Shown here piece by piece: positions 1-64,000 of a DNA stretch of 64,000 bases. The translations under genes were made by a program, and so were the position numbers. Location: sequence record PQ471516.1; one strand, given 5' to 3'. How positions within the stretch are numbered: position 1 is the stretch's first letter; the number at the start of each line of letters is the position of its first letter. The notes below the pieces were generated by a model. It did not search any database and was not told the DNA's origin. It saw nothing but the letters and a program-made list of their open reading frames with translations.

Positions 1-207
1 GTAAACAGTGTTAATACTGGTGACTTTGTTCACATTCTTTTATCCAACATCCGTGTTAAGGGTATTGTTGAAAGTGTTGATTCTGAAGTTCTAACTATTG
101 TTGAAGTTGATCCATACGACAATAATAAATCAGTTCGTCTGTGCATTGATGTTTCCAAAATTGTAGCACTCGGTACAGAAATTATTACTGAAGAAACTAA
201 TCTATAA
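1..207 (+). CDS. 5'-truncated small protein, possible Sm/LSm-like fold
   Basis: Frame 1 is open from the window edge to TAA 205-207: ...GDFVHILLSNIRVKGIVESVDSEVLTIVE...VRLCIDVSKIVALG; beta-strand pattern resembles Sm1/Sm2 motifs. Confidence 0.5.
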   Translation, partial: VNSVNTGDFVHILLSNIRVKGIVESVDSEVLTIVEVDPYDNNKSVRLCIDVSKIVALGTEIITEETNL

Positions 208-216
208 AACGACAAT

Positions 217-295
<79 letters not shown>

Positions 296-349
296 CTTAA
301 GAGGATTTAATATGTTTAAAGATGAACGTCCAGATTTGTAAAATAATCA

Positions 350-378
350 TTGACTAAATAATCCAGTACTGATAAAAT
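350..378 (+). promoter_or_regulatory. sigma70-type promoter for tRNA-Ser(TGA)
   Basis: TTGACT-17 nt-TAAAAT; spacer contains CAGTACTG; TAAATA overlaps the end of the -35. Confidence 0.75.
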
Positions 379-384
379 AAATTT

Positions 385-474
<90 letters not shown>

Positions 475-478
475 ATAT

Positions 479-560
<82 letters not shown>

Positions 561-581
561 ATTTTAATTTAAGGTGTATCC

Positions 582-746
582 ATGACGCATGAAGAATGGA
601 TGAATGATATTAATTTTAGATATTCGGGTATCGGTAGTTGGCGAAAATATCATTGGGAAATTATATCAGACCCAGCAGAATACGATAAACTTATAAACCA
701 TGAAGTATATCCGTGGTTCTTTATTGAAATAATGGTACGAATATGA
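582..746 (+). CDS. 54-aa MTHEEWM repeat-family protein 1
   Basis: Hand translation; AAGGTG SD; 165 nt; below the ORF-track cutoff. Confidence 0.75.
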   Translation: MTHEEWMNDINFRYSGIGSWRKYHWEIISDPAEYDKLINHEVYPWFFIEIMVRI

Positions 747-907
747 CGCATGAAGAATGGATGAATGATATTAATTTTAGATATTCGGGTTTCGGTAAAT
801 GGCTAAAGTATCATTGGGAATTTATTACTGATCCTCAAATGTACGATAAACTTATAAATGATCAAGCATATGAAATTTACTTATTTGAAATACTGGTCAG
901 AACATGA
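743..907 (+). CDS. 54-aa MTHEEWM repeat-family protein 2
   Basis: ATGA overlap with copy 1; first 16 codons identical. Confidence 0.75.
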   Translation: MTHEEWMNDINFRYSGFGKWLKYHWEFITDPQMYDKLINDQAYEIYLFEILVRT

Positions 908-1068
908 CGCATGAAGAATGGATGAGAAAACAAAAGCTAACATGGAATCCTTATTGTTACCAGTTAGACCCAAGAATGTGGGATGTGATACGTATTAAAT
1001 GTATGTACAAATCATTTCTTGGTGATATAATGGATGTTGAAGTACTGATGAATTTAGTACATCGATAA
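904..1068 (+). CDS. 54-aa MTHEEWM repeat-family protein 3
   Basis: ATGA overlap; same first 7 codons, then divergent. Confidence 0.7.
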   Translation: MTHEEWMRKQKLTWNPYCYQLDPRMWDVIRIKCMYKSFLGDIMDVEVLMNLVHR

Positions 1069-1098
1069 TAAAAATCTTATTTAAATGGGATTGATATC

Positions 1099-1734
<636 letters not shown>

Positions 1735-1738
1735 AATC

Positions 1739-2043
1739 GGGCCATTAGCTCACGGTGGTTAGAGCAAACGACTCATCGACAATGGTGACTTTCATCAGTA
1801 ATGGTGATTGAAAAACTGGATGAATTCAGGGAAATCTTAACACGTAATGGTGATGACAATCCTGAGCCAAGCCCAATAAGCGTATTGGGAAGGTGCAGAG
1901 ACTAGATGGTACAGTACGTTCTTACTGTGTAATACATCATTAGCGTCCGGCATCCCTATGGGATGATGATATAGTCCGTACTATTGTGAAAACTATAGAT
2001 TATACGAATCGTTAGGTACTGTGTTCGACTCACAGATGGCTCA
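1739..2043 (+). tRNA. trnI: intron-split tRNA(CAT), probably tRNA-Ile2 (exons 1739-1776, 2007-2043)
   Basis: Joined exons give GGGCCAT/ATGGCTC acceptor, AACGA-CTCATAA-TCGTT, CTGTG-TTCGACT-CACAG; C4:G69, C5:G68 and C29:G41 match TilS determinants. Confidence 0.85.
1777..2006 (+). mobile_element. group I self-splicing intron (230 nt, no ORF)
   Basis: P AATTCAGGGAA 1823, Q AATCCTGAGC 1858, R GTGCAGAGACTA 1893, S GATATAGTCC 1968; P3 CTGGATG/CGTCCGG; U.G pair at the 5' splice site; terminal G at 2006. Confidence 0.93.
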
Positions 2044-2062
2044 CAAACTTTGAAATAAAATA

Positions 2063-2767
2063 ATGAAAATAAAATTAGAATATCCATACAGTAATGATTG
2101 GAAGAATGGGTATATACAGATAAACCCTGAAGGTAGAAGAACTGTAATACTTTATAATTCTCCAACTGATAGAAGCAGTACTCAATATGCTAGATATCTA
2201 TTAGCAGTAAAAGAAGGTAGATATTTAACTGAGTCTGAAGAAGCAGACCACATTGATAATGATTTCACAAATGATGATTTGTCTAATTTACAAATACTTC
2301 ATGTTGATGAACATCGTTATAAAACACATAAGAATGGAGTACAAGCACGATATGATTCATTTGTATGTGCTTGTTGTAATACGGAATTTTCCCGTAGACA
2401 TACTAAAGTGAAATCATATACAAAATATTGTAGTGTTGAGTGTTCACAAAAAATGGTCAAGCCTCCGTCAAATACAAAGGGTGGTGAAACATCAGTTGAT
2501 TATGAAAAGGTAAAAGAATATATTAACCAAGGTTTGTTAGATACTGAAATTGCTAAAATAATGAATATTAGCAAAGGTTCCGTACTAAATTATAGAACCA
2601 AAAATAATATACCATCAAAACATTTTGAGAAAGTAAGGATATTAGAAGATAATATTACTGAGATCAGAAAACGTTTGACAGATGGTGAGAAGAAGGTTAA
2701 GATATATGAAAGTTATGGTGTTTCGAAGAATGTATTTGCTAGGTTTTTAAAACGCCATAATATGTAA
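2063..2767 (+). CDS. free-standing HNH homing endonuclease
   Basis: EEADHIDNDFTNDDLSNLQILHVDEH HNH motif, CACC...YCSVEC Zn finger, C-terminal HTH-like segments. Confidence 0.88.
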   Translation: MKIKLEYPYSNDWKNGYIQINPEGRRTVILYNSPTDRSSTQYARYLLAVKEGRYLTESEEADHIDNDFTNDDLSNLQILHVDEHRYKTHKNGVQARYDSFVCACCNTEFSRRHTKVKSYTKYCSVECSQKMVKPPSNTKGGETSVDYEKVKEYINQGLLDTEIAKIMNISKGSVLNYRTKNNIPSKHFEKVRILEDNITEIRKRLTDGEKKVKIYESYGVSKNVFARFLKRHNM

Positions 2768-2774
2768 TAAATAA

Positions 2775-2848
2775 GACTCTGTAGCACAATTCGGTGGTGC
2801 GAACGACTGTTAATCGTTAGGTTGGGGATTCGAGTTCCTCCAGAGTCG
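2775..2848 (+). tRNA. trnN: tRNA-Asn(GTT)
   Basis: GACTCTG/CAGAGTC acceptor, AACGA-CTGTTAA-TCGTT; followed by CAA, not CCA. Confidence 0.9.
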
Positions 2849-2854
2849 CAAATC

Positions 2855-2983
2855 ATTGGACACATTAATCTTCGATGGTAATGCTGGTTAATATCTTACG
2901 GCTGTAAAATGCAATACATTACATATTGCTTCAGGTACAGAGATATAAAGATTAATTAATAAGGTATCCTTATTTTGTCCAAT
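2855..2983 (+). ncRNA. candidate multibranched structured RNA
   Basis: ATTGGACA/TGTCCAAT closing helix; ATTAATCTT/AAGATTAAT, GCAATA/TATTGC and AATAAGG/CCTTATT helices. Confidence 0.45.
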
Positions 2984-3012
2984 CCTTAATAACTAGAAAT
3001 GGTGGAACAAAA

Positions 3013-3459
3013 ATGAAAGGTGTTTCAATTTTTTACGATTACCATGAACAAGGTTTACCACATCAGATTGCTGGAATCTATTCTACGTCTGATAAAACAG
3101 AAGAAGAGATGCGTACTGAATTATTGTCTCTAATCGGTTCTCAAAGTTTCCATGAACGTGATCAACCAATTTTCATTAACCACACACATTTGTATGCAAA
3201 AAGTTTGCTAGGTGAAGAACTTGATAAAAAGGTGGAATACACGTTAAAACAGTTCTTCCCATTTGCACTTGATTTAGTTGGCTTCCAGTCATCCGAATTC
3301 AAGTTCATGTACTATGATGGTGATGCATATGAGTTTATTTGGAACAATCGTTATCATAAACAATTGCACCAACATCGTTTAGATCTTCAACACGAAGCGG
3401 CTGAAGCATATAAAGCAAAACGAGAAGCACAGAGGCGTGAAGGTAAAGTACAGAAATGA
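3013..3459 (+). CDS. hypothetical protein
   Basis: ORF track, GGTGGA SD. Confidence 0.8.
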   Translation: MKGVSIFYDYHEQGLPHQIAGIYSTSDKTEEEMRTELLSLIGSQSFHERDQPIFINHTHLYAKSLLGEELDKKVEYTLKQFFPFALDLVGFQSSEFKFMYYDGDAYEFIWNNRYHKQLHQHRLDLQHEAAEAYKAKREAQRREGKVQK

Positions 3460-3758
3460 TAGAATCTATCTTATGTGTACTGTTGCCAATTTTAGTAGTT
3501 GCTTTGATATGTCTTTATTATGGTTACAGTACTGTAATTGATAAAAAGCAAGTTTACGTCATTACATTCAGTACTACGCATATTGAGTTTGGTAATGTAC
3601 ACCCTGGTATCAGTTATATTGCATATCGTTGTAAGTACTTCCATAAGTTCAAATCTTATGATATGATCTATTACTGTGATGAATCCAACGTGAATCGTTA
3701 TATTGACATAAACGATGAATCGAAAAAATCGTTTTATAGTTTTAAAGAATTAAAATAA
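3456..3758 (+). CDS. hypothetical membrane-anchored protein
   Basis: N-terminal hydrophobic helix; ATGA overlap. Confidence 0.75.
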   Translation: MIESILCVLLPILVVALICLYYGYSTVIDKKQVYVITFSTTHIEFGNVHPGISYIAYRCKYFHKFKSYDMIYYCDESNVNRYIDINDESKKSFYSFKELK

Positions 3759-3770
3759 ATGGAGACGGAT

Positions 3771-4017
<247 letters not shown>

Positions 4018-4098
4018 ACTTTTTAATTGACACAACTTTGAATGAGGTGTATTATGTTCCAAGAAGAAAACTGGGGTTTTTAACATAAAGGGGAATGT

Positions 4099-4206
<108 letters not shown>

Positions 4207-4289
4207 AAATGATAAATAATACAGTAAGATGACCTCCCCTCAATACGAAAGAGTATGGAGACTTGTTGGTTATCTTACTTCTTAAATTA

Positions 4290-4362
4290 GCCTTCTTAAC
4301 TCAGTTGGTAGAGTAATCGCCTTGTAAGCGATAAGTCATCCGTTCAAGTCGGATAGAGGGCA
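4290..4362 (+). tRNA. trnT: tRNA-Thr(TGT) copy 1
   Basis: GCCTTCT/AGAGGGC acceptor, ATCGC-CTTGTAA-GCGAT; followed by CAA. Confidence 0.92.
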
Positions 4363-4364
4363 CA

Positions 4365-4446
<82 letters not shown>

Positions 4447-4458
4447 TAAAGGTGAACA

Positions 4459-4899
4459 ATGAAAATGAACATTGTAAAATTTGTTGATTATGTATTACAA
4501 AACAAAACATGGTCACTACACGATGTACAAGTAGAAGACGTTGGTGAAGTGCGTGTTTTTTGCTATGATCCAGAATTAGAAGAAACCACTGATTTGAGTA
4601 AATGTTTTAATATTTTTATGGCTTATGAACTCAATAAGAAGTTTTATTCAATTGATATGTATTTGGAACGTTTTACATTTAGAATTTCTGAATATGATAA
4701 TTTTAATGATAATTTTAATGATAATTATTACGATATCAGCATTGAATTTAATGTAGATGATATAAACACTGAAGAAAAATTCTTTCAGTACTCACTAGTT
4801 AATGACACATTGGGCTTGACATTTGATGACGTTAAAGCTATACTTAAAGTTCAGAAATTGATTCCTGAAGATGTGCAAAATCCCTTACGTGAAGAATAA
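4459..4899 (+). CDS. family F protein
   Basis: TEEKFFQYSLVND. Confidence 0.85.
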   Translation: MKMNIVKFVDYVLQNKTWSLHDVQVEDVGEVRVFCYDPELEETTDLSKCFNIFMAYELNKKFYSIDMYLERFTFRISEYDNFNDNFNDNYYDISIEFNVDDINTEEKFFQYSLVNDTLGLTFDDVKAILKVQKLIPEDVQNPLREE

Positions 4900-4912
4900 T
4901 CTGGAGATATAA

Positions 4913-5107
4913 ATGTTTTTGAATTTACTAACTGTGTTTGGACGTACCTTACTATTAGCAGTAATTCATACACCTGGTATCACGAAGTTAGTTTCTTATA
5001 AGTTCAAAGAAGATTTACATAATGGTACTGAAAAGTATCTTCGTAAATTGAATAAAGATTTAGGTGTTAAAGAAACAACACCATTCAAGAAGTATAGTGA
5101 CGATTAA
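4913..5107 (+). CDS. hypothetical protein
   Basis: ORF track, GGAG SD. Confidence 0.7.
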   Translation: MFLNLLTVFGRTLLLAVIHTPGITKLVSYKFKEDLHNGTEKYLRKLNKDLGVKETTPFKKYSDD

Positions 5108-5365
5108 AATATATTACCGAATAATTCAGTACTGGATATGCTGTACTGATAGCTTCTAGCCAGTACTGGATTCCTCCTTTTTCACTAGAAGCTGTCACTT
5201 ATTCATACGTTTGTTACCCTCATAGCACTCGTTGTTTCAAAAGGTATCTTATTACCCCCCTCTCGTAAGATACTTGAATTTAGTAGTTGACTTTTCAACT
5301 TCTTATATGTTATACTTAGGCTGAATCAAATGATTCGGCCTTTTTCTTTTTTAGGAGTGCTTTTA

Positions 5366-5788
5366 ATGAATTTCAGTACTACAAAAGAAGCGATAGCACA
5401 TGCAACAGTTTCTATGTGTAAAGCCATTGAGGATGGAAATTTTAACAAGGATATATACTACCAATTAAACGAACAGCAAGTTGATATTAATTGTTATAAT
5501 GAAAACGGTATGTGTACTTCATACGATAAAGCCAGTAATATCTTCTTTATGATCCGAGAGCTACCAAATGAACAATTATGTAAGTTCTATGCCGAAATTG
5601 ATATGTATAAGAACTATATTAATTTCCAATTCTTGGATATAGATCTATTTCGATTTGACATTACTTCTGATATGTTAAACCTAACAGAAGAAATGTTTTT
5701 CCAAATGAGCTTAGTTTTCGATTTTAAGTACTTCGAATATGAAACATTACGTAAGATATTTCACGTAGCGGGGACTCTACATGAATAA
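5366..5788 (+). CDS. family F protein
   Basis: Start moved to the ATG after AGGAG; TEEMFFQMSLVFD. Confidence 0.85.
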   Translation: MNFSTTKEAIAHATVSMCKAIEDGNFNKDIYYQLNEQQVDINCYNENGMCTSYDKASNIFFMIRELPNEQLCKFYAEIDMYKNYINFQFLDIDLFRFDITSDMLNLTEEMFFQMSLVFDFKYFEYETLRKIFHVAGTLHE

Positions 5789-6200
5789 TAAGATTCTCAA
5801 GAAAATTTTAGATAGGACTGATATCTTCATTAAAGGTAGTGATGAAAATTACAACGTTCTGCATGATGGTGATATCGATACTCACATCTCATCTTATCTA
5901 AACAACTACCGTTGTAGTGTAAGTCATTGCAATAATATAGTTTTCGTAACATCATCTGAAACATTAGGATCTGTTGGTTGGATTGACATTTTGGAGGATG
6001 GATTCACTTATGAAAATGAAGTTCGAGATTACACACTTGAATTTTACGACATTCAGGACTATAATTTAACAGAAGATGTGTACTTCCAGATGAGTACTGT
6101 CTATGATTTTGATATCATCGAATTTGAAGATTTGAAGAGAATCTTTAAGATTTGTGATTTTTTAAAAGGGAACCGAAATGAATCGACAATCTTTGCCTAA
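5781..6200 (+). CDS. family F protein
   Basis: TEDVYFQMSTVYD. Confidence 0.85.
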   Translation: MNNKILKKILDRTDIFIKGSDENYNVLHDGDIDTHISSYLNNYRCSVSHCNNIVFVTSSETLGSVGWIDILEDGFTYENEVRDYTLEFYDIQDYNLTEDVYFQMSTVYDFDIIEFEDLKRIFKICDFLKGNRNESTIFA

Positions 6201-6621
6201 AGAGCATGAGGACAACATCCTAAAGCGTTTGGATGAAATCACCAACACCCCATTAAGTGTTCTGGAAGCTAACTACGATGCCAAATTCAAGCAGTTCTTG
6301 GTCAACAATAGTGAATGGTGGTACAGTACTCCAGCATTGGTTTGTGCTGTTAATGTAGGCGTAGGTGATTATGAGTATGCTATTCACTATAACCAGAAGA
6401 ATATAAGCATCATTGTTGATGAAATTGCAGAGTCTGATAAATGGCGAGATGATAACAGTATCTTAAGTATGGCATTGAATTACAAAAATGATTCTGAATA
6501 CTTTCAAGATAGTACTATCAAAGAGATTGAAGTATCTTATAAAGTAATAGAAAAGATGCGTGAATTTTGTTTGTACATACTAAAAGTGACAGAGGATCTC
6601 CAATGCAAGCATCCGAGATGA
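6178..6621 (+). CDS. family F protein
   Basis: NDSEYFQDSTIKE. Confidence 0.8.
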   Translation: MNRQSLPKEHEDNILKRLDEITNTPLSVLEANYDAKFKQFLVNNSEWWYSTPALVCAVNVGVGDYEYAIHYNQKNISIIVDEIAESDKWRDDNSILSMALNYKNDSEYFQDSTIKEIEVSYKVIEKMREFCLYILKVTEDLQCKHPR

Positions 6622-7037
6622 GAAAACTGATTGAGAAAGAACATGGTAGTGTTGATAATTTGGCTACAAAGATCATTGAAAGCCTTAAATTTGATGAATA
6701 CCATAAGAGACTTGCACACAATGTTATTGGTGTTTCAAAAAGAGCCACCATTCTATATTTTCCTCGTTTACAAGAATATAACTTAGAATCAAACACAGAT
6801 GGAACATTCTTTCAGGTGTACCGAAAAGAAGGTGAAGACCGTGTAAGAATGTCATTACAACTTCCCGCCTCTTACACATACAGAGTTAATGATATTGAAG
6901 AGTCATACAAGACTGAAGAAGAATTCTTTCAGGTTAGTTTGTTTCATGACTTGATCTTTTCTTATGAGTTCTTTAAAGAAGTCGAGTACTTGTTTAACTT
7001 GGCTGCCGAAAAACTGAAAAAAGATATGGAAAATTGA
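6618..7037 (+). CDS. family F protein
   Basis: ATGA overlap start; TEEEFFQVSLFHD. Confidence 0.8.
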   Translation: MRKLIEKEHGSVDNLATKIIESLKFDEYHKRLAHNVIGVSKRATILYFPRLQEYNLESNTDGTFFQVYRKEGEDRVRMSLQLPASYTYRVNDIEESYKTEEEFFQVSLFHDLIFSYEFFKEVEYLFNLAAEKLKKDMEN

Positions 7038-7038
7038 G

Positions 7039-7446
7039 ATGTTTTGTCTAACTGATGATATAATTAAAGAAGTTGTAGATATACTGAAGAACCCTGGTAC
7101 ATTCACTAAATCCACTGAATTGATTACTGAATTTCGTGATGGGTGCTCTTATTACACAAACAATAACAGTACATGCGTGAGTCTTAACCTATCGGATGGT
7201 ACTGGAGCGTTAATGCACCGTTACAGTACTCCGTTAGATGGTGTACAATTTTCTTTTTCATTGATTGATAAAGAGTACAGTCTATTCTGTGATGATTATG
7301 AGAGTCTCAATGACCTGTATCTTGATTCTAAAATGTACTTCTCCGAAGAAGAACACTTCATGGATAGTACAGTAGAAAATCTAACAATTCCTTACACTAT
7401 TATGGAAGAATTCAATACATTTTGCAGGAACTACGCAAATGCATGA
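7039..7446 (+). CDS. family F protein (divergent)
   Basis: SEEEHFMDSTVEN. Confidence 0.8.
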   Translation: MFCLTDDIIKEVVDILKNPGTFTKSTELITEFRDGCSYYTNNNSTCVSLNLSDGTGALMHRYSTPLDGVQFSFSLIDKEYSLFCDDYESLNDLYLDSKMYFSEEEHFMDSTVENLTIPYTIMEEFNTFCRNYANA

Positions 7447-7906
7447 TTTATATGAAGATATTAATGATGTTATTGATGTAGCACTATGGACTGTTTTCGA
7501 ATACAGAACAGAAAACAAACACTGGTCTAATTGGTATACTAATGATAACCAAAAACTACTGCTAGGTCATGGTAATACCGTTGAGTGTCTTGCATTCACT
7601 CGTCATGGGGCAAGTGATGATATAAGGGATTGTTTTAATATACAAATATCACTACTTGGTCAAGGTGTGTTGTATAAGATTGATGTTTATCATGATCGTT
7701 TATTTGTAGTGTCTGGTAGTGCTACCCGCATTGTATTAGGTTATGACATGAACCCAAGTGAAGCGGATTTGTTTATTGGTGATTTCGATAAAGACATTGA
7801 TTGTGCAAGATACTTTCAATTAAGTACTTTGTATAGTTTATGTAATATTAGTCATCGTGGATTAAAGAAGTTACAGAGTATTGCACGAAATTTAAATTCT
7901 GAATAA
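7439..7906 (+). CDS. family F protein (divergent)
   Basis: RYFQLSTLYS. Confidence 0.8.
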   Translation: MHDLYEDINDVIDVALWTVFEYRTENKHWSNWYTNDNQKLLLGHGNTVECLAFTRHGASDDIRDCFNIQISLLGQGVLYKIDVYHDRLFVVSGSATRIVLGYDMNPSEADLFIGDFDKDIDCARYFQLSTLYSLCNISHRGLKKLQSIARNLNSE

Positions 7907-7918
7907 CAGGAGAATATT

Positions 7919-8365
7919 ATGAGTTTTAATGGTAACATTGCAAAAGTACTTATTGTGTTTGAAAACTGTGAGTCCTTTTATGTTGAACAAAAAGACATTC
8001 TATGGATGCACATTGGTGATATTAAAACTAAAGTGTTTCGCTATTCTAATGTACTTAGTATCGAAAATGTAGCTGGACAGTTTGGAATTGCACTACGCAA
8101 AGAAATTGAAACCGAATTTTGGGGAAATCAAACATTACTTAATCGTTTGGATATGCGTGATGTTACTAACATTACTCTATATGACGTTAACAATGAGAGC
8201 GTCTCTTATGTTGTTGAATGGGCTGATTATAGCGATCAACAAACGTCAATCAATCAACGTACTTTCGTGACCCCCGCTGGTAATGTTGTATTCGTCAGTA
8301 CTACATCTTCTTTAGTGGATGTTGATGTTGAACATATTGATTTAAACGCTAAGTACATGTCTTGA
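7919..8365 (+). CDS. hypothetical protein
   Basis: ORF track, AGGAG SD. Confidence 0.85.
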   Translation: MSFNGNIAKVLIVFENCESFYVEQKDILWMHIGDIKTKVFRYSNVLSIENVAGQFGIALRKEIETEFWGNQTLLNRLDMRDVTNITLYDVNNESVSYVVEWADYSDQQTSINQRTFVTPAGNVVFVSTTSSLVDVDVEHIDLNAKYMS

Positions 8366-8399
8366 CAACAGTATGTGCACGCTGTATAATGTGCACATA
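8362..8399 (+). promoter_or_regulatory. sigma70 promoter with inverted repeat around the -10
   Basis: TTGACA-17-TATAAT; TATGTGCAC/GTGCACATA arms. Confidence 0.8.
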
Positions 8400-8421
8400 T
8401 TAACTTAATGGGTATTTAAAA

Positions 8422-8850
8422 ATGAGTACAGTAAAAATCAATGTACACTTTCTTGATTCATGGAAAGATGTTTGTACTGGTGTTAGTGAAGTAGAATACA
8501 GTACTGAAACTATCCACGCCGAAGATACATGGCAAGCTGAATCACAGTTAGAAAAACTCAAAGAAACAGTAGGAACATCAGTTTCTGCTGGTACTGAACA
8601 TACGCGTAAAATCATTGGTATTGATGAAATTGCACAGGTTCAGGTATTCTTGACGAACGAACAAATGATGAAGTTCATTCTTGACAACAATGTGGAACTT
8701 GCATTGGATGGTTCAGTATGGCAGAAAACTGACGGTACAAAAGTACGAGTGAAGTACCGTGTTACCATCAATGGGACTGCGATGTGTGGCATGGATTTGG
8801 AAGATGCAATCAATTACTACGTAAACAACATAAGAGGGAAAAAATGCTAA
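8422..8850 (+). CDS. hypothetical protein
   Basis: ORF track, downstream of promoter. Confidence 0.85.
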   Translation: MSTVKINVHFLDSWKDVCTGVSEVEYSTETIHAEDTWQAESQLEKLKETVGTSVSAGTEHTRKIIGIDEIAQVQVFLTNEQMMKFILDNNVELALDGSVWQKTDGTKVRVKYRVTINGTAMCGMDLEDAINYYVNNIRGKKC

Positions 8851-9206
8851 CAGTTATATTGTGTACCTTGATGTGTTGTGTTACAATTATCATATGCCGA
8901 TTGATCAATAACGCCTCTTTGGAAAAAGCATTTGAGCATGAGAGAAATCTTAAAGAGTTGGAGAATCCAACACCATTTAAGAAACAAAAGTCTCCATATT
9001 CATTACGTAGGGTGTTGCATTCCAAATCAAAAAAATGGGGATATTGTCTTTTGGAGGGTGGTGGCATCTACACATCAGTTGATGGATACTACGAAGTGAA
9101 TTATGATATCAAAGACGCAATTGAGCTTTTGTGGACTATGGAGGATTTAGGTAATTATGAGCGTACTAAGTTTGAATTCTTACAAGATGATCCAGGAACT
9201 TCATGA
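8844..9206 (+). CDS. hypothetical membrane-anchored protein
   Basis: Start moved to MLTVIL after GAGGG. Confidence 0.75.
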   Translation: MLTVILCTLMCCVTIIICRLINNASLEKAFEHERNLKELENPTPFKKQKSPYSLRRVLHSKSKKWGYCLLEGGGIYTSVDGYYEVNYDIKDAIELLWTMEDLGNYERTKFEFLQDDPGTS

Positions 9207-9249
9207 AAAACATGCTATAATTGTAGATGTAGAAAAGCAGGAAGTTGTG

Positions 9250-9357
9250 ATGAAGAAGCAAGCCTATCAGATTCTGGATAACTTCCGCTCTAAAGCATTC
9301 ATCATGAAGTTGTGTGCTGACGAGCATTTAGTAGGAAGATTTTTATACAAGGAGTAA
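9250..9357 (+). CDS. small hypothetical protein (start uncertain)
   Basis: 3' part of track ORF 9157..9357; AGGA SD before MKKQAY. Confidence 0.45.
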   Translation: MKKQAYQILDNFRSKAFIMKLCADEHLVGRFLYKE

Positions 9358-9363
9358 CACAAC

Positions 9364-9705
9364 ATGAACATGAGTAAAACTATTCAGTTCTTGAGTTCAA
9401 ATTTCAGCAAAATTATCACCAGAGGTGGAATGATTGTCCACCCTGAAACTGATGAAATGTATATTATCCGTTTTGATGCAAGTTCTTATGATCAAGTACT
9501 TGTGGTTTCTAAGATGGTAGGGTATAATGAAGTCATTCAATTCTGTTGTACAGAATTTGGAATCTACATTAAAGATTCGGATACTAACACAATTTCACAT
9601 TATTTTTATCACACGTTGATGGGTACTAAAGACTTTGGTCTTAAATTCGATGATTTAGTACAATGTCACTATATGTTCAAAACCTACCCAGCATCTGGGA
9701 ACTAA
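9364..9705 (+). CDS. hypothetical protein
   Basis: ORF track, AGGAG SD. Confidence 0.8.
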   Translation: MNMSKTIQFLSSNFSKIITRGGMIVHPETDEMYIIRFDASSYDQVLVVSKMVGYNEVIQFCCTEFGIYIKDSDTNTISHYFYHTLMGTKDFGLKFDDLVQCHYMFKTYPASGN

Positions 9706-9717
9706 GGAGTTACAAAT

Positions 9718-10566
9718 ATGTCTAACATTTTCTTCAAATCCGTTTCTTTCAATAAAGCTGCTTACTCTTACTCTTATGTAGAAGGACGAGTACTGAACAT
9801 TGTTGTTGATGGTGTACCACTATCTGTCCATTTTCAATCAAACGCTGAAGCCATTGACGGACTAAAAGAACTTACTGACCTTTTGAATGGCGAACGTGCG
9901 ACCAATCAAGACACAGTGAAAACAAATCCACTTGACGACCTCGTTAACAAAATGAAAAGTGGTAAAGTACTGAATATCTTGAACGAATGCAATGAAAAAC
10001 TAAGCGGTGTTCTGGAACGTACAAAAGACACTGTAAGTGATAAAGTAAGTGATGCAGCTTACCGTCACATTACCAGTGCAATTGAAGAACGTGCACGTCA
10101 ACTATTCACTGACGTTGAAGACCGTCTTAAAGATTTAAAAGATAATCTACCTGATATTGAAGACGTTCTTAACCAGGCATTCAGCACTGAAGAACAACCA
10201 AAACAAGAGCAGGAACAACCTAAACCAAAACCAACTGTTAAGACTAAACGTAGCTTCGGTACAGTTGAAGATGTATTTGGTTTTGAAGTAACTTCAACTA
10301 AAGAAGTTAAGAAAGAAGCAGTAGATACTTCTGAAGTTCTAATTGGTGATATGCGTCCATCTGAACTACGTGCAGCAATCGATGTATTTGTAAATGATAT
10401 TACCAGTACTGAACGTGCACAATCCATGTTCAATAGTATCATTTCTAACTTCGATAAAGAAACTGCCGATGAAGCGATGCAAGCATTCAAAGAACTAATC
10501 TACAATGTTGCAATCCAACATGAAGATAAAACACTAGAACAAGTTCTACGTGAAAACTTCCAATAA
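9718..10566 (+). CDS. hypothetical helical/coiled-coil protein
   Basis: 282-aa ORF, AAGGAG SD, charged linker. Confidence 0.88.
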   Translation: MSNIFFKSVSFNKAAYSYSYVEGRVLNIVVDGVPLSVHFQSNAEAIDGLKELTDLLNGERATNQDTVKTNPLDDLVNKMKSGKVLNILNECNEKLSGVLERTKDTVSDKVSDAAYRHITSAIEERARQLFTDVEDRLKDLKDNLPDIEDVLNQAFSTEEQPKQEQEQPKPKPTVKTKRSFGTVEDVFGFEVTSTKEVKKEAVDTSEVLIGDMRPSELRAAIDVFVNDITSTERAQSMFNSIISNFDKETADEAMQAFKELIYNVAIQHEDKTLEQVLRENFQ

Positions 10567-10575
10567 TTGAAAAAG

Positions 10576-10602
10576 AAAAAGCCTCCATATGGAGGCTTTT
10601 TT
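10576..10602. terminator. bidirectional intrinsic terminator
   Basis: A5-GCCTCC-ATAT-GGAGGC-T6 between convergent genes. Confidence 0.9.
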
Positions 10603-10603
10603 A

Positions 10604-11761
10604 TTATGCAGTATAACCAACAATGACGATGGATGAATCAAACGGCTCTACAGATCGTACTGTAACGTTGTCATCAGCATCTAGTTCAATCTCACATAGT
10701 ACTGTATGATTCATATCATCATATACTTGTACTTGTGGATATAACTTACCATGTGTTGCTTTAGGTACACTTAGTGTGTACATCATTTCAGAATCAACTA
10801 CCCAATCACTTGAAAGTATTTCATCGAAGTAAGGTGTAGTCTGGATTGTTTTACCAATTACGCTCAACGAGATTGGTTCATTATCACTTTGATATACAGT
10901 GATATTACCACTTGCATCTACATTGATATCAACACCAATGAGAAAATCATTTGCGTTGTAAGCTTGTAGTACTAGATGATCCCCACGGTCATGAACGACT
11001 TCAGGTAGTACCGCTTTATATAGCCCGTCACTTACGAAATCAAACTGTGAAAGTGCGATATTCGTCACAAATCCAATATCCTCACCTGATTCCAACACGT
11101 CAAACTCAACTGTTTTAGTATTGTATATATCGGAAGTAAGTATTACAGTTCCCTTACCTTGTTGTGTAATAGCATCAACCGGAATGCTAAACACGTCATC
11201 GATAATTTCAGTAGTAAAGTATTCAGTACCGTCAGGTAGGATTACTGTGATTTTCATACCAGTAGTATCAATCACTTCACCTGCGTTAAACAAGCGACCA
11301 CCAACCAAATCGTCACCAACAAACACTGGGAACATAATAATGTTATCAATGTCATGGTCTACAATCCCACATTCAGGGACGTACATATCATAAAGAGTGG
11401 TTGAGCTACCTAGAATTGTTTTATGTAAGAGGAACTTATACACGAACCCGTTTGGGTCAGTACTAAGATTTTGTTCAGTATGGCCTCGAATGAAGAAAGA
11501 GTTTTTCTTAATTTCACTGAGTAGTTGATCATTGGTTTTATTGTAGTTAAGCTGATACCCATTCGTATCAGTTGTTGTTAGTTGTACTTTGCGATAGATA
11601 ACGTTAGTTTTTGGATCTAGAATATCGTATAGTCTGTGGCTTCGTTGACGATAGATTCTCATGTTCTTGAGCTTCGTACCATCTTGTAAATACACACCAT
11701 CAACAATATACCCACATTCACCAAACTTATAACGTCCAGCAGCAGCAATTGACCTTGACAT
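10604..11761 (-). CDS. putative virion structural protein with two C-terminal beta-rich repeats
   Basis: Start moved to MSRSIAAAG after GGAGGG; repeats HDRGDHLVLQAY...NITV and HGKLYPQVQVY...NVTV; TAAATA late-type promoter upstream. Confidence 0.7.
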   Translation of the reverse strand: MSRSIAAAGRYKFGECGYIVDGVYLQDGTKLKNMRIYRQRSHRLYDILDPKTNVIYRKVQLTTTDTNGYQLNYNKTNDQLLSEIKKNSFFIRGHTEQNLSTDPNGFVYKFLLHKTILGSSTTLYDMYVPECGIVDHDIDNIIMFPVFVGDDLVGGRLFNAGEVIDTTGMKITVILPDGTEYFTTEIIDDVFSIPVDAITQQGKGTVILTSDIYNTKTVEFDVLESGEDIGFVTNIALSQFDFVSDGLYKAVLPEVVHDRGDHLVLQAYNANDFLIGVDINVDASGNITVYQSDNEPISLSVIGKTIQTTPYFDEILSSDWVVDSEMMYTLSVPKATHGKLYPQVQVYDDMNHTVLCEIELDADDNVTVRSVEPFDSSIVIVGYTA

Positions 11762-11877
11762 TACTCCCTCCATTGGTATAATAATTATAACGTATTTATT
11801 CCAGTTCATAAAAAATAGCACTTGACCACTAGTGATATTTGTTGTATTATTACGTGGAATATTGATAAGGGGATACC

Positions 11878-12462
11878 ATGAGTGTTTTAGAAAAACGTCT
11901 AGTAATCAGAGACAACAAAATGATTGTTAAGCTAAACAAAGATGAGGCTGATTCTTTTCTGGCTAAGGCCATTGAGAAATCAGAGAGATACAAAGTACTA
12001 GCACCGGATAACAAATCTCCATATGGTTTTAACCACATACATGGTCACTTTGTTGGTATGGTATGTGAGCACGCGTCATTCGTTCTTTTTAATGAAATCG
12101 AAAATTCAACGGGTATCAAACTCAACATTGACCCTGCATTCCAAAGTGATGGTCGTGATGGTGAATGTGATATTCTTGTTAACAACCTACGTATTGAAGT
12201 AAAAGGTATTAAGTACAAATCATGGAAAGACTTCGGTCCATGTGTTAGTACTCGACAATTGAAAAATATTCAGAAAAAAGCTGACGTGGTTCTATGGGTA
12301 TTGTATAATGAGAAAAAGCAGGAGTTCTCATTTGAAGGGTTCAACTACGTCAAGGACATTAGTTCAGTACCCGTAGTATTGACAGGTGCACCAGGCCGTG
12401 TTATGATTGAGAACCATCCAGTACTAAGTATCATTAAACCATTACAGGAGCTACCACTATGA
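11878..12462 (+). CDS. PD-(D/E)XK restriction-endonuclease-fold protein
   Basis: GMVCEHA...DGECDILVNNLRIEVK (E...D...ExK). Confidence 0.65.
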   Translation: MSVLEKRLVIRDNKMIVKLNKDEADSFLAKAIEKSERYKVLAPDNKSPYGFNHIHGHFVGMVCEHASFVLFNEIENSTGIKLNIDPAFQSDGRDGECDILVNNLRIEVKGIKYKSWKDFGPCVSTRQLKNIQKKADVVLWVLYNEKKQEFSFEGFNYVKDISSVPVVLTGAPGRVMIENHPVLSIIKPLQELPL

Positions 12463-12689
12463 TTTGTGCAAACGTTTTTCAGGATACTGGTGACGAGTAC
12501 AATACTAAACTTGGGTTTTTATCGTTCCCTGTTCTACCACCCATCGGTGCAACATTAAATCTCACGATTAACGGACATGAAACTTATTTTAAAGTTATTG
12601 ATATTGAGTACTGTGCTAAGTTGTACGAACGTATTCACGAATTGGCAATCCCAGTAGATATTGATATCATTGTTAAAGAGGATATTTAA
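12459..12689 (+). CDS. hypothetical protein
   Basis: ORF track, overlap coupling. Confidence 0.75.
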   Translation: MICANVFQDTGDEYNTKLGFLSFPVLPPIGATLNLTINGHETYFKVIDIEYCAKLYERIHELAIPVDIDIIVKEDI

Positions 12690-13199
12690 ATGTTTAAAAA
12701 CTTTCTAGCTATTGCAGCAGTTGTTTTTCTGGTGAGTGCAGTTAGTAATCCTGTTTATGCTTCAGTTACTGAAGACACTACACCTACGCAGAAGATTAAA
12801 ACTATCGGTACTGGAAAACAGCCACCTAAACGCAGTGCTGATGAGTATATCCCTGAGATGAGGGAGAACGCCAGACAGACTCGTGCTTTGCGTCAGAGCC
12901 GCGAAGATGCGTTATTCAGCCCTGAACAGCAACGTCTTCGTAAAAGCAAAGGTCATAAGTGGGATGTTGTGAAATCTCCATCATTCTGTGCGGGATATGC
13001 AAAAGTGAAGATGGAACAACACAATAACCAGTACTACCAGGATATGATTACATTCTATGATTCACGTATCTCTGATACAGATATGATGTCGGGGACTGTA
13101 GATCGTGAAGAGTTCCTTGCTGGCTATGACATGATTGATGATAACAAAATCATGGAATGCGTTGAAGTATATGAGAAGTACAGAGGATTTGACGAATGA
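12690..13199 (+). CDS. exported protein (signal peptide)
   Basis: MFKNFLAIAAVVFLVSAVSNPVYA signal-like N-terminus. Confidence 0.8.
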   Translation: MFKNFLAIAAVVFLVSAVSNPVYASVTEDTTPTQKIKTIGTGKQPPKRSADEYIPEMRENARQTRALRQSREDALFSPEQQRLRKSKGHKWDVVKSPSFCAGYAKVKMEQHNNQYYQDMITFYDSRISDTDMMSGTVDREEFLAGYDMIDDNKIMECVEVYEKYRGFDE

Positions 13200-13660
13200 T
13201 TTATCTCGTATTACTATTTTCACCTTTAATATTCTTTGTTGTGTACAATATTATTATTGACACACGAAACTTCAAGTACACAGTAATTATCTGTAAGAAT
13301 GAGGGATGGTCTAACTTCCTTAGAGTTCTTTGGGAATCTTACTTCATTGATAAAAGATTCGTGAGGTGTCCTGAATTTGACAAGTGGGAGTATAGTAACG
13401 CTAAACTATCATCTATTGAGTACATACTTAGACATTACTTGAGTTCAACTAAAGGTGTTACATTCGAGAAAGCATACCCTTATGATAGGTCGTATGTAAA
13501 ATATCGTTTGGAATATCAAGATAAACTTGTTAAACTAGAGATGTACCACAAGGGTGTGTTTTGCTATGTATTTGACTATCTGGTGATCCCACCTTACCAT
13601 GCACGATTGATTGAAGCAGCAATTAAAAAGAATGATAAAAATATTCTTGACATACTTTGA
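13196..13660 (+). CDS. membrane-anchored hypothetical protein
   Basis: N-terminal TM helix. Confidence 0.8.
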   Translation: MIYLVLLFSPLIFFVVYNIIIDTRNFKYTVIICKNEGWSNFLRVLWESYFIDKRFVRCPEFDKWEYSNAKLSSIEYILRHYLSSTKGVTFEKAYPYDRSYVKYRLEYQDKLVKLEMYHKGVFCYVFDYLVIPPYHARLIEAAIKKNDKNILDIL

Positions 13661-13708
13661 ATAACCCAGTATACTAATCTCATAACGTAATCACTAGAGG
13701 ATATAAAG

Positions 13709-14200
13709 ATGGACGTATTAGCTACCCAATTCAAACGTAATGCAGAACTTCGTGAAGGTTACATGAGTATTAGTGAAGTTGTTGAGAACAATTTTAAACA
13801 ATACATCTTTAACTCGGCTATCAAGATTAAGCCTACTAAAGAATCACCAGACCGTAGCTTTACCAAATGGATCGCTTACTGGGAAGAATCCCCGATTGCA
13901 ATCGAGATGACTGTAATTACTACAGTACTAGAAACTGGTTACGTTAAAGCAACCATCGTTGATAAGAAGGTGCGTACATTAGAAGAAGTGGGTGAGTATC
14001 CTGCACGTAACTCTAAAGTATTTGGCTATCTGATTGATTCTAAGTTTAAACTAGAAAAAGATGCCCGTGCATATGTGATGGATAAAGTACAGCAACTTTC
14101 TGAAACACAACAACAACAATCACCTGCACCTGTTTCAAAAAGCGAAGCTGTGGACCAAGCAGCGATTGAACAAATCAAAAAGGCATGGGGTCTGAAATAA
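13709..14200 (+). CDS. hypothetical protein
   Basis: GAGG SD. Confidence 0.85.
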   Translation: MDVLATQFKRNAELREGYMSISEVVENNFKQYIFNSAIKIKPTKESPDRSFTKWIAYWEESPIAIEMTVITTVLETGYVKATIVDKKVRTLEEVGEYPARNSKVFGYLIDSKFKLEKDARAYVMDKVQQLSETQQQQSPAPVSKSEAVDQAAIEQIKKAWGLK

Positions 14201-14610
14201 TGTTCAGTTCACAAAACATTAAGTACATCTTCTTGTTTGGTATTCTGTCATGGGTTATTCTTCCAGTACTAGATGTACTGGGAGTACCATCCGATAATAA
14301 AATTAATGAAATTTTAGGTTTATCATCTGCGTTTTTTGCCTTCGGTGTATTAGGTCTTGGTATATATATGGTTTTTGAGGGTTATGGTGATAAAGATGAT
14401 CGCCGCCGATTTTTCATGTTCATGTTTGGTAAGATGCATTATAATTTCATCTTTACATTTAGTCTGATTCCGTGTATCATATATGCAGTGTGTTATGAAT
14501 ACTACGACTACGCAGGTTGGGGTCTTGAAGTGTTCTTGATTTTAGAATACATCAGGACTAAACAAAATGAATATGCATATTTGTATGCTATGATGAAAGT
14601 GAAGGAATGA
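14200..14610 (+). CDS. multi-pass membrane protein
   Basis: TAATG coupling; 4 hydrophobic segments. Confidence 0.8.
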   Translation: MFSSQNIKYIFLFGILSWVILPVLDVLGVPSDNKINEILGLSSAFFAFGVLGLGIYMVFEGYGDKDDRRRFFMFMFGKMHYNFIFTFSLIPCIIYAVCYEYYDYAGWGLEVFLILEYIRTKQNEYAYLYAMMKVKE

Positions 14611-14614
14611 TAAA

Positions 14615-15058
14615 ATGTATTCAAAAAATAAAACATTGTTTATTGTTTATATTATTATTATCATTGATGCAATTAGTAATTACCTCACACTCAATAACAT
14701 TGAAACATTTATAAATCCGATATGGTTCTGTATCAATCTTGGAGCACTTGCAGTATTCTCAGCGATTGCATTACTGGGATTGATTGCAGTGTATCTGATT
14801 GGTTTAAACGAAAATGACAGAGTTGATTTTGTTAAGGAATACGGAACAAAATCATTATCAAAATTCGTTTGGGTTCTTCCATTATGTTTGCTTATAGTGT
14901 ATGATGTTCAAATGCATTTATATGAATCAGCCGTAATTTTAACACCTATCATGCTTATATATAACGCTTTCGTTAATGAGCACAGGTTAGCCATTAAAGA
15001 ACACTTTATACGAATGGCTAAGATGGGAACCACTCAATTGAATGAACAAGAGGATTGA
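14615..15058 (+). CDS. multi-pass membrane protein, paralog of 14200
   Basis: Similar layout (NEILGL..A / INLGALA; DDRRRF / NDRVDF). Confidence 0.75.
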   Translation: MYSKNKTLFIVYIIIIIDAISNYLTLNNIETFINPIWFCINLGALAVFSAIALLGLIAVYLIGLNENDRVDFVKEYGTKSLSKFVWVLPLCLLIVYDVQMHLYESAVILTPIMLIYNAFVNEHRLAIKEHFIRMAKMGTTQLNEQED

Positions 15059-15062
15059 ACTA

Positions 15063-15314
15063 ATGAACGTTGAACGTGTCCAAGAATTAGCAGCAGCATT
15101 ACAGGCTAACGAAAACCAATGTCAAGAACTTCGTGATACTATTAAAGTCGAGTACGCACGCTTACAAGGTCTTCTCCAGGAATCTAACTGGGTAGTAACC
15201 AAAGGTATCGAAGCAATCTATAAAGATATTGAATCCCTTTTCAACAAGAAGTCTAAGTTTGAATCCGATTCTTACAACAAACGCAAAGAACTAAATTCAG
15301 TACTAGGTGTCTAA
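15063..15314 (+). CDS. coiled-coil hypothetical protein
   Basis: Start moved to MNVERV after GAGGA. Confidence 0.75.
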   Translation: MNVERVQELAAALQANENQCQELRDTIKVEYARLQGLLQESNWVVTKGIEAIYKDIESLFNKKSKFESDSYNKRKELNSVLGV

Positions 15315-15387
15315 AAAGTACTTGACCAATTGAATATCATGGAGTACAATGTGCTCCTACTTTAATGAAAAGCCAAAAGGAAATAAA

Positions 15388-15648
15388 ATGAAATCTATTC
15401 TCGTTGCAGTTAACCTGGTTGCTTCCCCATCTTTCAACTTCAAAAAAGTTGTTGCTGACAATCTGAAGAACATCTGCCCTAATGCTGAATTGACTTTCTG
15501 TGTATTCGATTCCGAGAAACTAACAACTGTTGATCTAAACTATCTCTTGAACGATGTACAAAGTATTTCTGGTGAAAGTAACTTCAATGTAGTTCAGGAA
15601 GTTGCAGACGAGTATGATGATACTTTGGTTATCTCGGAGAAATTCTAA
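15388..15648 (+). CDS. hypothetical protein
   Basis: Start moved to MKSILV after AAGGA; promoter 15322-15350. Confidence 0.8.
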   Translation: MKSILVAVNLVASPSFNFKKVVADNLKNICPNAELTFCVFDSEKLTTVDLNYLLNDVQSISGESNFNVVQEVADEYDDTLVISEKF

Positions 15649-15653
15649 ATCCA

Positions 15654-16073
15654 ATGCGAAGAATCATACAGTACTTAATCAGGAAATTATTTCGTTATGA
15701 AACGATAGAATATAAAGCTAATCTTGCATACCAAATTTACATAGCATTGTGTACTGGTGATTACGCTGTGTTGAATAAGTACTGTACTTCTAAAGCAACT
15801 ATTGATATAATGGCACTTCGTCTGTACGAGTGCCAGTTCTTTAGATACAATCATTATCAGTACAGATATGATGAAAAAGATTTCAATAGCATTGATATGC
15901 TAACGAAATTATGTAATAATAAAAAGAATATTCACATATCAGAATTCACCGCATTGTATTTTTATCTCAAGAGTTCATTGTATATTAACTCTATGAAGAG
16001 ATTCGATACTCGTGTTAATGCATTTGAAGGTAAAGAATTTGAGATATATGATAAATTTTTAGATAAGGTGTAA
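15654..16073 (+). CDS. hypothetical protein
   Basis: ORF track. Confidence 0.75.
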   Translation: MRRIIQYLIRKLFRYETIEYKANLAYQIYIALCTGDYAVLNKYCTSKATIDIMALRLYECQFFRYNHYQYRYDEKDFNSIDMLTKLCNNKKNIHISEFTALYFYLKSSLYINSMKRFDTRVNAFEGKEFEIYDKFLDKV

Positions 16074-16074
16074 T

Positions 16075-16572
16075 ATGACTACTGTTTATATTGATAAGCG
16101 TTTAGGCGTATTAATGACTGATTCAAGGGTGACTAGTACTCGCCCACGAAGTTTTTTGGGTATCTTCCCATTAAAAGAAAAAACCCACTACGGTGTTGTT
16201 TCACAGAAAACCTTGTATGTTCATGACCGTCTCTTCAGTGCAGCAGGATCAGTTTCTGAAATTGATAAAGTACTGAATTATTTAATTACTGGTGAAAAGC
16301 TAATTCCTTCCAAAAAGCTATCGTGCCATTGTGTGTTGTTATCTAAGGACTATTGTATTCATTTTGTCCTAGTAGACGGTAAGTTCGTTAAGAAGTTAGT
16401 TTTTCTACACAAGGACTACACGTTTTTTATGGGTAGTGGTGGTGAATATATGATTGACGCAGCTTGTCATGAGGACTATAGTACTCTCCAAGCTAAAGTA
16501 CTGGATACTTTTATGAAAGTAAAAAATCATGATTGTTTCAGTGATGATAATATTAATGTATATCGTTTTTGA
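16075..16572 (+). CDS. HslV/proteasome-beta-like Ntn peptidase
   Basis: MTT N-terminus, TDSRVT, MGSGG, DCFSD: pattern of the Thr-nucleophile HslV family. Confidence 0.7.
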   Translation: MTTVYIDKRLGVLMTDSRVTSTRPRSFLGIFPLKEKTHYGVVSQKTLYVHDRLFSAAGSVSEIDKVLNYLITGEKLIPSKKLSCHCVLLSKDYCIHFVLVDGKFVKKLVFLHKDYTFFMGSGGEYMIDAACHEDYSTLQAKVLDTFMKVKNHDCFSDDNINVYRF

Positions 16573-16593
16573 TTTTTTCATTAGGAGCCGTAA

Positions 16594-17556
16594 TTGAAAA
16601 AGCTAGATCTAAATGCAATTGCTGATGAAGTACTGGATGAATGTTTTGCTAGTGAAGAAGTCAACGTATTAGAGGCAATTGATGCCGTTGAAGAAGAACA
16701 TGATGACCACAAGTTCGAGAAGCCTAACACTGGTATCAGTTTAACTCGTCCTAAAGGTGTAACGAATGAAATGCTCATCCAGGAAGTACGTGATGGCATT
16801 AACGTTGAAAAGAACATTGACCTTCTAGTACGTTACAACTACCCAATGATTGTTAGTACTGCTCGTAAATGTACATGTTTCATCCCATTTGAAGATAAGA
16901 TTTCATATGGTGTTGAAGGTTTAATGCGAGCGATTCATACATTTGATCCTACTAAGAACGTTAAGTTCATTACCTATGCAACATCAACTGTGTATATGAC
17001 AATCTATAACGAAAGTGCAGACGCTAACTACTTAGTGCACTTCCCACGTTATATGAGTGTTAACAACATTTATGTGAAACGTTGTGTAGAAGCGTACCAA
17101 AAGAAATATGGTAGGTTCCCAACTCCAGAGATGGTCGCTGAAGAGACTGGTATTGAGATTCAACACGTTAAGAATTGTCTAACCTACACCAATACTTATA
17201 TGGCATTGGATATGAAATTGAGTACTGATTCAGAAAGTACCTTGTCTGACATTGTTACTACAGTTGATCCTGATTACAACTTAGGTGCAGAAACTATCAG
17301 TATTCCACTGGTACAAAGTATTGCAGATATGATGCATAATCTATCTGAAAAAGACCGTGAGTTGATTGAACGTGTACATGGTATTGGTTCTTGTGCTGAA
17401 CCAGAAACGCTACGAGAAATCATTGAGAGCGGTTTTGAAGATGAGAAGGGTAAAGTCATTACTGCTCGTTCTTCCTTGCACCGTAAGTACTCTGATGCAA
17501 TGGAACGCCTACGTAAGATGGTTAAGTCCAGAGGTTATGAGTTCGAAGATTTTTAA
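16594..17556 (+). CDS. sigma70-family RNA polymerase sigma factor
   Basis: Region 2 (NYPMIVSTARK...GLMRAIHTFDPTKNVKFITYA), region 3 (PTPEMVAEETG), region 4 (LSEKDRELI...ETLREI); TTG start after AGGAG. Confidence 0.9.
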   Translation: MKKLDLNAIADEVLDECFASEEVNVLEAIDAVEEEHDDHKFEKPNTGISLTRPKGVTNEMLIQEVRDGINVEKNIDLLVRYNYPMIVSTARKCTCFIPFEDKISYGVEGLMRAIHTFDPTKNVKFITYATSTVYMTIYNESADANYLVHFPRYMSVNNIYVKRCVEAYQKKYGRFPTPEMVAEETGIEIQHVKNCLTYTNTYMALDMKLSTDSESTLSDIVTTVDPDYNLGAETISIPLVQSIADMMHNLSEKDRELIERVHGIGSCAEPETLREIIESGFEDEKGKVITARSSLHRKYSDAMERLRKMVKSRGYEFEDF

Positions 17557-17560
17557 GATT

Positions 17561-17590
17561 AAAGGGTTGACTACGGTCAACCCTTTTTTT
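17561..17590 (+). terminator. GGTTGAC-loop-GTCAACC hairpin cassette copy 1
   Basis: AAAGGGTTGAC-TACG-GTCAACCCTTTTTTT. Confidence 0.85.
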
Positions 17591-17621
17591 ATGGGACAAA
17601 TTCGTAAATGGTGATACAATG

Positions 17622-18090
17622 ATCTATGCACAACCACAATGACAGTACTTGTACTGATAATCTTCCCTAATTCACTTGAAAACGTAAAGGATAGATGAGC
17701 TTTTCATTGTAGCGAACAGCAAAAGAAACCCGTTAGATGTGGGCATAGTTTGAACCCCTCACGGCAATGCGGCTGTATAAAGAACCACGTTAGGATGGCT
17801 GGTGGTTCCTCGATAGACATATAAGGATAACACCTTACGAATTATCTAAGGGAGAGTTATCAGATTTTGTACAATATAGTTGCGTCCAAAATTTGAGTAC
17901 TCACATTAAGTATTTGATTGCATAGATACTTAATGAAGATACACTATGTTTAAAAGTGTAGACCGTCATATGAAACTGAAGTAGAGAGAACCAGGATGAC
18001 CCGCTTTCGTGCTCTTTAAGAGTAATCTTCAATGCAATAGCTCTGATACCATCAGCGTCAAATTCCCCTCGGTGTGGGGGGGGGAAGAAA
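17622..18090 (+). ncRNA. candidate large structured ncRNA
   Basis: No track ORF; extended -10 TGaTACAAT at 17612-17620; at least 6 helices incl. long-range 17654-17673/17839-17863. Confidence 0.55.
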
Positions 18091-18218
18091 AATCACCTCA
18101 ACAAATCCCGTCAATATTAAAAGTCCTTGACAGTTATTATACATTCGCGTAAGATACGTAGTATCAGAAGCGAACAGACATCTCGAAGAGATGGATGATT
18201 AACATTAAGGAACATCTA

Positions 18219-18428
18219 ATGAATTCAACAATCTTCTTAGTAGCAGCTCTTTCAATGCAAAGCGGTGTACAAATCACTCCAATGAATTCCATGAATCAAT
18301 GTATTTCTGTTCGTGATAGTACCTACGAACAGGTCAATAAAAATATCTGGATGTCTATTGACAAAGAACAGATGTGGTGTTATAACAGTAATACAAAAGT
18401 TAAACTGTTTGTTGGTGAGAAAGAATAA
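18219..18428 (+). CDS. small hypothetical protein
   Basis: AAGGA SD; promoter 18127-18155. Confidence 0.75.
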   Translation: MNSTIFLVAALSMQSGVQITPMNSMNQCISVRDSTYEQVNKNIWMSIDKEQMWCYNSNTKVKLFVGEKE

Positions 18429-18510
18429 TAGTTGACACGTAAGAAGTTCTAGAGTATAATTTCTACATTGAGTACTGAACTAAATCATTAATTAATCAAG
18501 AGGGTTTATC

Positions 18511-18687
18511 ATGCAAGTTATCGTTCTTATTGTTGGTATCGTACTGGGTGTTTATGGTCATTCCTGGATGCAGGAGAAGTTTCCTAATACTCGTCCAGAC
18601 TTCTGTAGCACTACTGTTAGTTCTGAACTATCTAAAGATAGCATTGGAACTAAACTGGATAAAGTACTGAACGTAATTAACGAGTGA
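18511..18687 (+). CDS. 58-aa membrane-anchored protein
   Basis: Hand translation MQVIVLIVGIVLGVYG...; GAGGG SD; promoter 18432-18460. Confidence 0.7.
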   Translation: MQVIVLIVGIVLGVYGHSWMQEKFPNTRPDFCSTTVSSELSKDSIGTKLDKVLNVINE

Positions 18688-18698
18688 GGTAAGTTATA

Positions 18699-18986
18699 AT
18701 GTTTATTCCTAATAATTCTAAAATTGGAACACAAGTACAACTTCTAGAAGATGTAAGTACTTGCAGTGGCACTTTCACTAAAGGTCACATCTTAACTATC
18801 ACAGGTGAAACCGAGCGTGGTTATGATTTGGAAGATGCTGATGGTAATCGTATCTTAGAAGCAGGGTTTAGTCGTTTTGTTGAAGTGGATAGTACTGACC
18901 AGAAAGAAACAGAAGGTCATTGTTTTGATTACCAAGAAGTTAACTCAAAATGTATCTGTGGTGAAATTTATAGTAAATGGGATTGA
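18699..18986 (+). CDS. hypothetical protein
   Basis: GAGG SD. Confidence 0.8.
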   Translation: MFIPNNSKIGTQVQLLEDVSTCSGTFTKGHILTITGETERGYDLEDADGNRILEAGFSRFVEVDSTDQKETEGHCFDYQEVNSKCICGEIYSKWD

Positions 18987-19103
18987 CATAGTATAGAAAT
19001 ACTATATAATGTTTATATCAAAGGGAATGCAGTGAAAGGAAAGACAGCATAATCGTACTCGTCACTGCGTTTCCACCCTTTTAAATTAAATGAGGAATTA
19101 ATT

Positions 19104-19412
19104 ATGTTTCAAACTAACACTCAAGGTTTTGTAATCATCGATCTGAATAAAAACAGCGGTCATTGGATGAAACCTACTGACGCATGTATGCAGTTTGATT
19201 TCTTAGGTTATAAAATCAGTGTAAGCACTGGTGGTTCAGTACTGCGTGGTGGTTGTATCGTTGAACATCTCGTCACTGATCCTGAAGGCCGCGAATACGA
19301 AATCGCAGGTTCAGTACAAGATGCTATCATGTTCGTGTGTCAGCGTGAAATGAATGGCAGTAACAGCAACGCACTGACAAACGCATTATCACAAGAAGTG
19401 GAGGTTCGTTAA
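19104..19412 (+). CDS. hypothetical protein
   Basis: GAGGA SD; promoter 18983-19010. Confidence 0.85.
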   Translation: MFQTNTQGFVIIDLNKNSGHWMKPTDACMQFDFLGYKISVSTGGSVLRGGCIVEHLVTDPEGREYEIAGSVQDAIMFVCQREMNGSNSNALTNALSQEVEVR

Positions 19413-19657
19413 TGAAATATATTGTTTTAGTAGTAATGGCGTTTTTACTGAGTGCTTGTGATGCAAGTACGAAAGACCGAACCAGTGAATTCCTTCTTCC
19501 TACTGAGTTAAAGGATGCTGGGTGTAAGATTTACCGTATGCGTCAGGAAGGTGATGGTGCAACTTTGTACACAGTTTACTGCCCTCATGCTAATACCAGT
19601 ACATCTTTCCGTACAGGAAAGACAACCGTACATGCATCTGTCATCAATGGTGAATAA
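19412..19657 (+). CDS. putative lipoprotein
   Basis: Signal peptide with lipobox LSAC. Confidence 0.8.
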   Translation: MKYIVLVVMAFLLSACDASTKDRTSEFLLPTELKDAGCKIYRMRQEGDGATLYTVYCPHANTSTSFRTGKTTVHASVINGE

Positions 19658-19658
19658 C

Positions 19659-20024
19659 ATGGGATTGGACACAACTAAAGCCCAAGAACTACATAGGCGA
19701 GCAATGAATGAAGAGTTTTTAGCAAACATTCGCTATAAGATGGAGAAGCTATATCGTAGTGCTGAAATCTTAGAAGACAAAAAACCTTCCATGACTACAA
19801 AATATTTCAATATCACTAACGACATTTGTTATAGTCCAGGTGAAATTTGGATTGAGTGGGAGTCTTGGACAGGGGATATTCTTCGTGTACAAGGTTACTG
19901 TGTTCAATACGCTTTCGACGGTAATTCTAAATCACTGAAGGTACTATGTACTAATACGAATGATGTAGTGGATGTCAACTTACATTGTATTAAATGGGTT
20001 GACTTTGGAGATGTAGATGAATAA
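19659..20024 (+). CDS. hypothetical protein
   Basis: Start moved to MGLDTT directly after the upstream stop. Confidence 0.7.
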   Translation: MGLDTTKAQELHRRAMNEEFLANIRYKMEKLYRSAEILEDKKPSMTTKYFNITNDICYSPGEIWIEWESWTGDILRVQGYCVQYAFDGNSKSLKVLCTNTNDVVDVNLHCIKWVDFGDVDE

Positions 20025-20277
20025 AATTAAATTCATTGTACTTATGGTTCTCATGTGTTTTTCACTCACTGGGTGTGATGAAGACCTTTCAGCTAAAACA
20101 TTAGCTCGCTGGAACTGTAAGATGACTGGTGAGAAGTTCAAAACAGTCGAAAGTGTTTGTGTTGGTGAAGGTAGAAGCCGTTGTGATAAAATGGTTGACC
20201 ACGAAGTGGAATTGTTTGTATATGATTGTCCAACAAAGGGTCGAGTACTGAGTAAAAGTGAGTTAATTTATAATTGA
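20017..20277 (+). CDS. putative lipoprotein
   Basis: Lipobox LTGC. Confidence 0.8.
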   Translation: MNKIKFIVLMVLMCFSLTGCDEDLSAKTLARWNCKMTGEKFKTVESVCVGEGRSRCDKMVDHEVELFVYDCPTKGRVLSKSELIYN

Positions 20278-20333
20278 CAGTACACCACAAAAGGGATACA
20301 ATGTATCCCTACTTTAATCGAAGAGGCAAATAA

Positions 20334-20543
20334 ATGACTACTAATGAAATGCTGAAAGCAATCTGGGATAAAGGTTATGAACTGAAAGTAACCAGTACTG
20401 AGATTCGTGTATTCAAGACTGAGTACTGTGAATATCTGGATTTAGATACTTATAACAGTATTGTCGTTGAGCAGCACAAAGGTAATGTTACTGAAAGTAT
20501 TGATTCAGTACTTAAACGTTCTTTAGCGATCATTGGTGCTTAA
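20334..20543 (+). CDS. hypothetical protein
   Basis: GAGG SD; promoter 20274-20302. Confidence 0.8.
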   Translation: MTTNEMLKAIWDKGYELKVTSTEIRVFKTEYCEYLDLDTYNSIVVEQHKGNVTESIDSVLKRSLAIIGA

Positions 20544-20544
20544 A

Positions 20545-20640
20545 ATGAATTCAGATTTACAGAAGATGATTGGATTTGGTATTTCTGTGTTTTTTGTTGT
20601 GATTTCTTTTGCAATTTTCATCCCTAAACTATTTCATTAA
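20545..20640 (+). CDS. 31-aa single-TM peptide
   Basis: Hand translation MNSDLQKMIGFGISVFFVVISFAIFIPKLFH. Confidence 0.55.
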   Translation: MNSDLQKMIGFGISVFFVVISFAIFIPKLFH

Positions 20641-20650
20641 GAGGTGTATT

Positions 20651-20845
20651 ATGATTTCTTTATATGTTGCTGTTATGCTCACTCATGGACAAATCGACCG
20701 CACCGTAGGTAAAGGTGTTTACACTACAGCAGATGAATGTTACACTGCTACTGCTTGGCCTCAAGATGAAGGTTCAAGTAATGAATTCAAATGTCTCAAA
20801 GTTAAAGGTGACTTTGTTAATCTAAAGGTTGTTGAGGTTAAATAA
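20651..20845 (+). CDS. small hypothetical protein
   Basis: GAGGTG SD. Confidence 0.75.
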   Translation: MISLYVAVMLTHGQIDRTVGKGVYTTADECYTATAWPQDEGSSNEFKCLKVKGDFVNLKVVEVK

Positions 20846-21329
20846 TGGACATAAACAGATTACTATCGATCATTTCCAGTAAATGTAGTAACTCCTTTAA
20901 TTATATGAACAAGGTTCAAGTAGTCTCCGAGGAATGTTATGGAGTAACAACTATACAGTTTTTGGATCTCGATAGTAATAGTTTATGTTATATATACTTG
21001 ACAACCCGTAGTGATGAACTTAAAAAACCGAAATTGTATTATTTGGCAAACAGTGTTCAGACACGCGTGATATTGAGATACTTTATTATCCTGGAAAATC
21101 TACACGCGAAATTGTTTATGACATGTACGCACTAGATGATAACTTTGTTATTGATTACAGTACTGAAGAAAAGGTTTTTCAACAAAGTTTAGTGCACAAC
21201 TTTGTGTTGGGTGATCCTGGCATTCCAAAGATTTTTAAAATTCTAGATTCAATTACAGTGGATTTTGAATTTCATATGTGCATACGTTCTGAATACTTGG
21301 ATGATTTTGTGGAGATTTTTGGTTTATGA
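20845..21329 (+). pseudogene. family F gene split by a frameshift at the A6 run 21022-21027
   Basis: The 21123 frame is open from 21024 (KTEIVLFGK...TEEKVFQQSLV); adding one A joins the two ORFs. Confidence 0.65.
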
Positions 21330-21547
21330 AACGATTTTACATCAACTACGTATGTGTATCCGAATTCTGTAACGTAAGAGGTCACACAATCGAAAAGCAA
21401 GCTATGGATGTGTATGTTCGTGCTGAAAGTCCTACACATGCATTGTTTAAACTTATCAGTGAAGTTACAAAGTACAATACACCCAAAACCCAACGCTACA
21501 TTGGTGCTTTGTATGATATCAATGAAGTTCCAGGGTGTGATATATAA
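21326..21547 (+). CDS. hypothetical protein
   Basis: ORF track. Confidence 0.7.
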   Translation: MKRFYINYVCVSEFCNVRGHTIEKQAMDVYVRAESPTHALFKLISEVTKYNTPKTQRYIGALYDINEVPGCDI

Positions 21548-21615
21548 AAAATACTTGACTTGGATTAGAAATCTATATATAATGTATACATATTAATCGC
21601 AATGGAAAACAAATC

Positions 21616-22290
21616 ATGTTGGCTAATCTTAAGTACTTTGTAACTTCTCCGTGGGATGAACGTGGTGTTGAACTGAACCACAAAGAAACAAGTTTTGATG
21701 ACATTGGTGTAGGTACATACATCTCTGCTAATTTTGATCGTAACCATCCATTTTGGGAAAAGTTTAAAGATAATGAAAGTAATCGTGTTATGTCATTATT
21801 TCAACTTAAACAACCAGGGATTGTAGCTGGTTATAATGAAGAAGACATGATCAATACATTCACTAACTATAAGGTAGTTGAAGAATTCCCGTGGATTAAT
21901 AAAAACAACGGCAATGCTTATAGTTCAGAGGATTATCGTGAAATGGTCACAAATGATGATGTAATTACGTTACCAAGTGGACGTCCAATGCCATCATCAA
22001 CAAATTGTATGTCTTCTTATGGTACGGCTGATAATCTTCAGCAAATCCTGAAGAAGTATAAGCGTGTTCTGGATTCAGAAGACGAGTTAGTACTGTGTAT
22101 TCATCCTGTGTACAAATCCGACCAACCAGAAAGTGGTGGCTGGCGTTGGCATAAGAATGGTACATATATTGGCAACAAACGAAGTAAACGTGGATATGAA
22201 TACCTGGCTGATGAACCTGATATTGATGTAGTAATCGGCTTTAAATTTATTAAAGTACAGAGGAAAGACAATGCTTTATCTAATTCTTAG
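21616..22290 (+). CDS. conserved phage protein (YGTADN...GGWRWHK.G.YIG...EYL.DEP motif)
   Basis: Motif recalled from phage hypothetical proteins; function unknown. Confidence 0.8.
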   Translation: MLANLKYFVTSPWDERGVELNHKETSFDDIGVGTYISANFDRNHPFWEKFKDNESNRVMSLFQLKQPGIVAGYNEEDMINTFTNYKVVEEFPWINKNNGNAYSSEDYREMVTNDDVITLPSGRPMPSSTNCMSSYGTADNLQQILKKYKRVLDSEDELVLCIHPVYKSDQPESGGWRWHKNGTYIGNKRSKRGYEYLADEPDIDVVIGFKFIKVQRKDNALSNS

Positions 22291-22513
22291 TTTTGTGGTT
22301 GCAATCGTTTTTATGTTTTACCCAACCTTCGTAGCACTGGTTGTACAGAAAAGCTACCGTACTATTGGCATCATCATGGTACTGAACATTACACTTGCTC
22401 TAGTGTCTATGCTTGTAGTAGTATCATCTCTGGCGTGGATTGATATCATTACACTTTGGTTATTTGTGTTTTCTTATTTGATGATTGTTGAAGACAAACC
22501 TATTGACTTATAA
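22271..22513 (+). CDS. small membrane protein (T4 Imm-like layout)
   Basis: YPTFVA...I.VLN pattern, 3 TM segments. Confidence 0.6.
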   Translation: MLYLILSFVVAIVFMFYPTFVALVVQKSYRTIGIIMVLNITLALVSMLVVVSSLAWIDIITLWLFVFSYLMIVEDKPIDL

Positions 22514-22561
22514 GTTACTTATGATATAATAACTTTACATTAACTGATATGAGGTATTAAA

Positions 22562-22894
22562 ATGTTAGCACTTATTTCTTCTATTCCGGCTATGGTACTC
22601 GTTTGGATTATTGTTTTTTATATGTTTTCATCTGCTAAAACAAAAGAAAAGATGGAAGACTTGTTCTTGTTGGATACAACTGTAGTTGAAGTATTCTTCT
22701 GGGTAGTAGTCATCGGAACTGTTGTAATGATTCTGAACTTTGTATTACCACTTGGAATCGTTCACAACATTCTGTCACTTGTTGAATATTTTATTGCAAT
22801 CATTTGGTTCATGCAATGTCTGTTTGCTGGTAAGGTTGGAATCTGGATTACTTTGGTGAAAGAAAAGATTAGTACGCTTACTAAAACTAAGTAA
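22562..22894 (+). CDS. membrane protein
   Basis: 3 TM segments, GAGG SD. Confidence 0.8.
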   Translation: MLALISSIPAMVLVWIIVFYMFSSAKTKEKMEDLFLLDTTVVEVFFWVVVIGTVVMILNFVLPLGIVHNILSLVEYFIAIIWFMQCLFAGKVGIWITLVKEKISTLTKTK

Positions 22895-22966
22895 TATTCT
22901 CAAAAATGTTAAATACTTCTGTACAAAGTAATGTTCAGAAGTATTTTTACTTTTATTGAGGGTATC

Positions 22967-23329
22967 ATGAAATATGTAATAATAATTATAACTTTTTTAA
23001 TTGGATTGATTTCTAGTTCAGCCAATGCAGTAGTTGGTGAAGAACTAGATTGTATGGGGAATGATGGGATATGGCATGTACTTACAAATGACCCACAAAA
23101 TGGAACTAATATTGTAGTTGACGGTGATGTTTATAGGTTCAGAAACGAAAGTACAATAGGTAACAAAAAAGTCTCGACATATAAAAATGATGCTGATATA
23201 ATAGCTAACGTAATCTTGATTGTAGATCCAAAGACAAGGGATGGAGATATCTATATTGTAATATATAGAGATTCTTCGAATAAACGCGATGAGGATATAG
23301 ATAAGCTTAATCTACATTGCGAATTTTAA
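22967..23329 (+). CDS. exported protein
   Basis: Signal peptide ending SANA; start moved. Confidence 0.8.
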   Translation: MKYVIIIITFLIGLISSSANAVVGEELDCMGNDGIWHVLTNDPQNGTNIVVDGDVYRFRNESTIGNKKVSTYKNDADIIANVILIVDPKTRDGDIYIVIYRDSSNKRDEDIDKLNLHCEF

Positions 23330-23340
23330 ACGAGGTTCTT

Positions 23341-23709
23341 ATGTTAAACACGGTTCTTCAGTACATCTTAAGCATTCCATTTATTCTTAGCAGTCTTGTA
23401 TCTGTAGCATCAATACTTTTTAGTATCTTTTCAGTAATGTACTGTGTATATACTAAAAAATATACATTCATCAATAAAGTAAACTCCTTATTTGAAACTG
23501 ATAGTGTACCGTATTGTGTGTGGTCTTTTAGTGCAGCGGGAATTTTTGCAACATTCCTTCTTTACAACCTGGATATTATTGACAGAAGATATGTTCTAAT
23601 TAGCATTGGGGTAGGATTATATTCATCGTGTTGGTACTTGATCTATGTTGTAGACTCGTGGTATACTACATATCAACAGTACACGATTAATAAACAATAT
23701 TCCAAGTGA
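23341..23709 (+). CDS. membrane protein
   Basis: 3 TM segments; start moved. Confidence 0.75.
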   Translation: MLNTVLQYILSIPFILSSLVSVASILFSIFSVMYCVYTKKYTFINKVNSLFETDSVPYCVWSFSAAGIFATFLLYNLDIIDRRYVLISIGVGLYSSCWYLIYVVDSWYTTYQQYTINKQYSK

Positions 23710-23713
23710 GGAT

Positions 23714-24073
23714 ATGACCATGAAAGTATTTTTATTCTTTATCTGTATGATTTTTTGTGCTGTACAAGCTCATGCAGAACCACTGGCAAAGATGTTTTGT
23801 TCAGAGGGTGAAGTGCAACACGTTTATCAAGGTGATTCGGATGACCACGATATCATTTACATTGATGGATCGATTTATAACTTTGTAAAAGAACATACAG
23901 TTGGCGATGTAAGTTTTACAGAGTACGCATCAAATGTAGATAAGAATGAGTTAGCGTTTATCCAGGTTAACTTAGAAGAAGATGCTGATGAAGTACAAGA
24001 TGTTAAATTGGTTCTAATGCGTAAAGGTGCAGGTACTACAGAGTTTGGTGGCTCCTGTGTTTTTGATGGATAG
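23714..24073 (+). CDS. exported protein, paralog-like to 22967
   Basis: Signal peptide ending AHA; C...IDG..Y.F...C pattern shared. Confidence 0.75.
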   Translation: MTMKVFLFFICMIFCAVQAHAEPLAKMFCSEGEVQHVYQGDSDDHDIIYIDGSIYNFVKEHTVGDVSFTEYASNVDKNELAFIQVNLEEDADEVQDVKLVLMRKGAGTTEFGGSCVFDG

Positions 24074-24087
24074 TCTGGAGATAAAAT

Positions 24088-24279
24088 ATGTTGATTTATC
24101 AAGGTGATGGTATTCGTGTATTGCAGCATCCATTCCTTCAAGTCTTTGATGTACAGAAGTTTCAAGAAGGTGATGATCCAAGAACATATGGACGTAAACA
24201 TGATTACTTCACTGTAAAGCAATGTACAAGTATTGAAGAAGTTCGTTCATTGGTGAAAGAACTAGAAAATAATGGTTGA
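24088..24279 (+). CDS. hypothetical protein
   Basis: GGAG SD. Confidence 0.75.
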   Translation: MLIYQGDGIRVLQHPFLQVFDVQKFQEGDDPRTYGRKHDYFTVKQCTSIEEVRSLVKELENNG

Positions 24280-24305
24280 CTTCGGTCAACCTTTTTTTGT
24301 ATACT
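24274..24305 (+). promoter_or_regulatory. terminator-promoter hairpin cassette copy 2
   Basis: GGTTGAC-TTCG-GTCAACC-T7; TTGACT-18-TATACT. Confidence 0.8.
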
Positions 24306-24332
24306 TAATTCATATTAATTGATGAGGGTATT

Positions 24333-24782
24333 GTGATGCTGGTATATCGTTTTGAATTAGGCTTCAGTTATGTAGAAGAAAACTTATATCCAGTGAGATC
24401 AATTGGGCCGTTCGCCCGTTACTATTCACGATACAGTACTGACAACGGGTTTGATCGTTTGCGTTTAGGTACACCACATGACTTACAACCTGAACCAGAA
24501 AAGGATGGAATCCATTGCATCAAGCACGGTTGGTCTTTTGGCTGTGCATCAATTAAAGACCTTATTCGTTTCTTCGCTAATGACTTAGGTCGTTTGCATC
24601 GTTCTGGCTTTCAGGTTTTTGTATATGAAGTTCCTGATAATCATGTTGATGTTGGTGGACACCAGGTTCAGTACTACATAGGTAGTGCTAATTTAGTACG
24701 CATTATGAGTGTACGTGAAATGAAGCAAGAATACCGCCAGATGAAAGAGGTTGAAGATGCAAAAAACGCTGTACACGTTTAA
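24333..24782 (+). CDS. hypothetical protein, possible ADP-ribosyltransferase-like fold
   Basis: VYRFE...GP...FGCAS...HQV spacing resembles R-S-E ART strands; weak. Confidence 0.45.
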   Translation: MMLVYRFELGFSYVEENLYPVRSIGPFARYYSRYSTDNGFDRLRLGTPHDLQPEPEKDGIHCIKHGWSFGCASIKDLIRFFANDLGRLHRSGFQVFVYEVPDNHVDVGGHQVQYYIGSANLVRIMSVREMKQEYRQMKEVEDAKNAVHV

Positions 24783-25116
24783 GAAGTGGTACACATTCAC
24801 TTTACCTGGTGACAAATACTTTGACCAACAGGATGATGAATATTACAAAAAAGAAACTCACAAATTACTGAAGATGGCTAAACAAGCACTTTCGGTATAC
24901 AACAGTTCTTTAAACGTAGCCTATGAGCACTACCGAATTACGGCAAAGATTGATGAAGAAGATGGTGAACTTTCATTCTTTGAATACGATATTGTATACT
25001 TTGGTTACACCGATGATGAAGACCCAATCAACGTTGATAAGATAAGACTTGACCTCACCGCTATATCTGTTATACTTAAACAACTGGCTGAGATGTGTGG
25101 CTTAATTGAAACATAA
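24757..25116 (+). CDS. hypothetical protein
   Basis: GAGG SD before MQKTLY. Confidence 0.75.
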   Translation: MQKTLYTFKKWYTFTLPGDKYFDQQDDEYYKKETHKLLKMAKQALSVYNSSLNVAYEHYRITAKIDEEDGELSFFEYDIVYFGYTDDEDPINVDKIRLDLTAISVILKQLAEMCGLIET

Positions 25117-25128
25117 TAGAGGAACACT

Positions 25129-25395
25129 ATGAAACTTAAAATTGAATACAGTGGTTTCTGTATGCGTAAAAATACTGAATTTGTAAACCGCACTAAAGGT
25201 TCAGAACTCTTTTTTAAAGAGATGCAAATTCCTTATGTAATTGAGACAGTTGGAGATCGTGAAGTACTGTCCTATGAAGAATACACTAAAGTAGATGTAC
25301 CGTGGTATTCTGAGCACATGTATATGGACATGGCAGAACGTTACAATTGCGAATTTATTATTAAACCAAAAACTATCACAATCAAATTTAACTAA
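25129..25395 (+). CDS. hypothetical protein
   Basis: GAGGA SD. Confidence 0.8.
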   Translation: MKLKIEYSGFCMRKNTEFVNRTKGSELFFKEMQIPYVIETVGDREVLSYEEYTKVDVPWYSEHMYMDMAERYNCEFIIKPKTITIKFN

Positions 25396-25406
25396 GGTAA
25401 AATAAA

Positions 25407-25700
25407 ATGATCAGTGCTTCAGTGAATGCCAATATTGTTTCAGATGTAAATTTAATTAAAGAATGCACAGATAATGATACTCGTGATCTTTATATTAACA
25501 ACGTCATTGAGCAATATGGAAACATGGGTGTTATGGAGTTCGTCCGCTTAAACGGTGAACTAATCAAGAATAAGATTCGTCTTAAACTTGCGGTTCATCC
25601 AAAGGCGTGGGCATTCACAATGAAGTACGCAGAAGATATGTTAGAGCTACGCCGCAGTACTGTTTACGAACGTTTACATAATGGCACATTAGAGGGTTAA
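25407..25700 (+). CDS. hypothetical protein
   Basis: AAGG SD. Confidence 0.75.
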   Translation: MISASVNANIVSDVNLIKECTDNDTRDLYINNVIEQYGNMGVMEFVRLNGELIKNKIRLKLAVHPKAWAFTMKYAEDMLELRRSTVYERLHNGTLEG

Positions 25701-25701
25701 T

Positions 25702-25947
25702 ATGAAAAAGTTTGCATTGGGATTGGCTTTTCTTGCATTGAGTGCTTCTTCGTTTGCAGGGCAAGCAGAATATGATCAACCACGTTCTGTGAAGTGTGTA
25801 GATTTGCGTGGGGGAATTATATCTTATGATGAACATGAAGTACGACGTGCTAAAATTGATAGTGATGGAACAACGGTAATACTGAAGGATGGAAAATTCA
25901 TTCAATTCAGTCCCGCAGTTCAATGTATCACGGTTTTACAAGAATAA
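25702..25947 (+). CDS. exported small protein
   Basis: Signal peptide ending SFA. Confidence 0.8.
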   Translation: MKKFALGLAFLALSASSFAGQAEYDQPRSVKCVDLRGGIISYDEHEVRRAKIDSDGTTVILKDGKFIQFSPAVQCITVLQE

Positions 25948-26026
25948 AAGCTTTATTGATCTATATCAATTTTCATTACCAAAATGTAAATATTAATGAG
26001 TAAAATATATTTTCATGGAGGTTTAT

Positions 26027-26263
26027 ATGGAAGTTGTTATTATAATATGTGCATTTATTTCTTTGATAGTAATGTTATCTCCAACTTTTATTGCACACAA
26101 ATTGAAGAACAATAATGCTGAAGCAATAACATACGTTAACATTTGTTGTGTAATGACATATGGAATACTGTTGTTCTTTACTGAATTTACTTTTATTCCT
26201 ATAGTTGTATGTTCATCAATGTTCATATGGTTATTCTTACTGTATGAATCTATTAAAAAATAA
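26027..26263 (+). CDS. small membrane protein (Imm-like), paralog-like to 22271
   Basis: SPTFIAH...I..VN pattern; GGAGG SD. Confidence 0.65.
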   Translation: MEVVIIICAFISLIVMLSPTFIAHKLKNNNAEAITYVNICCVMTYGILLFFTEFTFIPIVVCSSMFIWLFLLYESIKK

Positions 26264-26272
26264 TCAATAACT

Positions 26273-26305
26273 GGGTTGACCGAAGTCAACCCTTTGTTGT
26301 ATAGT
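26273..26305 (+). promoter_or_regulatory. terminator-promoter hairpin cassette copy 3
   Basis: GGGTTGAC-CGAA-GTCAACCC; TTGACC-18-TATAGT. Confidence 0.7.
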
Positions 26306-26314
26306 GAGGTTCTT

Positions 26315-26887
26315 ATGAATCGTAAAGGCCGCTTCAAAGTATCAAAGAAAAATAAGAGTTCCAAATTTAAGCCCATTGTTATATCCGTGAAAAGTAAGCC
26401 TGAATTAACTGCTCTTAGTCATAAGATTGTTTCACCTAAGATTAAAGTATCTTACATTAATTCGTTAAAATTCCAAAAGGTAAAACCACAAGACCAACTC
26501 ATTTCACTTATATTTGAACGTAATGATTTTGAGATATCAGTCGATGATTATAGAGGCTATAATGCTGGCTTCATTAATGTAACTTGTAATAAAGAACTAA
26601 CTGCGTTAGAAAATTTGACATGTATAATAAATCTTGATAAAGGGGTGGTGACGTACCAATTTGTACATTTAACCAATATCAATAATGGTATGGGTGTGCA
26701 ATCCAGAATAATAGTACCTACATGTGATGAGACTAGTTTAGCGAAGCTCAATGAAGAAGAATATTTTCAAGAAAGTATTGTAACTGAGCATTTGGATGTT
26801 ATAATAGAAACCTACAAAGAATGCGTATGGGTTTTGAACGCAATCAAACCTAAATTATGTTTAATGAATATAGTTCGTGATTTGTAA
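26315..26887 (+). CDS. family F protein with basic N-terminal extension
   Basis: NEEEYFQESIVTE; start moved. Confidence 0.8.
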   Translation: MNRKGRFKVSKKNKSSKFKPIVISVKSKPELTALSHKIVSPKIKVSYINSLKFQKVKPQDQLISLIFERNDFEISVDDYRGYNAGFINVTCNKELTALENLTCIINLDKGVVTYQFVHLTNINNGMGVQSRIIVPTCDETSLAKLNEEEYFQESIVTEHLDVIIETYKECVWVLNAIKPKLCLMNIVRDL

Positions 26888-26899
26888 ATTGGAGAGAAA

Positions 26900-27343
26900 A
26901 TGAGTTGGATACATGTTAATCATTCAGTACTGAACGAAATTGATATCTTTGCTTTCGTCAACCTTAAGGATGATACTGTCCTTCGTGGACGTTTGTTCAC
27001 TACACACGAAGGAGTTAAAGGTATTGCACTGATGGATACAAATGGTGCAGTATATGCTTCACAGGAGCTACCTGCGTGGACGTATAGCAGTACTGAAGAG
27101 AATGTATTCGCAGAAGTAATTAAAGGCTTAGAGGCTCTCCCTGGTGGAGATATCCAGAACATAGTATTCAACATTGAACGAGGTAATTACTCACCAGAGC
27201 ATCTAAGTGCATTAGCTATGCGAGCATTGAAGGCTGCTATTGTTACACCTAAGTGTGTGATTCTTAAGTACGTTCCTGATTTATCGTTAAGTGCACAAGA
27301 TATGGAATCATTCATTTTTACATCTGAACTGAAACAATATTGA
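26900..27343 (+). CDS. hypothetical protein
   Basis: GGAG SD. Confidence 0.85.
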   Translation: MSWIHVNHSVLNEIDIFAFVNLKDDTVLRGRLFTTHEGVKGIALMDTNGAVYASQELPAWTYSSTEENVFAEVIKGLEALPGGDIQNIVFNIERGNYSPEHLSALAMRALKAAIVTPKCVILKYVPDLSLSAQDMESFIFTSELKQY

Positions 27344-27442
27344 ACAAATTTCAGTTAAGTGATATAATTACATTGAGTTCATAAGAACAGAACTCATTTT
27401 GTATAAATACAAATGTAATTTATCTCTTTAAGGAGTATTGAA

Positions 27443-27826
27443 ATGGTTGATAAATGGAACAAGAAAAATCCATCACACGATGTGGATATTTCAGGTCTTG
27501 ACAATGAGCACAAGCATAAGTATCTAGATTCACTAGGTCTACTAAAGCCTGACCAAAGTCTATCTCATGACCGCCCTTCACGTGAAAAGGCATTCAGCCT
27601 TGAATCCTTGGGTCATGAATTGAATCGTGTATTTGAAGATCACCCAATCTATGTTCGTGATATTATTGAAAAACTTAAAGTAACTCCTAAAGAGCACTTT
27701 AAAGCAACAGTACATGCGGCGTTCCGCTCTTTGCACGAAGCACTAAAGAAAACTCATAACCTACGTAAGATTCATGATGATATCGTGAAAGCTATCGAAG
27801 GTGAGAAACATAAGTTCAAGAAATAA
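27443..27826 (+). CDS. late protein, paralog of the N-half of 28194
   Basis: TATAAATA at 27402-27409; YLDSLGLLKP motif. Confidence 0.85.
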   Translation: MVDKWNKKNPSHDVDISGLDNEHKHKYLDSLGLLKPDQSLSHDRPSREKAFSLESLGHELNRVFEDHPIYVRDIIEKLKVTPKEHFKATVHAAFRSLHEALKKTHNLRKIHDDIVKAIEGEKHKFKK

Positions 27827-27832
27827 ACACTA

Positions 27833-27857
27833 AGGTTGACTTCGGTCAGCCTTTTTT
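27833..27857 (+). terminator. hairpin cassette copy 4
   Basis: AGGTTGAC-TTCG-GTCAGCC-T6. Confidence 0.85.
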
Positions 27858-27936
27858 ATTGATTTTGTATTGACAGTGTTAAAAATAAATTATACAATAC
27901 TCATCTTATTGTCAAACATATTATAGGAGCGTTAAA

Positions 27937-28014
27937 ATGCAAGCAACGACAATTATCAACGTAGTAGCAGTCACCTTTATTGTAGTACTGGTAGCATTGA
28001 ACCTGTTTCTATAA
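27937..28014 (+). CDS. 25-aa hydrophobic peptide
   Basis: AGGAG SD; promoter 27870-27898. Confidence 0.65.
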   Translation: MQATTIINVVAVTFIVVLVALNLFL

Positions 28015-28023
28015 GGAGTAAGT

Positions 28024-28110
28024 ATGGGATTATATCTTGCAATTTCAAGTATTGTCTTTGTTGTTATCGTTACTGGATGGTTTGGGTATCTAATGTTAAG
28101 TACAAAATAG
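28024..28110 (+). CDS. 28-aa hydrophobic peptide
   Basis: AAGGAG SD. Confidence 0.65.
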   Translation: MGLYLAISSIVFVVIVTGWFGYLMLSTK

Positions 28111-28147
28111 GTTGACTTCGGTCAGCCTTTTCTTTATACTATAAATA
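28110..28147 (+). promoter_or_regulatory. cassette copy 5 plus T4-like late promoter
   Basis: TTGACT-17-TATACT, then TATAAATA 28140-28147. Confidence 0.8.
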
Positions 28148-28193
28148 TAGTCATAGAGAATAAACCAATATGAAATCTATGGAGAGAAATCAA

Positions 28194-29714
28194 ATGCCAG
28201 GTCAATTTACTGATAAAAATGGTGGTAATATGGCTGGTCACTCTGATAAATGGAGTGATGCTAACCGCCGTAAGAATAGTTACCAAGCAGGTCAAGGTTC
28301 ACGTGGTTCACGTAACCAAGGAACAGGTCTAGCTGGTAAAGCAAACACTGAAGCAGGTGAAGTTAAGAGTACTGAGAACATGACTGAGCTAGAGAAGCTA
28401 CGCTATGTTAACTCTTTGGGTCTTCTAAACCCAACACAAAAGCAACGCCTTGCTGATATGGAACGTGCTGAGAAAGAACAAGAAGCACCACAACCAGAAC
28501 AACCTAAACCAGAAGCACCTAAAGCTGCTAACCCAGTTAAAGAGTTGTCTGACAATTTAGGTAAGATCTTTGCTAACAAACCTCAATTGATCCAAGGTAT
28601 TGTTAAAGCACTACAAGCTGTACCTAAAGAAGAACTCAAAGGTAAAGCACAAGCTGTACTGGATGCAATGAAAGGTAATAAGAGTACTGAACCAACTGAA
28701 GTATTCAGTACTATCATGCGTGCACTTGAAGGTCAAGAAGAAGCAACTGCTGAAGAAGCAAGTCTTGAAAGCATCCTCCATACTGTTGACAGTATAGGGA
28801 AAGAAGACCGTGCTAACGCCCAGCAAGTTAAGAATGTTCTTGCTAAGTTAGAAAACCGTCTTGAAGGTAAAGATGATAAGATTCAATTAGTATATGATGC
28901 TATTAAAGCAGCATTAGATTCTTATGCACCTGGTGAGAAGTCTCGATTCATTACTGCTATGAATGCTGCATTCAATACTATGAAAAAGTATGAAGATGAA
29001 CATGGCGAGAAAGTATCAAAAGATGGTTACTTAGTTCGTGATGATGAAGAAGGGGCAGTTGACCAGAAAGATGCTGAAACATCTCATGATGATTTACCTG
29101 ATACTGTTGATATGGATGGTTACATTCATCGTCCTGAAATGGGAGAGTTTGGTTCTGACAAAGAAGGATTTGAACATGCAATGGCAGTGTACAAAGCTCT
29201 CGTGAACAATCCAGATTATGCCAACCGATTTGTAGATGAGTTTGATAGTGCATGGAACAACTACAAAGACAAAGGTTATGACTTCCCTGCTGAGGCAGCA
29301 TTCTTTGAACTTGGTAAACTTTTAGCTAAACATGGAATTGATGTAGGTTCTAAAGATGGTACTGATACTGATGGCATGGAAGCAGAATTGGCTAAAGATC
29401 GTGAAATGAACGACAACTCCATTCATGAACTCCAAAAGCTAATGATGTGGATATCCGATATTGGTAAAAAAGCTGGTGCTGATAATAAGAGTATCAACAA
29501 AAACATTAGTTGGATTAAAAGTAATGTTGGTAAAAATGCTCGTAAACTACAAAAAGCATGGACTGATTTAGTAAATGGTGCTGATGATGTTGACATTGAA
29601 TCACCAGAAGCATACGAATATGCATTAACTACTCTTGATAATTCCTTTAAAGATTACGATAACGGTAACGTAACTCATTGGGAAAAGGATATCATGAACA
29701 AATACGGTAAATGA
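28194..29714 (+). CDS. large acidic late protein, candidate internal head/ejection protein
   Basis: Late promoter, GGAG SD before MPGQF; helical, Glu/Asp/Lys/Ala-rich, no Cys. Confidence 0.7.
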   Translation: MPGQFTDKNGGNMAGHSDKWSDANRRKNSYQAGQGSRGSRNQGTGLAGKANTEAGEVKSTENMTELEKLRYVNSLGLLNPTQKQRLADMERAEKEQEAPQPEQPKPEAPKAANPVKELSDNLGKIFANKPQLIQGIVKALQAVPKEELKGKAQAVLDAMKGNKSTEPTEVFSTIMRALEGQEEATAEEASLESILHTVDSIGKEDRANAQQVKNVLAKLENRLEGKDDKIQLVYDAIKAALDSYAPGEKSRFITAMNAAFNTMKKYEDEHGEKVSKDGYLVRDDEEGAVDQKDAETSHDDLPDTVDMDGYIHRPEMGEFGSDKEGFEHAMAVYKALVNNPDYANRFVDEFDSAWNNYKDKGYDFPAEAAFFELGKLLAKHGIDVGSKDGTDTDGMEAELAKDREMNDNSIHELQKLMMWISDIGKKAGADNKSINKNISWIKSNVGKNARKLQKAWTDLVNGADDVDIESPEAYEYALTTLDNSFKDYDNGNVTHWEKDIMNKYGK

Positions 29715-29720
29715 TAAAGA

Positions 29721-29756
29721 AAAGGGTTGACTTCGGTCAGCCCTTTTTGCTATAAT
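29721..29756 (+). promoter_or_regulatory. terminator-promoter cassette copy 6
   Basis: GGGTTGAC-TTCG-GTCAGCCC-T5; TTGACT-18-TATAAT. Confidence 0.85.
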
Positions 29757-29784
29757 CATTTCATCAACTCAAGAGGAAACAAAA

Positions 29785-30192
29785 ATGAAAAAGACTATTT
29801 TAAGCGTAATCGGTACAGTACTGTTCATGGTAACTTCAGTTGCTTCTGCTGCAACAGTAGAAGAGATCTTTAATAACAACCTACCTACTCAAGAAGAGAT
29901 GGGTATTAAGAAGTGTGACCTTTCCCGTTACATCATTATGGGGTCACAACTGGTTCCTGATGGTAAGGTTAAAAATCGTGTTAATCTGGTTGAAGATGGT
30001 AACACCTTCAGTTTTGAATATGGCGTAGCACCCACATCCGGTACTATGGATAACGTTGATGAAAACACTGGTTCCACCTGGAGTACTAACAAAGGTGATG
30101 TGTTCCATCGTATGCGTGAAGGTGGTAAACTGAAATATGTTTACGAAAGTGAATTCATCAAACGCGTTTATATTATGACCAACTGCCATTGA
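29785..30192 (+). CDS. exported protein
   Basis: Signal peptide ending ASA. Confidence 0.85.
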   Translation: MKKTILSVIGTVLFMVTSVASAATVEEIFNNNLPTQEEMGIKKCDLSRYIIMGSQLVPDGKVKNRVNLVEDGNTFSFEYGVAPTSGTMDNVDENTGSTWSTNKGDVFHRMREGGKLKYVYESEFIKRVYIMTNCH

Positions 30193-30237
30193 CAGATACT
30201 TTTCAGTACTGTATAATACCTACATCAACCAGAGGAT

Positions 30238-30528
30238 ATGACAATGAATGTATTAGCCAATCTTGTAGGACAGATGCGTTATAATGAAATCATCACTGAT
30301 GTTTCTGAACTCACTGAATCAAAAAGCTACATCCACTTGGATGAACTAATCATCAAGTACGGCGAGATTGGTGTCAATGAGCTTATTGTTTTTATGATTG
30401 AAACTCACAAGTTGAAGTACTTTAAGCTGAACTCTGAACCGTATGCAGAACCTAATCTTTATTACAGTTATTACTTGAAGTACAAAGATGAATTCAATAG
30501 TACTTTTAGTAAACTACTAATTGCATAG
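30238..30528 (+). CDS. hypothetical protein
   Basis: Upstream TTGACA...TATAAT promoter with AGTACT in the spacer. Confidence 0.8.
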   Translation: MTMNVLANLVGQMRYNEIITDVSELTESKSYIHLDELIIKYGEIGVNELIVFMIETHKLKYFKLNSEPYAEPNLYYSYYLKYKDEFNSTFSKLLIA

Positions 30529-30537
30529 GATAACAAT

Positions 30538-30870
30538 ATGAATTTTGAACTGATTAATAAAATATCATTCTGTTTCATGTGTTTAATACAATTGTATTTT
30601 ACACTTGGATACATACTTAGATTTTTTAAGTACAAAAGTATATATAAACGCTTTTATGATGATGCACCTATCTTCGATTTACTGTTTATCGGTAATGCGT
30701 TTTCTATAGGAGAAATTCTGGTTGATGGCATTGACCCTGCACAACCACAGTTAGTTAGTATCTTGCTTGGACTAATTGTATCATGTGTTGGTATATTCCC
30801 AGTGGTGTGGTCATTCTTTCACTTCGTAGGGTGGCTTGATAAAATACGTAATAATTTACCGGAGCGATAA
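30538..30870 (+). CDS. membrane paralog family M
   Basis: ILRFFKY...LDKIRNNLPER. Confidence 0.8.
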   Translation: MNFELINKISFCFMCLIQLYFTLGYILRFFKYKSIYKRFYDDAPIFDLLFIGNAFSIGEILVDGIDPAQPQLVSILLGLIVSCVGIFPVVWSFFHFVGWLDKIRNNLPER

Positions 30871-31205
30871 TGCAAACAGTAAACTCATTAAGTTTTATCA
30901 TTTGTACATTGGCTGTATTTTATATGGTACTGTGCTATGTATTGTGGTTTTTCAAATTTGAAAGCATTTTAGAACGTGTTTATAGGTTGGACTTAGAAGA
31001 TGAGATTGGTATAACAGTACTCACTGTTCTAGGTTTTGTCTGTGGTGCGTCTATCCTGTTGGATATGTACATGAAACTACCCATTGATGCCCCACATCCT
31101 CCAGTAATCACCAGTTCAATTGTAATTGGTATTGTAGGTTTCCAGGGATTGATTAGTCTATTTTCCTCAATAGCTACATATAGAGATAAGCTACCAAAGA
31201 GGTAA
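30870..31205 (+). CDS. membrane paralog family M
   Basis: VLWFFKF...YRDKLPKR. Confidence 0.8.
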   Translation: MQTVNSLSFIICTLAVFYMVLCYVLWFFKFESILERVYRLDLEDEIGITVLTVLGFVCGASILLDMYMKLPIDAPHPPVITSSIVIGIVGFQGLISLFSSIATYRDKLPKR

Positions 31206-31208
31206 AAA

Positions 31209-31562
31209 ATGTCGGATAAGTACTACTTTACGGGTAAGAAATGTGAACCATACGTTTTGGACTACAAGGAACAGGAACAACCTAAACCGAAAAAGAAAGC
31301 GAAGAAGGAAGTAGTGAAGAAGCAAAAGCCACTGGTTAAAGGATTGAAACTTAAACCTTTTCAGAAACTGGACTTTGACACTTACAGAAAGATTTATTTG
31401 GATTTGACGTGTAACATTAGCTTTGATGTTAATGCGATGAACAGGAAGTATAACCTGAAGGGTAGTTTCAATTTTTATTATGACTTAAAGAATGATGATC
31501 TTGAAGCTTACCATGAGTGGTATAACGTTATGAATAACCACGTCGATGACAATAACCCATAG
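31209..31562 (+). CDS. basic hypothetical protein
   Basis: GAGG SD. Confidence 0.8.
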   Translation: MSDKYYFTGKKCEPYVLDYKEQEQPKPKKKAKKEVVKKQKPLVKGLKLKPFQKLDFDTYRKIYLDLTCNISFDVNAMNRKYNLKGSFNFYYDLKNDDLEAYHEWYNVMNNHVDDNNP

Positions 31563-31570
31563 GTGAATAT

Positions 31571-31921
31571 ATGATTGAAATTATCGGAACGATCAGTTTT
31601 GTGTCATGTGTATTGTTCTGCACTTACATGATAATTGGACACATTTTGTATTTCTTCAATTACATTACTGTGTTTAAAAAATTCTACTTCGAAAAGAGTG
31701 GATTTTTGTTTTACATTTGTGATTTTTTCACGTGGGTGTCAATGGGTGCAGTTATAATGGATATTATGTTTAGTGAAGATGTTTCTAAGGTAGGGTTCGG
31801 AATGACGCTTCTACCATTTGCACTATTCGTTACCCTTGTAGCTTTGTTCTTGATAGTGTTATCAAGTAATTTTATATCAGAGAAATTAAACAAGGCTAGA
31901 GAAAACTTCCCAATGCGATAA
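31571..31921 (+). CDS. membrane paralog family M
   Basis: ILYFFNY...LNKARENFPMR. Confidence 0.8.
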   Translation: MIEIIGTISFVSCVLFCTYMIIGHILYFFNYITVFKKFYFEKSGFLFYICDFFTWVSMGAVIMDIMFSEDVSKVGFGMTLLPFALFVTLVALFLIVLSSNFISEKLNKARENFPMR

Positions 31922-31932
31922 AGGAGCATACT

Positions 31933-32259
31933 ATGTTCGCACTACGTAATAAAAAGACTCACCAAATCGTTGATTATGAATGGGTTTACTATTCCAATAC
32001 TGGCGGCCCTGAGATGATTCTGTGCCATGACGGTGAAGAACCATTTGTAACAAAACGCCGTGAAGCACTAGAAGAGATCATCGAAGAATACAATACCAAT
32101 GTAAATGCTGAAAATGGTCCTTATGACGATGGCCTACGTGTAGAGTTACCTGATGCTTATGAACATGGTAACACGGATTCTTTACGTATAGAGTTGCCAG
32201 ATGCTTATGAATCTGGTAACATGGATTCTTATGAGATTGTAGAACTGGTGGTTAAGTAA
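31933..32259 (+). CDS. MFALR...YEIVEL family protein with a 16-aa internal duplication
   Basis: 48-nt tandem repeat 32134-32229. Confidence 0.8.
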   Translation: MFALRNKKTHQIVDYEWVYYSNTGGPEMILCHDGEEPFVTKRREALEEIIEEYNTNVNAENGPYDDGLRVELPDAYEHGNTDSLRIELPDAYESGNMDSYEIVELVVK

Positions 32260-32636
32260 TGCGTGTAATGTATAAAGTAACTGAGCTAAACAAGCGTCTG
32301 CTTAAGATTTCTATGTTCGAGGATAAAGAGTCTCTCTATAACTTTAAACGTGCTGTAGAGGCTGCTATGCATCTACAGAAGCTTAAGGATAAAGGGTGTA
32401 TTATTCTAGAGAATAATTCAGTACTGGATGGTGACTTCAAAGTAGCCTTTGATGAAGCAGAAGATGGAACACTTTCTATGCCACGATTGGGTACGGGTGA
32501 CATGACAGTGTGGATTGGCTTTACTATGGGAAACAAGAAAGGAACTGTATACGTTGATGAAGACGAGTTGAAAGACAGCTTCAAAAACTTATCGTACCTC
32601 GAACCACAATATTCTCATAAATTAAGTTTATTTTGA
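32259..32636 (+). CDS. hypothetical protein
   Basis: TAATG coupling. Confidence 0.8.
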   Translation: MRVMYKVTELNKRLLKISMFEDKESLYNFKRAVEAAMHLQKLKDKGCIILENNSVLDGDFKVAFDEAEDGTLSMPRLGTGDMTVWIGFTMGNKKGTVYVDEDELKDSFKNLSYLEPQYSHKLSLF

Positions 32637-32712
32637 GTTGACAATATAGTTCAGTACTGTATAATGTTTACCAAGGGGATGAGTTGTTCGTCCCTACAAT
32701 CGAGGAACTACT

Positions 32713-33270
32713 ATGATTACTTTTAATAAAACTGCGAACCACATCCATGAAATCTTTATCAACGGTCACAAAGCTGGCCTTATCCGTTTACTGGCACATC
32801 ATCCTGATGTCGTAGTAAGTGATAACGAACCAAAAGATTGGCGTGTATTTTTCTTTGGAAAGTACAGTGATTTTCAAGTTTCTTCTTTAAAGGGCATTCG
32901 TTCTGTTTGTTCCTTAAATGAAATTAAAGAAAAACTGGAAGGAGCATTGAAAACAAATGTCAATGACATTCTCCCAGCAGAAAACTTTGATGTAAAAGGT
33001 TATGCATTGGCTTATATGAAAGATGGTACTGTTCAGTCTATCAGTACTGAATATGGATGGCACTGGACTGAGTATTTTACTTACGGTTCTAGTAATGTTT
33101 TGATGGCCTCGCGTAGTAAATTAGAAGAAGTAATGTCCATTATTATTGCTCAGGAACGTGAATCTTCTGACAAACCAGAAATGTGGAGTTCAACTTACAT
33201 GGATCGCATTGACTATGTTATGATGACTCCAATCTTTAATACTGAATACTACAATACATTAACTAAGTGA
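32713..33270 (+). CDS. hypothetical protein
   Basis: GAGGA SD; upstream promoter. Confidence 0.85.
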   Translation: MITFNKTANHIHEIFINGHKAGLIRLLAHHPDVVVSDNEPKDWRVFFFGKYSDFQVSSLKGIRSVCSLNEIKEKLEGALKTNVNDILPAENFDVKGYALAYMKDGTVQSISTEYGWHWTEYFTYGSSNVLMASRSKLEEVMSIIIAQERESSDKPEMWSSTYMDRIDYVMMTPIFNTEYYNTLTK

Positions 33271-33277
33271 GACTCTA

Positions 33278-33454
33278 ATGAAACTACGTACACGCAATCG
33301 TCTGATGGATGCACTGTATCACGAACAGCTTTCACTGAATGAAGTAAAACGTCAGCTAATGGCTGCCTATCATTTACCTGCTCGTACTGCTAAACAGCGT
33401 TCTAAAGAACTCCTAGAAGAAGCTATTGAGTACTGGGAATCTGATTCGTACTAA
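33278..33454 (+). CDS. 58-aa protein, paralog of 35476
   Basis: Hand translation MKLRTRNRLMDALY...AIEYW. Confidence 0.75.
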   Translation: MKLRTRNRLMDALYHEQLSLNEVKRQLMAAYHLPARTAKQRSKELLEEAIEYWESDSY

Positions 33455-33482
33455 TTGTCACGTTAATTAAGTGAGGCGATAA

Positions 33483-33734
33483 ATGAAAATTTTATTAGTT
33501 CTAATACTACTAATTGTTTTACCATTTACGTTAGTATCTCCTGAACTTGCATGGAATGTGTTTGTGTACTTACTATGTACTATGGTGGTAAATGGTATCT
33601 TGTTCTTAGTTCTATTCATAAATGGAATAGGACACGGTGGAGGATGGACCAGTACTGCTGATATTGTACATAAAACCACTATGTCTTTATTTGTAGTGTG
33701 GAATTTATTCTGGACTTGGTTTGTGTTCTTCTAA
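33483..33734 (+). CDS. membrane protein
   Basis: 3 TM segments. Confidence 0.75.
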   Translation: MKILLVLILLIVLPFTLVSPELAWNVFVYLLCTMVVNGILFLVLFINGIGHGGGWTSTADIVHKTTMSLFVVWNLFWTWFVFF

Positions 33735-33742
33735 TTAAAAAT

Positions 33743-34114
33743 ATGAATATAGATTTGAAAGGTGCAACCCGAACTGTCATACTCATTGGGGAATATGCTA
33801 TCAAGATTCCAACCTTTAAAAGTTGGAAGCTATTCTTAACAGGGATGATAGCTAACCTCAATGAACGTTCGTGGATGCAGTACTCCAAGCGTAGTGATAC
33901 TGGTATCTGTCCTACGTTGTGGTCATCATGTACTGGACTAGTAACTGTACAGAAACGTTGTAAGCCAGTACAACATAGGGGTTTATTTTGGGTGGAGTTG
34001 TGTGCTTTAGCATTGAATTCAGAGTTAAGTACTGACTTCTTTTATTCAGATGCGAAGCCAGAAAACTTTGGTTATCTGAATGGTAAGTTAGTTAAACTTG
34101 ATTATGGAGATTAA
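33743..34114 (+). CDS. minimal protein-kinase-like fold protein
   Basis: GATR..AIKIP...DAKPENFG..NGKLVKLDYG. Confidence 0.7.
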   Translation: MNIDLKGATRTVILIGEYAIKIPTFKSWKLFLTGMIANLNERSWMQYSKRSDTGICPTLWSSCTGLVTVQKRCKPVQHRGLFWVELCALALNSELSTDFFYSDAKPENFGYLNGKLVKLDYGD

Positions 34115-34115
34115 T

Positions 34116-34385
34116 ATGTACGCACTGTATAATAAAGAAAAGAAACGATTTGCTAAGGTTGAAATTTCGATTGATACCTTTGATATGTTGGAGTACTGTA
34201 TTGTGACGGACCTATATGCTAACTTGTATTACGTTCTTGATGACGTATCAGTACTGCAACGATTGCTTGAGAATTCCAAAAGTCAATGCCAGGGCATCCA
34301 TGATGGTTCATCTTATGAAACACCTGAGTGTTCCTACGGCTATCTGGACGGGTATGAGATTGTGAAGTTGGGGATTGTTGAATAA
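34116..34385 (+). CDS. MYALY...YEIVKL family protein
   Basis: GGAG SD; paralog of 31933. Confidence 0.8.
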   Translation: MYALYNKEKKRFAKVEISIDTFDMLEYCIVTDLYANLYYVLDDVSVLQRLLENSKSQCQGIHDGSSYETPECSYGYLDGYEIVKLGIVE

Positions 34386-34390
34386 AGAAA

Positions 34391-34424
34391 AGGGTTGACT
34401 ACGGTCAGCCCTTTTTGCTATAAT
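34391..34424 (+). promoter_or_regulatory. terminator-promoter cassette copy 7
   Basis: About 51 nt identical to copy 6 except one base. Confidence 0.85.
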
Positions 34425-34452
34425 CATTTCATCGAAACGAGAGGATGAATAC

Positions 34453-34887
34453 ATGACACGCATTAACTTAGTACACGTTAAAGAACTTGCTGACCAACAT
34501 CTGATGGCTGAATATCGTGAACTCCCACGTGTATTTGGTGCTGTACAAAAACACGTTCAAGCACGTAAGCGTGTACGTGATTTCAAAATTAACAGTACTT
34601 ATCTGTTAGGAACAGGTCACGTCACATTTTTCTACGACAAACTACTGTACTTACAGAAGCGACATGTAGATATCGTGAATGAATGTCTCCGTCGTGGTAT
34701 GAAGATTCAAAATACTGACGTAAACGACATTAGCGACTTCCCTGCTGAGTTTTGTAATGACTATGTACCAACGCAGTCCGAGATTAAAACATCGCGTGAG
34801 CGTTTGATTGAGAAGCTCCAGATGAAGCCAATGTGGTACAAATTCACTGATGTTGAATTGCCAGTTTATTATGTTGAGATGATTTGA
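34453..34887 (+). CDS. denV: pyrimidine-dimer DNA glycosylase / endonuclease V
   Basis: MTRINL...[17 protein letters not shown]...[13 protein letters not shown]4 DenV signature. Confidence 0.95.
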
Positions 34888-34911
34888 TAATTCATTCTAG
34901 AAGGAAATTAT

Positions 34912-35152
34912 ATGTTCGCACTACGCCACAAAGAACTTCATGTGTATTGATACACAATGGGATTGCTTTGGTAGTACTGAAGTATTGGAAGAACACGCTG
35001 AGAACGTCTTTGTTGTTAGTGAACGTTCATTGTTGGAAGCACTAATTGAGGACTTCAATGCTGGTACTAATGCATTCTCTCTGAACTTTCCGATTGTTGC
35101 AGATCCAGAAGCATTTGTTATGTACGAAATTGTAGAACTTACTGTGAAATAG
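34912..35152 (+). pseudogene. MFALR...YEIVEL family gene with a frameshift near 34933-34940
   Basis: SD-led MFALRHKEL frame stops at 34950; the rest (MCIDTQW...YEIVELTVK) is in another frame. Confidence 0.6.
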
Positions 35153-35169
35153 TATCATTGGAGATAACC

Positions 35170-35466
35170 ATGAAAGCACTGACCGCCGTAGAAATCAAAG
35201 AGCAATACAAAGATTTATTCGAGTTTAAACACAACGGTGAAGAATTCAAACGTAGTAGTACTGTACGTGACTTCTTGAACAAACTCTTCTGTACTAAGTT
35301 CAAAGCTGCGTACATTACTATGCCTGAGCGTACTTCAAGTGCAGAAGATATCAAGAAGTTCGGTTTAGGTTGGGATGCACAATCAATCATCCTGGTGAAT
35401 GCAGATGAAGAGCTAGTGTACTTGACTAACTCCGAGTGGGCTTCTTTCATGTATCTTCGTAAATAA
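35170..35466 (+). CDS. hypothetical protein
   Basis: GGAG SD; start moved. Confidence 0.8.
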   Translation: MKALTAVEIKEQYKDLFEFKHNGEEFKRSSTVRDFLNKLFCTKFKAAYITMPERTSSAEDIKKFGLGWDAQSIILVNADEELVYLTNSEWASFMYLRK

Positions 35467-35475
35467 GGAACTATA

Positions 35476-35658
35476 ATGAAACTGAAACGTTATGATCGCA
35501 ATCGTATTATGGATGCTTTGTATCGTGAGGAAATTTCACTCAATAAGGTGAAAGTGTACTTTATGTTAGAAGGTCGTATTCCAGTACGTAAAGCTAAACA
35601 GTTAGCTATTGAACTGCTGAATGAAGGTATTGAGTACTGGCATTATGACGGATATTGA
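35476..35658 (+). CDS. 60-aa protein, paralog of 33278
   Basis: RNRIMDALY...GIEYW. Confidence 0.8.
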   Translation: MKLKRYDRNRIMDALYREEISLNKVKVYFMLEGRIPVRKAKQLAIELLNEGIEYWHYDGY

Positions 35659-35668
35659 TTTGTAAAAT

Positions 35669-35743
35669 AAAAGGTTGACTTCGGGCAACCTTTTTCGTAT
35701 TATGTACTCATCGAAACGAAACATACTAAGGATTAAGAAAATG
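35669..35743 (+). repeat. cassette copy 8 with leader, direct repeat of 37775-37849
   Basis: About 75 nt with 3 mismatches, running to the start ATG. Confidence 0.9.
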
Positions 35744-37324
35744 CGTAAACAGACAAAATCAGACATAGAACAATTTTCTCGTAATTATTTAAAAAAACGC
35801 TTTGGTGTTGATTGTTTAATTGAAGTACTTATGAATGAACAAACCCCAAGTAAAAGTAAAATAGTATACCAACATCCCGAACGTTTCCTACCAGTGACAT
35901 GTTGGTATGTTCAAATAAAGCAACACTCAAAATTGAGTGCACCGCAATTAACACGCGAAGAAGTTATCGCCCAAACCGAATCATTATTTGACGATAGTGA
36001 AGGATTTAATATAATTTCGTATGATTTTACTGAGGAGTTGAGTCATACAATAATTACATACTCCCACCCAGAACGAATTAATCCACAGCATGTTGAATAT
36101 TACGTTCTGAAGCGTTTGGAAAGTGCGTCTTCACTCAATCCAAAATACAAGGATGGTGAAATTGAAGAGTTGAGTAAGCAGTATCTTTCCAATTTGGGAC
36201 ATGAATTTGTAAAAATTATAATTGATAATGGGACCGATTCTCTTATAGAATTTAAGGTTGAAAATCGCACACTCCCAGTAAGTATTATCTTTGGTGACCT
36301 TCGGCTACGTTCAAATGAAAGTCGTCCGGTACGCCAAGGATTTATAAGTGAAAATGAATGTGTACATAATGCAAAAAAAGTATTATCAGAACACAAAAAC
36401 ACTTTCATTAAGATTGATTATAATAAATCTGAAGTTAACCGTAGTATGATTCATTATAAATCTTCTAACAATATAATAAATGAAATAAGTTATCACACAT
36501 TAATGAATGAACCGTCATTTATTGAAAAAATAACTCTTGTTTCAATTAAAGAAACACTTGATGATGTATTCCATAATCTAGGAAACGGTTTCAAACTTGT
36601 ATCAGTAGGAGATTTACAGGGCGGCCAAACTGAAATTACATTCAGACACCCACAGCGTATATTACCATGCACTACAACTTTTTATAATTTGAAACATACA
36701 AATCCAAAAACTGGATTTAATCCAAAATTGACATTTGATGAAGTTACTGCAATGGGGGAAGACCACGCTCGTAAACACGGAACTAAGTTTTTGGGGATTG
36801 TTGGGAAGTTTAATGGTTATTCAACACGGCTTTCCTTCAAGTACCATGATAAAATAATTGAACAAACCTACCCAGCTATTTTAGCGGGCTACACTGGGTT
36901 TGGTGGTAGTGGTTATAAGCAACATGCTGATATTGCTCGTGTGTATGTGAATATGAATCATACCAAAGATGGTCTGAATGCCGGAAAAACGACACAAGAG
37001 TTCCATAAACGTTTATCCAAACGTAATAGTTCTTTCAAAAAAATATACAAAATTGAAAAATTCTGGGAAAATATTATGTTGATTGAATTCAAAACAACAG
37101 GTGGTGTGTATGGGGGTGAAATCGCCAGCGTATTGGAAACGTTAATCCATACCGAAGCAAAATGTGGCAACCGTAAAGATAGTGTGTATATGTATGATAA
37201 TGGAGATGGATATCGTGAAACATTCGAGGTCAACTATCTAGACCGTGTAGTTGATGTGATCAACGAATATAAAAAATCATATACACATAGCGTTAAAACC
37301 GACATTCTCGGTCTTCTTGAGTAA
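35741..37324 (+). CDS. putative homing endonuclease: N-terminal repeats + C-terminal GIY-YIG-like domain
   Basis: HPER/HPQR..P repeats; RVYV...LNAGKTT...KRLS...LETLIH. Confidence 0.6.
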   Translation: MRKQTKSDIEQFSRNYLKKRFGVDCLIEVLMNEQTPSKSKIVYQHPERFLPVTCWYVQIKQHSKLSAPQLTREEVIAQTESLFDDSEGFNIISYDFTEELSHTIITYSHPERINPQHVEYYVLKRLESASSLNPKYKDGEIEELSKQYLSNLGHEFVKIIIDNGTDSLIEFKVENRTLPVSIIFGDLRLRSNESRPVRQGFISENECVHNAKKVLSEHKNTFIKIDYNKSEVNRSMIHYKSSNNIINEISYHTLMNEPSFIEKITLVSIKETLDDVFHNLGNGFKLVSVGDLQGGQTEITFRHPQRILPCTTTFYNLKHTNPKTGFNPKLTFDEVTAMGEDHARKHGTKFLGIVGKFNGYSTRLSFKYHDKIIEQTYPAILAGYTGFGGSGYKQHADIARVYVNMNHTKDGLNAGKTTQEFHKRLSKRNSSFKKIYKIEKFWENIMLIEFKTTGGVYGGEIASVLETLIHTEAKCGNRKDSVYMYDNGDGYRETFEVNYLDRVVDVINEYKKSYTHSVKTDILGLLE

Positions 37325-37331
37325 AAAAAAT

Positions 37332-37366
37332 AAAAGGTTGACTTCGGTCAGCCTTTTTGCTATTAT
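37332..37366 (+). promoter_or_regulatory. terminator-promoter cassette copy 9
   Basis: TTGACT-17-TATTAT within the hairpin. Confidence 0.8.
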
Positions 37367-37502
37367 ATTAGTACTACCAACGTGAAAGAGTTCGATAAAC
37401 ATCTGAAGAAGAATGGCTTCGATACGAACAACTTTGCTATCAGTAGTATTACTGAAATCATGATTCAATACAACATTATTGTATATACATTACGAGGGTA
37501 AA

Positions 37503-37769
37503 ATGAAACCAATCACAACAACACAGAGTACTAACCTAACGGTTTTACATGATGGTTTAAAAGGTACAGTACGTGATCTTCTGAACTTCATTGATGGTAT
37601 TCAAGGTGATACCGGATACTGCATTTATACTACTATCATTCCTGGTGGTACGGAACTGTACTTCACCAATATGGAAGTATCGGAATCGGGTGAAACTGAT
37701 GATTCATTCCAAGAAGCCATCCAACAATTTCAGGAATCCTTAGAGGATTTAGGTTTTACGGTACAATGA
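37503..37769 (+). CDS. hypothetical protein
   Basis: GAGGG SD; start moved. Confidence 0.75.
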   Translation: MKPITTTQSTNLTVLHDGLKGTVRDLLNFIDGIQGDTGYCIYTTIIPGGTELYFTNMEVSESGETDDSFQEAIQQFQESLEDLGFTVQ

Positions 37770-37774
37770 CGAAA

Positions 37775-37849
37775 AAAAGGTTGACTTCGGTCAGCCTTTT
37801 TCGTATTATGTACTCATCGAAACGAAACACACTAAGGATTAAGAAAATG
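37775..37849 (+). repeat. cassette copy 10 with leader
   Basis: Direct repeat of 35669-35743. Confidence 0.9.
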
Positions 37850-38620
37850 AACCGCACCGAGAAAGCAATGCAAATCGAAAAGAACTTCAACTCCATGATG
37901 GCTGCTCTTGAATGTCTTCTGGACACCCAAGCTAACTCAATCAACTCTCTGATTGTTTCTGGTAAAGGTGGTGTTGGTAAAACTTATAACGTTGACAAAC
38001 GTCTACAACAAGCAGATAACAACTACGAAATCGACTACAAAAAGATTTCTGGTAAAGTAACTACTATGGGTCTGTACGAAGCACTGTATCACTCTCGCCA
38101 CGCTGCTTCAGTACTGTTACTCGATGACGTTGATATCTTCGGTGACGAAACTAATATCGACCTCCTTAAAGCAGTACTGGATACTTCAGAGAAGCGGGTT
38201 GTATCTTATGCAACTTCTGGTAAGTACCTGGAGCAGCAGGGTATTCCTAAGCAGTTTGAATTCCGTGGGAAGGTAATCTTCCTGACGAACAAAAACCTGT
38301 CACAGATTGCTAAAGGTAAAAGCAGTTTAGCACCACACATTGATGCACTGATTACTCGTAGTATCTTTGTTGACCTGCAACTGTTCACCAACGAAGAAGT
38401 TATGATTCACATTGAGAACATCATGAACAAGACTAACATTCTTGAGAACAATGGTGTTAATAAAAATGGTTGCAAAGCAATCCTGAACTGGATGCTGAAC
38501 AACGAAGAAAACCTGCGTTCACCTTCACTGCGTATGCCGTGCCTGATTGCTGGTCTGTACAACAAATTCCCGTATGATTGGGAATCAATGGCAGAAAACA
38601 TGTTCCTGGAAAAGAACTAA
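37847..38620 (+). CDS. AAA+ P-loop ATPase
   Basis: Walker A GKGGVGKT, Walker B LLLDD, sensor-1 IFLTN. Confidence 0.9.
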   Translation: MNRTEKAMQIEKNFNSMMAALECLLDTQANSINSLIVSGKGGVGKTYNVDKRLQQADNNYEIDYKKISGKVTTMGLYEALYHSRHAASVLLLDDVDIFGDETNIDLLKAVLDTSEKRVVSYATSGKYLEQQGIPKQFEFRGKVIFLTNKNLSQIAKGKSSLAPHIDALITRSIFVDLQLFTNEEVMIHIENIMNKTNILENNGVNKNGCKAILNWMLNNEENLRSPSLRMPCLIAGLYNKFPYDWESMAENMFLEKN

Positions 38621-38679
38621 TACTTGACAGTACTACCAATGTACAGTACAATACCTGTATTGAATAGCGAGGAAACGAT

Positions 38680-39009
38680 ATGCAAGAATTTATAACACAA
38701 GATTGGGTACGAAGTTTGACATTCTTCTATATGTTGGGGTTCGTATATTATCATGTACTGGTTGGTATACTATGGTACTTTAAGAAGCGAGCGTGTTTAA
38801 CTCTGTATCCAGAATGGATGATTTTATTTTCTATTGTACAAGGTGTAGGTGTGTTATTTGGGGCAATAACACATTGGGTGTATGTGACTGACCCTAGATT
38901 AATTTATATTGCACCTTACTTTGTATTTGGATTTGGTATCATATTTTTGTGCATGAGTGCATTATATGGTTTGGTAATTTATCGTAGAAAAATTGTTGGC
39001 GATTTATAA
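38680..39009 (+). CDS. membrane paralog family M
   Basis: ILWYFKKR. Confidence 0.8.
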   Translation: MQEFITQDWVRSLTFFYMLGFVYYHVLVGILWYFKKRACLTLYPEWMILFSIVQGVGVLFGAITHWVYVTDPRLIYIAPYFVFGFGIIFLCMSALYGLVIYRRKIVGDL

Positions 39010-39021
39010 GGGGATACAAAG

Positions 39022-39372
39022 ATGGGTTATGAATACATTGAGTTTATTTTGAATAGCAGCATTGTACAAACTATTTCCATATGTATCTTTTATCTTTATA
39101 TTTTTGTTTGTGCATTTTTCTTTATTGGATGGTACTTTAAACGTCCTTACTACGAAGTATATGCATACAGTGAAGAACTAAGTATTGCTAATAATATCTT
39201 AGCGTACTGTAGTGCCGGAGCATTAATTATTGCAGTTGCAAGTGATAAAGGCTTAAATGTTGCATTTGCATTCTCTTATGGTGTCTGTGCATTGCCAGCA
39301 TTCATTTTCTTTGGTATTATATTAGTACTGAAATACCTTAACAAACTACGTAACCACATTCCAGAGGCATAA
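39022..39372 (+). CDS. membrane paralog family M
   Basis: IGWYFKRP...LNKLRNHIP. Confidence 0.8.
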   Translation: MGYEYIEFILNSSIVQTISICIFYLYIFVCAFFFIGWYFKRPYYEVYAYSEELSIANNILAYCSAGALIIAVASDKGLNVAFAFSYGVCALPAFIFFGIILVLKYLNKLRNHIPEA

Positions 39373-39373
39373 T

Positions 39374-39712
39374 ATGGAGTACTTTCTGAGTTTATTACCA
39401 ATGCACATTCTAATCGCTACTGGTTATTATGTATTCTTTGCAGTATTCTTTTTCCTGATGTGGTTCTTCAAACGACCCATTTCAGTTGTAATTGACCGTA
39501 ACTACTGGCCTCCTATGTTACACGTTTGGTACTGGTTTTCGTGCTTTATGTCTATTATTCACTACGCTTTGATTAGCACTGGTCAACGTTCAAATGGGGA
39601 AGGTATTTGTACTGTGTTTTTTATATTAGGAACAGCGGTATATATATTTCTTCTAGTAACACCACTGATTCAGAAGTTACGTTCTAAGATTCCTGACGTG
39701 AGAGGACACTAA
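39374..39712 (+). CDS. membrane paralog family M
   Basis: LMWFFKRP...IQKLRSKIP. Confidence 0.8.
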   Translation: MEYFLSLLPMHILIATGYYVFFAVFFFLMWFFKRPISVVIDRNYWPPMLHVWYWFSCFMSIIHYALISTGQRSNGEGICTVFFILGTAVYIFLLVTPLIQKLRSKIPDVRGH

Positions 39713-39714
39713 CA

Positions 39715-40023
39715 ATGTTTGAATTTGTAATGTTTACCGTAATTTCATTTTACTTTTGTATTTGCTGGGTTGGATTTCTCTTTGCACTGAAATCTTTTAT
39801 CTTCTTTGAGAAGCAAGCAAAAGAGTTTTGGTTCCCAATCGCAGTAGTGACAGTAACATCACTGATTTGGGTATGGAAATTGTCATATGGTACATATGAT
39901 GACATTCAGGTAGCACAATTTCTTCTTGGCCCTTGTGTCGTTGTATTTGTAGTAAGTTCAATTCCACCATTATGTCGTGCAGTGAAGTCGTTTCATATGA
40001 AACAAAAAGCTAAACGCAGATAA
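39715..40023 (+). CDS. membrane paralog family M
   Basis: CWVGFLFA..FFEKQ. Confidence 0.8.
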   Translation: MFEFVMFTVISFYFCICWVGFLFALKSFIFFEKQAKEFWFPIAVVTVTSLIWVWKLSYGTYDDIQVAQFLLGPCVVVFVVSSIPPLCRAVKSFHMKQKAKRR

Positions 40024-40034
40024 AGGATAATAAC

Positions 40035-40352
40035 ATGCAAATTGAATTGATTCTATTCATCATCTGTGCTGTGTACATGTTATCGTGTTGGATTGGATAC
40101 ATGTTCGCAATCCCTGCATTTGACTTTTTTGAGAAACAATGCAAGAATGGTTTTATATGGGCGTGGGGTGCAACATTTAACAGTGTAATATGGTCAGTAC
40201 TACTTATATTCCATCCTCCTGAAGATATGTACGGTGTGAGGATAGTACTGGTCATGACGCTTATATTAGTTGGATTATCAGCCTGTGAAGCACTATACAA
40301 AGTATTCACTTCCATTCGTTTGAAGTACTTGAATAAGAGGAAAGATGTATGA
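40035..40352 (+). CDS. membrane paralog family M
   Basis: CWIGYMFA..FFEKQ. Confidence 0.8.
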   Translation: MQIELILFIICAVYMLSCWIGYMFAIPAFDFFEKQCKNGFIWAWGATFNSVIWSVLLIFHPPEDMYGVRIVLVMTLILVGLSACEALYKVFTSIRLKYLNKRKDV

Positions 40353-40726
40353 TTACATTTGCATTAAATGCATTGACAGTGATTCTATGCTATAGTACAC
40401 TCATCTATATTGGTAAATTCTTTTGTGTACGATTCTTTGAAGCACAATACGATGCGGCATATGAAGATGATATGGACACGGGTGCTATCAGTGCCATGTG
40501 TTATTGTTTTGGTTTATTCTTTACTGTCTGTGCATGGCTGTCGTACTATTTTGATTTTGGATACCTAGATGGTGACAGATTATTACTGGCGTTGTTATTG
40601 GTATTCGGTTCATTTTGTGTCGTGATACACTTTTTTATTCTTGTGTGTACTAGTGTAGTATATAAGTTAGTTCCGTTCTTTAAAGATTTGCACAGTAAAA
40701 TCCGTGCTAAGAAGAGAGGTGAGTGA
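40349..40726 (+). CDS. membrane paralog family M
   Basis: IGKFFC...LHSKIR. Confidence 0.8.
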   Translation: MITFALNALTVILCYSTLIYIGKFFCVRFFEAQYDAAYEDDMDTGAISAMCYCFGLFFTVCAWLSYYFDFGYLDGDRLLLALLLVFGSFCVVIHFFILVCTSVVYKLVPFFKDLHSKIRAKKRGE

Positions 40727-41079
40727 TGTTATCATTTGCGGGTCAGATTATCGTCATGGGTATTACATTATTATTCACAGTGAATAGTATTATTTTACTC
40801 GGTAAGTACTTTAATATTCGTCCAATGAATAAGTTGTACGATAAATTCAAAGAAGATAATCCATTCTATGTATTTTTATCTGTAGCAATTGGTATAGGTT
40901 TCGTTTTAGTAGTTATTGGTTTAATTGCATCTGCACCAGTTGTGATTGTTTTTGGAATCTTTTCTGCTACATGTGGGTTATTATTATTTTCTTTAGGTTT
41001 AATACTCGACCTATCGATTAACATTGGTATTAAACTTAAGAAGTTTCATGAAAAGCAACTTCAGAGGGACGTAAAATGA
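40723..41079 (+). CDS. membrane paralog family M
   Basis: LGKYFNIRP. Confidence 0.8.
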   Translation: MMLSFAGQIIVMGITLLFTVNSIILLGKYFNIRPMNKLYDKFKEDNPFYVFLSVAIGIGFVLVVIGLIASAPVVIVFGIFSATCGLLLFSLGLILDLSINIGIKLKKFHEKQLQRDVK

Positions 41080-41447
41080 CATACCGTGAGTACTTCCTAA
41101 TTGTTCATATCTTATTTTTTACCGTATTTTCTGTTGTAGGGTTGATGTATTATTTTTGTATTCAACCAGTGTACAATTACTTCCAGAAGACTACTGACAC
41201 AAAGGTTGTTGGTACAATTGCTGCAATCCTATTATATATGTTGAGTATCCTTCTTATAATTGGTGAAGTATTTTTTGATGGTATGCCAAATTCAGACGGT
41301 TTGCTTATTCATGAGTTTATAACTGGTTTATATTGTTTAGTTGGGTTTATTGCATTTGTGATTTTTACAGTGTACAGGATCTATAAATTTTTCATGTATC
41401 TTGGTGGAATACACGATTCTATTCGTCAGAAACGCATGGGAGAATAA
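41076..41447 (+). CDS. membrane paralog family M
   Basis: LMYYFCIQP...IHDSIR. Confidence 0.8.
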   Translation: MTYREYFLIVHILFFTVFSVVGLMYYFCIQPVYNYFQKTTDTKVVGTIAAILLYMLSILLIIGEVFFDGMPNSDGLLIHEFITGLYCLVGFIAFVIFTVYRIYKFFMYLGGIHDSIRQKRMGE

Positions 41448-41484
41448 AAAATACCCAGTACTGAAATATTGTACTGGGTATTTT
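41448..41484. terminator. intrinsic terminator
   Basis: AAAATACCCAGTAC/GTACTGGGTATTTT. Confidence 0.85.
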
Positions 41485-41492
41485 AATATATT

Positions 41493-41846
41493 ATGAGATT
41501 CATTAAAGCGAGCTTGCAATCACAAAAGAAATGTCAAATTATAATTGAACACGATGGTTTGAAGATATCAGCATTTGATTTTGGAAGTACTAAACATTCT
41601 ATTTGCTTTAATGATCCTGACAACGCAGTGTATTGTCTTATGATTAAAGTAAAATACTTACATAAACTTATAACAGAGCCTGAATATTTTATTCGTTTCA
41701 AAGACTTTAGTACAGAGAAACTACATGAGATATATAGAATTTCAATGATTGCATATACATTTTTGGGAATACCTGATGATGAACTTGATGTGACATTCCC
41801 TGGCGAAGCTAAAATACCTAAAGAATCATTTTGGAAGGATTTATGA
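41493..41846 (+). CDS. hypothetical protein
   Basis: ORF track. Confidence 0.7.
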   Translation: MRFIKASLQSQKKCQIIIEHDGLKISAFDFGSTKHSICFNDPDNAVYCLMIKVKYLHKLITEPEYFIRFKDFSTEKLHEIYRISMIAYTFLGIPDDELDVTFPGEAKIPKESFWKDL

Positions 41847-42484
41847 AACACAGACTTAATAAGTTCTATGCGAACTATTTCAAAGAGGTAAATGCATTCT
41901 TTAAAAAATACAAGATGCATACTAAAAATGCACAGAACAGACGAAACCCAGCATTTGCCAGACCAAGTAGAAATATTACTTCATGTACACCTACGTGCTC
42001 AACGAAAAAGATGTTAAGTGCCAAAGGTATAAAGATAGCTTATATTGAAGCATATAAAGATAATGCACGTTTGAATAGTACTGATGATATTAAATTCAGT
42101 TCTGTTAAAATGAAAATTGGTGATATTCAGTGTGAAATGGCTGTTGATTTGGAATACAATCTGGAAATCAGAATGTATGTAGCTCACGATAGTTCACGAA
42201 AAGTGGAATTAATGGGAATAACATCTTATATTTGTAAAGATACAGATGGATTTGCATTGAAAACTTCAACGTTCAACGTTGATTCGGTAGATGATCTCGA
42301 TGGTGCATTAAATCATCTGATGAGTTCTGAATGTACAGACGAACTAATGTTCCAGTACTCACTGTTGTATAAAGATATTGACCAGTACATTGAAATGTGC
42401 AAAGTACTACAACGTGTATATGATATGTACATGAAGACTGGAAAACTAACTGCATTTATTTTATATAACGCAGTAGAGGTATGA
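41843..42484 (+). CDS. family F protein with basic N-terminal extension
   Basis: TDELMFQYSLLYK. Confidence 0.8.
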   Translation: MKHRLNKFYANYFKEVNAFFKKYKMHTKNAQNRRNPAFARPSRNITSCTPTCSTKKMLSAKGIKIAYIEAYKDNARLNSTDDIKFSSVKMKIGDIQCEMAVDLEYNLEIRMYVAHDSSRKVELMGITSYICKDTDGFALKTSTFNVDSVDDLDGALNHLMSSECTDELMFQYSLLYKDIDQYIEMCKVLQRVYDMYMKTGKLTAFILYNAVEV

Positions 42485-42485
42485 T

Positions 42486-42695
42486 ATGGAAAAGTTTTAT
42501 AGTTCACTACTTCTATCTACTGAACTTGTATCATTTATGGTGTGCAAGACTAAGAAAGATTATTACATTAATAATCCAAATCCTTTAAATGATATAGAGC
42601 TATCACTTAAATTTGTAAATTGTACTGAAAATATATTAAAGTACAACAATAAAGTTTATTTTAATGTATTGAAATTGATATTTGTATATAACTAA
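42486..42695 (+). CDS. hypothetical protein
   Basis: GAGG SD. Confidence 0.65.
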   Translation: MEKFYSSLLLSTELVSFMVCKTKKDYYINNPNPLNDIELSLKFVNCTENILKYNNKVYFNVLKLIFVYN

Positions 42696-42720
42696 AAAGC
42701 CAGTACAAAGTACTGGCTTT
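42696..42720. terminator. bidirectional terminator closing the propeller array
   Basis: AAAGCCAGTAC-AAA-GTACTGGCTTT. Confidence 0.9.
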
Positions 42721-42723
42721 ATT

Positions 42724-43929
42724 TTATATACCACGACTGGGTATTTGATATAATTGGAATTTAGTGTAGTAATCAGAAACTGTCGTCCCTGCTGCTTGTG
42801 GGATATAGCCACTCAAATACACATCCCCTTGATTATCCATATACACTGTTGTACATTCACTTGAACAGAATAACTCGGTGTTAGATACTTTAGGAGCATC
42901 AACTGGTGTTACAAATGTAGTACTTGATGTTGTATTACCGCGACCGAGCTTACCATACGTGTTTATACCACACATATAAAGTGAATCGGCAGTTTTAACC
43001 GTAAGCCCACCATATGTTAATGAATTTGATTTCATTTCCATATCATCTGATATTGGTAGAGTGGAGATAGTGGATAATACTGTCCAAGAATTAGCGGATG
43101 AACCATTACCCAAGTTACCATCGGACTGAATCCCACTTGCACGAACTGTATATGTATTATTCGTGTTGTGTTTATATACAACCCATGATGCACTCCCACC
43201 GAGTTCATAATGTATAACAGTATTGTTGGCGAATGCACCCATTTGTGTCCATACTCTAATGTTAGTTGCATCATTACTTATACCAAGAGAACCCCATGTG
43301 TTTTGACCAGTGACCCAAAGTGTTTTATCAATTTTTTGCACAATCACTGCACTTGAACCTGTTTTAACACTATCCACATTCGTATTAATTGACGTAAAAG
43401 TTGATAATCTTGTGGTTGTGTTATTACCAAAATATCCCTGTGTATTCGCCCCCATTCCATATAGCGTACCATTTTCAAGTAAAACAAAAATACCCTCACC
43501 TACAAGTTGAATGTCCTTAATTTGGGACAATTGTGTAGCATTGAATACTGATGTAAAATATGAAGTACAATCAGTATAAGTACTGGCAGTACTTAAACCT
43601 GCACCAATAGCTTTACCAACCCCACTATAATAAAATTTATTATCTTCAGTTTGGATTAAATTAAAAGTACCTTGGGCTGTTCTGAAACGTTTTACATTTT
43701 GGTATATTAAAGTCCATTCTTTTACTTTCGCATTATGTACACCATTTCCGAATCCATAGTTTTGTGAAGTAGTTCCACCTATACCCATTAAGTCTCCATT
43801 TTTATATAATAGTAAGAGTGCTGTCGCTGGAATTACTGACGCACTATAACCATTGTACATAAAGATTTCTTTCACTTCAGGAACTTTCATTTTATTAGCG
43901 TACTTAACCATTCTTGTAAAAGGTAACAT
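42724..43929 (-). CDS. RCC1/BLIP-II-like beta-propeller, array gene 1 (tag MLPFTRMVKYAN)
   Basis: GQNTWGSLG and GINTYGKLGRG repeats. Confidence 0.85.
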   Translation of the reverse strand: MLPFTRMVKYANKMKVPEVKEIFMYNGYSASVIPATALLLLYKNGDLMGIGGTTSQNYGFGNGVHNAKVKEWTLIYQNVKRFRTAQGTFNLIQTEDNKFYYSGVGKAIGAGLSTASTYTDCTSYFTSVFNATQLSQIKDIQLVGEGIFVLLENGTLYGMGANTQGYFGNNTTTRLSTFTSINTNVDSVKTGSSAVIVQKIDKTLWVTGQNTWGSLGISNDATNIRVWTQMGAFANNTVIHYELGGSASWVVYKHNTNNTYTVRASGIQSDGNLGNGSSANSWTVLSTISTLPISDDMEMKSNSLTYGGLTVKTADSLYMCGINTYGKLGRGNTTSSTTFVTPVDAPKVSNTELFCSSECTTVYMDNQGDVYLSGYIPQAAGTTVSDYYTKFQLYQIPSRGI

Positions 43930-44001
43930 AAAATCCTCCTTTATTCATTATACTATATTTAGCCAAAAAGGAAAAGCCAGTACTTGAGTACTGGCATTAT
44001 A
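43930..44001 (-). repeat. array spacer R1 (terminator-late promoter-SD)
   Basis: GCCAGTAC-TCAA-GTACTGGC-T tract-TAAATATAGTATAAT-AAGGAGG. Confidence 0.9.
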
Positions 44002-45345
44002 TTATTGTAAAGGTATTTCAGTTAAGGTGCTATATTGTGTTCCGTTATATATACCCCTCCAGTATAATTTACCTTCAGTACTAATAACTAATAAACCATA
44101 TGTTGTAAACCCTAGAGTTCCTCCGACATACATAGCATCTTTTATTCTAATACCAATGTCTTCATATGTAAACTCTGATACTTCACCAGCATTCCACGCT
44201 GGACTGTAATAATAATCAGTATAAACACCATGTGCTTTATATAGGGACGTCAATCCAGGTTCAAAAATTACAGTTCCGCAGTAGTTCATTCTTATTTTAG
44301 TACTGGATGAAGTTGGTATATTACCAAAAATATTATCTTTTAACCCAGTAGTTAGAACGTTGAAACCACCACCAATGGAGTTAACGTTATTCACGCCACT
44401 TAGACTCATACCAACGTTGTATCCCATGCAATACACACTACTGCTACCATTCCAGTAAGAAAAACCGCCGCCACGACCACAACGATATAATTGTGAATTT
44501 GAACAGTACATCATACCTTCGTTTGATGCGTCATAGTCGTCTGCTGTTCCAATTGTAGCTACAGTAGTCCAAGTTTTAATTACTTGGTTTGCACTAGCTG
44601 GTGTTTGTATGCCATATCTGATATTATATCCCTTACCGACTATGGTCCCATCTAATAATTTGGCATACAGTACTGGTCTAGCCCCATTATAATAAACGTT
44701 ATTATGTGACATATCAATTGTACTTCGTAATGAAACTGCTTTTTGTGTCAATTGGTTATCTTTAGTAAAAGATGAAAAGTAGTAATCTGCTGTGGAGTTG
44801 TTTATTAAACCCTGAAAGGACTGACCCATATACCAGACTTCTCCGTTTGAGTTCAATGCTGCCAAAATACAACTATATTTGGATGTGTACCCAGTATTAG
44901 TGCCTGGACCTTTATCATACCCACCACTGAATACCATATCAACGACATCACCAACGCTAGTGAAATATGACGAAACATCGATGAATCCAGATGTTAAAAA
45001 TGGTGCAGTCGTCATCCCTGTATTTGTGAATATTCCATTTGCATATACACCACAAAAATTATACGAACCATCAATATCCTGTACTATGATACCATTAGAA
45101 AGTAACCAAAAGTTTTTTACATTTTTACGAACCAATTCAACACCTGCACCATTATTAGGAGTTATTCCAAATGTAATTGCTTTAGTTGTGCCCATGCCAT
45201 ATAAATTCCCATTGGTTGCTAATATTGCACCAAGCCAGTTTCCACCTCCATTACTATTACGACCCATACCAATGGAATCGAATTTCTTTACAGTTGGAGC
45301 TTCTACTGTATTCCCATAATCAAATAATCTAACAAAAGGTAACAT
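44002..45345 (-). CDS. beta-propeller, array gene 2 (MLPFVRLFDYGN)
   Basis: Divergent RCC1-like repeats. Confidence 0.85.
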   Translation of the reverse strand: MLPFVRLFDYGNTVEAPTVKKFDSIGMGRNSNGGGNWLGAILATNGNLYGMGTTKAITFGITPNNGAGVELVRKNVKNFWLLSNGIIVQDIDGSYNFCGVYANGIFTNTGMTTAPFLTSGFIDVSSYFTSVGDVVDMVFSGGYDKGPGTNTGYTSKYSCILAALNSNGEVWYMGQSFQGLINNSTADYYFSSFTKDNQLTQKAVSLRSTIDMSHNNVYYNGARPVLYAKLLDGTIVGKGYNIRYGIQTPASANQVIKTWTTVATIGTADDYDASNEGMMYCSNSQLYRCGRGGGFSYWNGSSSVYCMGYNVGMSLSGVNNVNSIGGGFNVLTTGLKDNIFGNIPTSSSTKIRMNYCGTVIFEPGLTSLYKAHGVYTDYYYSPAWNAGEVSEFTYEDIGIRIKDAMYVGGTLGFTTYGLLVISTEGKLYWRGIYNGTQYSTLTEIPLQ

Positions 45346-45355
45346 ATATTCCTCC

Positions 45356-46535
45356 TTAAACTTGTGGTAGTGGATATTCTGTTAAAGTCCATGTTCCAAC
45401 AACTGTTCCAATTGGTGACCTACCCGTGTAATATAATTTATTATCCGCATACACAAATAATGCACCATCATTGGCAGCAACCAATGAGGTATCTGGATCA
45501 AATACCAAAGAGCTTGGAAATTGTGTTTGAACGAAAACAGACGCATTGTTAGTAGAGTTGATACCGAGTTGCCCCTGGTTATTATACCCAGTACCAAAAA
45601 TACGTTTCCCATTTCTATACAATATACCCCTTGAACTTTGCGAATGTAGTGGTATAAATTCAAAATCGGAAACATCAGTTAATTGTAAATAAGTACTTTG
45701 TGGAGTTAATGATGTCTTATTAGTATTGGTTGTAATTCCATTACCTAATTGTCCGCACTACTTGTGCTCCTACGCCATATAGCGGATAAGTACCATCTGA
45801 ATAAAGAACTATACCCAACATATTAGTATGTGAAAAAATATCAATGGGATATTTCCCAGTACCAAAATCATACTTTGTCCAACTCGTTAATGTAGCCGAA
45901 GCAGCACCAGTTAACAACGTACCAGAAGTAGTTTTGCCACATCTCCACGCAGTATTATCATTCTTAATTATCCAAGTTGGACTATTAAAAAATGAACTAA
46001 CCTTTTTGACATTAATATTAACCTGAGTTAATGATGTAAGCATTTCTGAAGTAGTACCTAACTCATATGTAGAATTGTCACCTATAGCATAAAGAATCCC
46101 ACTATTTGTCAGTACAAACATATTACGAGCATTAGGATATATCTCTTTAATATTATCTATATCGATACTAGAAAAATAAGAAGTACATTCAACAAATGTA
46201 GTACTTTGTACAGGACTTGATGTACCTGTCCAAATATCCCAACCTGCATAATAAAATTTATTATCATTTGTCTGTACTAAACTAAATGAAGCATTCCTGG
46301 TGCACCAGAAATTTTTCACATTTTGCATTAAGAGAACCCAGTTGTTCTGTGTAGTAGTATCTCCAAGTCCGAAAATACCAGCGTTGTTTCCTCCTATACC
46401 CCATAAATCACCATTCTTATACAGAAGCATTAATGTATTGTTGATAAACGCCGATGGTGCTTGCATCTTAATTACATTAGATTCATAAACAGGTTTAATA
46501 TTCCCGTACTTAACCATTCTAGCAAAAGGTAACAT
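45356..46535 (-). pseudogene. beta-propeller, array gene 3, frameshifted near 45757
   Basis: GAQ|GQLGNG broken by one extra base; the downstream frame continues to 45356. Confidence 0.75.
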
Positions 46536-46606
46536 ATATTCCTCCTTTATTCATTATACTATATTTAATCAAAAAGAAAAGCCAGTACTTGAGTACTGGC
46601 TTTATC
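46536..46606 (-). repeat. array spacer R2
   Basis: Near-identical to R1. Confidence 0.9.
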
Positions 46607-47758
46607 TCAATAAACATCCCAAGGTAATGGTGTCTTTCTAAACCCATACCTAGTTGCGTTCTGCCCATCTCCGGCAATGTATCTACCTGTACCACACTGA
46701 TATAATTCAGTACTGCTACATATCGCACCACCAATAGTACCACTACCCCACTGAGTTATATTGGAATATAATATTGGCAAATCACTACATTTAGTATATA
46801 ATGCAACAGTAGCAGCACCACTCGCACCACCAAAAACACTTCGGTTCGAACCCGTGTAATATATACCATCTGGACTCATAAATGCGGAAGTATAAGTTGT
46901 ACTACAATCCACTGGACTTCTTATATTATTAAGATCACTTGGGTATACCCTAGCACCATATGTGTATACATTACCTGTAGTAGTAATACCATTACCTAAC
47001 TGACCATTATTTTGTCCACCACATGTAACTAACGATCCACTACCAGAAACAATGGCAGTAGCATTATAAGAAGTACCTATAACAATAGAAGCTCCCGCCA
47101 ATAGGTATGGGGCAGGAACTCCGGCTGCATTCCCCTGACCTAATTCACCATTGACATTTCTTCCCCATCCGTATACAGAAGTGGTATCCAATTGGCATAG
47201 TACTGAACCATAACTAAACGTATATCGTATATCCTTCACTGCCGATGGTAAACCACTAACTTTAGTTGCAACACTAATAATGCCTGAAACGCCTGTAACT
47301 CCAGCGTTCGCGTTCATATTACGTCCATATGCATATAAAGAGCCATCAGCAGTTTTAATATGCATCATGCCATCTGTGCAATATAATGTATCTATACTAC
47401 CCACTGCAACCTCTCCCATACTGGACGTTATATCGTTCCACCCAAGCGTTGTAGTACTAGAAATTAAGTTATTTCCGGCGTAAAGTATTCTATTATCATT
47501 AGTAACTACTACTGTATAATTGGCAGTAACGCCAATTAATCTAACTTTCTCGTATATCTTAGACCACATTCCTATTGAATTTGTGTTAGTATCCAGAAAC
47601 CCCAACTGACCAGCGGTATTATATCCAATACCCCACACATCACCTTCACTATCCAATAACACTTCATGGGAAAAACCAATCTTAAAATCTTTTATCGTTG
47701 GTGTTTCTGGAACAGGTTTAATATTTCCGTACTTAACCATTCTTGCAAAAGGTAACAT
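46607..47758 (-). CDS. beta-propeller, array gene 4 (MLPFARMVKYGN)
   Basis: Start moved; GYNTAGQLG, GRNVNGELG. Confidence 0.85.
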   Translation of the reverse strand: MLPFARMVKYGNIKPVPETPTIKDFKIGFSHEVLLDSEGDVWGIGYNTAGQLGFLDTNTNSIGMWSKIYEKVRLIGVTANYTVVVTNDNRILYAGNNLISSTTTLGWNDITSSMGEVAVGSIDTLYCTDGMMHIKTADGSLYAYGRNMNANAGVTGVSGIISVATKVSGLPSAVKDIRYTFSYGSVLCQLDTTSVYGWGRNVNGELGQGNAAGVPAPYLLAGASIVIGTSYNATAIVSGSGSLVTCGGQNNGQLGNGITTTGNVYTYGARVYPSDLNNIRSPVDCSTTYTSAFMSPDGIYYTGSNRSVFGGASGAATVALYTKCSDLPILYSNITQWGSGTIGGAICSSTELYQCGTGRYIAGDGQNATRYGFRKTPLPWDVY

Positions 47759-47828
47759 ATTCCCTCCTTTATTCATTATACTATATTTAATCAAAAAGAA
47801 ATGCCAGTACTTGAGTACTGGCATTATG
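47759..47828 (-). repeat. array spacer R3
   Basis: Near-identical to R1. Confidence 0.9.
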
Positions 47829-49019
47829 TTATAACTGTCTCGGTGTATCCAGTACATATCTAGTTGTGCTAGGACCACCATCATCATAAGTTCCGGTTGA
47901 ATATATATTTTTCATATCAGCAGTTAGGAAAGTACGATACGAACCGCGATATATTTTTATTTTATCATACATAGAATATGTTATTTCTGACGGCAATGGA
48001 CATGCAGTAAATTTACCAATGGTAACATTAGAACCAACACCTAATGTACCAGCATAACCACTCGCATTTAAACCAGTTGCATATACACCATTACTCGTAA
48101 CTAGTATACTAGATTGTGCTACATATCCAGTATGGATTGAATAATAAGTTCCTGATGGTAATGTAGTACTATTATTCCCTAATACTGCTAGTGCTGTACT
48201 ATTCGTGGTGTTATTACCCCATGCCCCATTATTAGCGTTACCACCTACTAGGAACTGACGTGCTCCTGTACTTGGATTCTCTACTAAAGCACTGACAGCA
48301 CCAATTGAACAACCAGTATATTGTAATGTTTTTGTATATGTGGTACTTGGCTTATACAAAGTATATTCATTAAATGGTGTCCATGTGGTACTAGTACTTA
48401 TACCAGATGTACTACCACCAATATATAAATTATTTTGTGTATCAAAAAACATTACACAGTAATTTGTTGACTGTATTTGTGCAATATCTACATCTGGTGT
48501 TACCGCTTTAACAAATGAACCATCTGATATTTGATAAGTAGTTCCTGTACCATCTGCGAATTGTCTAGCACTATTCCACCCTGTACTCCATATTGTATTA
48601 TTATCCATTAAGAAAGTAAACCACGTAGTACCTGCATACATCTGTTTAATTGAAGTACTTGAACTTTGTGTGTACAAATTTTCAATATATTGGTTATAAC
48701 TTAAAAATGATGTAGTACTAGTTTCTAAACCAATATGACTACCATATCCACAATAAAAATAATTTAAGTTCTTATCTTGAACTAACAAAGTTCCTTGGGT
48801 CATCCAGCAATCTTTGACATTTTCTCTAATTAATGTCCACGACCTTACTGCATTATTATTTCCTCTACCAAACTTCCCAAAACTATTACTGCCTCGTGCG
48901 TATAGTTGACCGTCGGTATAAAGTACAACAACCTCAGTATCAGTTGGTATTATTTTCTTAATTTGAAGAGGTTCAGGTGTGATATTCCCATAATCAAACA
49001 ATCTAACAAAAGGTAACAT
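47829..49019 (-). CDS. beta-propeller, array gene 5
   Basis: GSNSFGKFGRG, TIWSTGWN. Confidence 0.85.
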   Translation of the reverse strand: MLPFVRLFDYGNITPEPLQIKKIIPTDTEVVVLYTDGQLYARGSNSFGKFGRGNNNAVRSWTLIRENVKDCWMTQGTLLVQDKNLNYFYCGYGSHIGLETSTTSFLSYNQYIENLYTQSSSTSIKQMYAGTTWFTFLMDNNTIWSTGWNSARQFADGTGTTYQISDGSFVKAVTPDVDIAQIQSTNYCVMFFDTQNNLYIGGSTSGISTSTTWTPFNEYTLYKPSTTYTKTLQYTGCSIGAVSALVENPSTGARQFLVGGNANNGAWGNNTTNSTALAVLGNNSTTLPSGTYYSIHTGYVAQSSILVTSNGVYATGLNASGYAGTLGVGSNVTIGKFTACPLPSEITYSMYDKIKIYRGSYRTFLTADMKNIYSTGTYDDGGPSTTRYVLDTPRQL

Positions 49020-49029
49020 ATTTCTCTCC

Positions 49030-50160
49030 TTAATTTAGTAATGCCCCTGGCAAATCCACTTTGACGAATTGTGCATATGCTGAGGAATTTTGATCAAAGT
49101 TTGGTCCCAATCCATAAAATGAGCTAATGCCGTCTTCATTTGTGTATATGATATAAACGTTCTTTACATCATTTCCGCATATAAATCGAATGTCTTTCGT
49201 TTGTGTTCCCGCTGGAACATTACGAAGGTTAACAACGCCATTACTTGCATTGTTATCAGCCGACGCAATTGGTAATTGATTTTGATCATATTGACCACGC
49301 ATATTTTTTGCATCTAAACCAAACACAGTATTTGATACCGCACCAACTTTCAAAAATGAACCAAAACTATTATTGAATGACTTTGGAAATTTACCACTAT
49401 AAACACTTCTCCCATCTGATAATACCGCTGAACTGAATGCCCCGCTATTCGATATGGCAAATTCATTGTAAGGAAGTGTACCCATTTTGGTATATACAGA
49501 ATATGAATTAGTGGAAGTATTATCAATAATCTTATTACCATTATATCCAATACCATACTGGTATCCGTCTGCATCTTGAACTATACACAAAGGACCACTT
49601 GGGGTTTGTGTCAACGAAACAACACGTTCAACTTGTATATCACCAAATGTATTTCTTCGCCATGTTCTATCTATTATAGTACTAGTATTACCCAAAGATA
49701 ATGCCACACTATATAATAGATTGTTTTCAGTAAAAATGGCAACATAATATGCGTGGTTAATAACTTGCTTCATCCCAGCATCAATAACTTCCTGTGGAAT
49801 ATGATCAGTAACATCCAACCAATCAAGGTTAGATGATGCAATATCTGGAGTACTGAATTTGTCAAATCTAGTTGAGCCACAAACTAGCACTCTATCATCA
49901 TTTGTCAAAGCCACTGTGCTAGTCTGCATATTAGAACTGAATGATTTAACATTACTAATGTTAGACTTGTACCAACCCTTATCAGCAGCACCCACCGTGA
50001 ATCCGGTTCCCATTGATCCACTTGTACTTGTACCATAAGCCCACATCTCACCACTATATGTTAGTGCCATACAGTGGCTTCCATTTGCTTGGAAATCCTT
50101 TATACCAGTGGGAGCAACCACTGTATTCCCATAATCAAACATTCTAACAAAAGGTAACAT
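49030..50160 (-). CDS. beta-propeller, array gene 6
   Basis: Start moved to MLPFVRMFDYGN. Confidence 0.85.
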   Translation of the reverse strand: MLPFVRMFDYGNTVVAPTGIKDFQANGSHCMALTYSGEMWAYGTSTSGSMGTGFTVGAADKGWYKSNISNVKSFSSNMQTSTVALTNDDRVLVCGSTRFDKFSTPDIASSNLDWLDVTDHIPQEVIDAGMKQVINHAYYVAIFTENNLLYSVALSLGNTSTIIDRTWRRNTFGDIQVERVVSLTQTPSGPLCIVQDADGYQYGIGYNGNKIIDNTSTNSYSVYTKMGTLPYNEFAISNSGAFSSAVLSDGRSVYSGKFPKSFNNSFGSFLKVGAVSNTVFGLDAKNMRGQYDQNQLPIASADNNASNGVVNLRNVPAGTQTKDIRFICGNDVKNVYIIYTNEDGISSFYGLGPNFDQNSSAYAQFVKVDLPGALLN

Positions 50161-50235
50161 AACTAAAATCTCCATATAATAATTATAATGTATTTACAAA
50201 AAAATACCAGCACATATTTCAGTACTGGTATAATG
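50161..50235 (-). promoter_or_regulatory. variant array spacer (terminator + TAAATACATTATAAT + GGAG)
   Basis: TACCAG...CTGGTA-T7 hairpin; same promoter shape. Confidence 0.75.
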
Positions 50236-51417
50236 TTATGGTAAAATAATAGCTTGTAACGAACTCATACCCAATGTTGGAACACTCGCCTGTGGTGCTG
50301 GTGCATTCACTTTTGGTGATGAAACCGCATAAGTCATTCCTGTACCCAAATCTGGATCAAAAACTACAGCACAATAATTCCCACTATATATAAGTCCATT
50401 CTTGTATCCTTGTGCACTTTGAATGCATTTCGTGAACGTACCAATATCTGTAGTGGCATTTATTAAGTTCCTCCCACGATAACCGCAGGTGTATATGAAA
50501 TTATCATCGCCTATGTACATACTAGAATCCCCAGAAGAACTACATAGATACGACATATAAGCACGCATGTTTTTAGGAGCAACTGACAATGTACCTGCAT
50601 AGAATTTATTATTCGAACCCGTAATATCACCATCACCCAATGCACCAAAACTTCCCCAGCCAGTACCGTAATATCTCTTATCACTCAAAAATATAATACA
50701 GTTGTTATTACACATCTTGATTTGATATATCAATGAAGGATCAACCCCAGGGAATGATTCAGTGTATGTTAGAACAGCCAGATCAGTACTAGCATTACAT
50801 TGATGATATGTATTAGTACCAGCAGACAATATTGTACCATCAACTAATAGAATCCTCGAAGTGCCAGTACCAGCAATACAAGCAACAGCATTACCTGCAC
50901 TTCCGGTGTATATTTGTCTGAAAGTAAAGAAACCAACAGTCTTACTCCCCTGTCCACTCCAACCAGTATTATCAACACCACATGCCCATACTGAACCATC
51001 TTGCATGATCATCATTACACCATAACGTTCTATTGAAATATAGACAATCTTCGTAGTATCAACTGCACTAAATCTAGAAGTTATATCAGTCCAAACCTTT
51101 ACACTCACCGCCGTCGCACCGAAAGTAGGATCTTCCCCTGCTATCATTATCCTACCATTGTTAGTCAGATACATTGTCTGACTATAACCAGTACTACAAA
51201 ACTTAACACTATCAGTCTCTGGAACTTTTAACCACTCGTTGTAACGTGTTACGTTAGTGTTATTACCTAACTGATAATAGTTATTCATCCCAGATACATA
51301 TAACACACCATCCTTTATTAAACTATAAGTCGCACTATAGTCACTACAGGTATAACGTGTACCCACAGGTCGCTCAACGACGTTCCCATAATCAAACATT
51401 CTAACAAAAGGTAACAT
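50236..51417 (-). CDS. beta-propeller, array gene 7
   Basis: GMNNYYQLG, GTNTYHQC. Confidence 0.85.
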   Translation of the reverse strand: MLPFVRMFDYGNVVERPVGTRYTCSDYSATYSLIKDGVLYVSGMNNYYQLGNNTNVTRYNEWLKVPETDSVKFCSTGYSQTMYLTNNGRIMIAGEDPTFGATAVSVKVWTDITSRFSAVDTTKIVYISIERYGVMMIMQDGSVWACGVDNTGWSGQGSKTVGFFTFRQIYTGSAGNAVACIAGTGTSRILLVDGTILSAGTNTYHQCNASTDLAVLTYTESFPGVDPSLIYQIKMCNNNCIIFLSDKRYYGTGWGSFGALGDGDITGSNNKFYAGTLSVAPKNMRAYMSYLCSSSGDSSMYIGDDNFIYTCGYRGRNLINATTDIGTFTKCIQSAQGYKNGLIYSGNYCAVVFDPDLGTGMTYAVSSPKVNAPAPQASVPTLGMSSLQAIILP

Positions 51418-51489
51418 AATTCCCTCCTTTATTCATTATACTATATTTAATCAAAAAGAAATACCAGTACTCAAGTACTGGCATTGTGT
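51418..51489 (-). repeat. array spacer R4
   Basis: Near-identical to R1. Confidence 0.9.
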
Positions 51490-52668
51490 TTATCTAAAAG
51501 GTACGCACTTTTTGAATTTAAATATATATCCAGTCTCACCTTGTTCAGTGAAGTACCCAGGGTTTCCAGTCCAGTATAAATCCTCACCTATACTAACTAC
51601 CGATACTGAACCATTACCAATTGAACCAAACCACTCAACATGTGATAAGTCAACACTATCATCAAAGAATTCTATTGGTAATATTGAACCATAATTCCCA
51701 GAGACTGCGTTGCGGCCTAAACCAGCACCATTAGAATTATATCCCTTACCATTCGTATTAATAATGTTAGTACTGGATTTTATTGCATTAACATAGGATA
51801 CTGGTGAAAGTTTATCGAATGAATTTGCTGTTATATCGGTATAGGGATTTGTAGTAAATGATGATCTTATGATACCAGTATTTTCAGACCCACCTATAGT
51901 CAACTGTGTGTTCCAACCAGCCGCCATTAAAGACAAAGCAGATGTACTACTTTGAACAATCAAACGTGTTACCCATCGTGTAGCTTGTACTGCAATTACC
52001 TGAGAACTTCCAAGATTCAATGTAGTAAAAGTAGTAATTGGATTATTATCACCTGTTCCTAATTGATAAAAAGTATTCTCACCACAACGATAATATATAC
52101 CATCTTTTATATAGTGAAAGTTTCTGCTCATTTCACTAGATGCAATTGCAGTTACACTAGTGTCAATTAAGAGTGGAGATGTAATTGGTGCAGTTGCTGT
52201 ACCCAATTCACTTGCACCATTCATGCCTATACCATATAACTGACTGTCACTTGTGAGTATTAGCATAGAATTGTTAGTACTGGTTGTAGATGTTATTTTT
52301 ATATCTTTTATAGAACTCGGAGAAATAGATCCAAAATATGATTCACAACGAGTCCATGTTGAAACAGAAGATGATATACCAAAAACTGAGTTAGTCCCAC
52401 TATAGTACAATTCCCCTTGTTTTGTTCTAATTATAGTACAATATAAAGAACTCCAGAAATCATCAACACTATAAGGACATAAAACCCATCTATTAAAAAA
52501 GATGAACCAGTAACTCCCATTTTTGCTGATTGGTTTCCGTCCACGCATATATAATGACCCGTCACTATATAATACGCTTATTGAATTTTCATCACTATTA
52601 ATTTTAACAACAGTATCTTTGACAGGGGCAACATTCCCATAATCAAACAATCTAACAAAAGGTAACAT
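51490..52668 (-). CDS. beta-propeller, array gene 8
   Basis: GMNGASELG, GENTFYQLG. Confidence 0.85.
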   Translation of the reverse strand: MLPFVRLFDYGNVAPVKDTVVKINSDENSISVLYSDGSLYMRGRKPISKNGSYWFIFFNRWVLCPYSVDDFWSSLYCTIIRTKQGELYYSGTNSVFGISSSVSTWTRCESYFGSISPSSIKDIKITSTTSTNNSMLILTSDSQLYGIGMNGASELGTATAPITSPLLIDTSVTAIASSEMSRNFHYIKDGIYYRCGENTFYQLGTGDNNPITTFTTLNLGSSQVIAVQATRWVTRLIVQSSTSALSLMAAGWNTQLTIGGSENTGIIRSSFTTNPYTDITANSFDKLSPVSYVNAIKSSTNIINTNGKGYNSNGAGLGRNAVSGNYGSILPIEFFDDSVDLSHVEWFGSIGNGSVSVVSIGEDLYWTGNPGYFTEQGETGYIFKFKKCVPFR

Positions 52669-52739
52669 ATATTCCTCCTTTATTCATTATACTATATTTA
52701 ATCAAAAAGAAAAGCCAGTACTCAAGTACTGGCATTTTT
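52669..52739 (-). repeat. array spacer R5
   Basis: Near-identical to R1. Confidence 0.9.
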
Positions 52740-53909
52740 TTAAATTGGCGAGTCCAACACAAACTCTAACGTATTTGGACCACCATAAGTCACATATGTA
52801 CCTGAACTATATACGAAATTACCATCAGTAATATAAGTACGATAGTATGATCCAGCCATTTGTGCCTTACTATAATCAAACCCATCAGGTACGATTGCTT
52901 TGGTATATACTAATGCATTCTTAGATGTACCAATACCTAACATACCAGCTTGCGTAGATTGATTGTAGCCGCAACAATATATACCATCTGTTGTAGCAAT
53001 AACTTGGTTATAATATGAAGTATTGTTAGCAATACTTACTACATCACCGGGTGGCATTAGTGAAGCAGTTTGAACCTCAAATGCTCTATAATCACTGAGA
53101 GAACCATTTGTCCCATCTGCTTGTGCACCAAATATTCTCGAACCGCCATTTGCGATGATGGTTTTACCAGTGGGATCAGTACCAATTGCCATTGCCATTG
53201 AAGTACTATTCTCCACATAGTACTTGATATTAATTGTATTTCTTAAGCTGGTAGGAGCACCATAATATATATTATATAACTTACCTCCTGAACTTGTAAC
53301 TGCATTTACTCTTCCTGTATAAAATAGCCATCCTTGGTTTGTAACATAACCGTGCATTAAATTACTTGCAAACAATTTAACAGGTAATTGATTTGCTGCG
53401 GTCGGAACAGTACTTTTGACGAATCTACGAGCAATATTGTTAGTTGTTGTCCCATCACCCAACTGACCATCCGACCCTACTCCAGTACTCCATATTGTTT
53501 GGTCTGATAGTAACACACTTGTAGTCTGATAACTAACGGCTATATCTAATATTGGTAATGTTAATGTATTGAATGTTGGCATAGCAGAAGTCCATATTGA
53601 TACTGCTGCCCCTGGCATACCAACAGTTGTTGAACTTCCACTGTACCATATTTCATTATTGCTTTTCTTAACAACTATCGACGTGGTTCCCATCCAAAAA
53701 TCTTCAACACCAGAAGTACTAAAAGTCCATGTAGTAACAGTATTTTCGTGACCTAAACCCAAAATACCATTTGTATTATCACCACGCACATATAAATCAC
53801 CACTGTTTGTTAAAACAGCAACATTATAGTTGTTAGTAAGTATTTTTTTAATATTTGGTTTAGCAGGTGCAACATTTCCATAATCAAACAATCTCACAAA
53901 AGGTAACAT
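52740..53909 (-). CDS. beta-propeller, array gene 9 (closest to gene 5)
   Basis: Start moved; GDNTNGILG, GSDGQLGDG. Confidence 0.85.
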   Translation of the reverse strand: MLPFVRLFDYGNVAPAKPNIKKILTNNYNVAVLTNSGDLYVRGDNTNGILGLGHENTVTTWTFSTSGVEDFWMGTTSIVVKKSNNEIWYSGSSTTVGMPGAAVSIWTSAMPTFNTLTLPILDIAVSYQTTSVLLSDQTIWSTGVGSDGQLGDGTTTNNIARRFVKSTVPTAANQLPVKLFASNLMHGYVTNQGWLFYTGRVNAVTSSGGKLYNIYYGAPTSLRNTINIKYYVENSTSMAMAIGTDPTGKTIIANGGSRIFGAQADGTNGSLSDYRAFEVQTASLMPPGDVVSIANNTSYYNQVIATTDGIYCCGYNQSTQAGMLGIGTSKNALVYTKAIVPDGFDYSKAQMAGSYYRTYITDGNFVYSSGTYVTYGGPNTLEFVLDSPI

Positions 53910-53978
53910 AATTCCTCCTTTATTCATTATACTATATTTAATCCAAAAGAAAAGCCAGTACTTTGTACTGGCATTATA
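53910..53978 (-). repeat. array spacer R6
   Basis: Loop AAA, otherwise as R1. Confidence 0.9.
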
Positions 53979-55118
53979 TTATTTCCACGGTAGAAGTGAA
54001 TCAGGAACCCTTGTTGGTACAGTAGTTGAAGACATTCCAGTAAGATTGGGTACACCACATGTGTATAAATTATCATATTCATCCACTAACATCGTATAGG
54101 AATAGCTCTTACAAAAACTACTAACATTACGAACTTCTAATGCAGTAAGATCCATTTCAGTGAATGATGTTATATACATATCAGTTGTACCAATACCACA
54201 TTGACCATTTGAATTAAGACCACATGAAAATAACTTATTATTATTTTTAATTATACAGGATGGCCCTGTAAGGTTTGTCCCAAGCTCACCCACCAACTCT
54301 ACTTCGCCTTGGAATGATAAATTTGGAATTAATGTACTCATTGGGGCTACTGACCTATTTCCTGTACCTGCTTGTCCATATTCATTAGTAGATGCAACTT
54401 TAACATTACCATCATTAAGAAATATATAAGAAGTTTCATTTGTATTTACTGCTTTAATTGCATTACTAATTGAAGTATCTTGTGTAAATATGAGCAAGTT
54501 TTGTGTCGTCGTTCCTGATACAAACGTATTACCTGCATACCAATATGAACCATCATTTAGAACTAATCCAGTACTACGTATTGCACAACCAGCACTGATA
54601 ACATTTTCTATTGTACTATAGGTGAATTGTGTAACGCTTGAAGTTGATCCATTTCCAAAAACACCACCAGTGCCAGCACCACAGTAGAACCACTTTCCAT
54701 TTTTTAAAAATACACGCATACACGAAGATATTACAATACTATCAATATCATCTGCACTGACTCCGATATCAGCAAAGTGCTGTGTTACATCAATCCAAAC
54801 ACCGTTAGTGTTTGAAGATATCACCGGAATAACAGTACGTCTACCAGTGTACCAAATAGTACCATCTTTCTTAATAGCAATCGTTCCTTGTACCCCGACC
54901 CAATATCGTACAATATTTGAGTTGACAAGAGTCCATTCAGTTGAAGAATCCAATGAACCATTACCACCTTGACCATATGCTGAAGAACCAAACCAGTATA
55001 GATAGCCATTTGTGTGTAAATAAAATTTGGCATCAGCAGAGCATTGTAACCTATTTTTAGGTAGGATCGGTTCAGGAGCGATATTCCCGTAATCAAACAA
55101 TCTAACAAAAGGTAACAT
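53979..55118 (-). CDS. beta-propeller, array gene 10
   Basis: GSSAYGQGG, GLNSNGQCG. Confidence 0.85.
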   Translation of the reverse strand: MLPFVRLFDYGNIAPEPILPKNRLQCSADAKFYLHTNGYLYWFGSSAYGQGGNGSLDSSTEWTLVNSNIVRYWVGVQGTIAIKKDGTIWYTGRRTVIPVISSNTNGVWIDVTQHFADIGVSADDIDSIVISSCMRVFLKNGKWFYCGAGTGGVFGNGSTSSVTQFTYSTIENVISAGCAIRSTGLVLNDGSYWYAGNTFVSGTTTQNLLIFTQDTSISNAIKAVNTNETSYIFLNDGNVKVASTNEYGQAGTGNRSVAPMSTLIPNLSFQGEVELVGELGTNLTGPSCIIKNNNKLFSCGLNSNGQCGIGTTDMYITSFTEMDLTALEVRNVSSFCKSYSYTMLVDEYDNLYTCGVPNLTGMSSTTVPTRVPDSLLPWK

Positions 55119-55130
55119 ATTTCCTCCTTA

Positions 55131-56027
55131 TTATTTAAAAACATACTGCGTATTAACACGAGTACCATTGTCAAAACCAAGTACGTAAAATATTTCAGCA
55201 CTATTATTAGAACCAAATAATGCACCCGTACTATTACTCAAAGTAGTATTAACTGCTAAGGCAATCCATATGTCTTCTTCTGTATCGTATCTCAATAAAT
55301 TTAATGCACCAAACGATACTGCATATATATGTTTATCATATCTATTGTAAATTATTTTACTAGGGTTAGGACCACCAACCGATGCTATGTTCGACCATAC
55401 CCCACTCTCTATATGATATTTTTGTGCAGTACTAACACCTTGACCCGTAATATATATGTAAGTACCATCCGTACACATATCACCACCTCCAGTGTTATTT
55501 GTACCATCGCTTGTACCTAATGATGACCATGTATTAGTACTAGGAGTATAACTGTATAACGAATTATTAGAAGGAGATCCCCACAAATATAACTTATCCC
55601 CAGCATTAATCATCTTACTATACGCCAGTTGACTAGGCTTCCCAATACTGTTAGTGTTCAGAATCCAGGTATTTGTACTTATATTATATACATAAAAATT
55701 ATTAGAACTATTACCACTACCACCAAACAAATATATTTTTCCCTGATAAGCACATAACGCACTACCAAATGTAGATACAGGTGCATTGGCTAATTGTAGC
55801 CACGTTCTAGTAGTTAAATTAAAACTCCATAACTGATTATCCGTCGTCACCGTATTCTGTATACCACCAAATATATAAGCAGTATTCTTTTCCGCATCAT
55901 ATGTATAACCAAAGTTATTTCGTGCTGAAGGTACGGGTGTTGTAGTAAATGGGGATCGTACTCCACCATTGTTGGCATATGGTGGTACAACATTCCCATA
56001 ATCAAACAATCTCACAAAAGGTAACAT
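55131..56027 (-). CDS. Kelch-repeat beta-propeller, array gene 11 (same N-terminal tag)
   Basis: YIFGG...W and IYLFGG...YNISTNTW Kelch repeats; start moved. Confidence 0.88.
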   Translation of the reverse strand: MLPFVRLFDYGNVVPPYANNGGVRSPFTTTPVPSARNNFGYTYDAEKNTAYIFGGIQNTVTTDNQLWSFNLTTRTWLQLANAPVSTFGSALCAYQGKIYLFGGSGNSSNNFYVYNISTNTWILNTNSIGKPSQLAYSKMINAGDKLYLWGSPSNNSLYSYTPSTNTWSSLGTSDGTNNTGGGDMCTDGTYIYITGQGVSTAQKYHIESGVWSNIASVGGPNPSKIIYNRYDKHIYAVSFGALNLLRYDTEEDIWIALAVNTTLSNSTGALFGSNNSAEIFYVLGFDNGTRVNTQYVFK

Positions 56028-56098
56028 AATTCCTCCTTTATTCATTATACTATATTTACCCCAAAAAGAAATGCCAGTACCTGAGTACTGGCATTATA
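56028..56098 (-). repeat. array spacer R7
   Basis: Near-identical to R1. Confidence 0.9.
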
Positions 56099-57208
56099 TT
56101 ATTTTGGTAAATCAATTTTAGTAAAGACTGCAACATCTGCACTTGCACCTGGTATTGCATAAAATATACCAGTACTATATACATCCCCGTCTTTGGTTAA
56201 TAATGATGTTAATCCGTCACTAAAAGCAACATCACTAATCTCACTAACTTCTACAGGTAATTGTAAATTGGTAGCACTATAGATAGCACCCGTTTGAGAA
56301 TTGTTTAATCCCAAACCACGGTTTGCCCCAATACCTTTCTGATATGCACTGGTTAGTATAATTTGCGTAGCCGTGCTTGTTGCCTCTGAATTTGTCATAA
56401 ACAAAGGTGAATTATTAGGTAAAGTACTTACAGGAACTGCTTTGAATGTAGTTGAATCTGAACTAAGAAAGTTTGGAGTTGTACCACATGTGAAATATGA
56501 TGTAGCATTATAGTAATTGAGTGTATGACCACCAATAGCTGCATCTATTACACCAGAACTACGCAGTCCCCAAATGTTAACTTGTGTTCTGTCCCCTGTG
56601 CCATGTAACCCACGGTCATTCCACCCTGAACTATATAACTTATTATCTAAGGTAATATACATACTATCATTGGAAGTTGACATCACTTTACGCACATTAG
56701 AAGCACATAGTGTTAATGTATATATTGATGAAGAACCAATCCCCAATACACCACGGTATCCATTAGCCCCAGCACCATAGAGTACTGAACTTGAACTGAG
56801 TACAAATATTACACCACCATTGCATACAATATTAGCAATTTGATTCACAGGAATTGTATTTGTAAACCACTCCGTTCTATCAACTAATGTAGTACTGTAA
56901 GAAGTTGTTGTTGATGATGTGAACCAATATGTTTCACCGGATGTCCATATCGTATTGTCATTTTTAATAATAACAAGTGTTCGTCCTCCAGTGAAAAAAT
57001 TAGAAACATCTGCACTTACTAATATCCATGAAGATACCGTGTTTTTATTACCATTTCCAGATTCACCACCTTGATTTCTGCCTATGTAATATAATTCATG
57101 TGAATCAGTCAATACGAATTGACCTTGTGTAGAAGCACCAACTTTAATTATATTTTTAGGACCAGGGGTAATATTCCCATAATCAAACAGTCTTACAAAA
57201 GGTAACAT
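56099..57208 (-). CDS. beta-propeller, array gene 12
   Basis: GRNQGGESG, GWNDRGLHG. Confidence 0.85.
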   Translation of the reverse strand: MLPFVRLFDYGNITPGPKNIIKVGASTQGQFVLTDSHELYYIGRNQGGESGNGNKNTVSSWILVSADVSNFFTGGRTLVIIKNDNTIWTSGETYWFTSSTTTSYSTTLVDRTEWFTNTIPVNQIANIVCNGGVIFVLSSSSVLYGAGANGYRGVLGIGSSSIYTLTLCASNVRKVMSTSNDSMYITLDNKLYSSGWNDRGLHGTGDRTQVNIWGLRSSGVIDAAIGGHTLNYYNATSYFTCGTTPNFLSSDSTTFKAVPVSTLPNNSPLFMTNSEATSTATQIILTSAYQKGIGANRGLGLNNSQTGAIYSATNLQLPVEVSEISDVAFSDGLTSLLTKDGDVYSTGIFYAIPGASADVAVFTKIDLPK

Positions 57209-57217
57209 AATTCCCTC

Positions 57218-58420
57218 CTATTGTTGCCATAACTGCGTTGGCATTAATGTTAGTGTAGTAATACTATAAGTGCCATCAGGCAATCTACCACCATTACCAT
57301 TCCAGCCACCACATGCATATAATTTATAATCTTTAGTAATTATTATGGTTCTGCTCCAATCTTTAGATGCCATAAGAACATTGTCATAACCACCACTTAT
57401 TGCACTAAGATTAAAAATATTCCAGGTTCTAACTAATGTATTAGTTCCATTACCTTCTTGACCATATGAGTTAGCACCACTACTTCTAACATATGATGGG
57501 TATTGTGCCATAGGTGAACCAATTGATGAAGTTCCCATATTACTTGGACAAATAAAATTACTGTACTTACTTACATCAACCGTGACCGATGTGTTCCTAA
57601 TTGGTGTTAGCTGATTTACAGATGTAGTCGTACCATTACCAGCTTCTCCTGTATTGTTAACCCCGCTATAATATACAGGCCCACCAGTAGTAAACCACCA
57701 AGTAACATTGTATGTAGCACTAATATGTTCTACATCACTAATCACATATTTGTTCAAATATATCATAGAACTACCACCACAACCACTTTCACCGAAGTTA
57801 TCCTTACCACAAAACCATGCCTGTTTATTTGATTTAATATAGTGCGTTCCTTGTAATGAACATGCCATATCAATAACTTCACCCATATTAGTCATAACTG
57901 TTAGTGTAGGTATGGAATTTTGATTACCAGACCCACATTCACCATTAGTATTTTTTCCACACGCAATTACTCTATTATCGGTTAATAATATTCTAGTACT
58001 TTCACCTATATATACACTCTTGATCATATTAGCCATGACGCCAATTTTATTAAATGAAGAAGTAACATCAGTCCATGTTCTCAAATAACCACCAACAGGT
58101 GTTGCATCTCCATAATCAGAAAATGCAGCCACCGACCCAGTGTAGTATATTTTATTATCCAAATCAATCATCAATGAACCATGAACACCAAGCCAATAGG
58201 CTGCACAGTTCCTTGCAAGTACTGTAAATGACGAAACTGCTGCTGAATTCCCAAGACCCAATTGAGACAAGTTATTACTACCATAACCATATAAAGTATT
58301 AGTTGGGCTATGTAGATACATACAGTTTGTATAATGTTGTTGTAAAACATTTGAGAACTCTATTGGTTCTGGCCCTGGTGCAATATTCGCGTACTTAACC
58401 ATTCTAGCAAAAGGTAACAT
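57218..58420 (-). CDS. beta-propeller, array gene 13 (MLPFARMVKYAN)
   Basis: GSNNLSQLG, GKNTNGECG; closest to gene 10. Confidence 0.85.
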   Translation of the reverse strand: MLPFARMVKYANIAPGPEPIEFSNVLQQHYTNCMYLHSPTNTLYGYGSNNLSQLGLGNSAAVSSFTVLARNCAAYWLGVHGSLMIDLDNKIYYTGSVAAFSDYGDATPVGGYLRTWTDVTSSFNKIGVMANMIKSVYIGESTRILLTDNRVIACGKNTNGECGSGNQNSIPTLTVMTNMGEVIDMACSLQGTHYIKSNKQAWFCGKDNFGESGCGGSSMIYLNKYVISDVEHISATYNVTWWFTTGGPVYYSGVNNTGEAGNGTTTSVNQLTPIRNTSVTVDVSKYSNFICPSNMGTSSIGSPMAQYPSYVRSSGANSYGQEGNGTNTLVRTWNIFNLSAISGGYDNVLMASKDWSRTIIITKDYKLYACGGWNGNGGRLPDGTYSITTLTLMPTQLWQQ

Positions 58421-58520
58421 ATATTCCTCCTTTATTTGTTATATCATATTTACCCAAAATAAAAACCCTTGACACGCTTCTTGGACTAATGTAGAATAGA
58501 AAGAAATTAAGGAGAAATGT

Positions 58521-58766
58521 ATGAACAATTTAACAGATCACTACCAAGAACTTAGTCAAAGTACTAAGAACTATATGAGCTACATGAACGCAGAAGATTT
58601 CGCAGTCTTCCTCGGAAAATTCTGTGCAATCAATACCCTCCAAAAAAGTACCAGTACTACAAGTGTACTTATGTTGAATTGCTTTATAGAGAACATTCTG
58701 GATGAACTTCAAAGCCCAAACGAAAGTAAACGATTCATGAACCTTTTGTTACTGGCATCTATATGA
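58521..58766 (+). CDS. small protein, family H (divergent)
   Basis: AAGGAG SD after a sigma70 promoter. Confidence 0.75.
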   Translation: MNNLTDHYQELSQSTKNYMSYMNAEDFAVFLGKFCAINTLQKSTSTTSVLMLNCFIENILDELQSPNESKRFMNLLLLASI

Positions 58767-58972
58767 CTCAAGAACAAATTATGCAGTATTACCTATGTGC
58801 TATATCAAAAGAACATCTGAATAGCATAGGGCATCAACAAATTATACTTGCAAATGCGAAACGTTCGGCACTTCTGCTTAACTCCATCAGAAATAACCTC
58901 ATAAGGAATTTTCTGGAAGGTAACGAATCTATGCAGTACTATTTCATCTTAACACTACTAATCGAGTACTAA
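58763..58972 (+). CDS. small protein, family H
   Basis: EQIMQYY...YYFILTLLIEY. Confidence 0.75.
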   Translation: MTQEQIMQYYLCAISKEHLNSIGHQQIILANAKRSALLLNSIRNNLIRNFLEGNESMQYYFILTLLIEY

Positions 58973-59176
58973 ATGAATAAAGAACAAATATTTCAGTACT
59001 ACAACAGTTCTCTGTCAAAAGGTCTACAGGAAAGTATAGCAGTTGAGTCTGCAATACTACATAACCTTAATGCAGTAGAATTCACAAACCGAATCACAAG
59101 GCACGCACAAAATGCTTTACAAGGACATGAAACCTTGAGATACTATCACATCATCGTGCTTTGTATGGAGGTATAA
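58973..59176 (+). CDS. small protein, family H
   Basis: EQIFQYY...YYHIIVL. Confidence 0.75.
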   Translation: MNKEQIFQYYNSSLSKGLQESIAVESAILHNLNAVEFTNRITRHAQNALQGHETLRYYHIIVLCMEV

Positions 59177-59184
59177 CAGAACAA

Positions 59185-59376
59185 ATGAATCCAGAACATC
59201 TAGAGTACTACAAGACATTCATGAACCACAAGGATCAGTACAGTTACAATACTGCAATGGGGCATTTCCGTTATCATTCCAATAAAATGCAAAAGCACAC
59301 ACTAACACTATGGACTGTACAAGCACAACGAGACGAACTACGATTGTGTGCTATAATTAAAATCCTGAACATCTAA
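59185..59376 (+). CDS. small protein, family H
   Basis: MNPEHLEYY; GGAGG SD. Confidence 0.75.
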   Translation: MNPEHLEYYKTFMNHKDQYSYNTAMGHFRYHSNKMQKHTLTLWTVQAQRDELRLCAIIKILNI

Positions 59377-59384
59377 GGAACACT

Positions 59385-59576
59385 ATGTACGAGCACAAAG
59401 AACAGTACTTAAACACTCTACCTAAAGATATACAAAGATCATTCCCTTGTGCTCCGTGGGATTTAAACAGTAAATGGGGTTTTATTGAGTTCTATAACGA
59501 TGTATGTATTGTACTGGAAAGTAAGTCCCTCTCAATGCAGTACTGTTCAATCTTGAACCTAATTTTTAAGTACTAA
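59385..59576 (+). CDS. small protein, family H
   Basis: MYEHKEQY..LP...IFKY. Confidence 0.8.
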   Translation: MYEHKEQYLNTLPKDIQRSFPCAPWDLNSKWGFIEFYNDVCIVLESKSLSMQYCSILNLIFKY

Positions 59577-59580
59577 AACT

Positions 59581-59760
59581 ATGCAAACATTCTATACAGA
59601 TAGACTAAGCCTTAGAGATACTTTTATGTACGAAACCTTTGTTAAGTACTATAACTTAGGTACGCATACTACAAAGAATATTAATTTACATCACTGCACA
59701 CACTCAGCAGTACATGACCACGATCCGTACAGATACATCTTAGCCCTTTTAAGTATATAA
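59581..59760 (+). CDS. 59-aa protein, family H-like
   Basis: Hand translation MQTFYTDRLS...YRYILALLSI. Confidence 0.6.
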   Translation: MQTFYTDRLSLRDTFMYETFVKYYNLGTHTTKNINLHHCTHSAVHDHDPYRYILALLSI

Positions 59761-59769
59761 GGAACACTA

Positions 59770-60444
59770 ATGAGACTCAATAATTACAGTAAACAATACC
59801 TAAAGCATTTTAAGTACCTCAAAAGCATACAGGCTGAATCTATTAGCAGCAGCTACGTTTACAGCCCTAATGTACTAAAACAATTAAAGTACAAGAAAGA
59901 AAAATTATCAAAGAACCTCAAAAAGTTTCTTAAGCACAAAGACGCAAAGATTCAGTACTTGAACATTAAAAACGATCATGCAGTACTAAGCCTCAATACA
60001 AGTCTTAAGAATCTGGATAACTCTTCATTTATGCTTGAGTTCAATATCAATGAAAATACTCCAGCAGTTTTTACTATTGCGTATAATAAAGCACAAATCT
60101 TTTTAGGTGCAAAAACCGCACTTAAACTCAGTAAAGCACAATTCTGTTTAGGTGATCAGTACTACGTAGGTATTGTACACATAGAACTCGAAAAAGATAT
60201 GTACTTCGGTAGTACCCACGATAATCCAGAACATAAAGATACTATTGACTTCTTCAGGAATCTCCCTAAAGAGTATTCAGAAGATGAAATGTTCCAGTGG
60301 AGTACTATTATTAAAGACCCACATCTTTGCTACGAAGTGTATAAGAAAGTACAAGGGATTAAACAAATGATTAAAGAAAATAAAAAAATGTACCAACTCT
60401 TGCAGTTCTTAACCGGAGAAAATCTAATTGTTCAAAGACCATAA
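59770..60444 (+). CDS. family F protein with basic N-terminal extension
   Basis: SEDEMFQWSTIIK. Confidence 0.8.
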   Translation: MRLNNYSKQYLKHFKYLKSIQAESISSSYVYSPNVLKQLKYKKEKLSKNLKKFLKHKDAKIQYLNIKNDHAVLSLNTSLKNLDNSSFMLEFNINENTPAVFTIAYNKAQIFLGAKTALKLSKAQFCLGDQYYVGIVHIELEKDMYFGSTHDNPEHKDTIDFFRNLPKEYSEDEMFQWSTIIKDPHLCYEVYKKVQGIKQMIKENKKMYQLLQFLTGENLIVQRP

Positions 60445-60622
60445 AGAGTACTACAGAAATCAACTCCCAAAGGAATGGCAAATAACATTAGAAACTAACC
60501 TAGCACAGATATATACCCAGAAGTTTCTTGCTATGACATGGGAGCACTGCATTGAGTCAGTACTGAATTCTTCAAATGAATCACAATATCTCAATACTCT
60601 TTTACTTGTATATAAATTCTAA
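60428..60622 (+). CDS. small protein, family H
   Basis: DHKEYY..QLP...VYKF; TTG start. Confidence 0.7.
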   Translation: MFKDHKEYYRNQLPKEWQITLETNLAQIYTQKFLAMTWEHCIESVLNSSNESQYLNTLLLVYKF

Positions 60623-60635
60623 AAAGGAATAACAA

Positions 60636-60842
60636 ATGCAATTCCATGAACATATGGAGTACTACAGAAAACAACTACCAGAACCTTTATCGATGATAAT
60701 CGGTTCCAGAAGTTTAATAAGTAATCCCAATTTTCATATGCGTAGTCACTATAAATGTACTGCTTCAATTTGTAATGGAACTGCTTACAATGAACCGAAC
60801 CAGCATCTATACCAAATCCTTAAACTAATATATCAGTACTAA
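60636..60842 (+). CDS. small protein, family H
   Basis: EHMEYY..QLP...LIYQY. Confidence 0.8.
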   Translation: MQFHEHMEYYRKQLPEPLSMIIGSRSLISNPNFHMRSHYKCTASICNGTAYNEPNQHLYQILKLIYQY

Positions 60843-60845
60843 ATC

Positions 60846-61037
60846 ATGCACGAATACAAAGAGTACTACAAAAATAAACTACCAAAATTTCTACAACACC
60901 ATATACCAGATGAAGCACTAGGAATAAATCTGGAGTACACACATATAATGTTCAATCAATGCACTAAAGGATTTCTTACAGATGTTGATGAGCAATGCAG
61001 GGTGTACTATTTCCTCGCACTAATATATAGGTACTAA
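60846..61037 (+). CDS. small protein, family H
   Basis: EYKEYY..KLP...LIYRY. Confidence 0.8.
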   Translation: MHEYKEYYKNKLPKFLQHHIPDEALGINLEYTHIMFNQCTKGFLTDVDEQCRVYYFLALIYRY

Positions 61038-61040
61038 ATC

Positions 61041-61220
61041 ATGCACAACGATTTCTATATACAAAAACTTATCGACGCTGGCCTGGAAAGCTTCCCGTTA
61101 AATCATGTACAAACAAAAGGATTGCACTGGTACTTCATTCCCTGTACTAAAGCATGTATAAACCCCAGCAATTACAAGGATCTATACCACAATATATTAA
61201 TACTCGCATTGAGGTACTAA
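61041..61220 (+). CDS. 59-aa protein, family H
   Basis: Hand translation MHNDFYIQKL...ILALRY. Confidence 0.75.
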   Translation: MHNDFYIQKLIDAGLESFPLNHVQTKGLHWYFIPCTKACINPSNYKDLYHNILILALRY

Positions 61221-61223
61221 ATT

Positions 61224-61406
61224 ATGCAAGAACACCTGGAGTACTACAGAAGCCATCTCCCAAAGAAGGCACAAAGAAACTTCGACCAACAATATATAAA
61301 CCAAAAGAATCAGTTCTATAATGCATTCTATTCGTCTATGAAAACTATTGCTATACAAGGCAAAGACCCGTACTATAGCATCCTGAACATCATCTTCAAG
61401 TACTAA
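61224..61406 (+). CDS. small protein, family H
   Basis: MQEHLEYY..HLP...IFKY. Confidence 0.8.
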   Translation: MQEHLEYYRSHLPKKAQRNFDQQYINQKNQFYNAFYSSMKTIAIQGKDPYYSILNIIFKY

Positions 61407-61409
61407 ATT

Positions 61410-61595
61410 ATGTACAGAGACTTCTATATAAGTAAACTTAATCCTGTACTACAAACTCGTATTCCTCCGGTGAAATTTATCCTCAAAACAAAAGCACAAA
61501 TGTATGAGTTCAAAAAGTGTACAAAAGAAATACTCAGTACTAAAAGTAATAAGAACATATACTATCAAGTACTCGTCCTGACATTTAAGTACTAA
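61410..61595 (+). CDS. small protein, family H
   Basis: MYRDFYISKL...TFKY. Confidence 0.8.
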   Translation: MYRDFYISKLNPVLQTRIPPVKFILKTKAQMYEFKKCTKEILSTKSNKNIYYQVLVLTFKY

Positions 61596-61615
61596 AGTAC
61601 TAAAGGAATAAACAT

Positions 61616-61810
61616 ATGCAACACCAGCACAAATTGTACTATACACAATTTCTTAATCAACAACTACAACAATTTATACCCAATGAACCATTACCATATG
61701 ATCACCCCCTAGGTACACGCGTTTTCAAAAGAACTATTAATGAACTATTGAGTACTACCGACGACGATTCCCTGTACTACTGCTTAATTAAACTTATATA
61801 CAGGCACTAA
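61616..61810 (+). CDS. small protein, family H
   Basis: YYTQFL...LIYRH. Confidence 0.8.
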   Translation: MQHQHKLYYTQFLNQQLQQFIPNEPLPYDHPLGTRVFKRTINELLSTTDDDSLYYCLIKLIYRH

Positions 61811-61811
61811 T

Positions 61812-62006
61812 ATGCAACTCCTGCACAGAGAATACTACACACAATTCCTTAAAGAGAACTACAGAGATTCAGTTCCCGTAACTCCTTTCGACCCAAATAA
61901 CCCAAGTTCAATCTTCCTCTTTAATGACGCAACACGTACTGCACTCTGTACTACCAATAAACATTGGCACTACGCATTTGTACTTATACTTATATACAGA
62001 CACTAA
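61812..62006 (+). CDS. small protein, family H
   Basis: EYYTQFL...LIYRH. Confidence 0.8.
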   Translation: MQLLHREYYTQFLKENYRDSVPVTPFDPNNPSSIFLFNDATRTALCTTNKHWHYAFVLILIYRH

Positions 62007-62015
62007 GGCACTAAC

Positions 62016-62204
62016 ATGAATGAGCACAGAGAGTACTACATAAAGAAACTTCAATTGTACCAACAATCCTCTATACCTGAAGTTCCTTATAATATAAATG
62101 AGCACATTGGAGTAAAGATTAACTATAATAATACAGTACTAGAAATATTAAGTGCGGAAAATATAGATTACTACAATATTATAAAACTAATATATAGGTA
62201 CTAA
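62016..62204 (+). CDS. small protein, family H
   Basis: EHREYYIKKL...LIYRY. Confidence 0.8.
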   Translation: MNEHREYYIKKLQLYQQSSIPEVPYNINEHIGVKINYNNTVLEILSAENIDYYNIIKLIYRY

Positions 62205-62207
62205 ATC

Positions 62208-62393
62208 ATGCAAGAGCACAGAGAGTACTACATAAAGAAACTTCACCCAGACCTACGAGATACTATACCATTCGTTCCTCATAATATAAATGAACCTGTA
62301 GTGCAGTACTACTTTAATATAACAGTACAAGCCGCATTAAGTGAATATAGACTTGAGTACTTCACTGTACTGAAACTTATATATAAGTACTAA
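62208..62393 (+). CDS. small protein, family H
   Basis: EHREYYIKKL...LIYKY. Confidence 0.8.
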   Translation: MQEHREYYIKKLHPDLRDTIPFVPHNINEPVVQYYFNITVQAALSEYRLEYFTVLKLIYKY

Positions 62394-62458
62394 CATATTG
62401 ACATAGAGTACAGGAATGATATACTACATCCTATACAGAATCAATACAGAGATAACAT

Positions 62459-62668
62459 ATGCAAGAACATAAAGATTTCTATGTAAGCCAACTCCCCGTA
62501 CTAGACCAATTCTGGTTAGCTGATTCTACACCTTGTAATACAGATACTAAGTACGGACAACTGTGCTTTATTGAATCTATAAAGAAAGTACTACACCAAG
62601 ATAAAACTAAGTACTGTAAAGAAAAAGACTTGTACTTTAATATAGTAGAACTTACCTTTATGTTCTAG
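62459..62668 (+). CDS. small protein, family H
   Basis: MQEHKDFY..QLP; own sigma70 promoter. Confidence 0.8.
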   Translation: MQEHKDFYVSQLPVLDQFWLADSTPCNTDTKYGQLCFIESIKKVLHQDKTKYCKEKDLYFNIVELTFMF

Positions 62669-63773
62669 TACAGGATAGTATAGGATACTAAGGACTAGAT
62701 GTGTTCCTAGGGAAGCATTATAACAGGCTTTAACATCTCGTAAAGATGTTAAAATTCAGCCTGGACAAATGCGATCACTAGGATTCTATCTAGGCTGAAT
62801 CCCGTAATCACAAGTACGCATATGTAATCATATATAAACATTTCTATAATCATATCCAATCACAGTAGTGATTAGTATTGAGTACTAGAGTACAGGAATG
62901 TGCACGTTTAATCAAGAACGTATCAGAATGATTCAGTACTGTCCTAAAAGTATTCAGTACTGAAGGTGTCGATATGTCACTAAGTAGGCAGAGGAAGTCT
63001 GCCGTACTTTGTAGTTTCCAAGCTCCTTTTCCATTTTGCAAATTACATCAAAAGTAATCAAAAGTAATCACACAATGATTAGTACTGAATTATTACTTTC
63101 ACCTTAATTCCAGTTACCCCTTGAGGCTCCAGCAAAAAGTTGGTTAGTACTCCATCCTAAATCTCGATCCTAAAAATTTTGGAGTACCTATGAAATAAAA
63201 GTTGGATCTTCGAAAATTGAAATTTACGTTGGGATGATTAGGATTTGTGAACTATAATGTAGTTCAAGTTGGAGTACAGAGTGAGAACAATCTAGAGTAC
63301 TGAAAGATGAAATAACATCTTGACAATACAATTCAGTACTGTATAATGTTGTACATAGGGTGAGGGAACAGCGGCAACAGTTCCTTAATCTCAGTATCAT
63401 GTCGTGAGACATTACGCAAGTTATATCCTCCTGTGCATAGTACTGGTGGTTATCTCTTGAACCTCATTTTCTCGTAAACTAAACAGTACTGATATTAACA
63501 GAATGGTAGCAGTACTGATATTAATCTAATGCATTATGCCACCAGCACAAGCTGGTGGATTCCCTCTAACAGTATTCAGTATTACATGATGGTCTTCATC
63601 CTCCTGGGGTAACATAGTGAAGGTTATGATGGCAGTACTGAATACTCCTTTCACAAGATAGATCTATGGTATAGTACTGACGGATTTTGGGCGTAGTTAC
63701 CCTGGGTGGATTTTGGACGTAGATATGTCTAGCCCTCCAGAAGTCTGGAAGTAAAGATGGCTATCCCTCTAGG

Positions 63774-63869
63774 CGGCTGGATGGCTAGATTTCTAGATGG
63801 CTGTATGGCTAGACGTTTGGACGGCTAAACGGCTAGATGGTTACACGTCTGGATGTATAGACGGCTAAA
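63774..63869. repeat. tandem array of 12 degenerate 8-mers, consensus YGGCTAGA
   Basis: cggctgga tggctaga tttctaga tggctgta tggctaga cgtttgga cggctaaa cggctaga tggttaca cgtctgga tgtataga cggctaaa. Confidence 0.85.
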
Positions 63870-64000
63870 TCAAAATTTTTATTTTGTTTTTTCCAATAGT
63901 TCCCCTACCGCGTGGGGATAGTTTCCCCGCAGTATCTGGAGTTAGATTTTTCTGAATCTGGAATCATTATCTTATAAACTGGGGGCAATGTCAACGGCCT

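What the first reader, a model, noticed from the sequence alone, without database searches (positions are those of the whole stretch)
58521..62668. About 17 tandem ~60-aa paralogs joined by a GTACTAAAT(C/T)ATG stop-start junction
Seen: conserved ends (MQEHxEYY..xLP and Y..I(L/I).L(I)Y(K/R)Y) around a hypervariable middle. The last Tyr codon plus stop form (A/G)GTACTAA, followed by AT(C/T)ATG with no SD at junctions before 60846, 61041, 61224, 61410 and 62208. Inference: a second shuffling array in which the GTAC palindrome marks unit boundaries, translated by re-initiation and encoding a variable-loop mini-binder library, possibly anti-defence and expressed very early.
Basis: partly seen in the sequence, partly recalled or inferred. 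Interest (0 to 1): 0.7.

Follow-up and report, generated by a model that had tools for sequence, protein, structure and literature searches.

The report
Tandem family of tiny early phage genes
A 350-kb E. coli jumbo phage carries a row of about 17 related, fast-diverging genes for 60-residue helical proteins, probably switched on first in infection; it is a real but uncharacterised gene family that grows and shrinks by whole units, not a programmed shuffling device.

Summary
The window is Escherichia phage Turkey5 (Asteriusvirus-like, 351 kb). At 58521-62668 (+) lie 18 back-to-back ORFs. The five quoted GTACTAAAT(C/T)ATG junctions are exact.

The genes are real:
- dN/dS is 0.19-0.31.
- AlphaFold gives a confident four-helix mini-fold (pLDDT 86.5) with no PDB match.
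- The family occurs only in Asteriusvirus arrays (24 hits among 1.84 billion representatives).

A conserved sigma-70-type promoter precedes the row. Tight junctions lack Shine-Dalgarno sites and spaced junctions have them, which fits one early, partly translationally coupled operon.

Across 9 phages and 4 further informative contigs the order is strictly collinear. Whole units come and go (15-20 copies), and one breakpoint lies in a 33-nt block shared by neighbouring units. The array is a divergence island: units are 20-59% identical while the flanks are 82-91% identical.

GTAC does not mark boundaries. It is enriched throughout the region and genome-wide (z=10 against synonymous shuffles). 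Function (host take-over or anti-defence binders) remains an inference.

Verdict: observation confirmed, interpretation partly supported, moderate interest.

The parts
58469..58497 (+). Sigma-70-type promoter of the array (TTGACA, 17 nt, TAGAAT). An A/T-rich stretch lies upstream and an AAGGAG SD downstream.
   Evidence: 11/12 match. The -35 hexamer and the SD are invariant in 9 phages (alignment A3).
58521..58766 (+). ORF1, 81 aa, first gene of the operon. A borderline, highly diverged family member.
   Evidence: hhalign probability vs the family is 14%; HMM E 0.02-0.05. A 75-81-aa ORF holds this position in all 9 phages.
58763..58972 (+). ORF2, 69 aa, family unit. Its ATG overlaps the stop of ORF1 (ATGA).
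   Evidence: Its ortholog is 51-56% identical in the 121Q clade.
58973..59176 (+). ORF3, 67 aa, family unit. Zero-nt gap (TAAATG).
59185..59376 (+). ORF4, 63 aa, family unit. GGAGGT SD core upstream.
59385..59576 (+). ORF5, 63 aa, family unit. TAAGGA SD core upstream.
   Evidence: One of the top HMM scores; the post-only profile scores it E 7e-16.
59581..59760 (+). ORF6, 59 aa, family unit. Not annotated in the deposited record.
   Evidence: Its ortholog is 54-58% identical and always sits just before the large ORF.
59770..60444 (+). ORF7, 224 aa. An unrelated protein embedded in the array (phrog_29152, unknown function).
   Evidence: E 2.7e-40. No relation to the small family (hhalign probability 0.1%). 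Present at the same relative place in all 9 phages. The AlphaFold model failed (pLDDT 38).
60428..60622 (+). ORF8, 64 aa, family unit. TTG start that overlaps the end of ORF7 by 17 nt, with GGAG 9 nt upstream.
60636..60842 (+). ORF9, 68 aa, family unit. AAGGA SD core upstream.
60846..61037 (+). ORF10, 63 aa, family unit. Tight junction; not annotated in the deposited record. This position is polymorphic (type a, type b, or both) among close relatives.
61041..61220 (+). ORF11, 59 aa, family unit. Tight junction; not annotated in the deposited record.
61224..61406 (+). ORF12, 60 aa, family unit. Tight junction.
61410..61595 (+). ORF13, 61 aa, family unit. Tight junction.
61616..61810 (+). ORF14, 64 aa, family unit. 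AAGGA SD core upstream.
61812..62006 (+). ORF15, 64 aa, family unit. 1-nt gap.
   Evidence: Its ortholog is 56-59% identical in the 121Q clade.
62016..62204 (+). ORF16, 62 aa, family unit. Present only in this phage among the 6 informative genomes and contigs of its lineage.
   Evidence: It shares an identical 33-nt 5' block with ORF17.
62208..62393 (+). ORF17, 61 aa, family unit. This is the protein that was modelled.
   Evidence: pLDDT 86.5, helices at 2-10, 14-17, 30-44 and 51-60.
62398..62425 (+). Second sigma-70-type promoter (TTGACA, 16 nt, TATACT), in the 65-nt gap before the last unit.
   Evidence: The -35 hexamer is also present in JNE01 and L010.
62459..62668 (+). ORF18, 69 aa, last family unit.
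   Evidence: Close variants occur on at least 16 public contigs.
62695..62790 (+). Conserved structured element just after the last stop. Possibly the 3' end of the operon transcript or a small RNA.
   Evidence: 84-100% identical in about 30 genomes. RNAalifold gives 24 pairs, 3 of them with compensatory double changes between the two clades, and G-U pairs that fit the + strand. No Rfam match.
42486..42695 (+). Tentative outlying family member (69 aa), directly after a 217-aa ORF (41831-42484) at the other end of the RCC1-like gene array.
   Evidence: Family HMM E 8.9e-6. phrog_11711 E 0.018. The 217-aa ORF resembles ORF7 only weakly (BLASTP E 0.13).

Best explanation
The region is one polycistronic operon of a genus-specific (Asteriusvirus) multigene family of 60-residue, soluble, aromatic-rich four-helix proteins. 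An unrelated 224-aa gene is embedded in it.

Shown:
- The genes are under purifying selection and keep their reading frames in every relative.
- They share a hydrophobic/aromatic core but differ widely in surface residues and net charge (-3 to +9).
- The family evolves by birth and death. Whole units are gained or lost by unequal homologous recombination within the conserved 5' and 3' blocks of neighbouring units, while order stays fixed.
- The array as a whole diverges far faster than its flanks.

Inferred:
- Host RNA polymerase transcribes the operon from a conserved consensus sigma-70 promoter at the very start of infection.
- Units separated by 8-20 nt use their own Shine-Dalgarno site.
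- Units separated by 0-4 nt are translated by coupling (termination followed by re-initiation).
- The proteins act as a diversified set of small binders against host factors (host take-over or counter-defence), each paralog with its own target. This would explain why paralogs differ greatly while each ortholog is conserved.

The GTAC richness is a separate, region- and genome-wide nucleic-acid signal, not part of the unit architecture.
For: Identity of the genome:
- 100% match to Escherichia phage Turkey5.

Coding:
- dN/dS is 0.19 for Tur5 vs JNE01. It is 0.31 over 163 ortholog pairs: N-terminal part 0.25, middle 0.41, C-terminal part 0.15.
- ORFs are intact in 9 phages and in the further contigs.
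- AlphaFold pLDDT is 86.5.

Family limits:
- 12 of 17 units hit phrog_11711; there is no Pfam hit.
- Only 24 hits at E<=0.001 were found among 1.84e9 representatives.
- All 30 database proteins recovered are >=80% identical to a unit of a known Asteriusvirus array.

Operon and early timing:
- Promoter and SD are conserved.
- No terminator-like site lies inside the array.
- The window holds 25 near-consensus sigma-70 sites, 24 on the + strand, against 4.9 in simulations.
- In the related phage CBB, RpoD-type promoters cluster in a region of short ORFs regarded as early (PMC5259590).
- None of the 62 proteins in the phAPEC6 virion proteome has the size or gene position of the units, whereas the neighbouring RCC1-like proteins are virion-associated (PMC7247149).

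Coupling:
- SD presence tracks spacer length.

Birth and death:
- ORF16 is unique to Tur5, and the relatives' single unit joins ORF16's 5' end to ORF17's body within a shared 33-nt block.
- Position 10 exists as type a, type b, or both.

Divergence island:
- Flanks are 82-89% nt identical to G17, but inside the array there are only short 67-73% patches.
- The RCC1-like neighbour is 90-92% aa identical against 20-59% for the units.

Surface diversity:
- pI ranges from 4.8 to 9.9.
Against: - There is no expression, translation or interaction data for any Asteriusvirus. I found no transcriptome in the literature searches.
- There is no homology or fold match to any known anti-defence, host take-over or other characterised protein.
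- dN/dS shows no positive selection at the coarse level tested, so an arms-race reading is not demonstrated. The pairs pooled are not phylogenetically independent.
- The strong GTAC bias shows that selection also acts on the nucleic acid, so part of the conservation may not be protein-level.
- A promoter match is not proof of timing.
Confidence: 0.6

Rival explanations
1. One reading: a programmed cassette-shuffling array in which the GTAC palindrome is the recombination or boundary signal, producing reordered or recombined units.
For: - 9 of 17 small units end in GTACTAA.
- Copy number varies.
- The one mapped crossover block contains a GAGTACTAC.
Against: - Order is identical in all genomes compared.
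- The 5'/3' discordance screen flagged only 3 of 145 units, and those were explained by N-terminal length differences. The one chimera actually seen is the relatives' single unit at position 16/17.
- No invertase or recombinase gene and no flanking inverted repeats were found.
- GTAC is as dense in the unit middles and in the unrelated 224-aa ORF as at the boundaries, and it is enriched genome-wide.
- The crossover is explained by 33 nt of plain homology.
Confidence: 0.04
2. The primary function is at the nucleic-acid level. The region would be a GTAC/AGTACT-dense stretch of DNA or early mRNA that serves as a binding platform, decoy or processing target for a factor recognising this palindrome, and the small ORFs would be secondary.
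For: - GTAC is 76 observed against 36.5 +/- 3.8 in synonymous-codon shuffles (z=10). The same holds in 8 relatives whose proteins are only 20-59% identical (z=7-10).
- Tyr codons are TAC 80 / TAT 34 in the array against 125/318 in other genes.
- CAGTACTG occurs 37 times in the window against 1.15 simulated. It abuts the -10 hexamer of several consensus promoters, and in most relatives it sits in the spacer of the array promoter.
Against: - dN/dS is well below 1, with the strongest constraint on the protein's core-forming ends.
- The fold is confident.
- Reading frames have been kept over deep divergence.
- GTAC excess, though weaker, is also found in unrelated genes (z=4-6), so it is not peculiar to this array.
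Confidence: 0.12
3. The small proteins serve the phage's own biology rather than acting on the host, for example as partners, chaperones or regulators of the adjacent, also expanded, RCC1-like beta-propeller proteins.
For: - The two arrays are neighbours, divergently oriented, in all 9 phages.
- A possible extra 'large ORF + small unit' pair lies at the far end of the RCC1-like array.
- RCC1-like proteins are virion-associated in phAPEC6.
Against: - The arrays have different promoters and strands, and the small units were not found in virions.
- The RCC1-like neighbour is 90-92% conserved where the small units are 20-59% identical, so the two do not co-diverge.
Confidence: 0.1
4. The array is a near-neutral by-product of tandem duplication in a large genome with slack packaging capacity, and the copies have no individual function.
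For: - Tandem duplication has been proposed as a route of jumbo-phage genome growth (cited in PMC7247149).
- Whole units are dispensable in some relatives.
Against: - Purifying selection acts on each ortholog.
- No stops or frameshifts were seen in about 145 units.
- SD or coupling signals are maintained at every junction.
- The paralogs are old, at 5-51% identity, not recent redundant copies.
Confidence: 0.06

Closest known systems
PHROG family phrog_11711 (unknown function), annotated as 'hypothetical protein' (e.g. 121Q gp249-gp265)
   Same: It is the same protein family: 12 of 17 units match, best E 1.5e-17. The same syntenic array is annotated in 121Q, G17, PBECO4, slurp01, A4, JNE01, SD-2_S15 and WPEC3.
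   Different: The PHROG carries no function. Five diverged units of this window fall below its threshold. Three units of this phage are not annotated at all in the deposited record.
Early regions of small ORFs behind RpoD-type promoters in related jumbo phages (vB_PcaM_CBB; PMC5259590), and the host-takeover gene module of Bacillus phage SPO1 and the plastic early regions of T4-like phages (the last two from my own knowledge)
   Same: Clusters of short genes of unknown function behind consensus host-type promoters, thought to act in the first minutes of infection. They are variable between related phages.
   Different: Those clusters are mostly unrelated genes. Here 16-17 genes are paralogs of one fold in an uninterrupted head-to-tail row, and timing has not been measured.
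Tandem paralog arrays of jumbo phages, e.g. the RCC1-like 'DNA condensation' proteins next door (11 copies in phAPEC6; PMC7247149)
   Same: Same genome, same mode of growth (tandem duplication), same copy-number differences between relatives.
   Different: The RCC1-like proteins are about 400 aa, have a known fold, are virion-associated and are 90-92% conserved. The small units are 60 aa, have a fold without known relatives, were not found in virions, and are far more diverged.
Anti-CRISPR and other anti-defence operons of phages (my own knowledge of the class)
   Same: Small, fast-evolving, lineage-restricted proteins encoded together behind a strong early promoter. Members are often gained and lost as cassettes.
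   Different: No sequence or fold similarity to any characterised member was found. No associated helix-turn-helix regulator gene was detected (for the units, for the 224-aa ORF). Those operons are not arrays of paralogs. No inhibition has been shown.
Copy-number-variable multigene families ('genomic accordions') of large DNA viruses (my own knowledge; named only)
   Same: Tandem paralogs that expand and contract by unequal recombination and diverge quickly relative to the core genome.
   Different: A different virus realm and unrelated proteins. Here the paralogs are old (5-51% identity), not recent amplifications, and no selective agent is known.

Membership tests
phrog_11711 small-protein family | Significant match to the family profile | tested here: met
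   12 of 17 units match at E<=0.01, best 1.5e-17. The other units link to the family through array-derived profiles (hhalign 97.7%). ORF1 stays borderline.
Tandem birth-and-death multigene family | Head-to-tail paralogs on one strand | tested here: met
Tandem birth-and-death multigene family | Copy-number polymorphism between close relatives, with breakpoints in homologous blocks | tested here: met
   ORF16 is present only in Tur5. The crossover lies within a shared 33-nt block. Position 10 exists as type a, type b, or both. The genus range is 15-20 units.
Programmed shuffling systems (shufflon, invertible cassettes, diversity-generating retroelements) | Site-specific recombinase or reverse transcriptase with matching repeats; variable order or orientation of cassettes | tested here: not met
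   Only short imperfect inverted repeats were found. All ORFs are on one strand and in the same order in every genome. No ORF in 57500-64000 besides the units, the 224-aa ORF and an RCC1-like gene is long enough to be such an enzyme.
Sigma-70-dependent early phage operon | Near-consensus -35/-10 promoter conserved in relatives, upstream of the first gene | tested here: met
   11/12 match. The -35 hexamer is invariant in 9 phages.
Sigma-70-dependent early phage operon | Transcription in the first minutes of infection by unmodified host polymerase | not testable with these tools
   No Asteriusvirus transcriptome was found.
Translationally coupled operon | Stop and start overlapping or within a few nt, without their own ribosome-binding site | tested here: met
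   In this window, 9 of 17 junctions have a gap <=4 nt (or an overlap). Across 9 phages, 80 of 154 junctions are tight and only 2 of those have a >=5-nt SD core, against 44 of 74 spaced junctions.
Translationally coupled operon | Downstream translation depends on upstream translation | not testable with these tools
   This needs expression data.
Anti-defence (e.g. anti-CRISPR) proteins | Homology or fold match to a characterised inhibitor, or an associated regulator gene | tested here: not met
   Nothing in Pfam, PHROGs with function, PDB sequences, PDB folds or BFVD apart from the family's own members. PADLOC gave only chance-level hits. This lowers 'is a known anti-defence protein', not 'works like one'.

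The most novel reading that the evidence does not exclude
The array is an evolving arsenal. One stable four-helix scaffold is displayed in 15-20 surface variants, each aimed at a different host protein (defence or housekeeping), and the repertoire is reshaped between lineages by unit gain, loss and replacement. Superimposed on it, a GTAC/CAGTACTG code constrains codon choice because a regulator, modification enzyme or RNase reads this palindrome throughout the early region. Both would be new: an unknown binder scaffold family, and an unknown cis-signal that is 2-fold above synonymous expectation in coding sequence.
Probability: 0.25. Interest if true: 0.7.

Novelty: new member of a known kind. 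Interest (0 to 1): 0.45.

Why it matters
Jumbo phages are mostly genes of unknown function. Here 4 kb of one genome, and the matching 4-5 kb in every member of the genus, is spent on a single family of tiny proteins that diverges several-fold faster than its surroundings. That pattern is a common signature of genes at the phage-host interface.

The family offers several things to work with:
- a compact, confidently predicted new fold;
- about 50 natural sequence types in only nine genomes;
- clear orthology anchors.

This makes it a tractable entry point for asking what early small proteins of Asteriusvirus do. The accompanying GTAC/CAGTACTG enrichment points to an undescribed regulatory or modification signal in these phages.

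If, on the other hand, the proteins turn out to have no distinct partners, the array is simply another example of genome growth by tandem duplication.

Tried and rejected
- Pfam, PHROGs, PADLOC, PDB sequence search, and Foldseek against PDB and BFVD for the small units gave no named relative.
- The 224-aa ORF matched only phrog_29152 (unknown function). It found 3 homologs in the word-indexed search, its AlphaFold model was unusable (pLDDT 38), and it has no PDB relative. I therefore did not run a fold search on it.
- I considered that the C-terminal third of the 224-aa ORF might be a fused small unit. hhalign gives probability 0.1%, so I rejected the idea.
- I considered that the 217-aa ORF at 41831 might be a paralog of the 224-aa ORF. 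BLASTP gives E 0.13 and it falls in a different PHROG, so this is left open.
- The search for related loci with the family alignment failed because no stretch was conserved enough. With the 224-aa ORF it returned only 121Q itself from IMG/VR.
- A screen for mosaic units by 5'/3' discordance flagged 3 of 145 units, all explained by N-terminal length differences.
- Tandem Repeats Finder sees no ~190-nt period.
- Rfam finds nothing in 57000-64000.
- Literature searches for a description of this family or for an Asteriusvirus transcriptome found none.
- Contig L015 has a run of N at the polymorphic position 10. I left it unfilled and did not use that site.

These are general bacterial motifs, not sequence of the element. 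Consensus lines printed by the alignment tools were not used.

Full report
WHAT THE WINDOW IS. The array region is 100% identical to Escherichia phage Turkey5 (PQ471516.1, 351 kb). Its nearest relative is vB_EcoM_JNE01 (96% identity), classified in Asteriusvirus, the 121Q/PBECO4 group of jumbo coliphages. The window has 34-38% G+C. It contains 25 near-consensus sigma-70 promoter matches, 24 of them on the + strand, against 4.9 in dinucleotide-matched simulations. It therefore looks like a host-polymerase-transcribed (early) part of the genome, as proposed for the related phage CBB (PMC5259590).

THE OBSERVATION. From 58521 to 62668 there are 18 consecutive + strand ORFs.
- Seventeen are small (59-81 aa).
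- One, at 59770-60444, encodes 224 aa and belongs to another family (phrog_29152, unknown function).
- Profiles built only from units downstream of the large ORF detect the upstream units and vice versa (hhalign probability 97.7%, E 1.4e-12). ORF1 is only marginally related.
- Conservation is concentrated at both ends. In 112 distinct units from nine phages, the column of residue 8 is Tyr in all of them, and column 57 is Leu in 103 of 111. The middle also has conserved core columns.
- Three units (ORF6, ORF10, ORF11) are not annotated in the deposited record.

ARE THEY GENES?
- Between Turkey5 and JNE01, pooled dN/dS over 16 ORF pairs (15 small units and the 224-aa ORF) is 0.19 (47.5 synonymous against 39.5 non-synonymous differences).
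- Over 163 ortholog pairs from nine phages it is 0.31. It is lowest in the C-terminal part (0.15), 0.25 in the N-terminal part, and highest but still below 1 in the middle (0.41). These pairs are not independent.
- No unit in any genome examined carries an internal stop.
- With a 33-sequence alignment, AlphaFold2 models ORF17 at mean pLDDT 86.5 as four helices: 2-10, 14-17, 30-44 and 51-60, with a long loop at 18-29.
- Foldseek finds no PDB match, and in BFVD only family members from 121Q-type phages. A profile search of PDB sequences finds nothing.
- The proteins are soluble and aromatic-rich (9-20% Tyr+Phe+Trp). Net charge runs from -3 to +9.

DISTRIBUTION.
- Twelve units match phrog_11711; none matches Pfam.
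- A full HMMER scan of 1.84 billion representatives returns 24 proteins at E<=0.001, all 59-69 aa.
- All 30 database proteins recovered are at least 80% identical to a unit of one of nine Asteriusvirus arrays.
- The same array occupies the same place in JNE01, A4, 121Q (gp249-gp265), G17, PBECO4, slurp01, Salmonella phage SD-2_S15 and WPEC3. That place is between a divergently oriented array of RCC1-like genes and a roughly 2-kb gene-free stretch.

HOW IT EVOLVES.
- Clustering units at 70% identity gives 52 groups in nine phages. Writing each array as a string of groups shows strict collinearity with presence or absence of whole units: 15 to 20 small units, always with the large ORF in the middle.
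- In the Turkey5 lineage (JNE01 and four informative metagenomic or assembly contigs), ORF16 is present only in Turkey5. Position 10 holds one of two 62-65% identical types, or both in tandem.
- The relatives' single unit at the ORF16/17 position carries the upstream junction and first codons of ORF16 and the body of ORF17. The switch lies in a 33-nt block that is identical in the two Turkey5 units. This is what an unequal homologous crossover, or a deletion between direct repeats, produces.
- No reordering was seen, and only this kind of chimera.
- Between Turkey5 and the 121Q clade only five positions keep >=45% identity (ORF2, ORF6, the 224-aa ORF, ORF10, ORF15). They remain in the same order.
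- The flanks are much more conserved. The RCC1-like neighbour is 90-92% identical in protein. The preceding 2.4 kb is 89% and the following 1.3 kb is 82% identical in DNA to G17. Inside the array only short 67-73% patches align.
The array is therefore a sharply bounded island of divergence.

EXPRESSION SIGNALS.
- TTGACA, 17 nt, TAGAAT at 58469-58497, with an A/T-rich upstream stretch and an AAGGAG site, precedes ORF1. The -35 hexamer and the ribosome-binding site are invariant in nine phages.
- A second promoter-like site (62398-62425) sits in the 65-nt gap before the last unit and is shared within the Turkey5 lineage.
- No terminator-like site lies within the array.
- Among 154 junctions in nine phages, 80 are tight (overlap to 4 nt). 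The commonest is GTACTAATATG, seen 29 times. Only 2 of the 80 have a >=5-nt Shine-Dalgarno core.
- The other 74 are spaced, and 44 of them have such a core.
- This dichotomy is the sequence-level signature of translational coupling at the tight junctions. The mechanism itself is inferred from established knowledge of polycistronic operons.
- The phAPEC6 virion proteome lists RCC1-like proteins but nothing of the units' size or gene position (PMC7247149). This is consistent with a non-structural role.

GTAC.
- The array has 18.8 GTAC per kb, against 8.5 in the rest of the window and about 3.3 expected from base composition.
- Shuffling synonymous codons within the array gives 36.5 +/- 3.8 against 76 observed (z=10). 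The arrays of eight relatives give z=7-10.
- Control gene sets also show an excess (z=4.0 and 5.8).
- All three codon phases contribute.
- Tyr codons are 70% TAC here against 28% in other genes, and 55% of the TAC codons follow a G.
- Only 9 of the 64 GTACs in small units are at the Tyr-stop, and the unrelated 224-aa ORF has 17.8 per kb.
- GTAC is thus a regional and genome-wide nucleic-acid feature, not a boundary mark.
- The longer palindrome CAGTACTG occurs 37 times in the window against 1.15 simulated. It abuts the -10 hexamer of consensus promoters at 1461, 30189, 32638 and 63320. It lies in the spacer of the array promoter in seven of nine phages, though not in Turkey5 or JNE01.
- What reads it is unknown.

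INTERPRETATION. The best-supported reading is an early, partly translationally coupled operon of a genus-specific birth-and-death family of small four-helix proteins. The step from there to 'diversified binders of host factors' is inference. It rests on four points: a shared core with diverse surfaces and charges; strong divergence between paralogs but constraint within orthologs; a divergence island between conserved flanks; and an early-type promoter. Rival readings are scored in the report sections: programmed shuffling, a nucleic-acid-level role, a role with the RCC1-like proteins, and neutral duplication. The first is contradicted by the collinearity and by the GTAC distribution.

COMPARISON AND NOVELTY. 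Tandem paralog arrays and early clusters of small ORFs are known kinds in large phages (PMC7247149, PMC5259590). This family is present in databases as 'hypothetical protein' and phrog_11711, but I found no description of it. It is a new, uncharacterised member of a known kind. It stands out for its copy number, its tiny unit size, a fold without relatives, and the sharp divergence island. Interest is moderate.

Noticed in passing
whole window; densest at 58400-64000: GTAC, AGTACT and CAGTACTG are strongly over-represented. GTAC is 592 against 253 simulated, AGTACT is 164 against 20 expected in 1-58400, and CAGTACTG is 37 against 1.15. TTCAGTACTG directly abuts the TATAAT of consensus promoters at 1461, 30189, 32638 and 63320. 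This may be an operator, a modification site or an RNA-processing site.
   Followed up: partly
window 1-64000: There are 25 sigma-70 promoter matches of at least 11/12, 24 of them on the + strand, against 4.9 expected. The window looks like an early, host-polymerase-transcribed region.
   Followed up: partly
window 62695-62790 (+): A conserved structured element follows the array directly. It is 84-100% identical in about 30 genomes. Three helix pairs carry compensatory double changes between clades, and G-U pairs favour the + strand. It has no Rfam family.
   Followed up: partly
window 62669-64000: A gene-free stretch, about 2 kb in relatives, is conserved at 78-91% identity. It holds many (T/C)AGTACTG(A) sites, a perfect 12/12 promoter at 63320-63347, and iteron-like GGCTAGAT repeats at 63768-63840 (Tandem Repeats Finder periods 16 and 24). 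It may contain an origin, a packaging site or small RNAs.
   Followed up: no
window 41831-42695 (+): A 217-aa ORF (phrog_34359) is followed 1 nt later by a 69-aa ORF that weakly matches the small-unit family (HMM E 8.9e-6). This may be a second 'large + small' pair at the other end of the RCC1-like array.
   Followed up: partly
window 42724-58420 (-): Thirteen tandem paralogs of 264-447 aa are annotated as RCC1/Kelch-type proteins in the deposited record; the two tested match the RCC1-like beta-propeller Pfam domain. Each appears to have its own repeated upstream region. Homologs are virion-associated in phAPEC6 (PMC7247149).
   Followed up: partly
window 38680-41447 (+): A further run of about eight adjacent ORFs of 100-125 aa has hydrophobic segments and basic C-termini. 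They look like another tandem paralog family, of membrane proteins.
   Followed up: no
window 59581-59760, 60846-61037, 61041-61220: Three intact family units are not annotated as genes in the deposited Turkey5 record.
   Followed up: yes
window 60636-61595: ORF9 to ORF13 are all in one reading frame, separated only by a TAA stop and one codon (3-nt gaps). In the 121Q clade the usual gap is 1 nt instead.
   Followed up: no
window 219-4443: A cluster of six tRNA genes: Gly, Ser x2, Asn, Thr x2.
   Followed up: no
L015:2620-2700 approx.: This metagenomic scaffold has a run of N exactly at the copy-number-polymorphic position 10. It was left unfilled and that site was excluded.
   Followed up: yes
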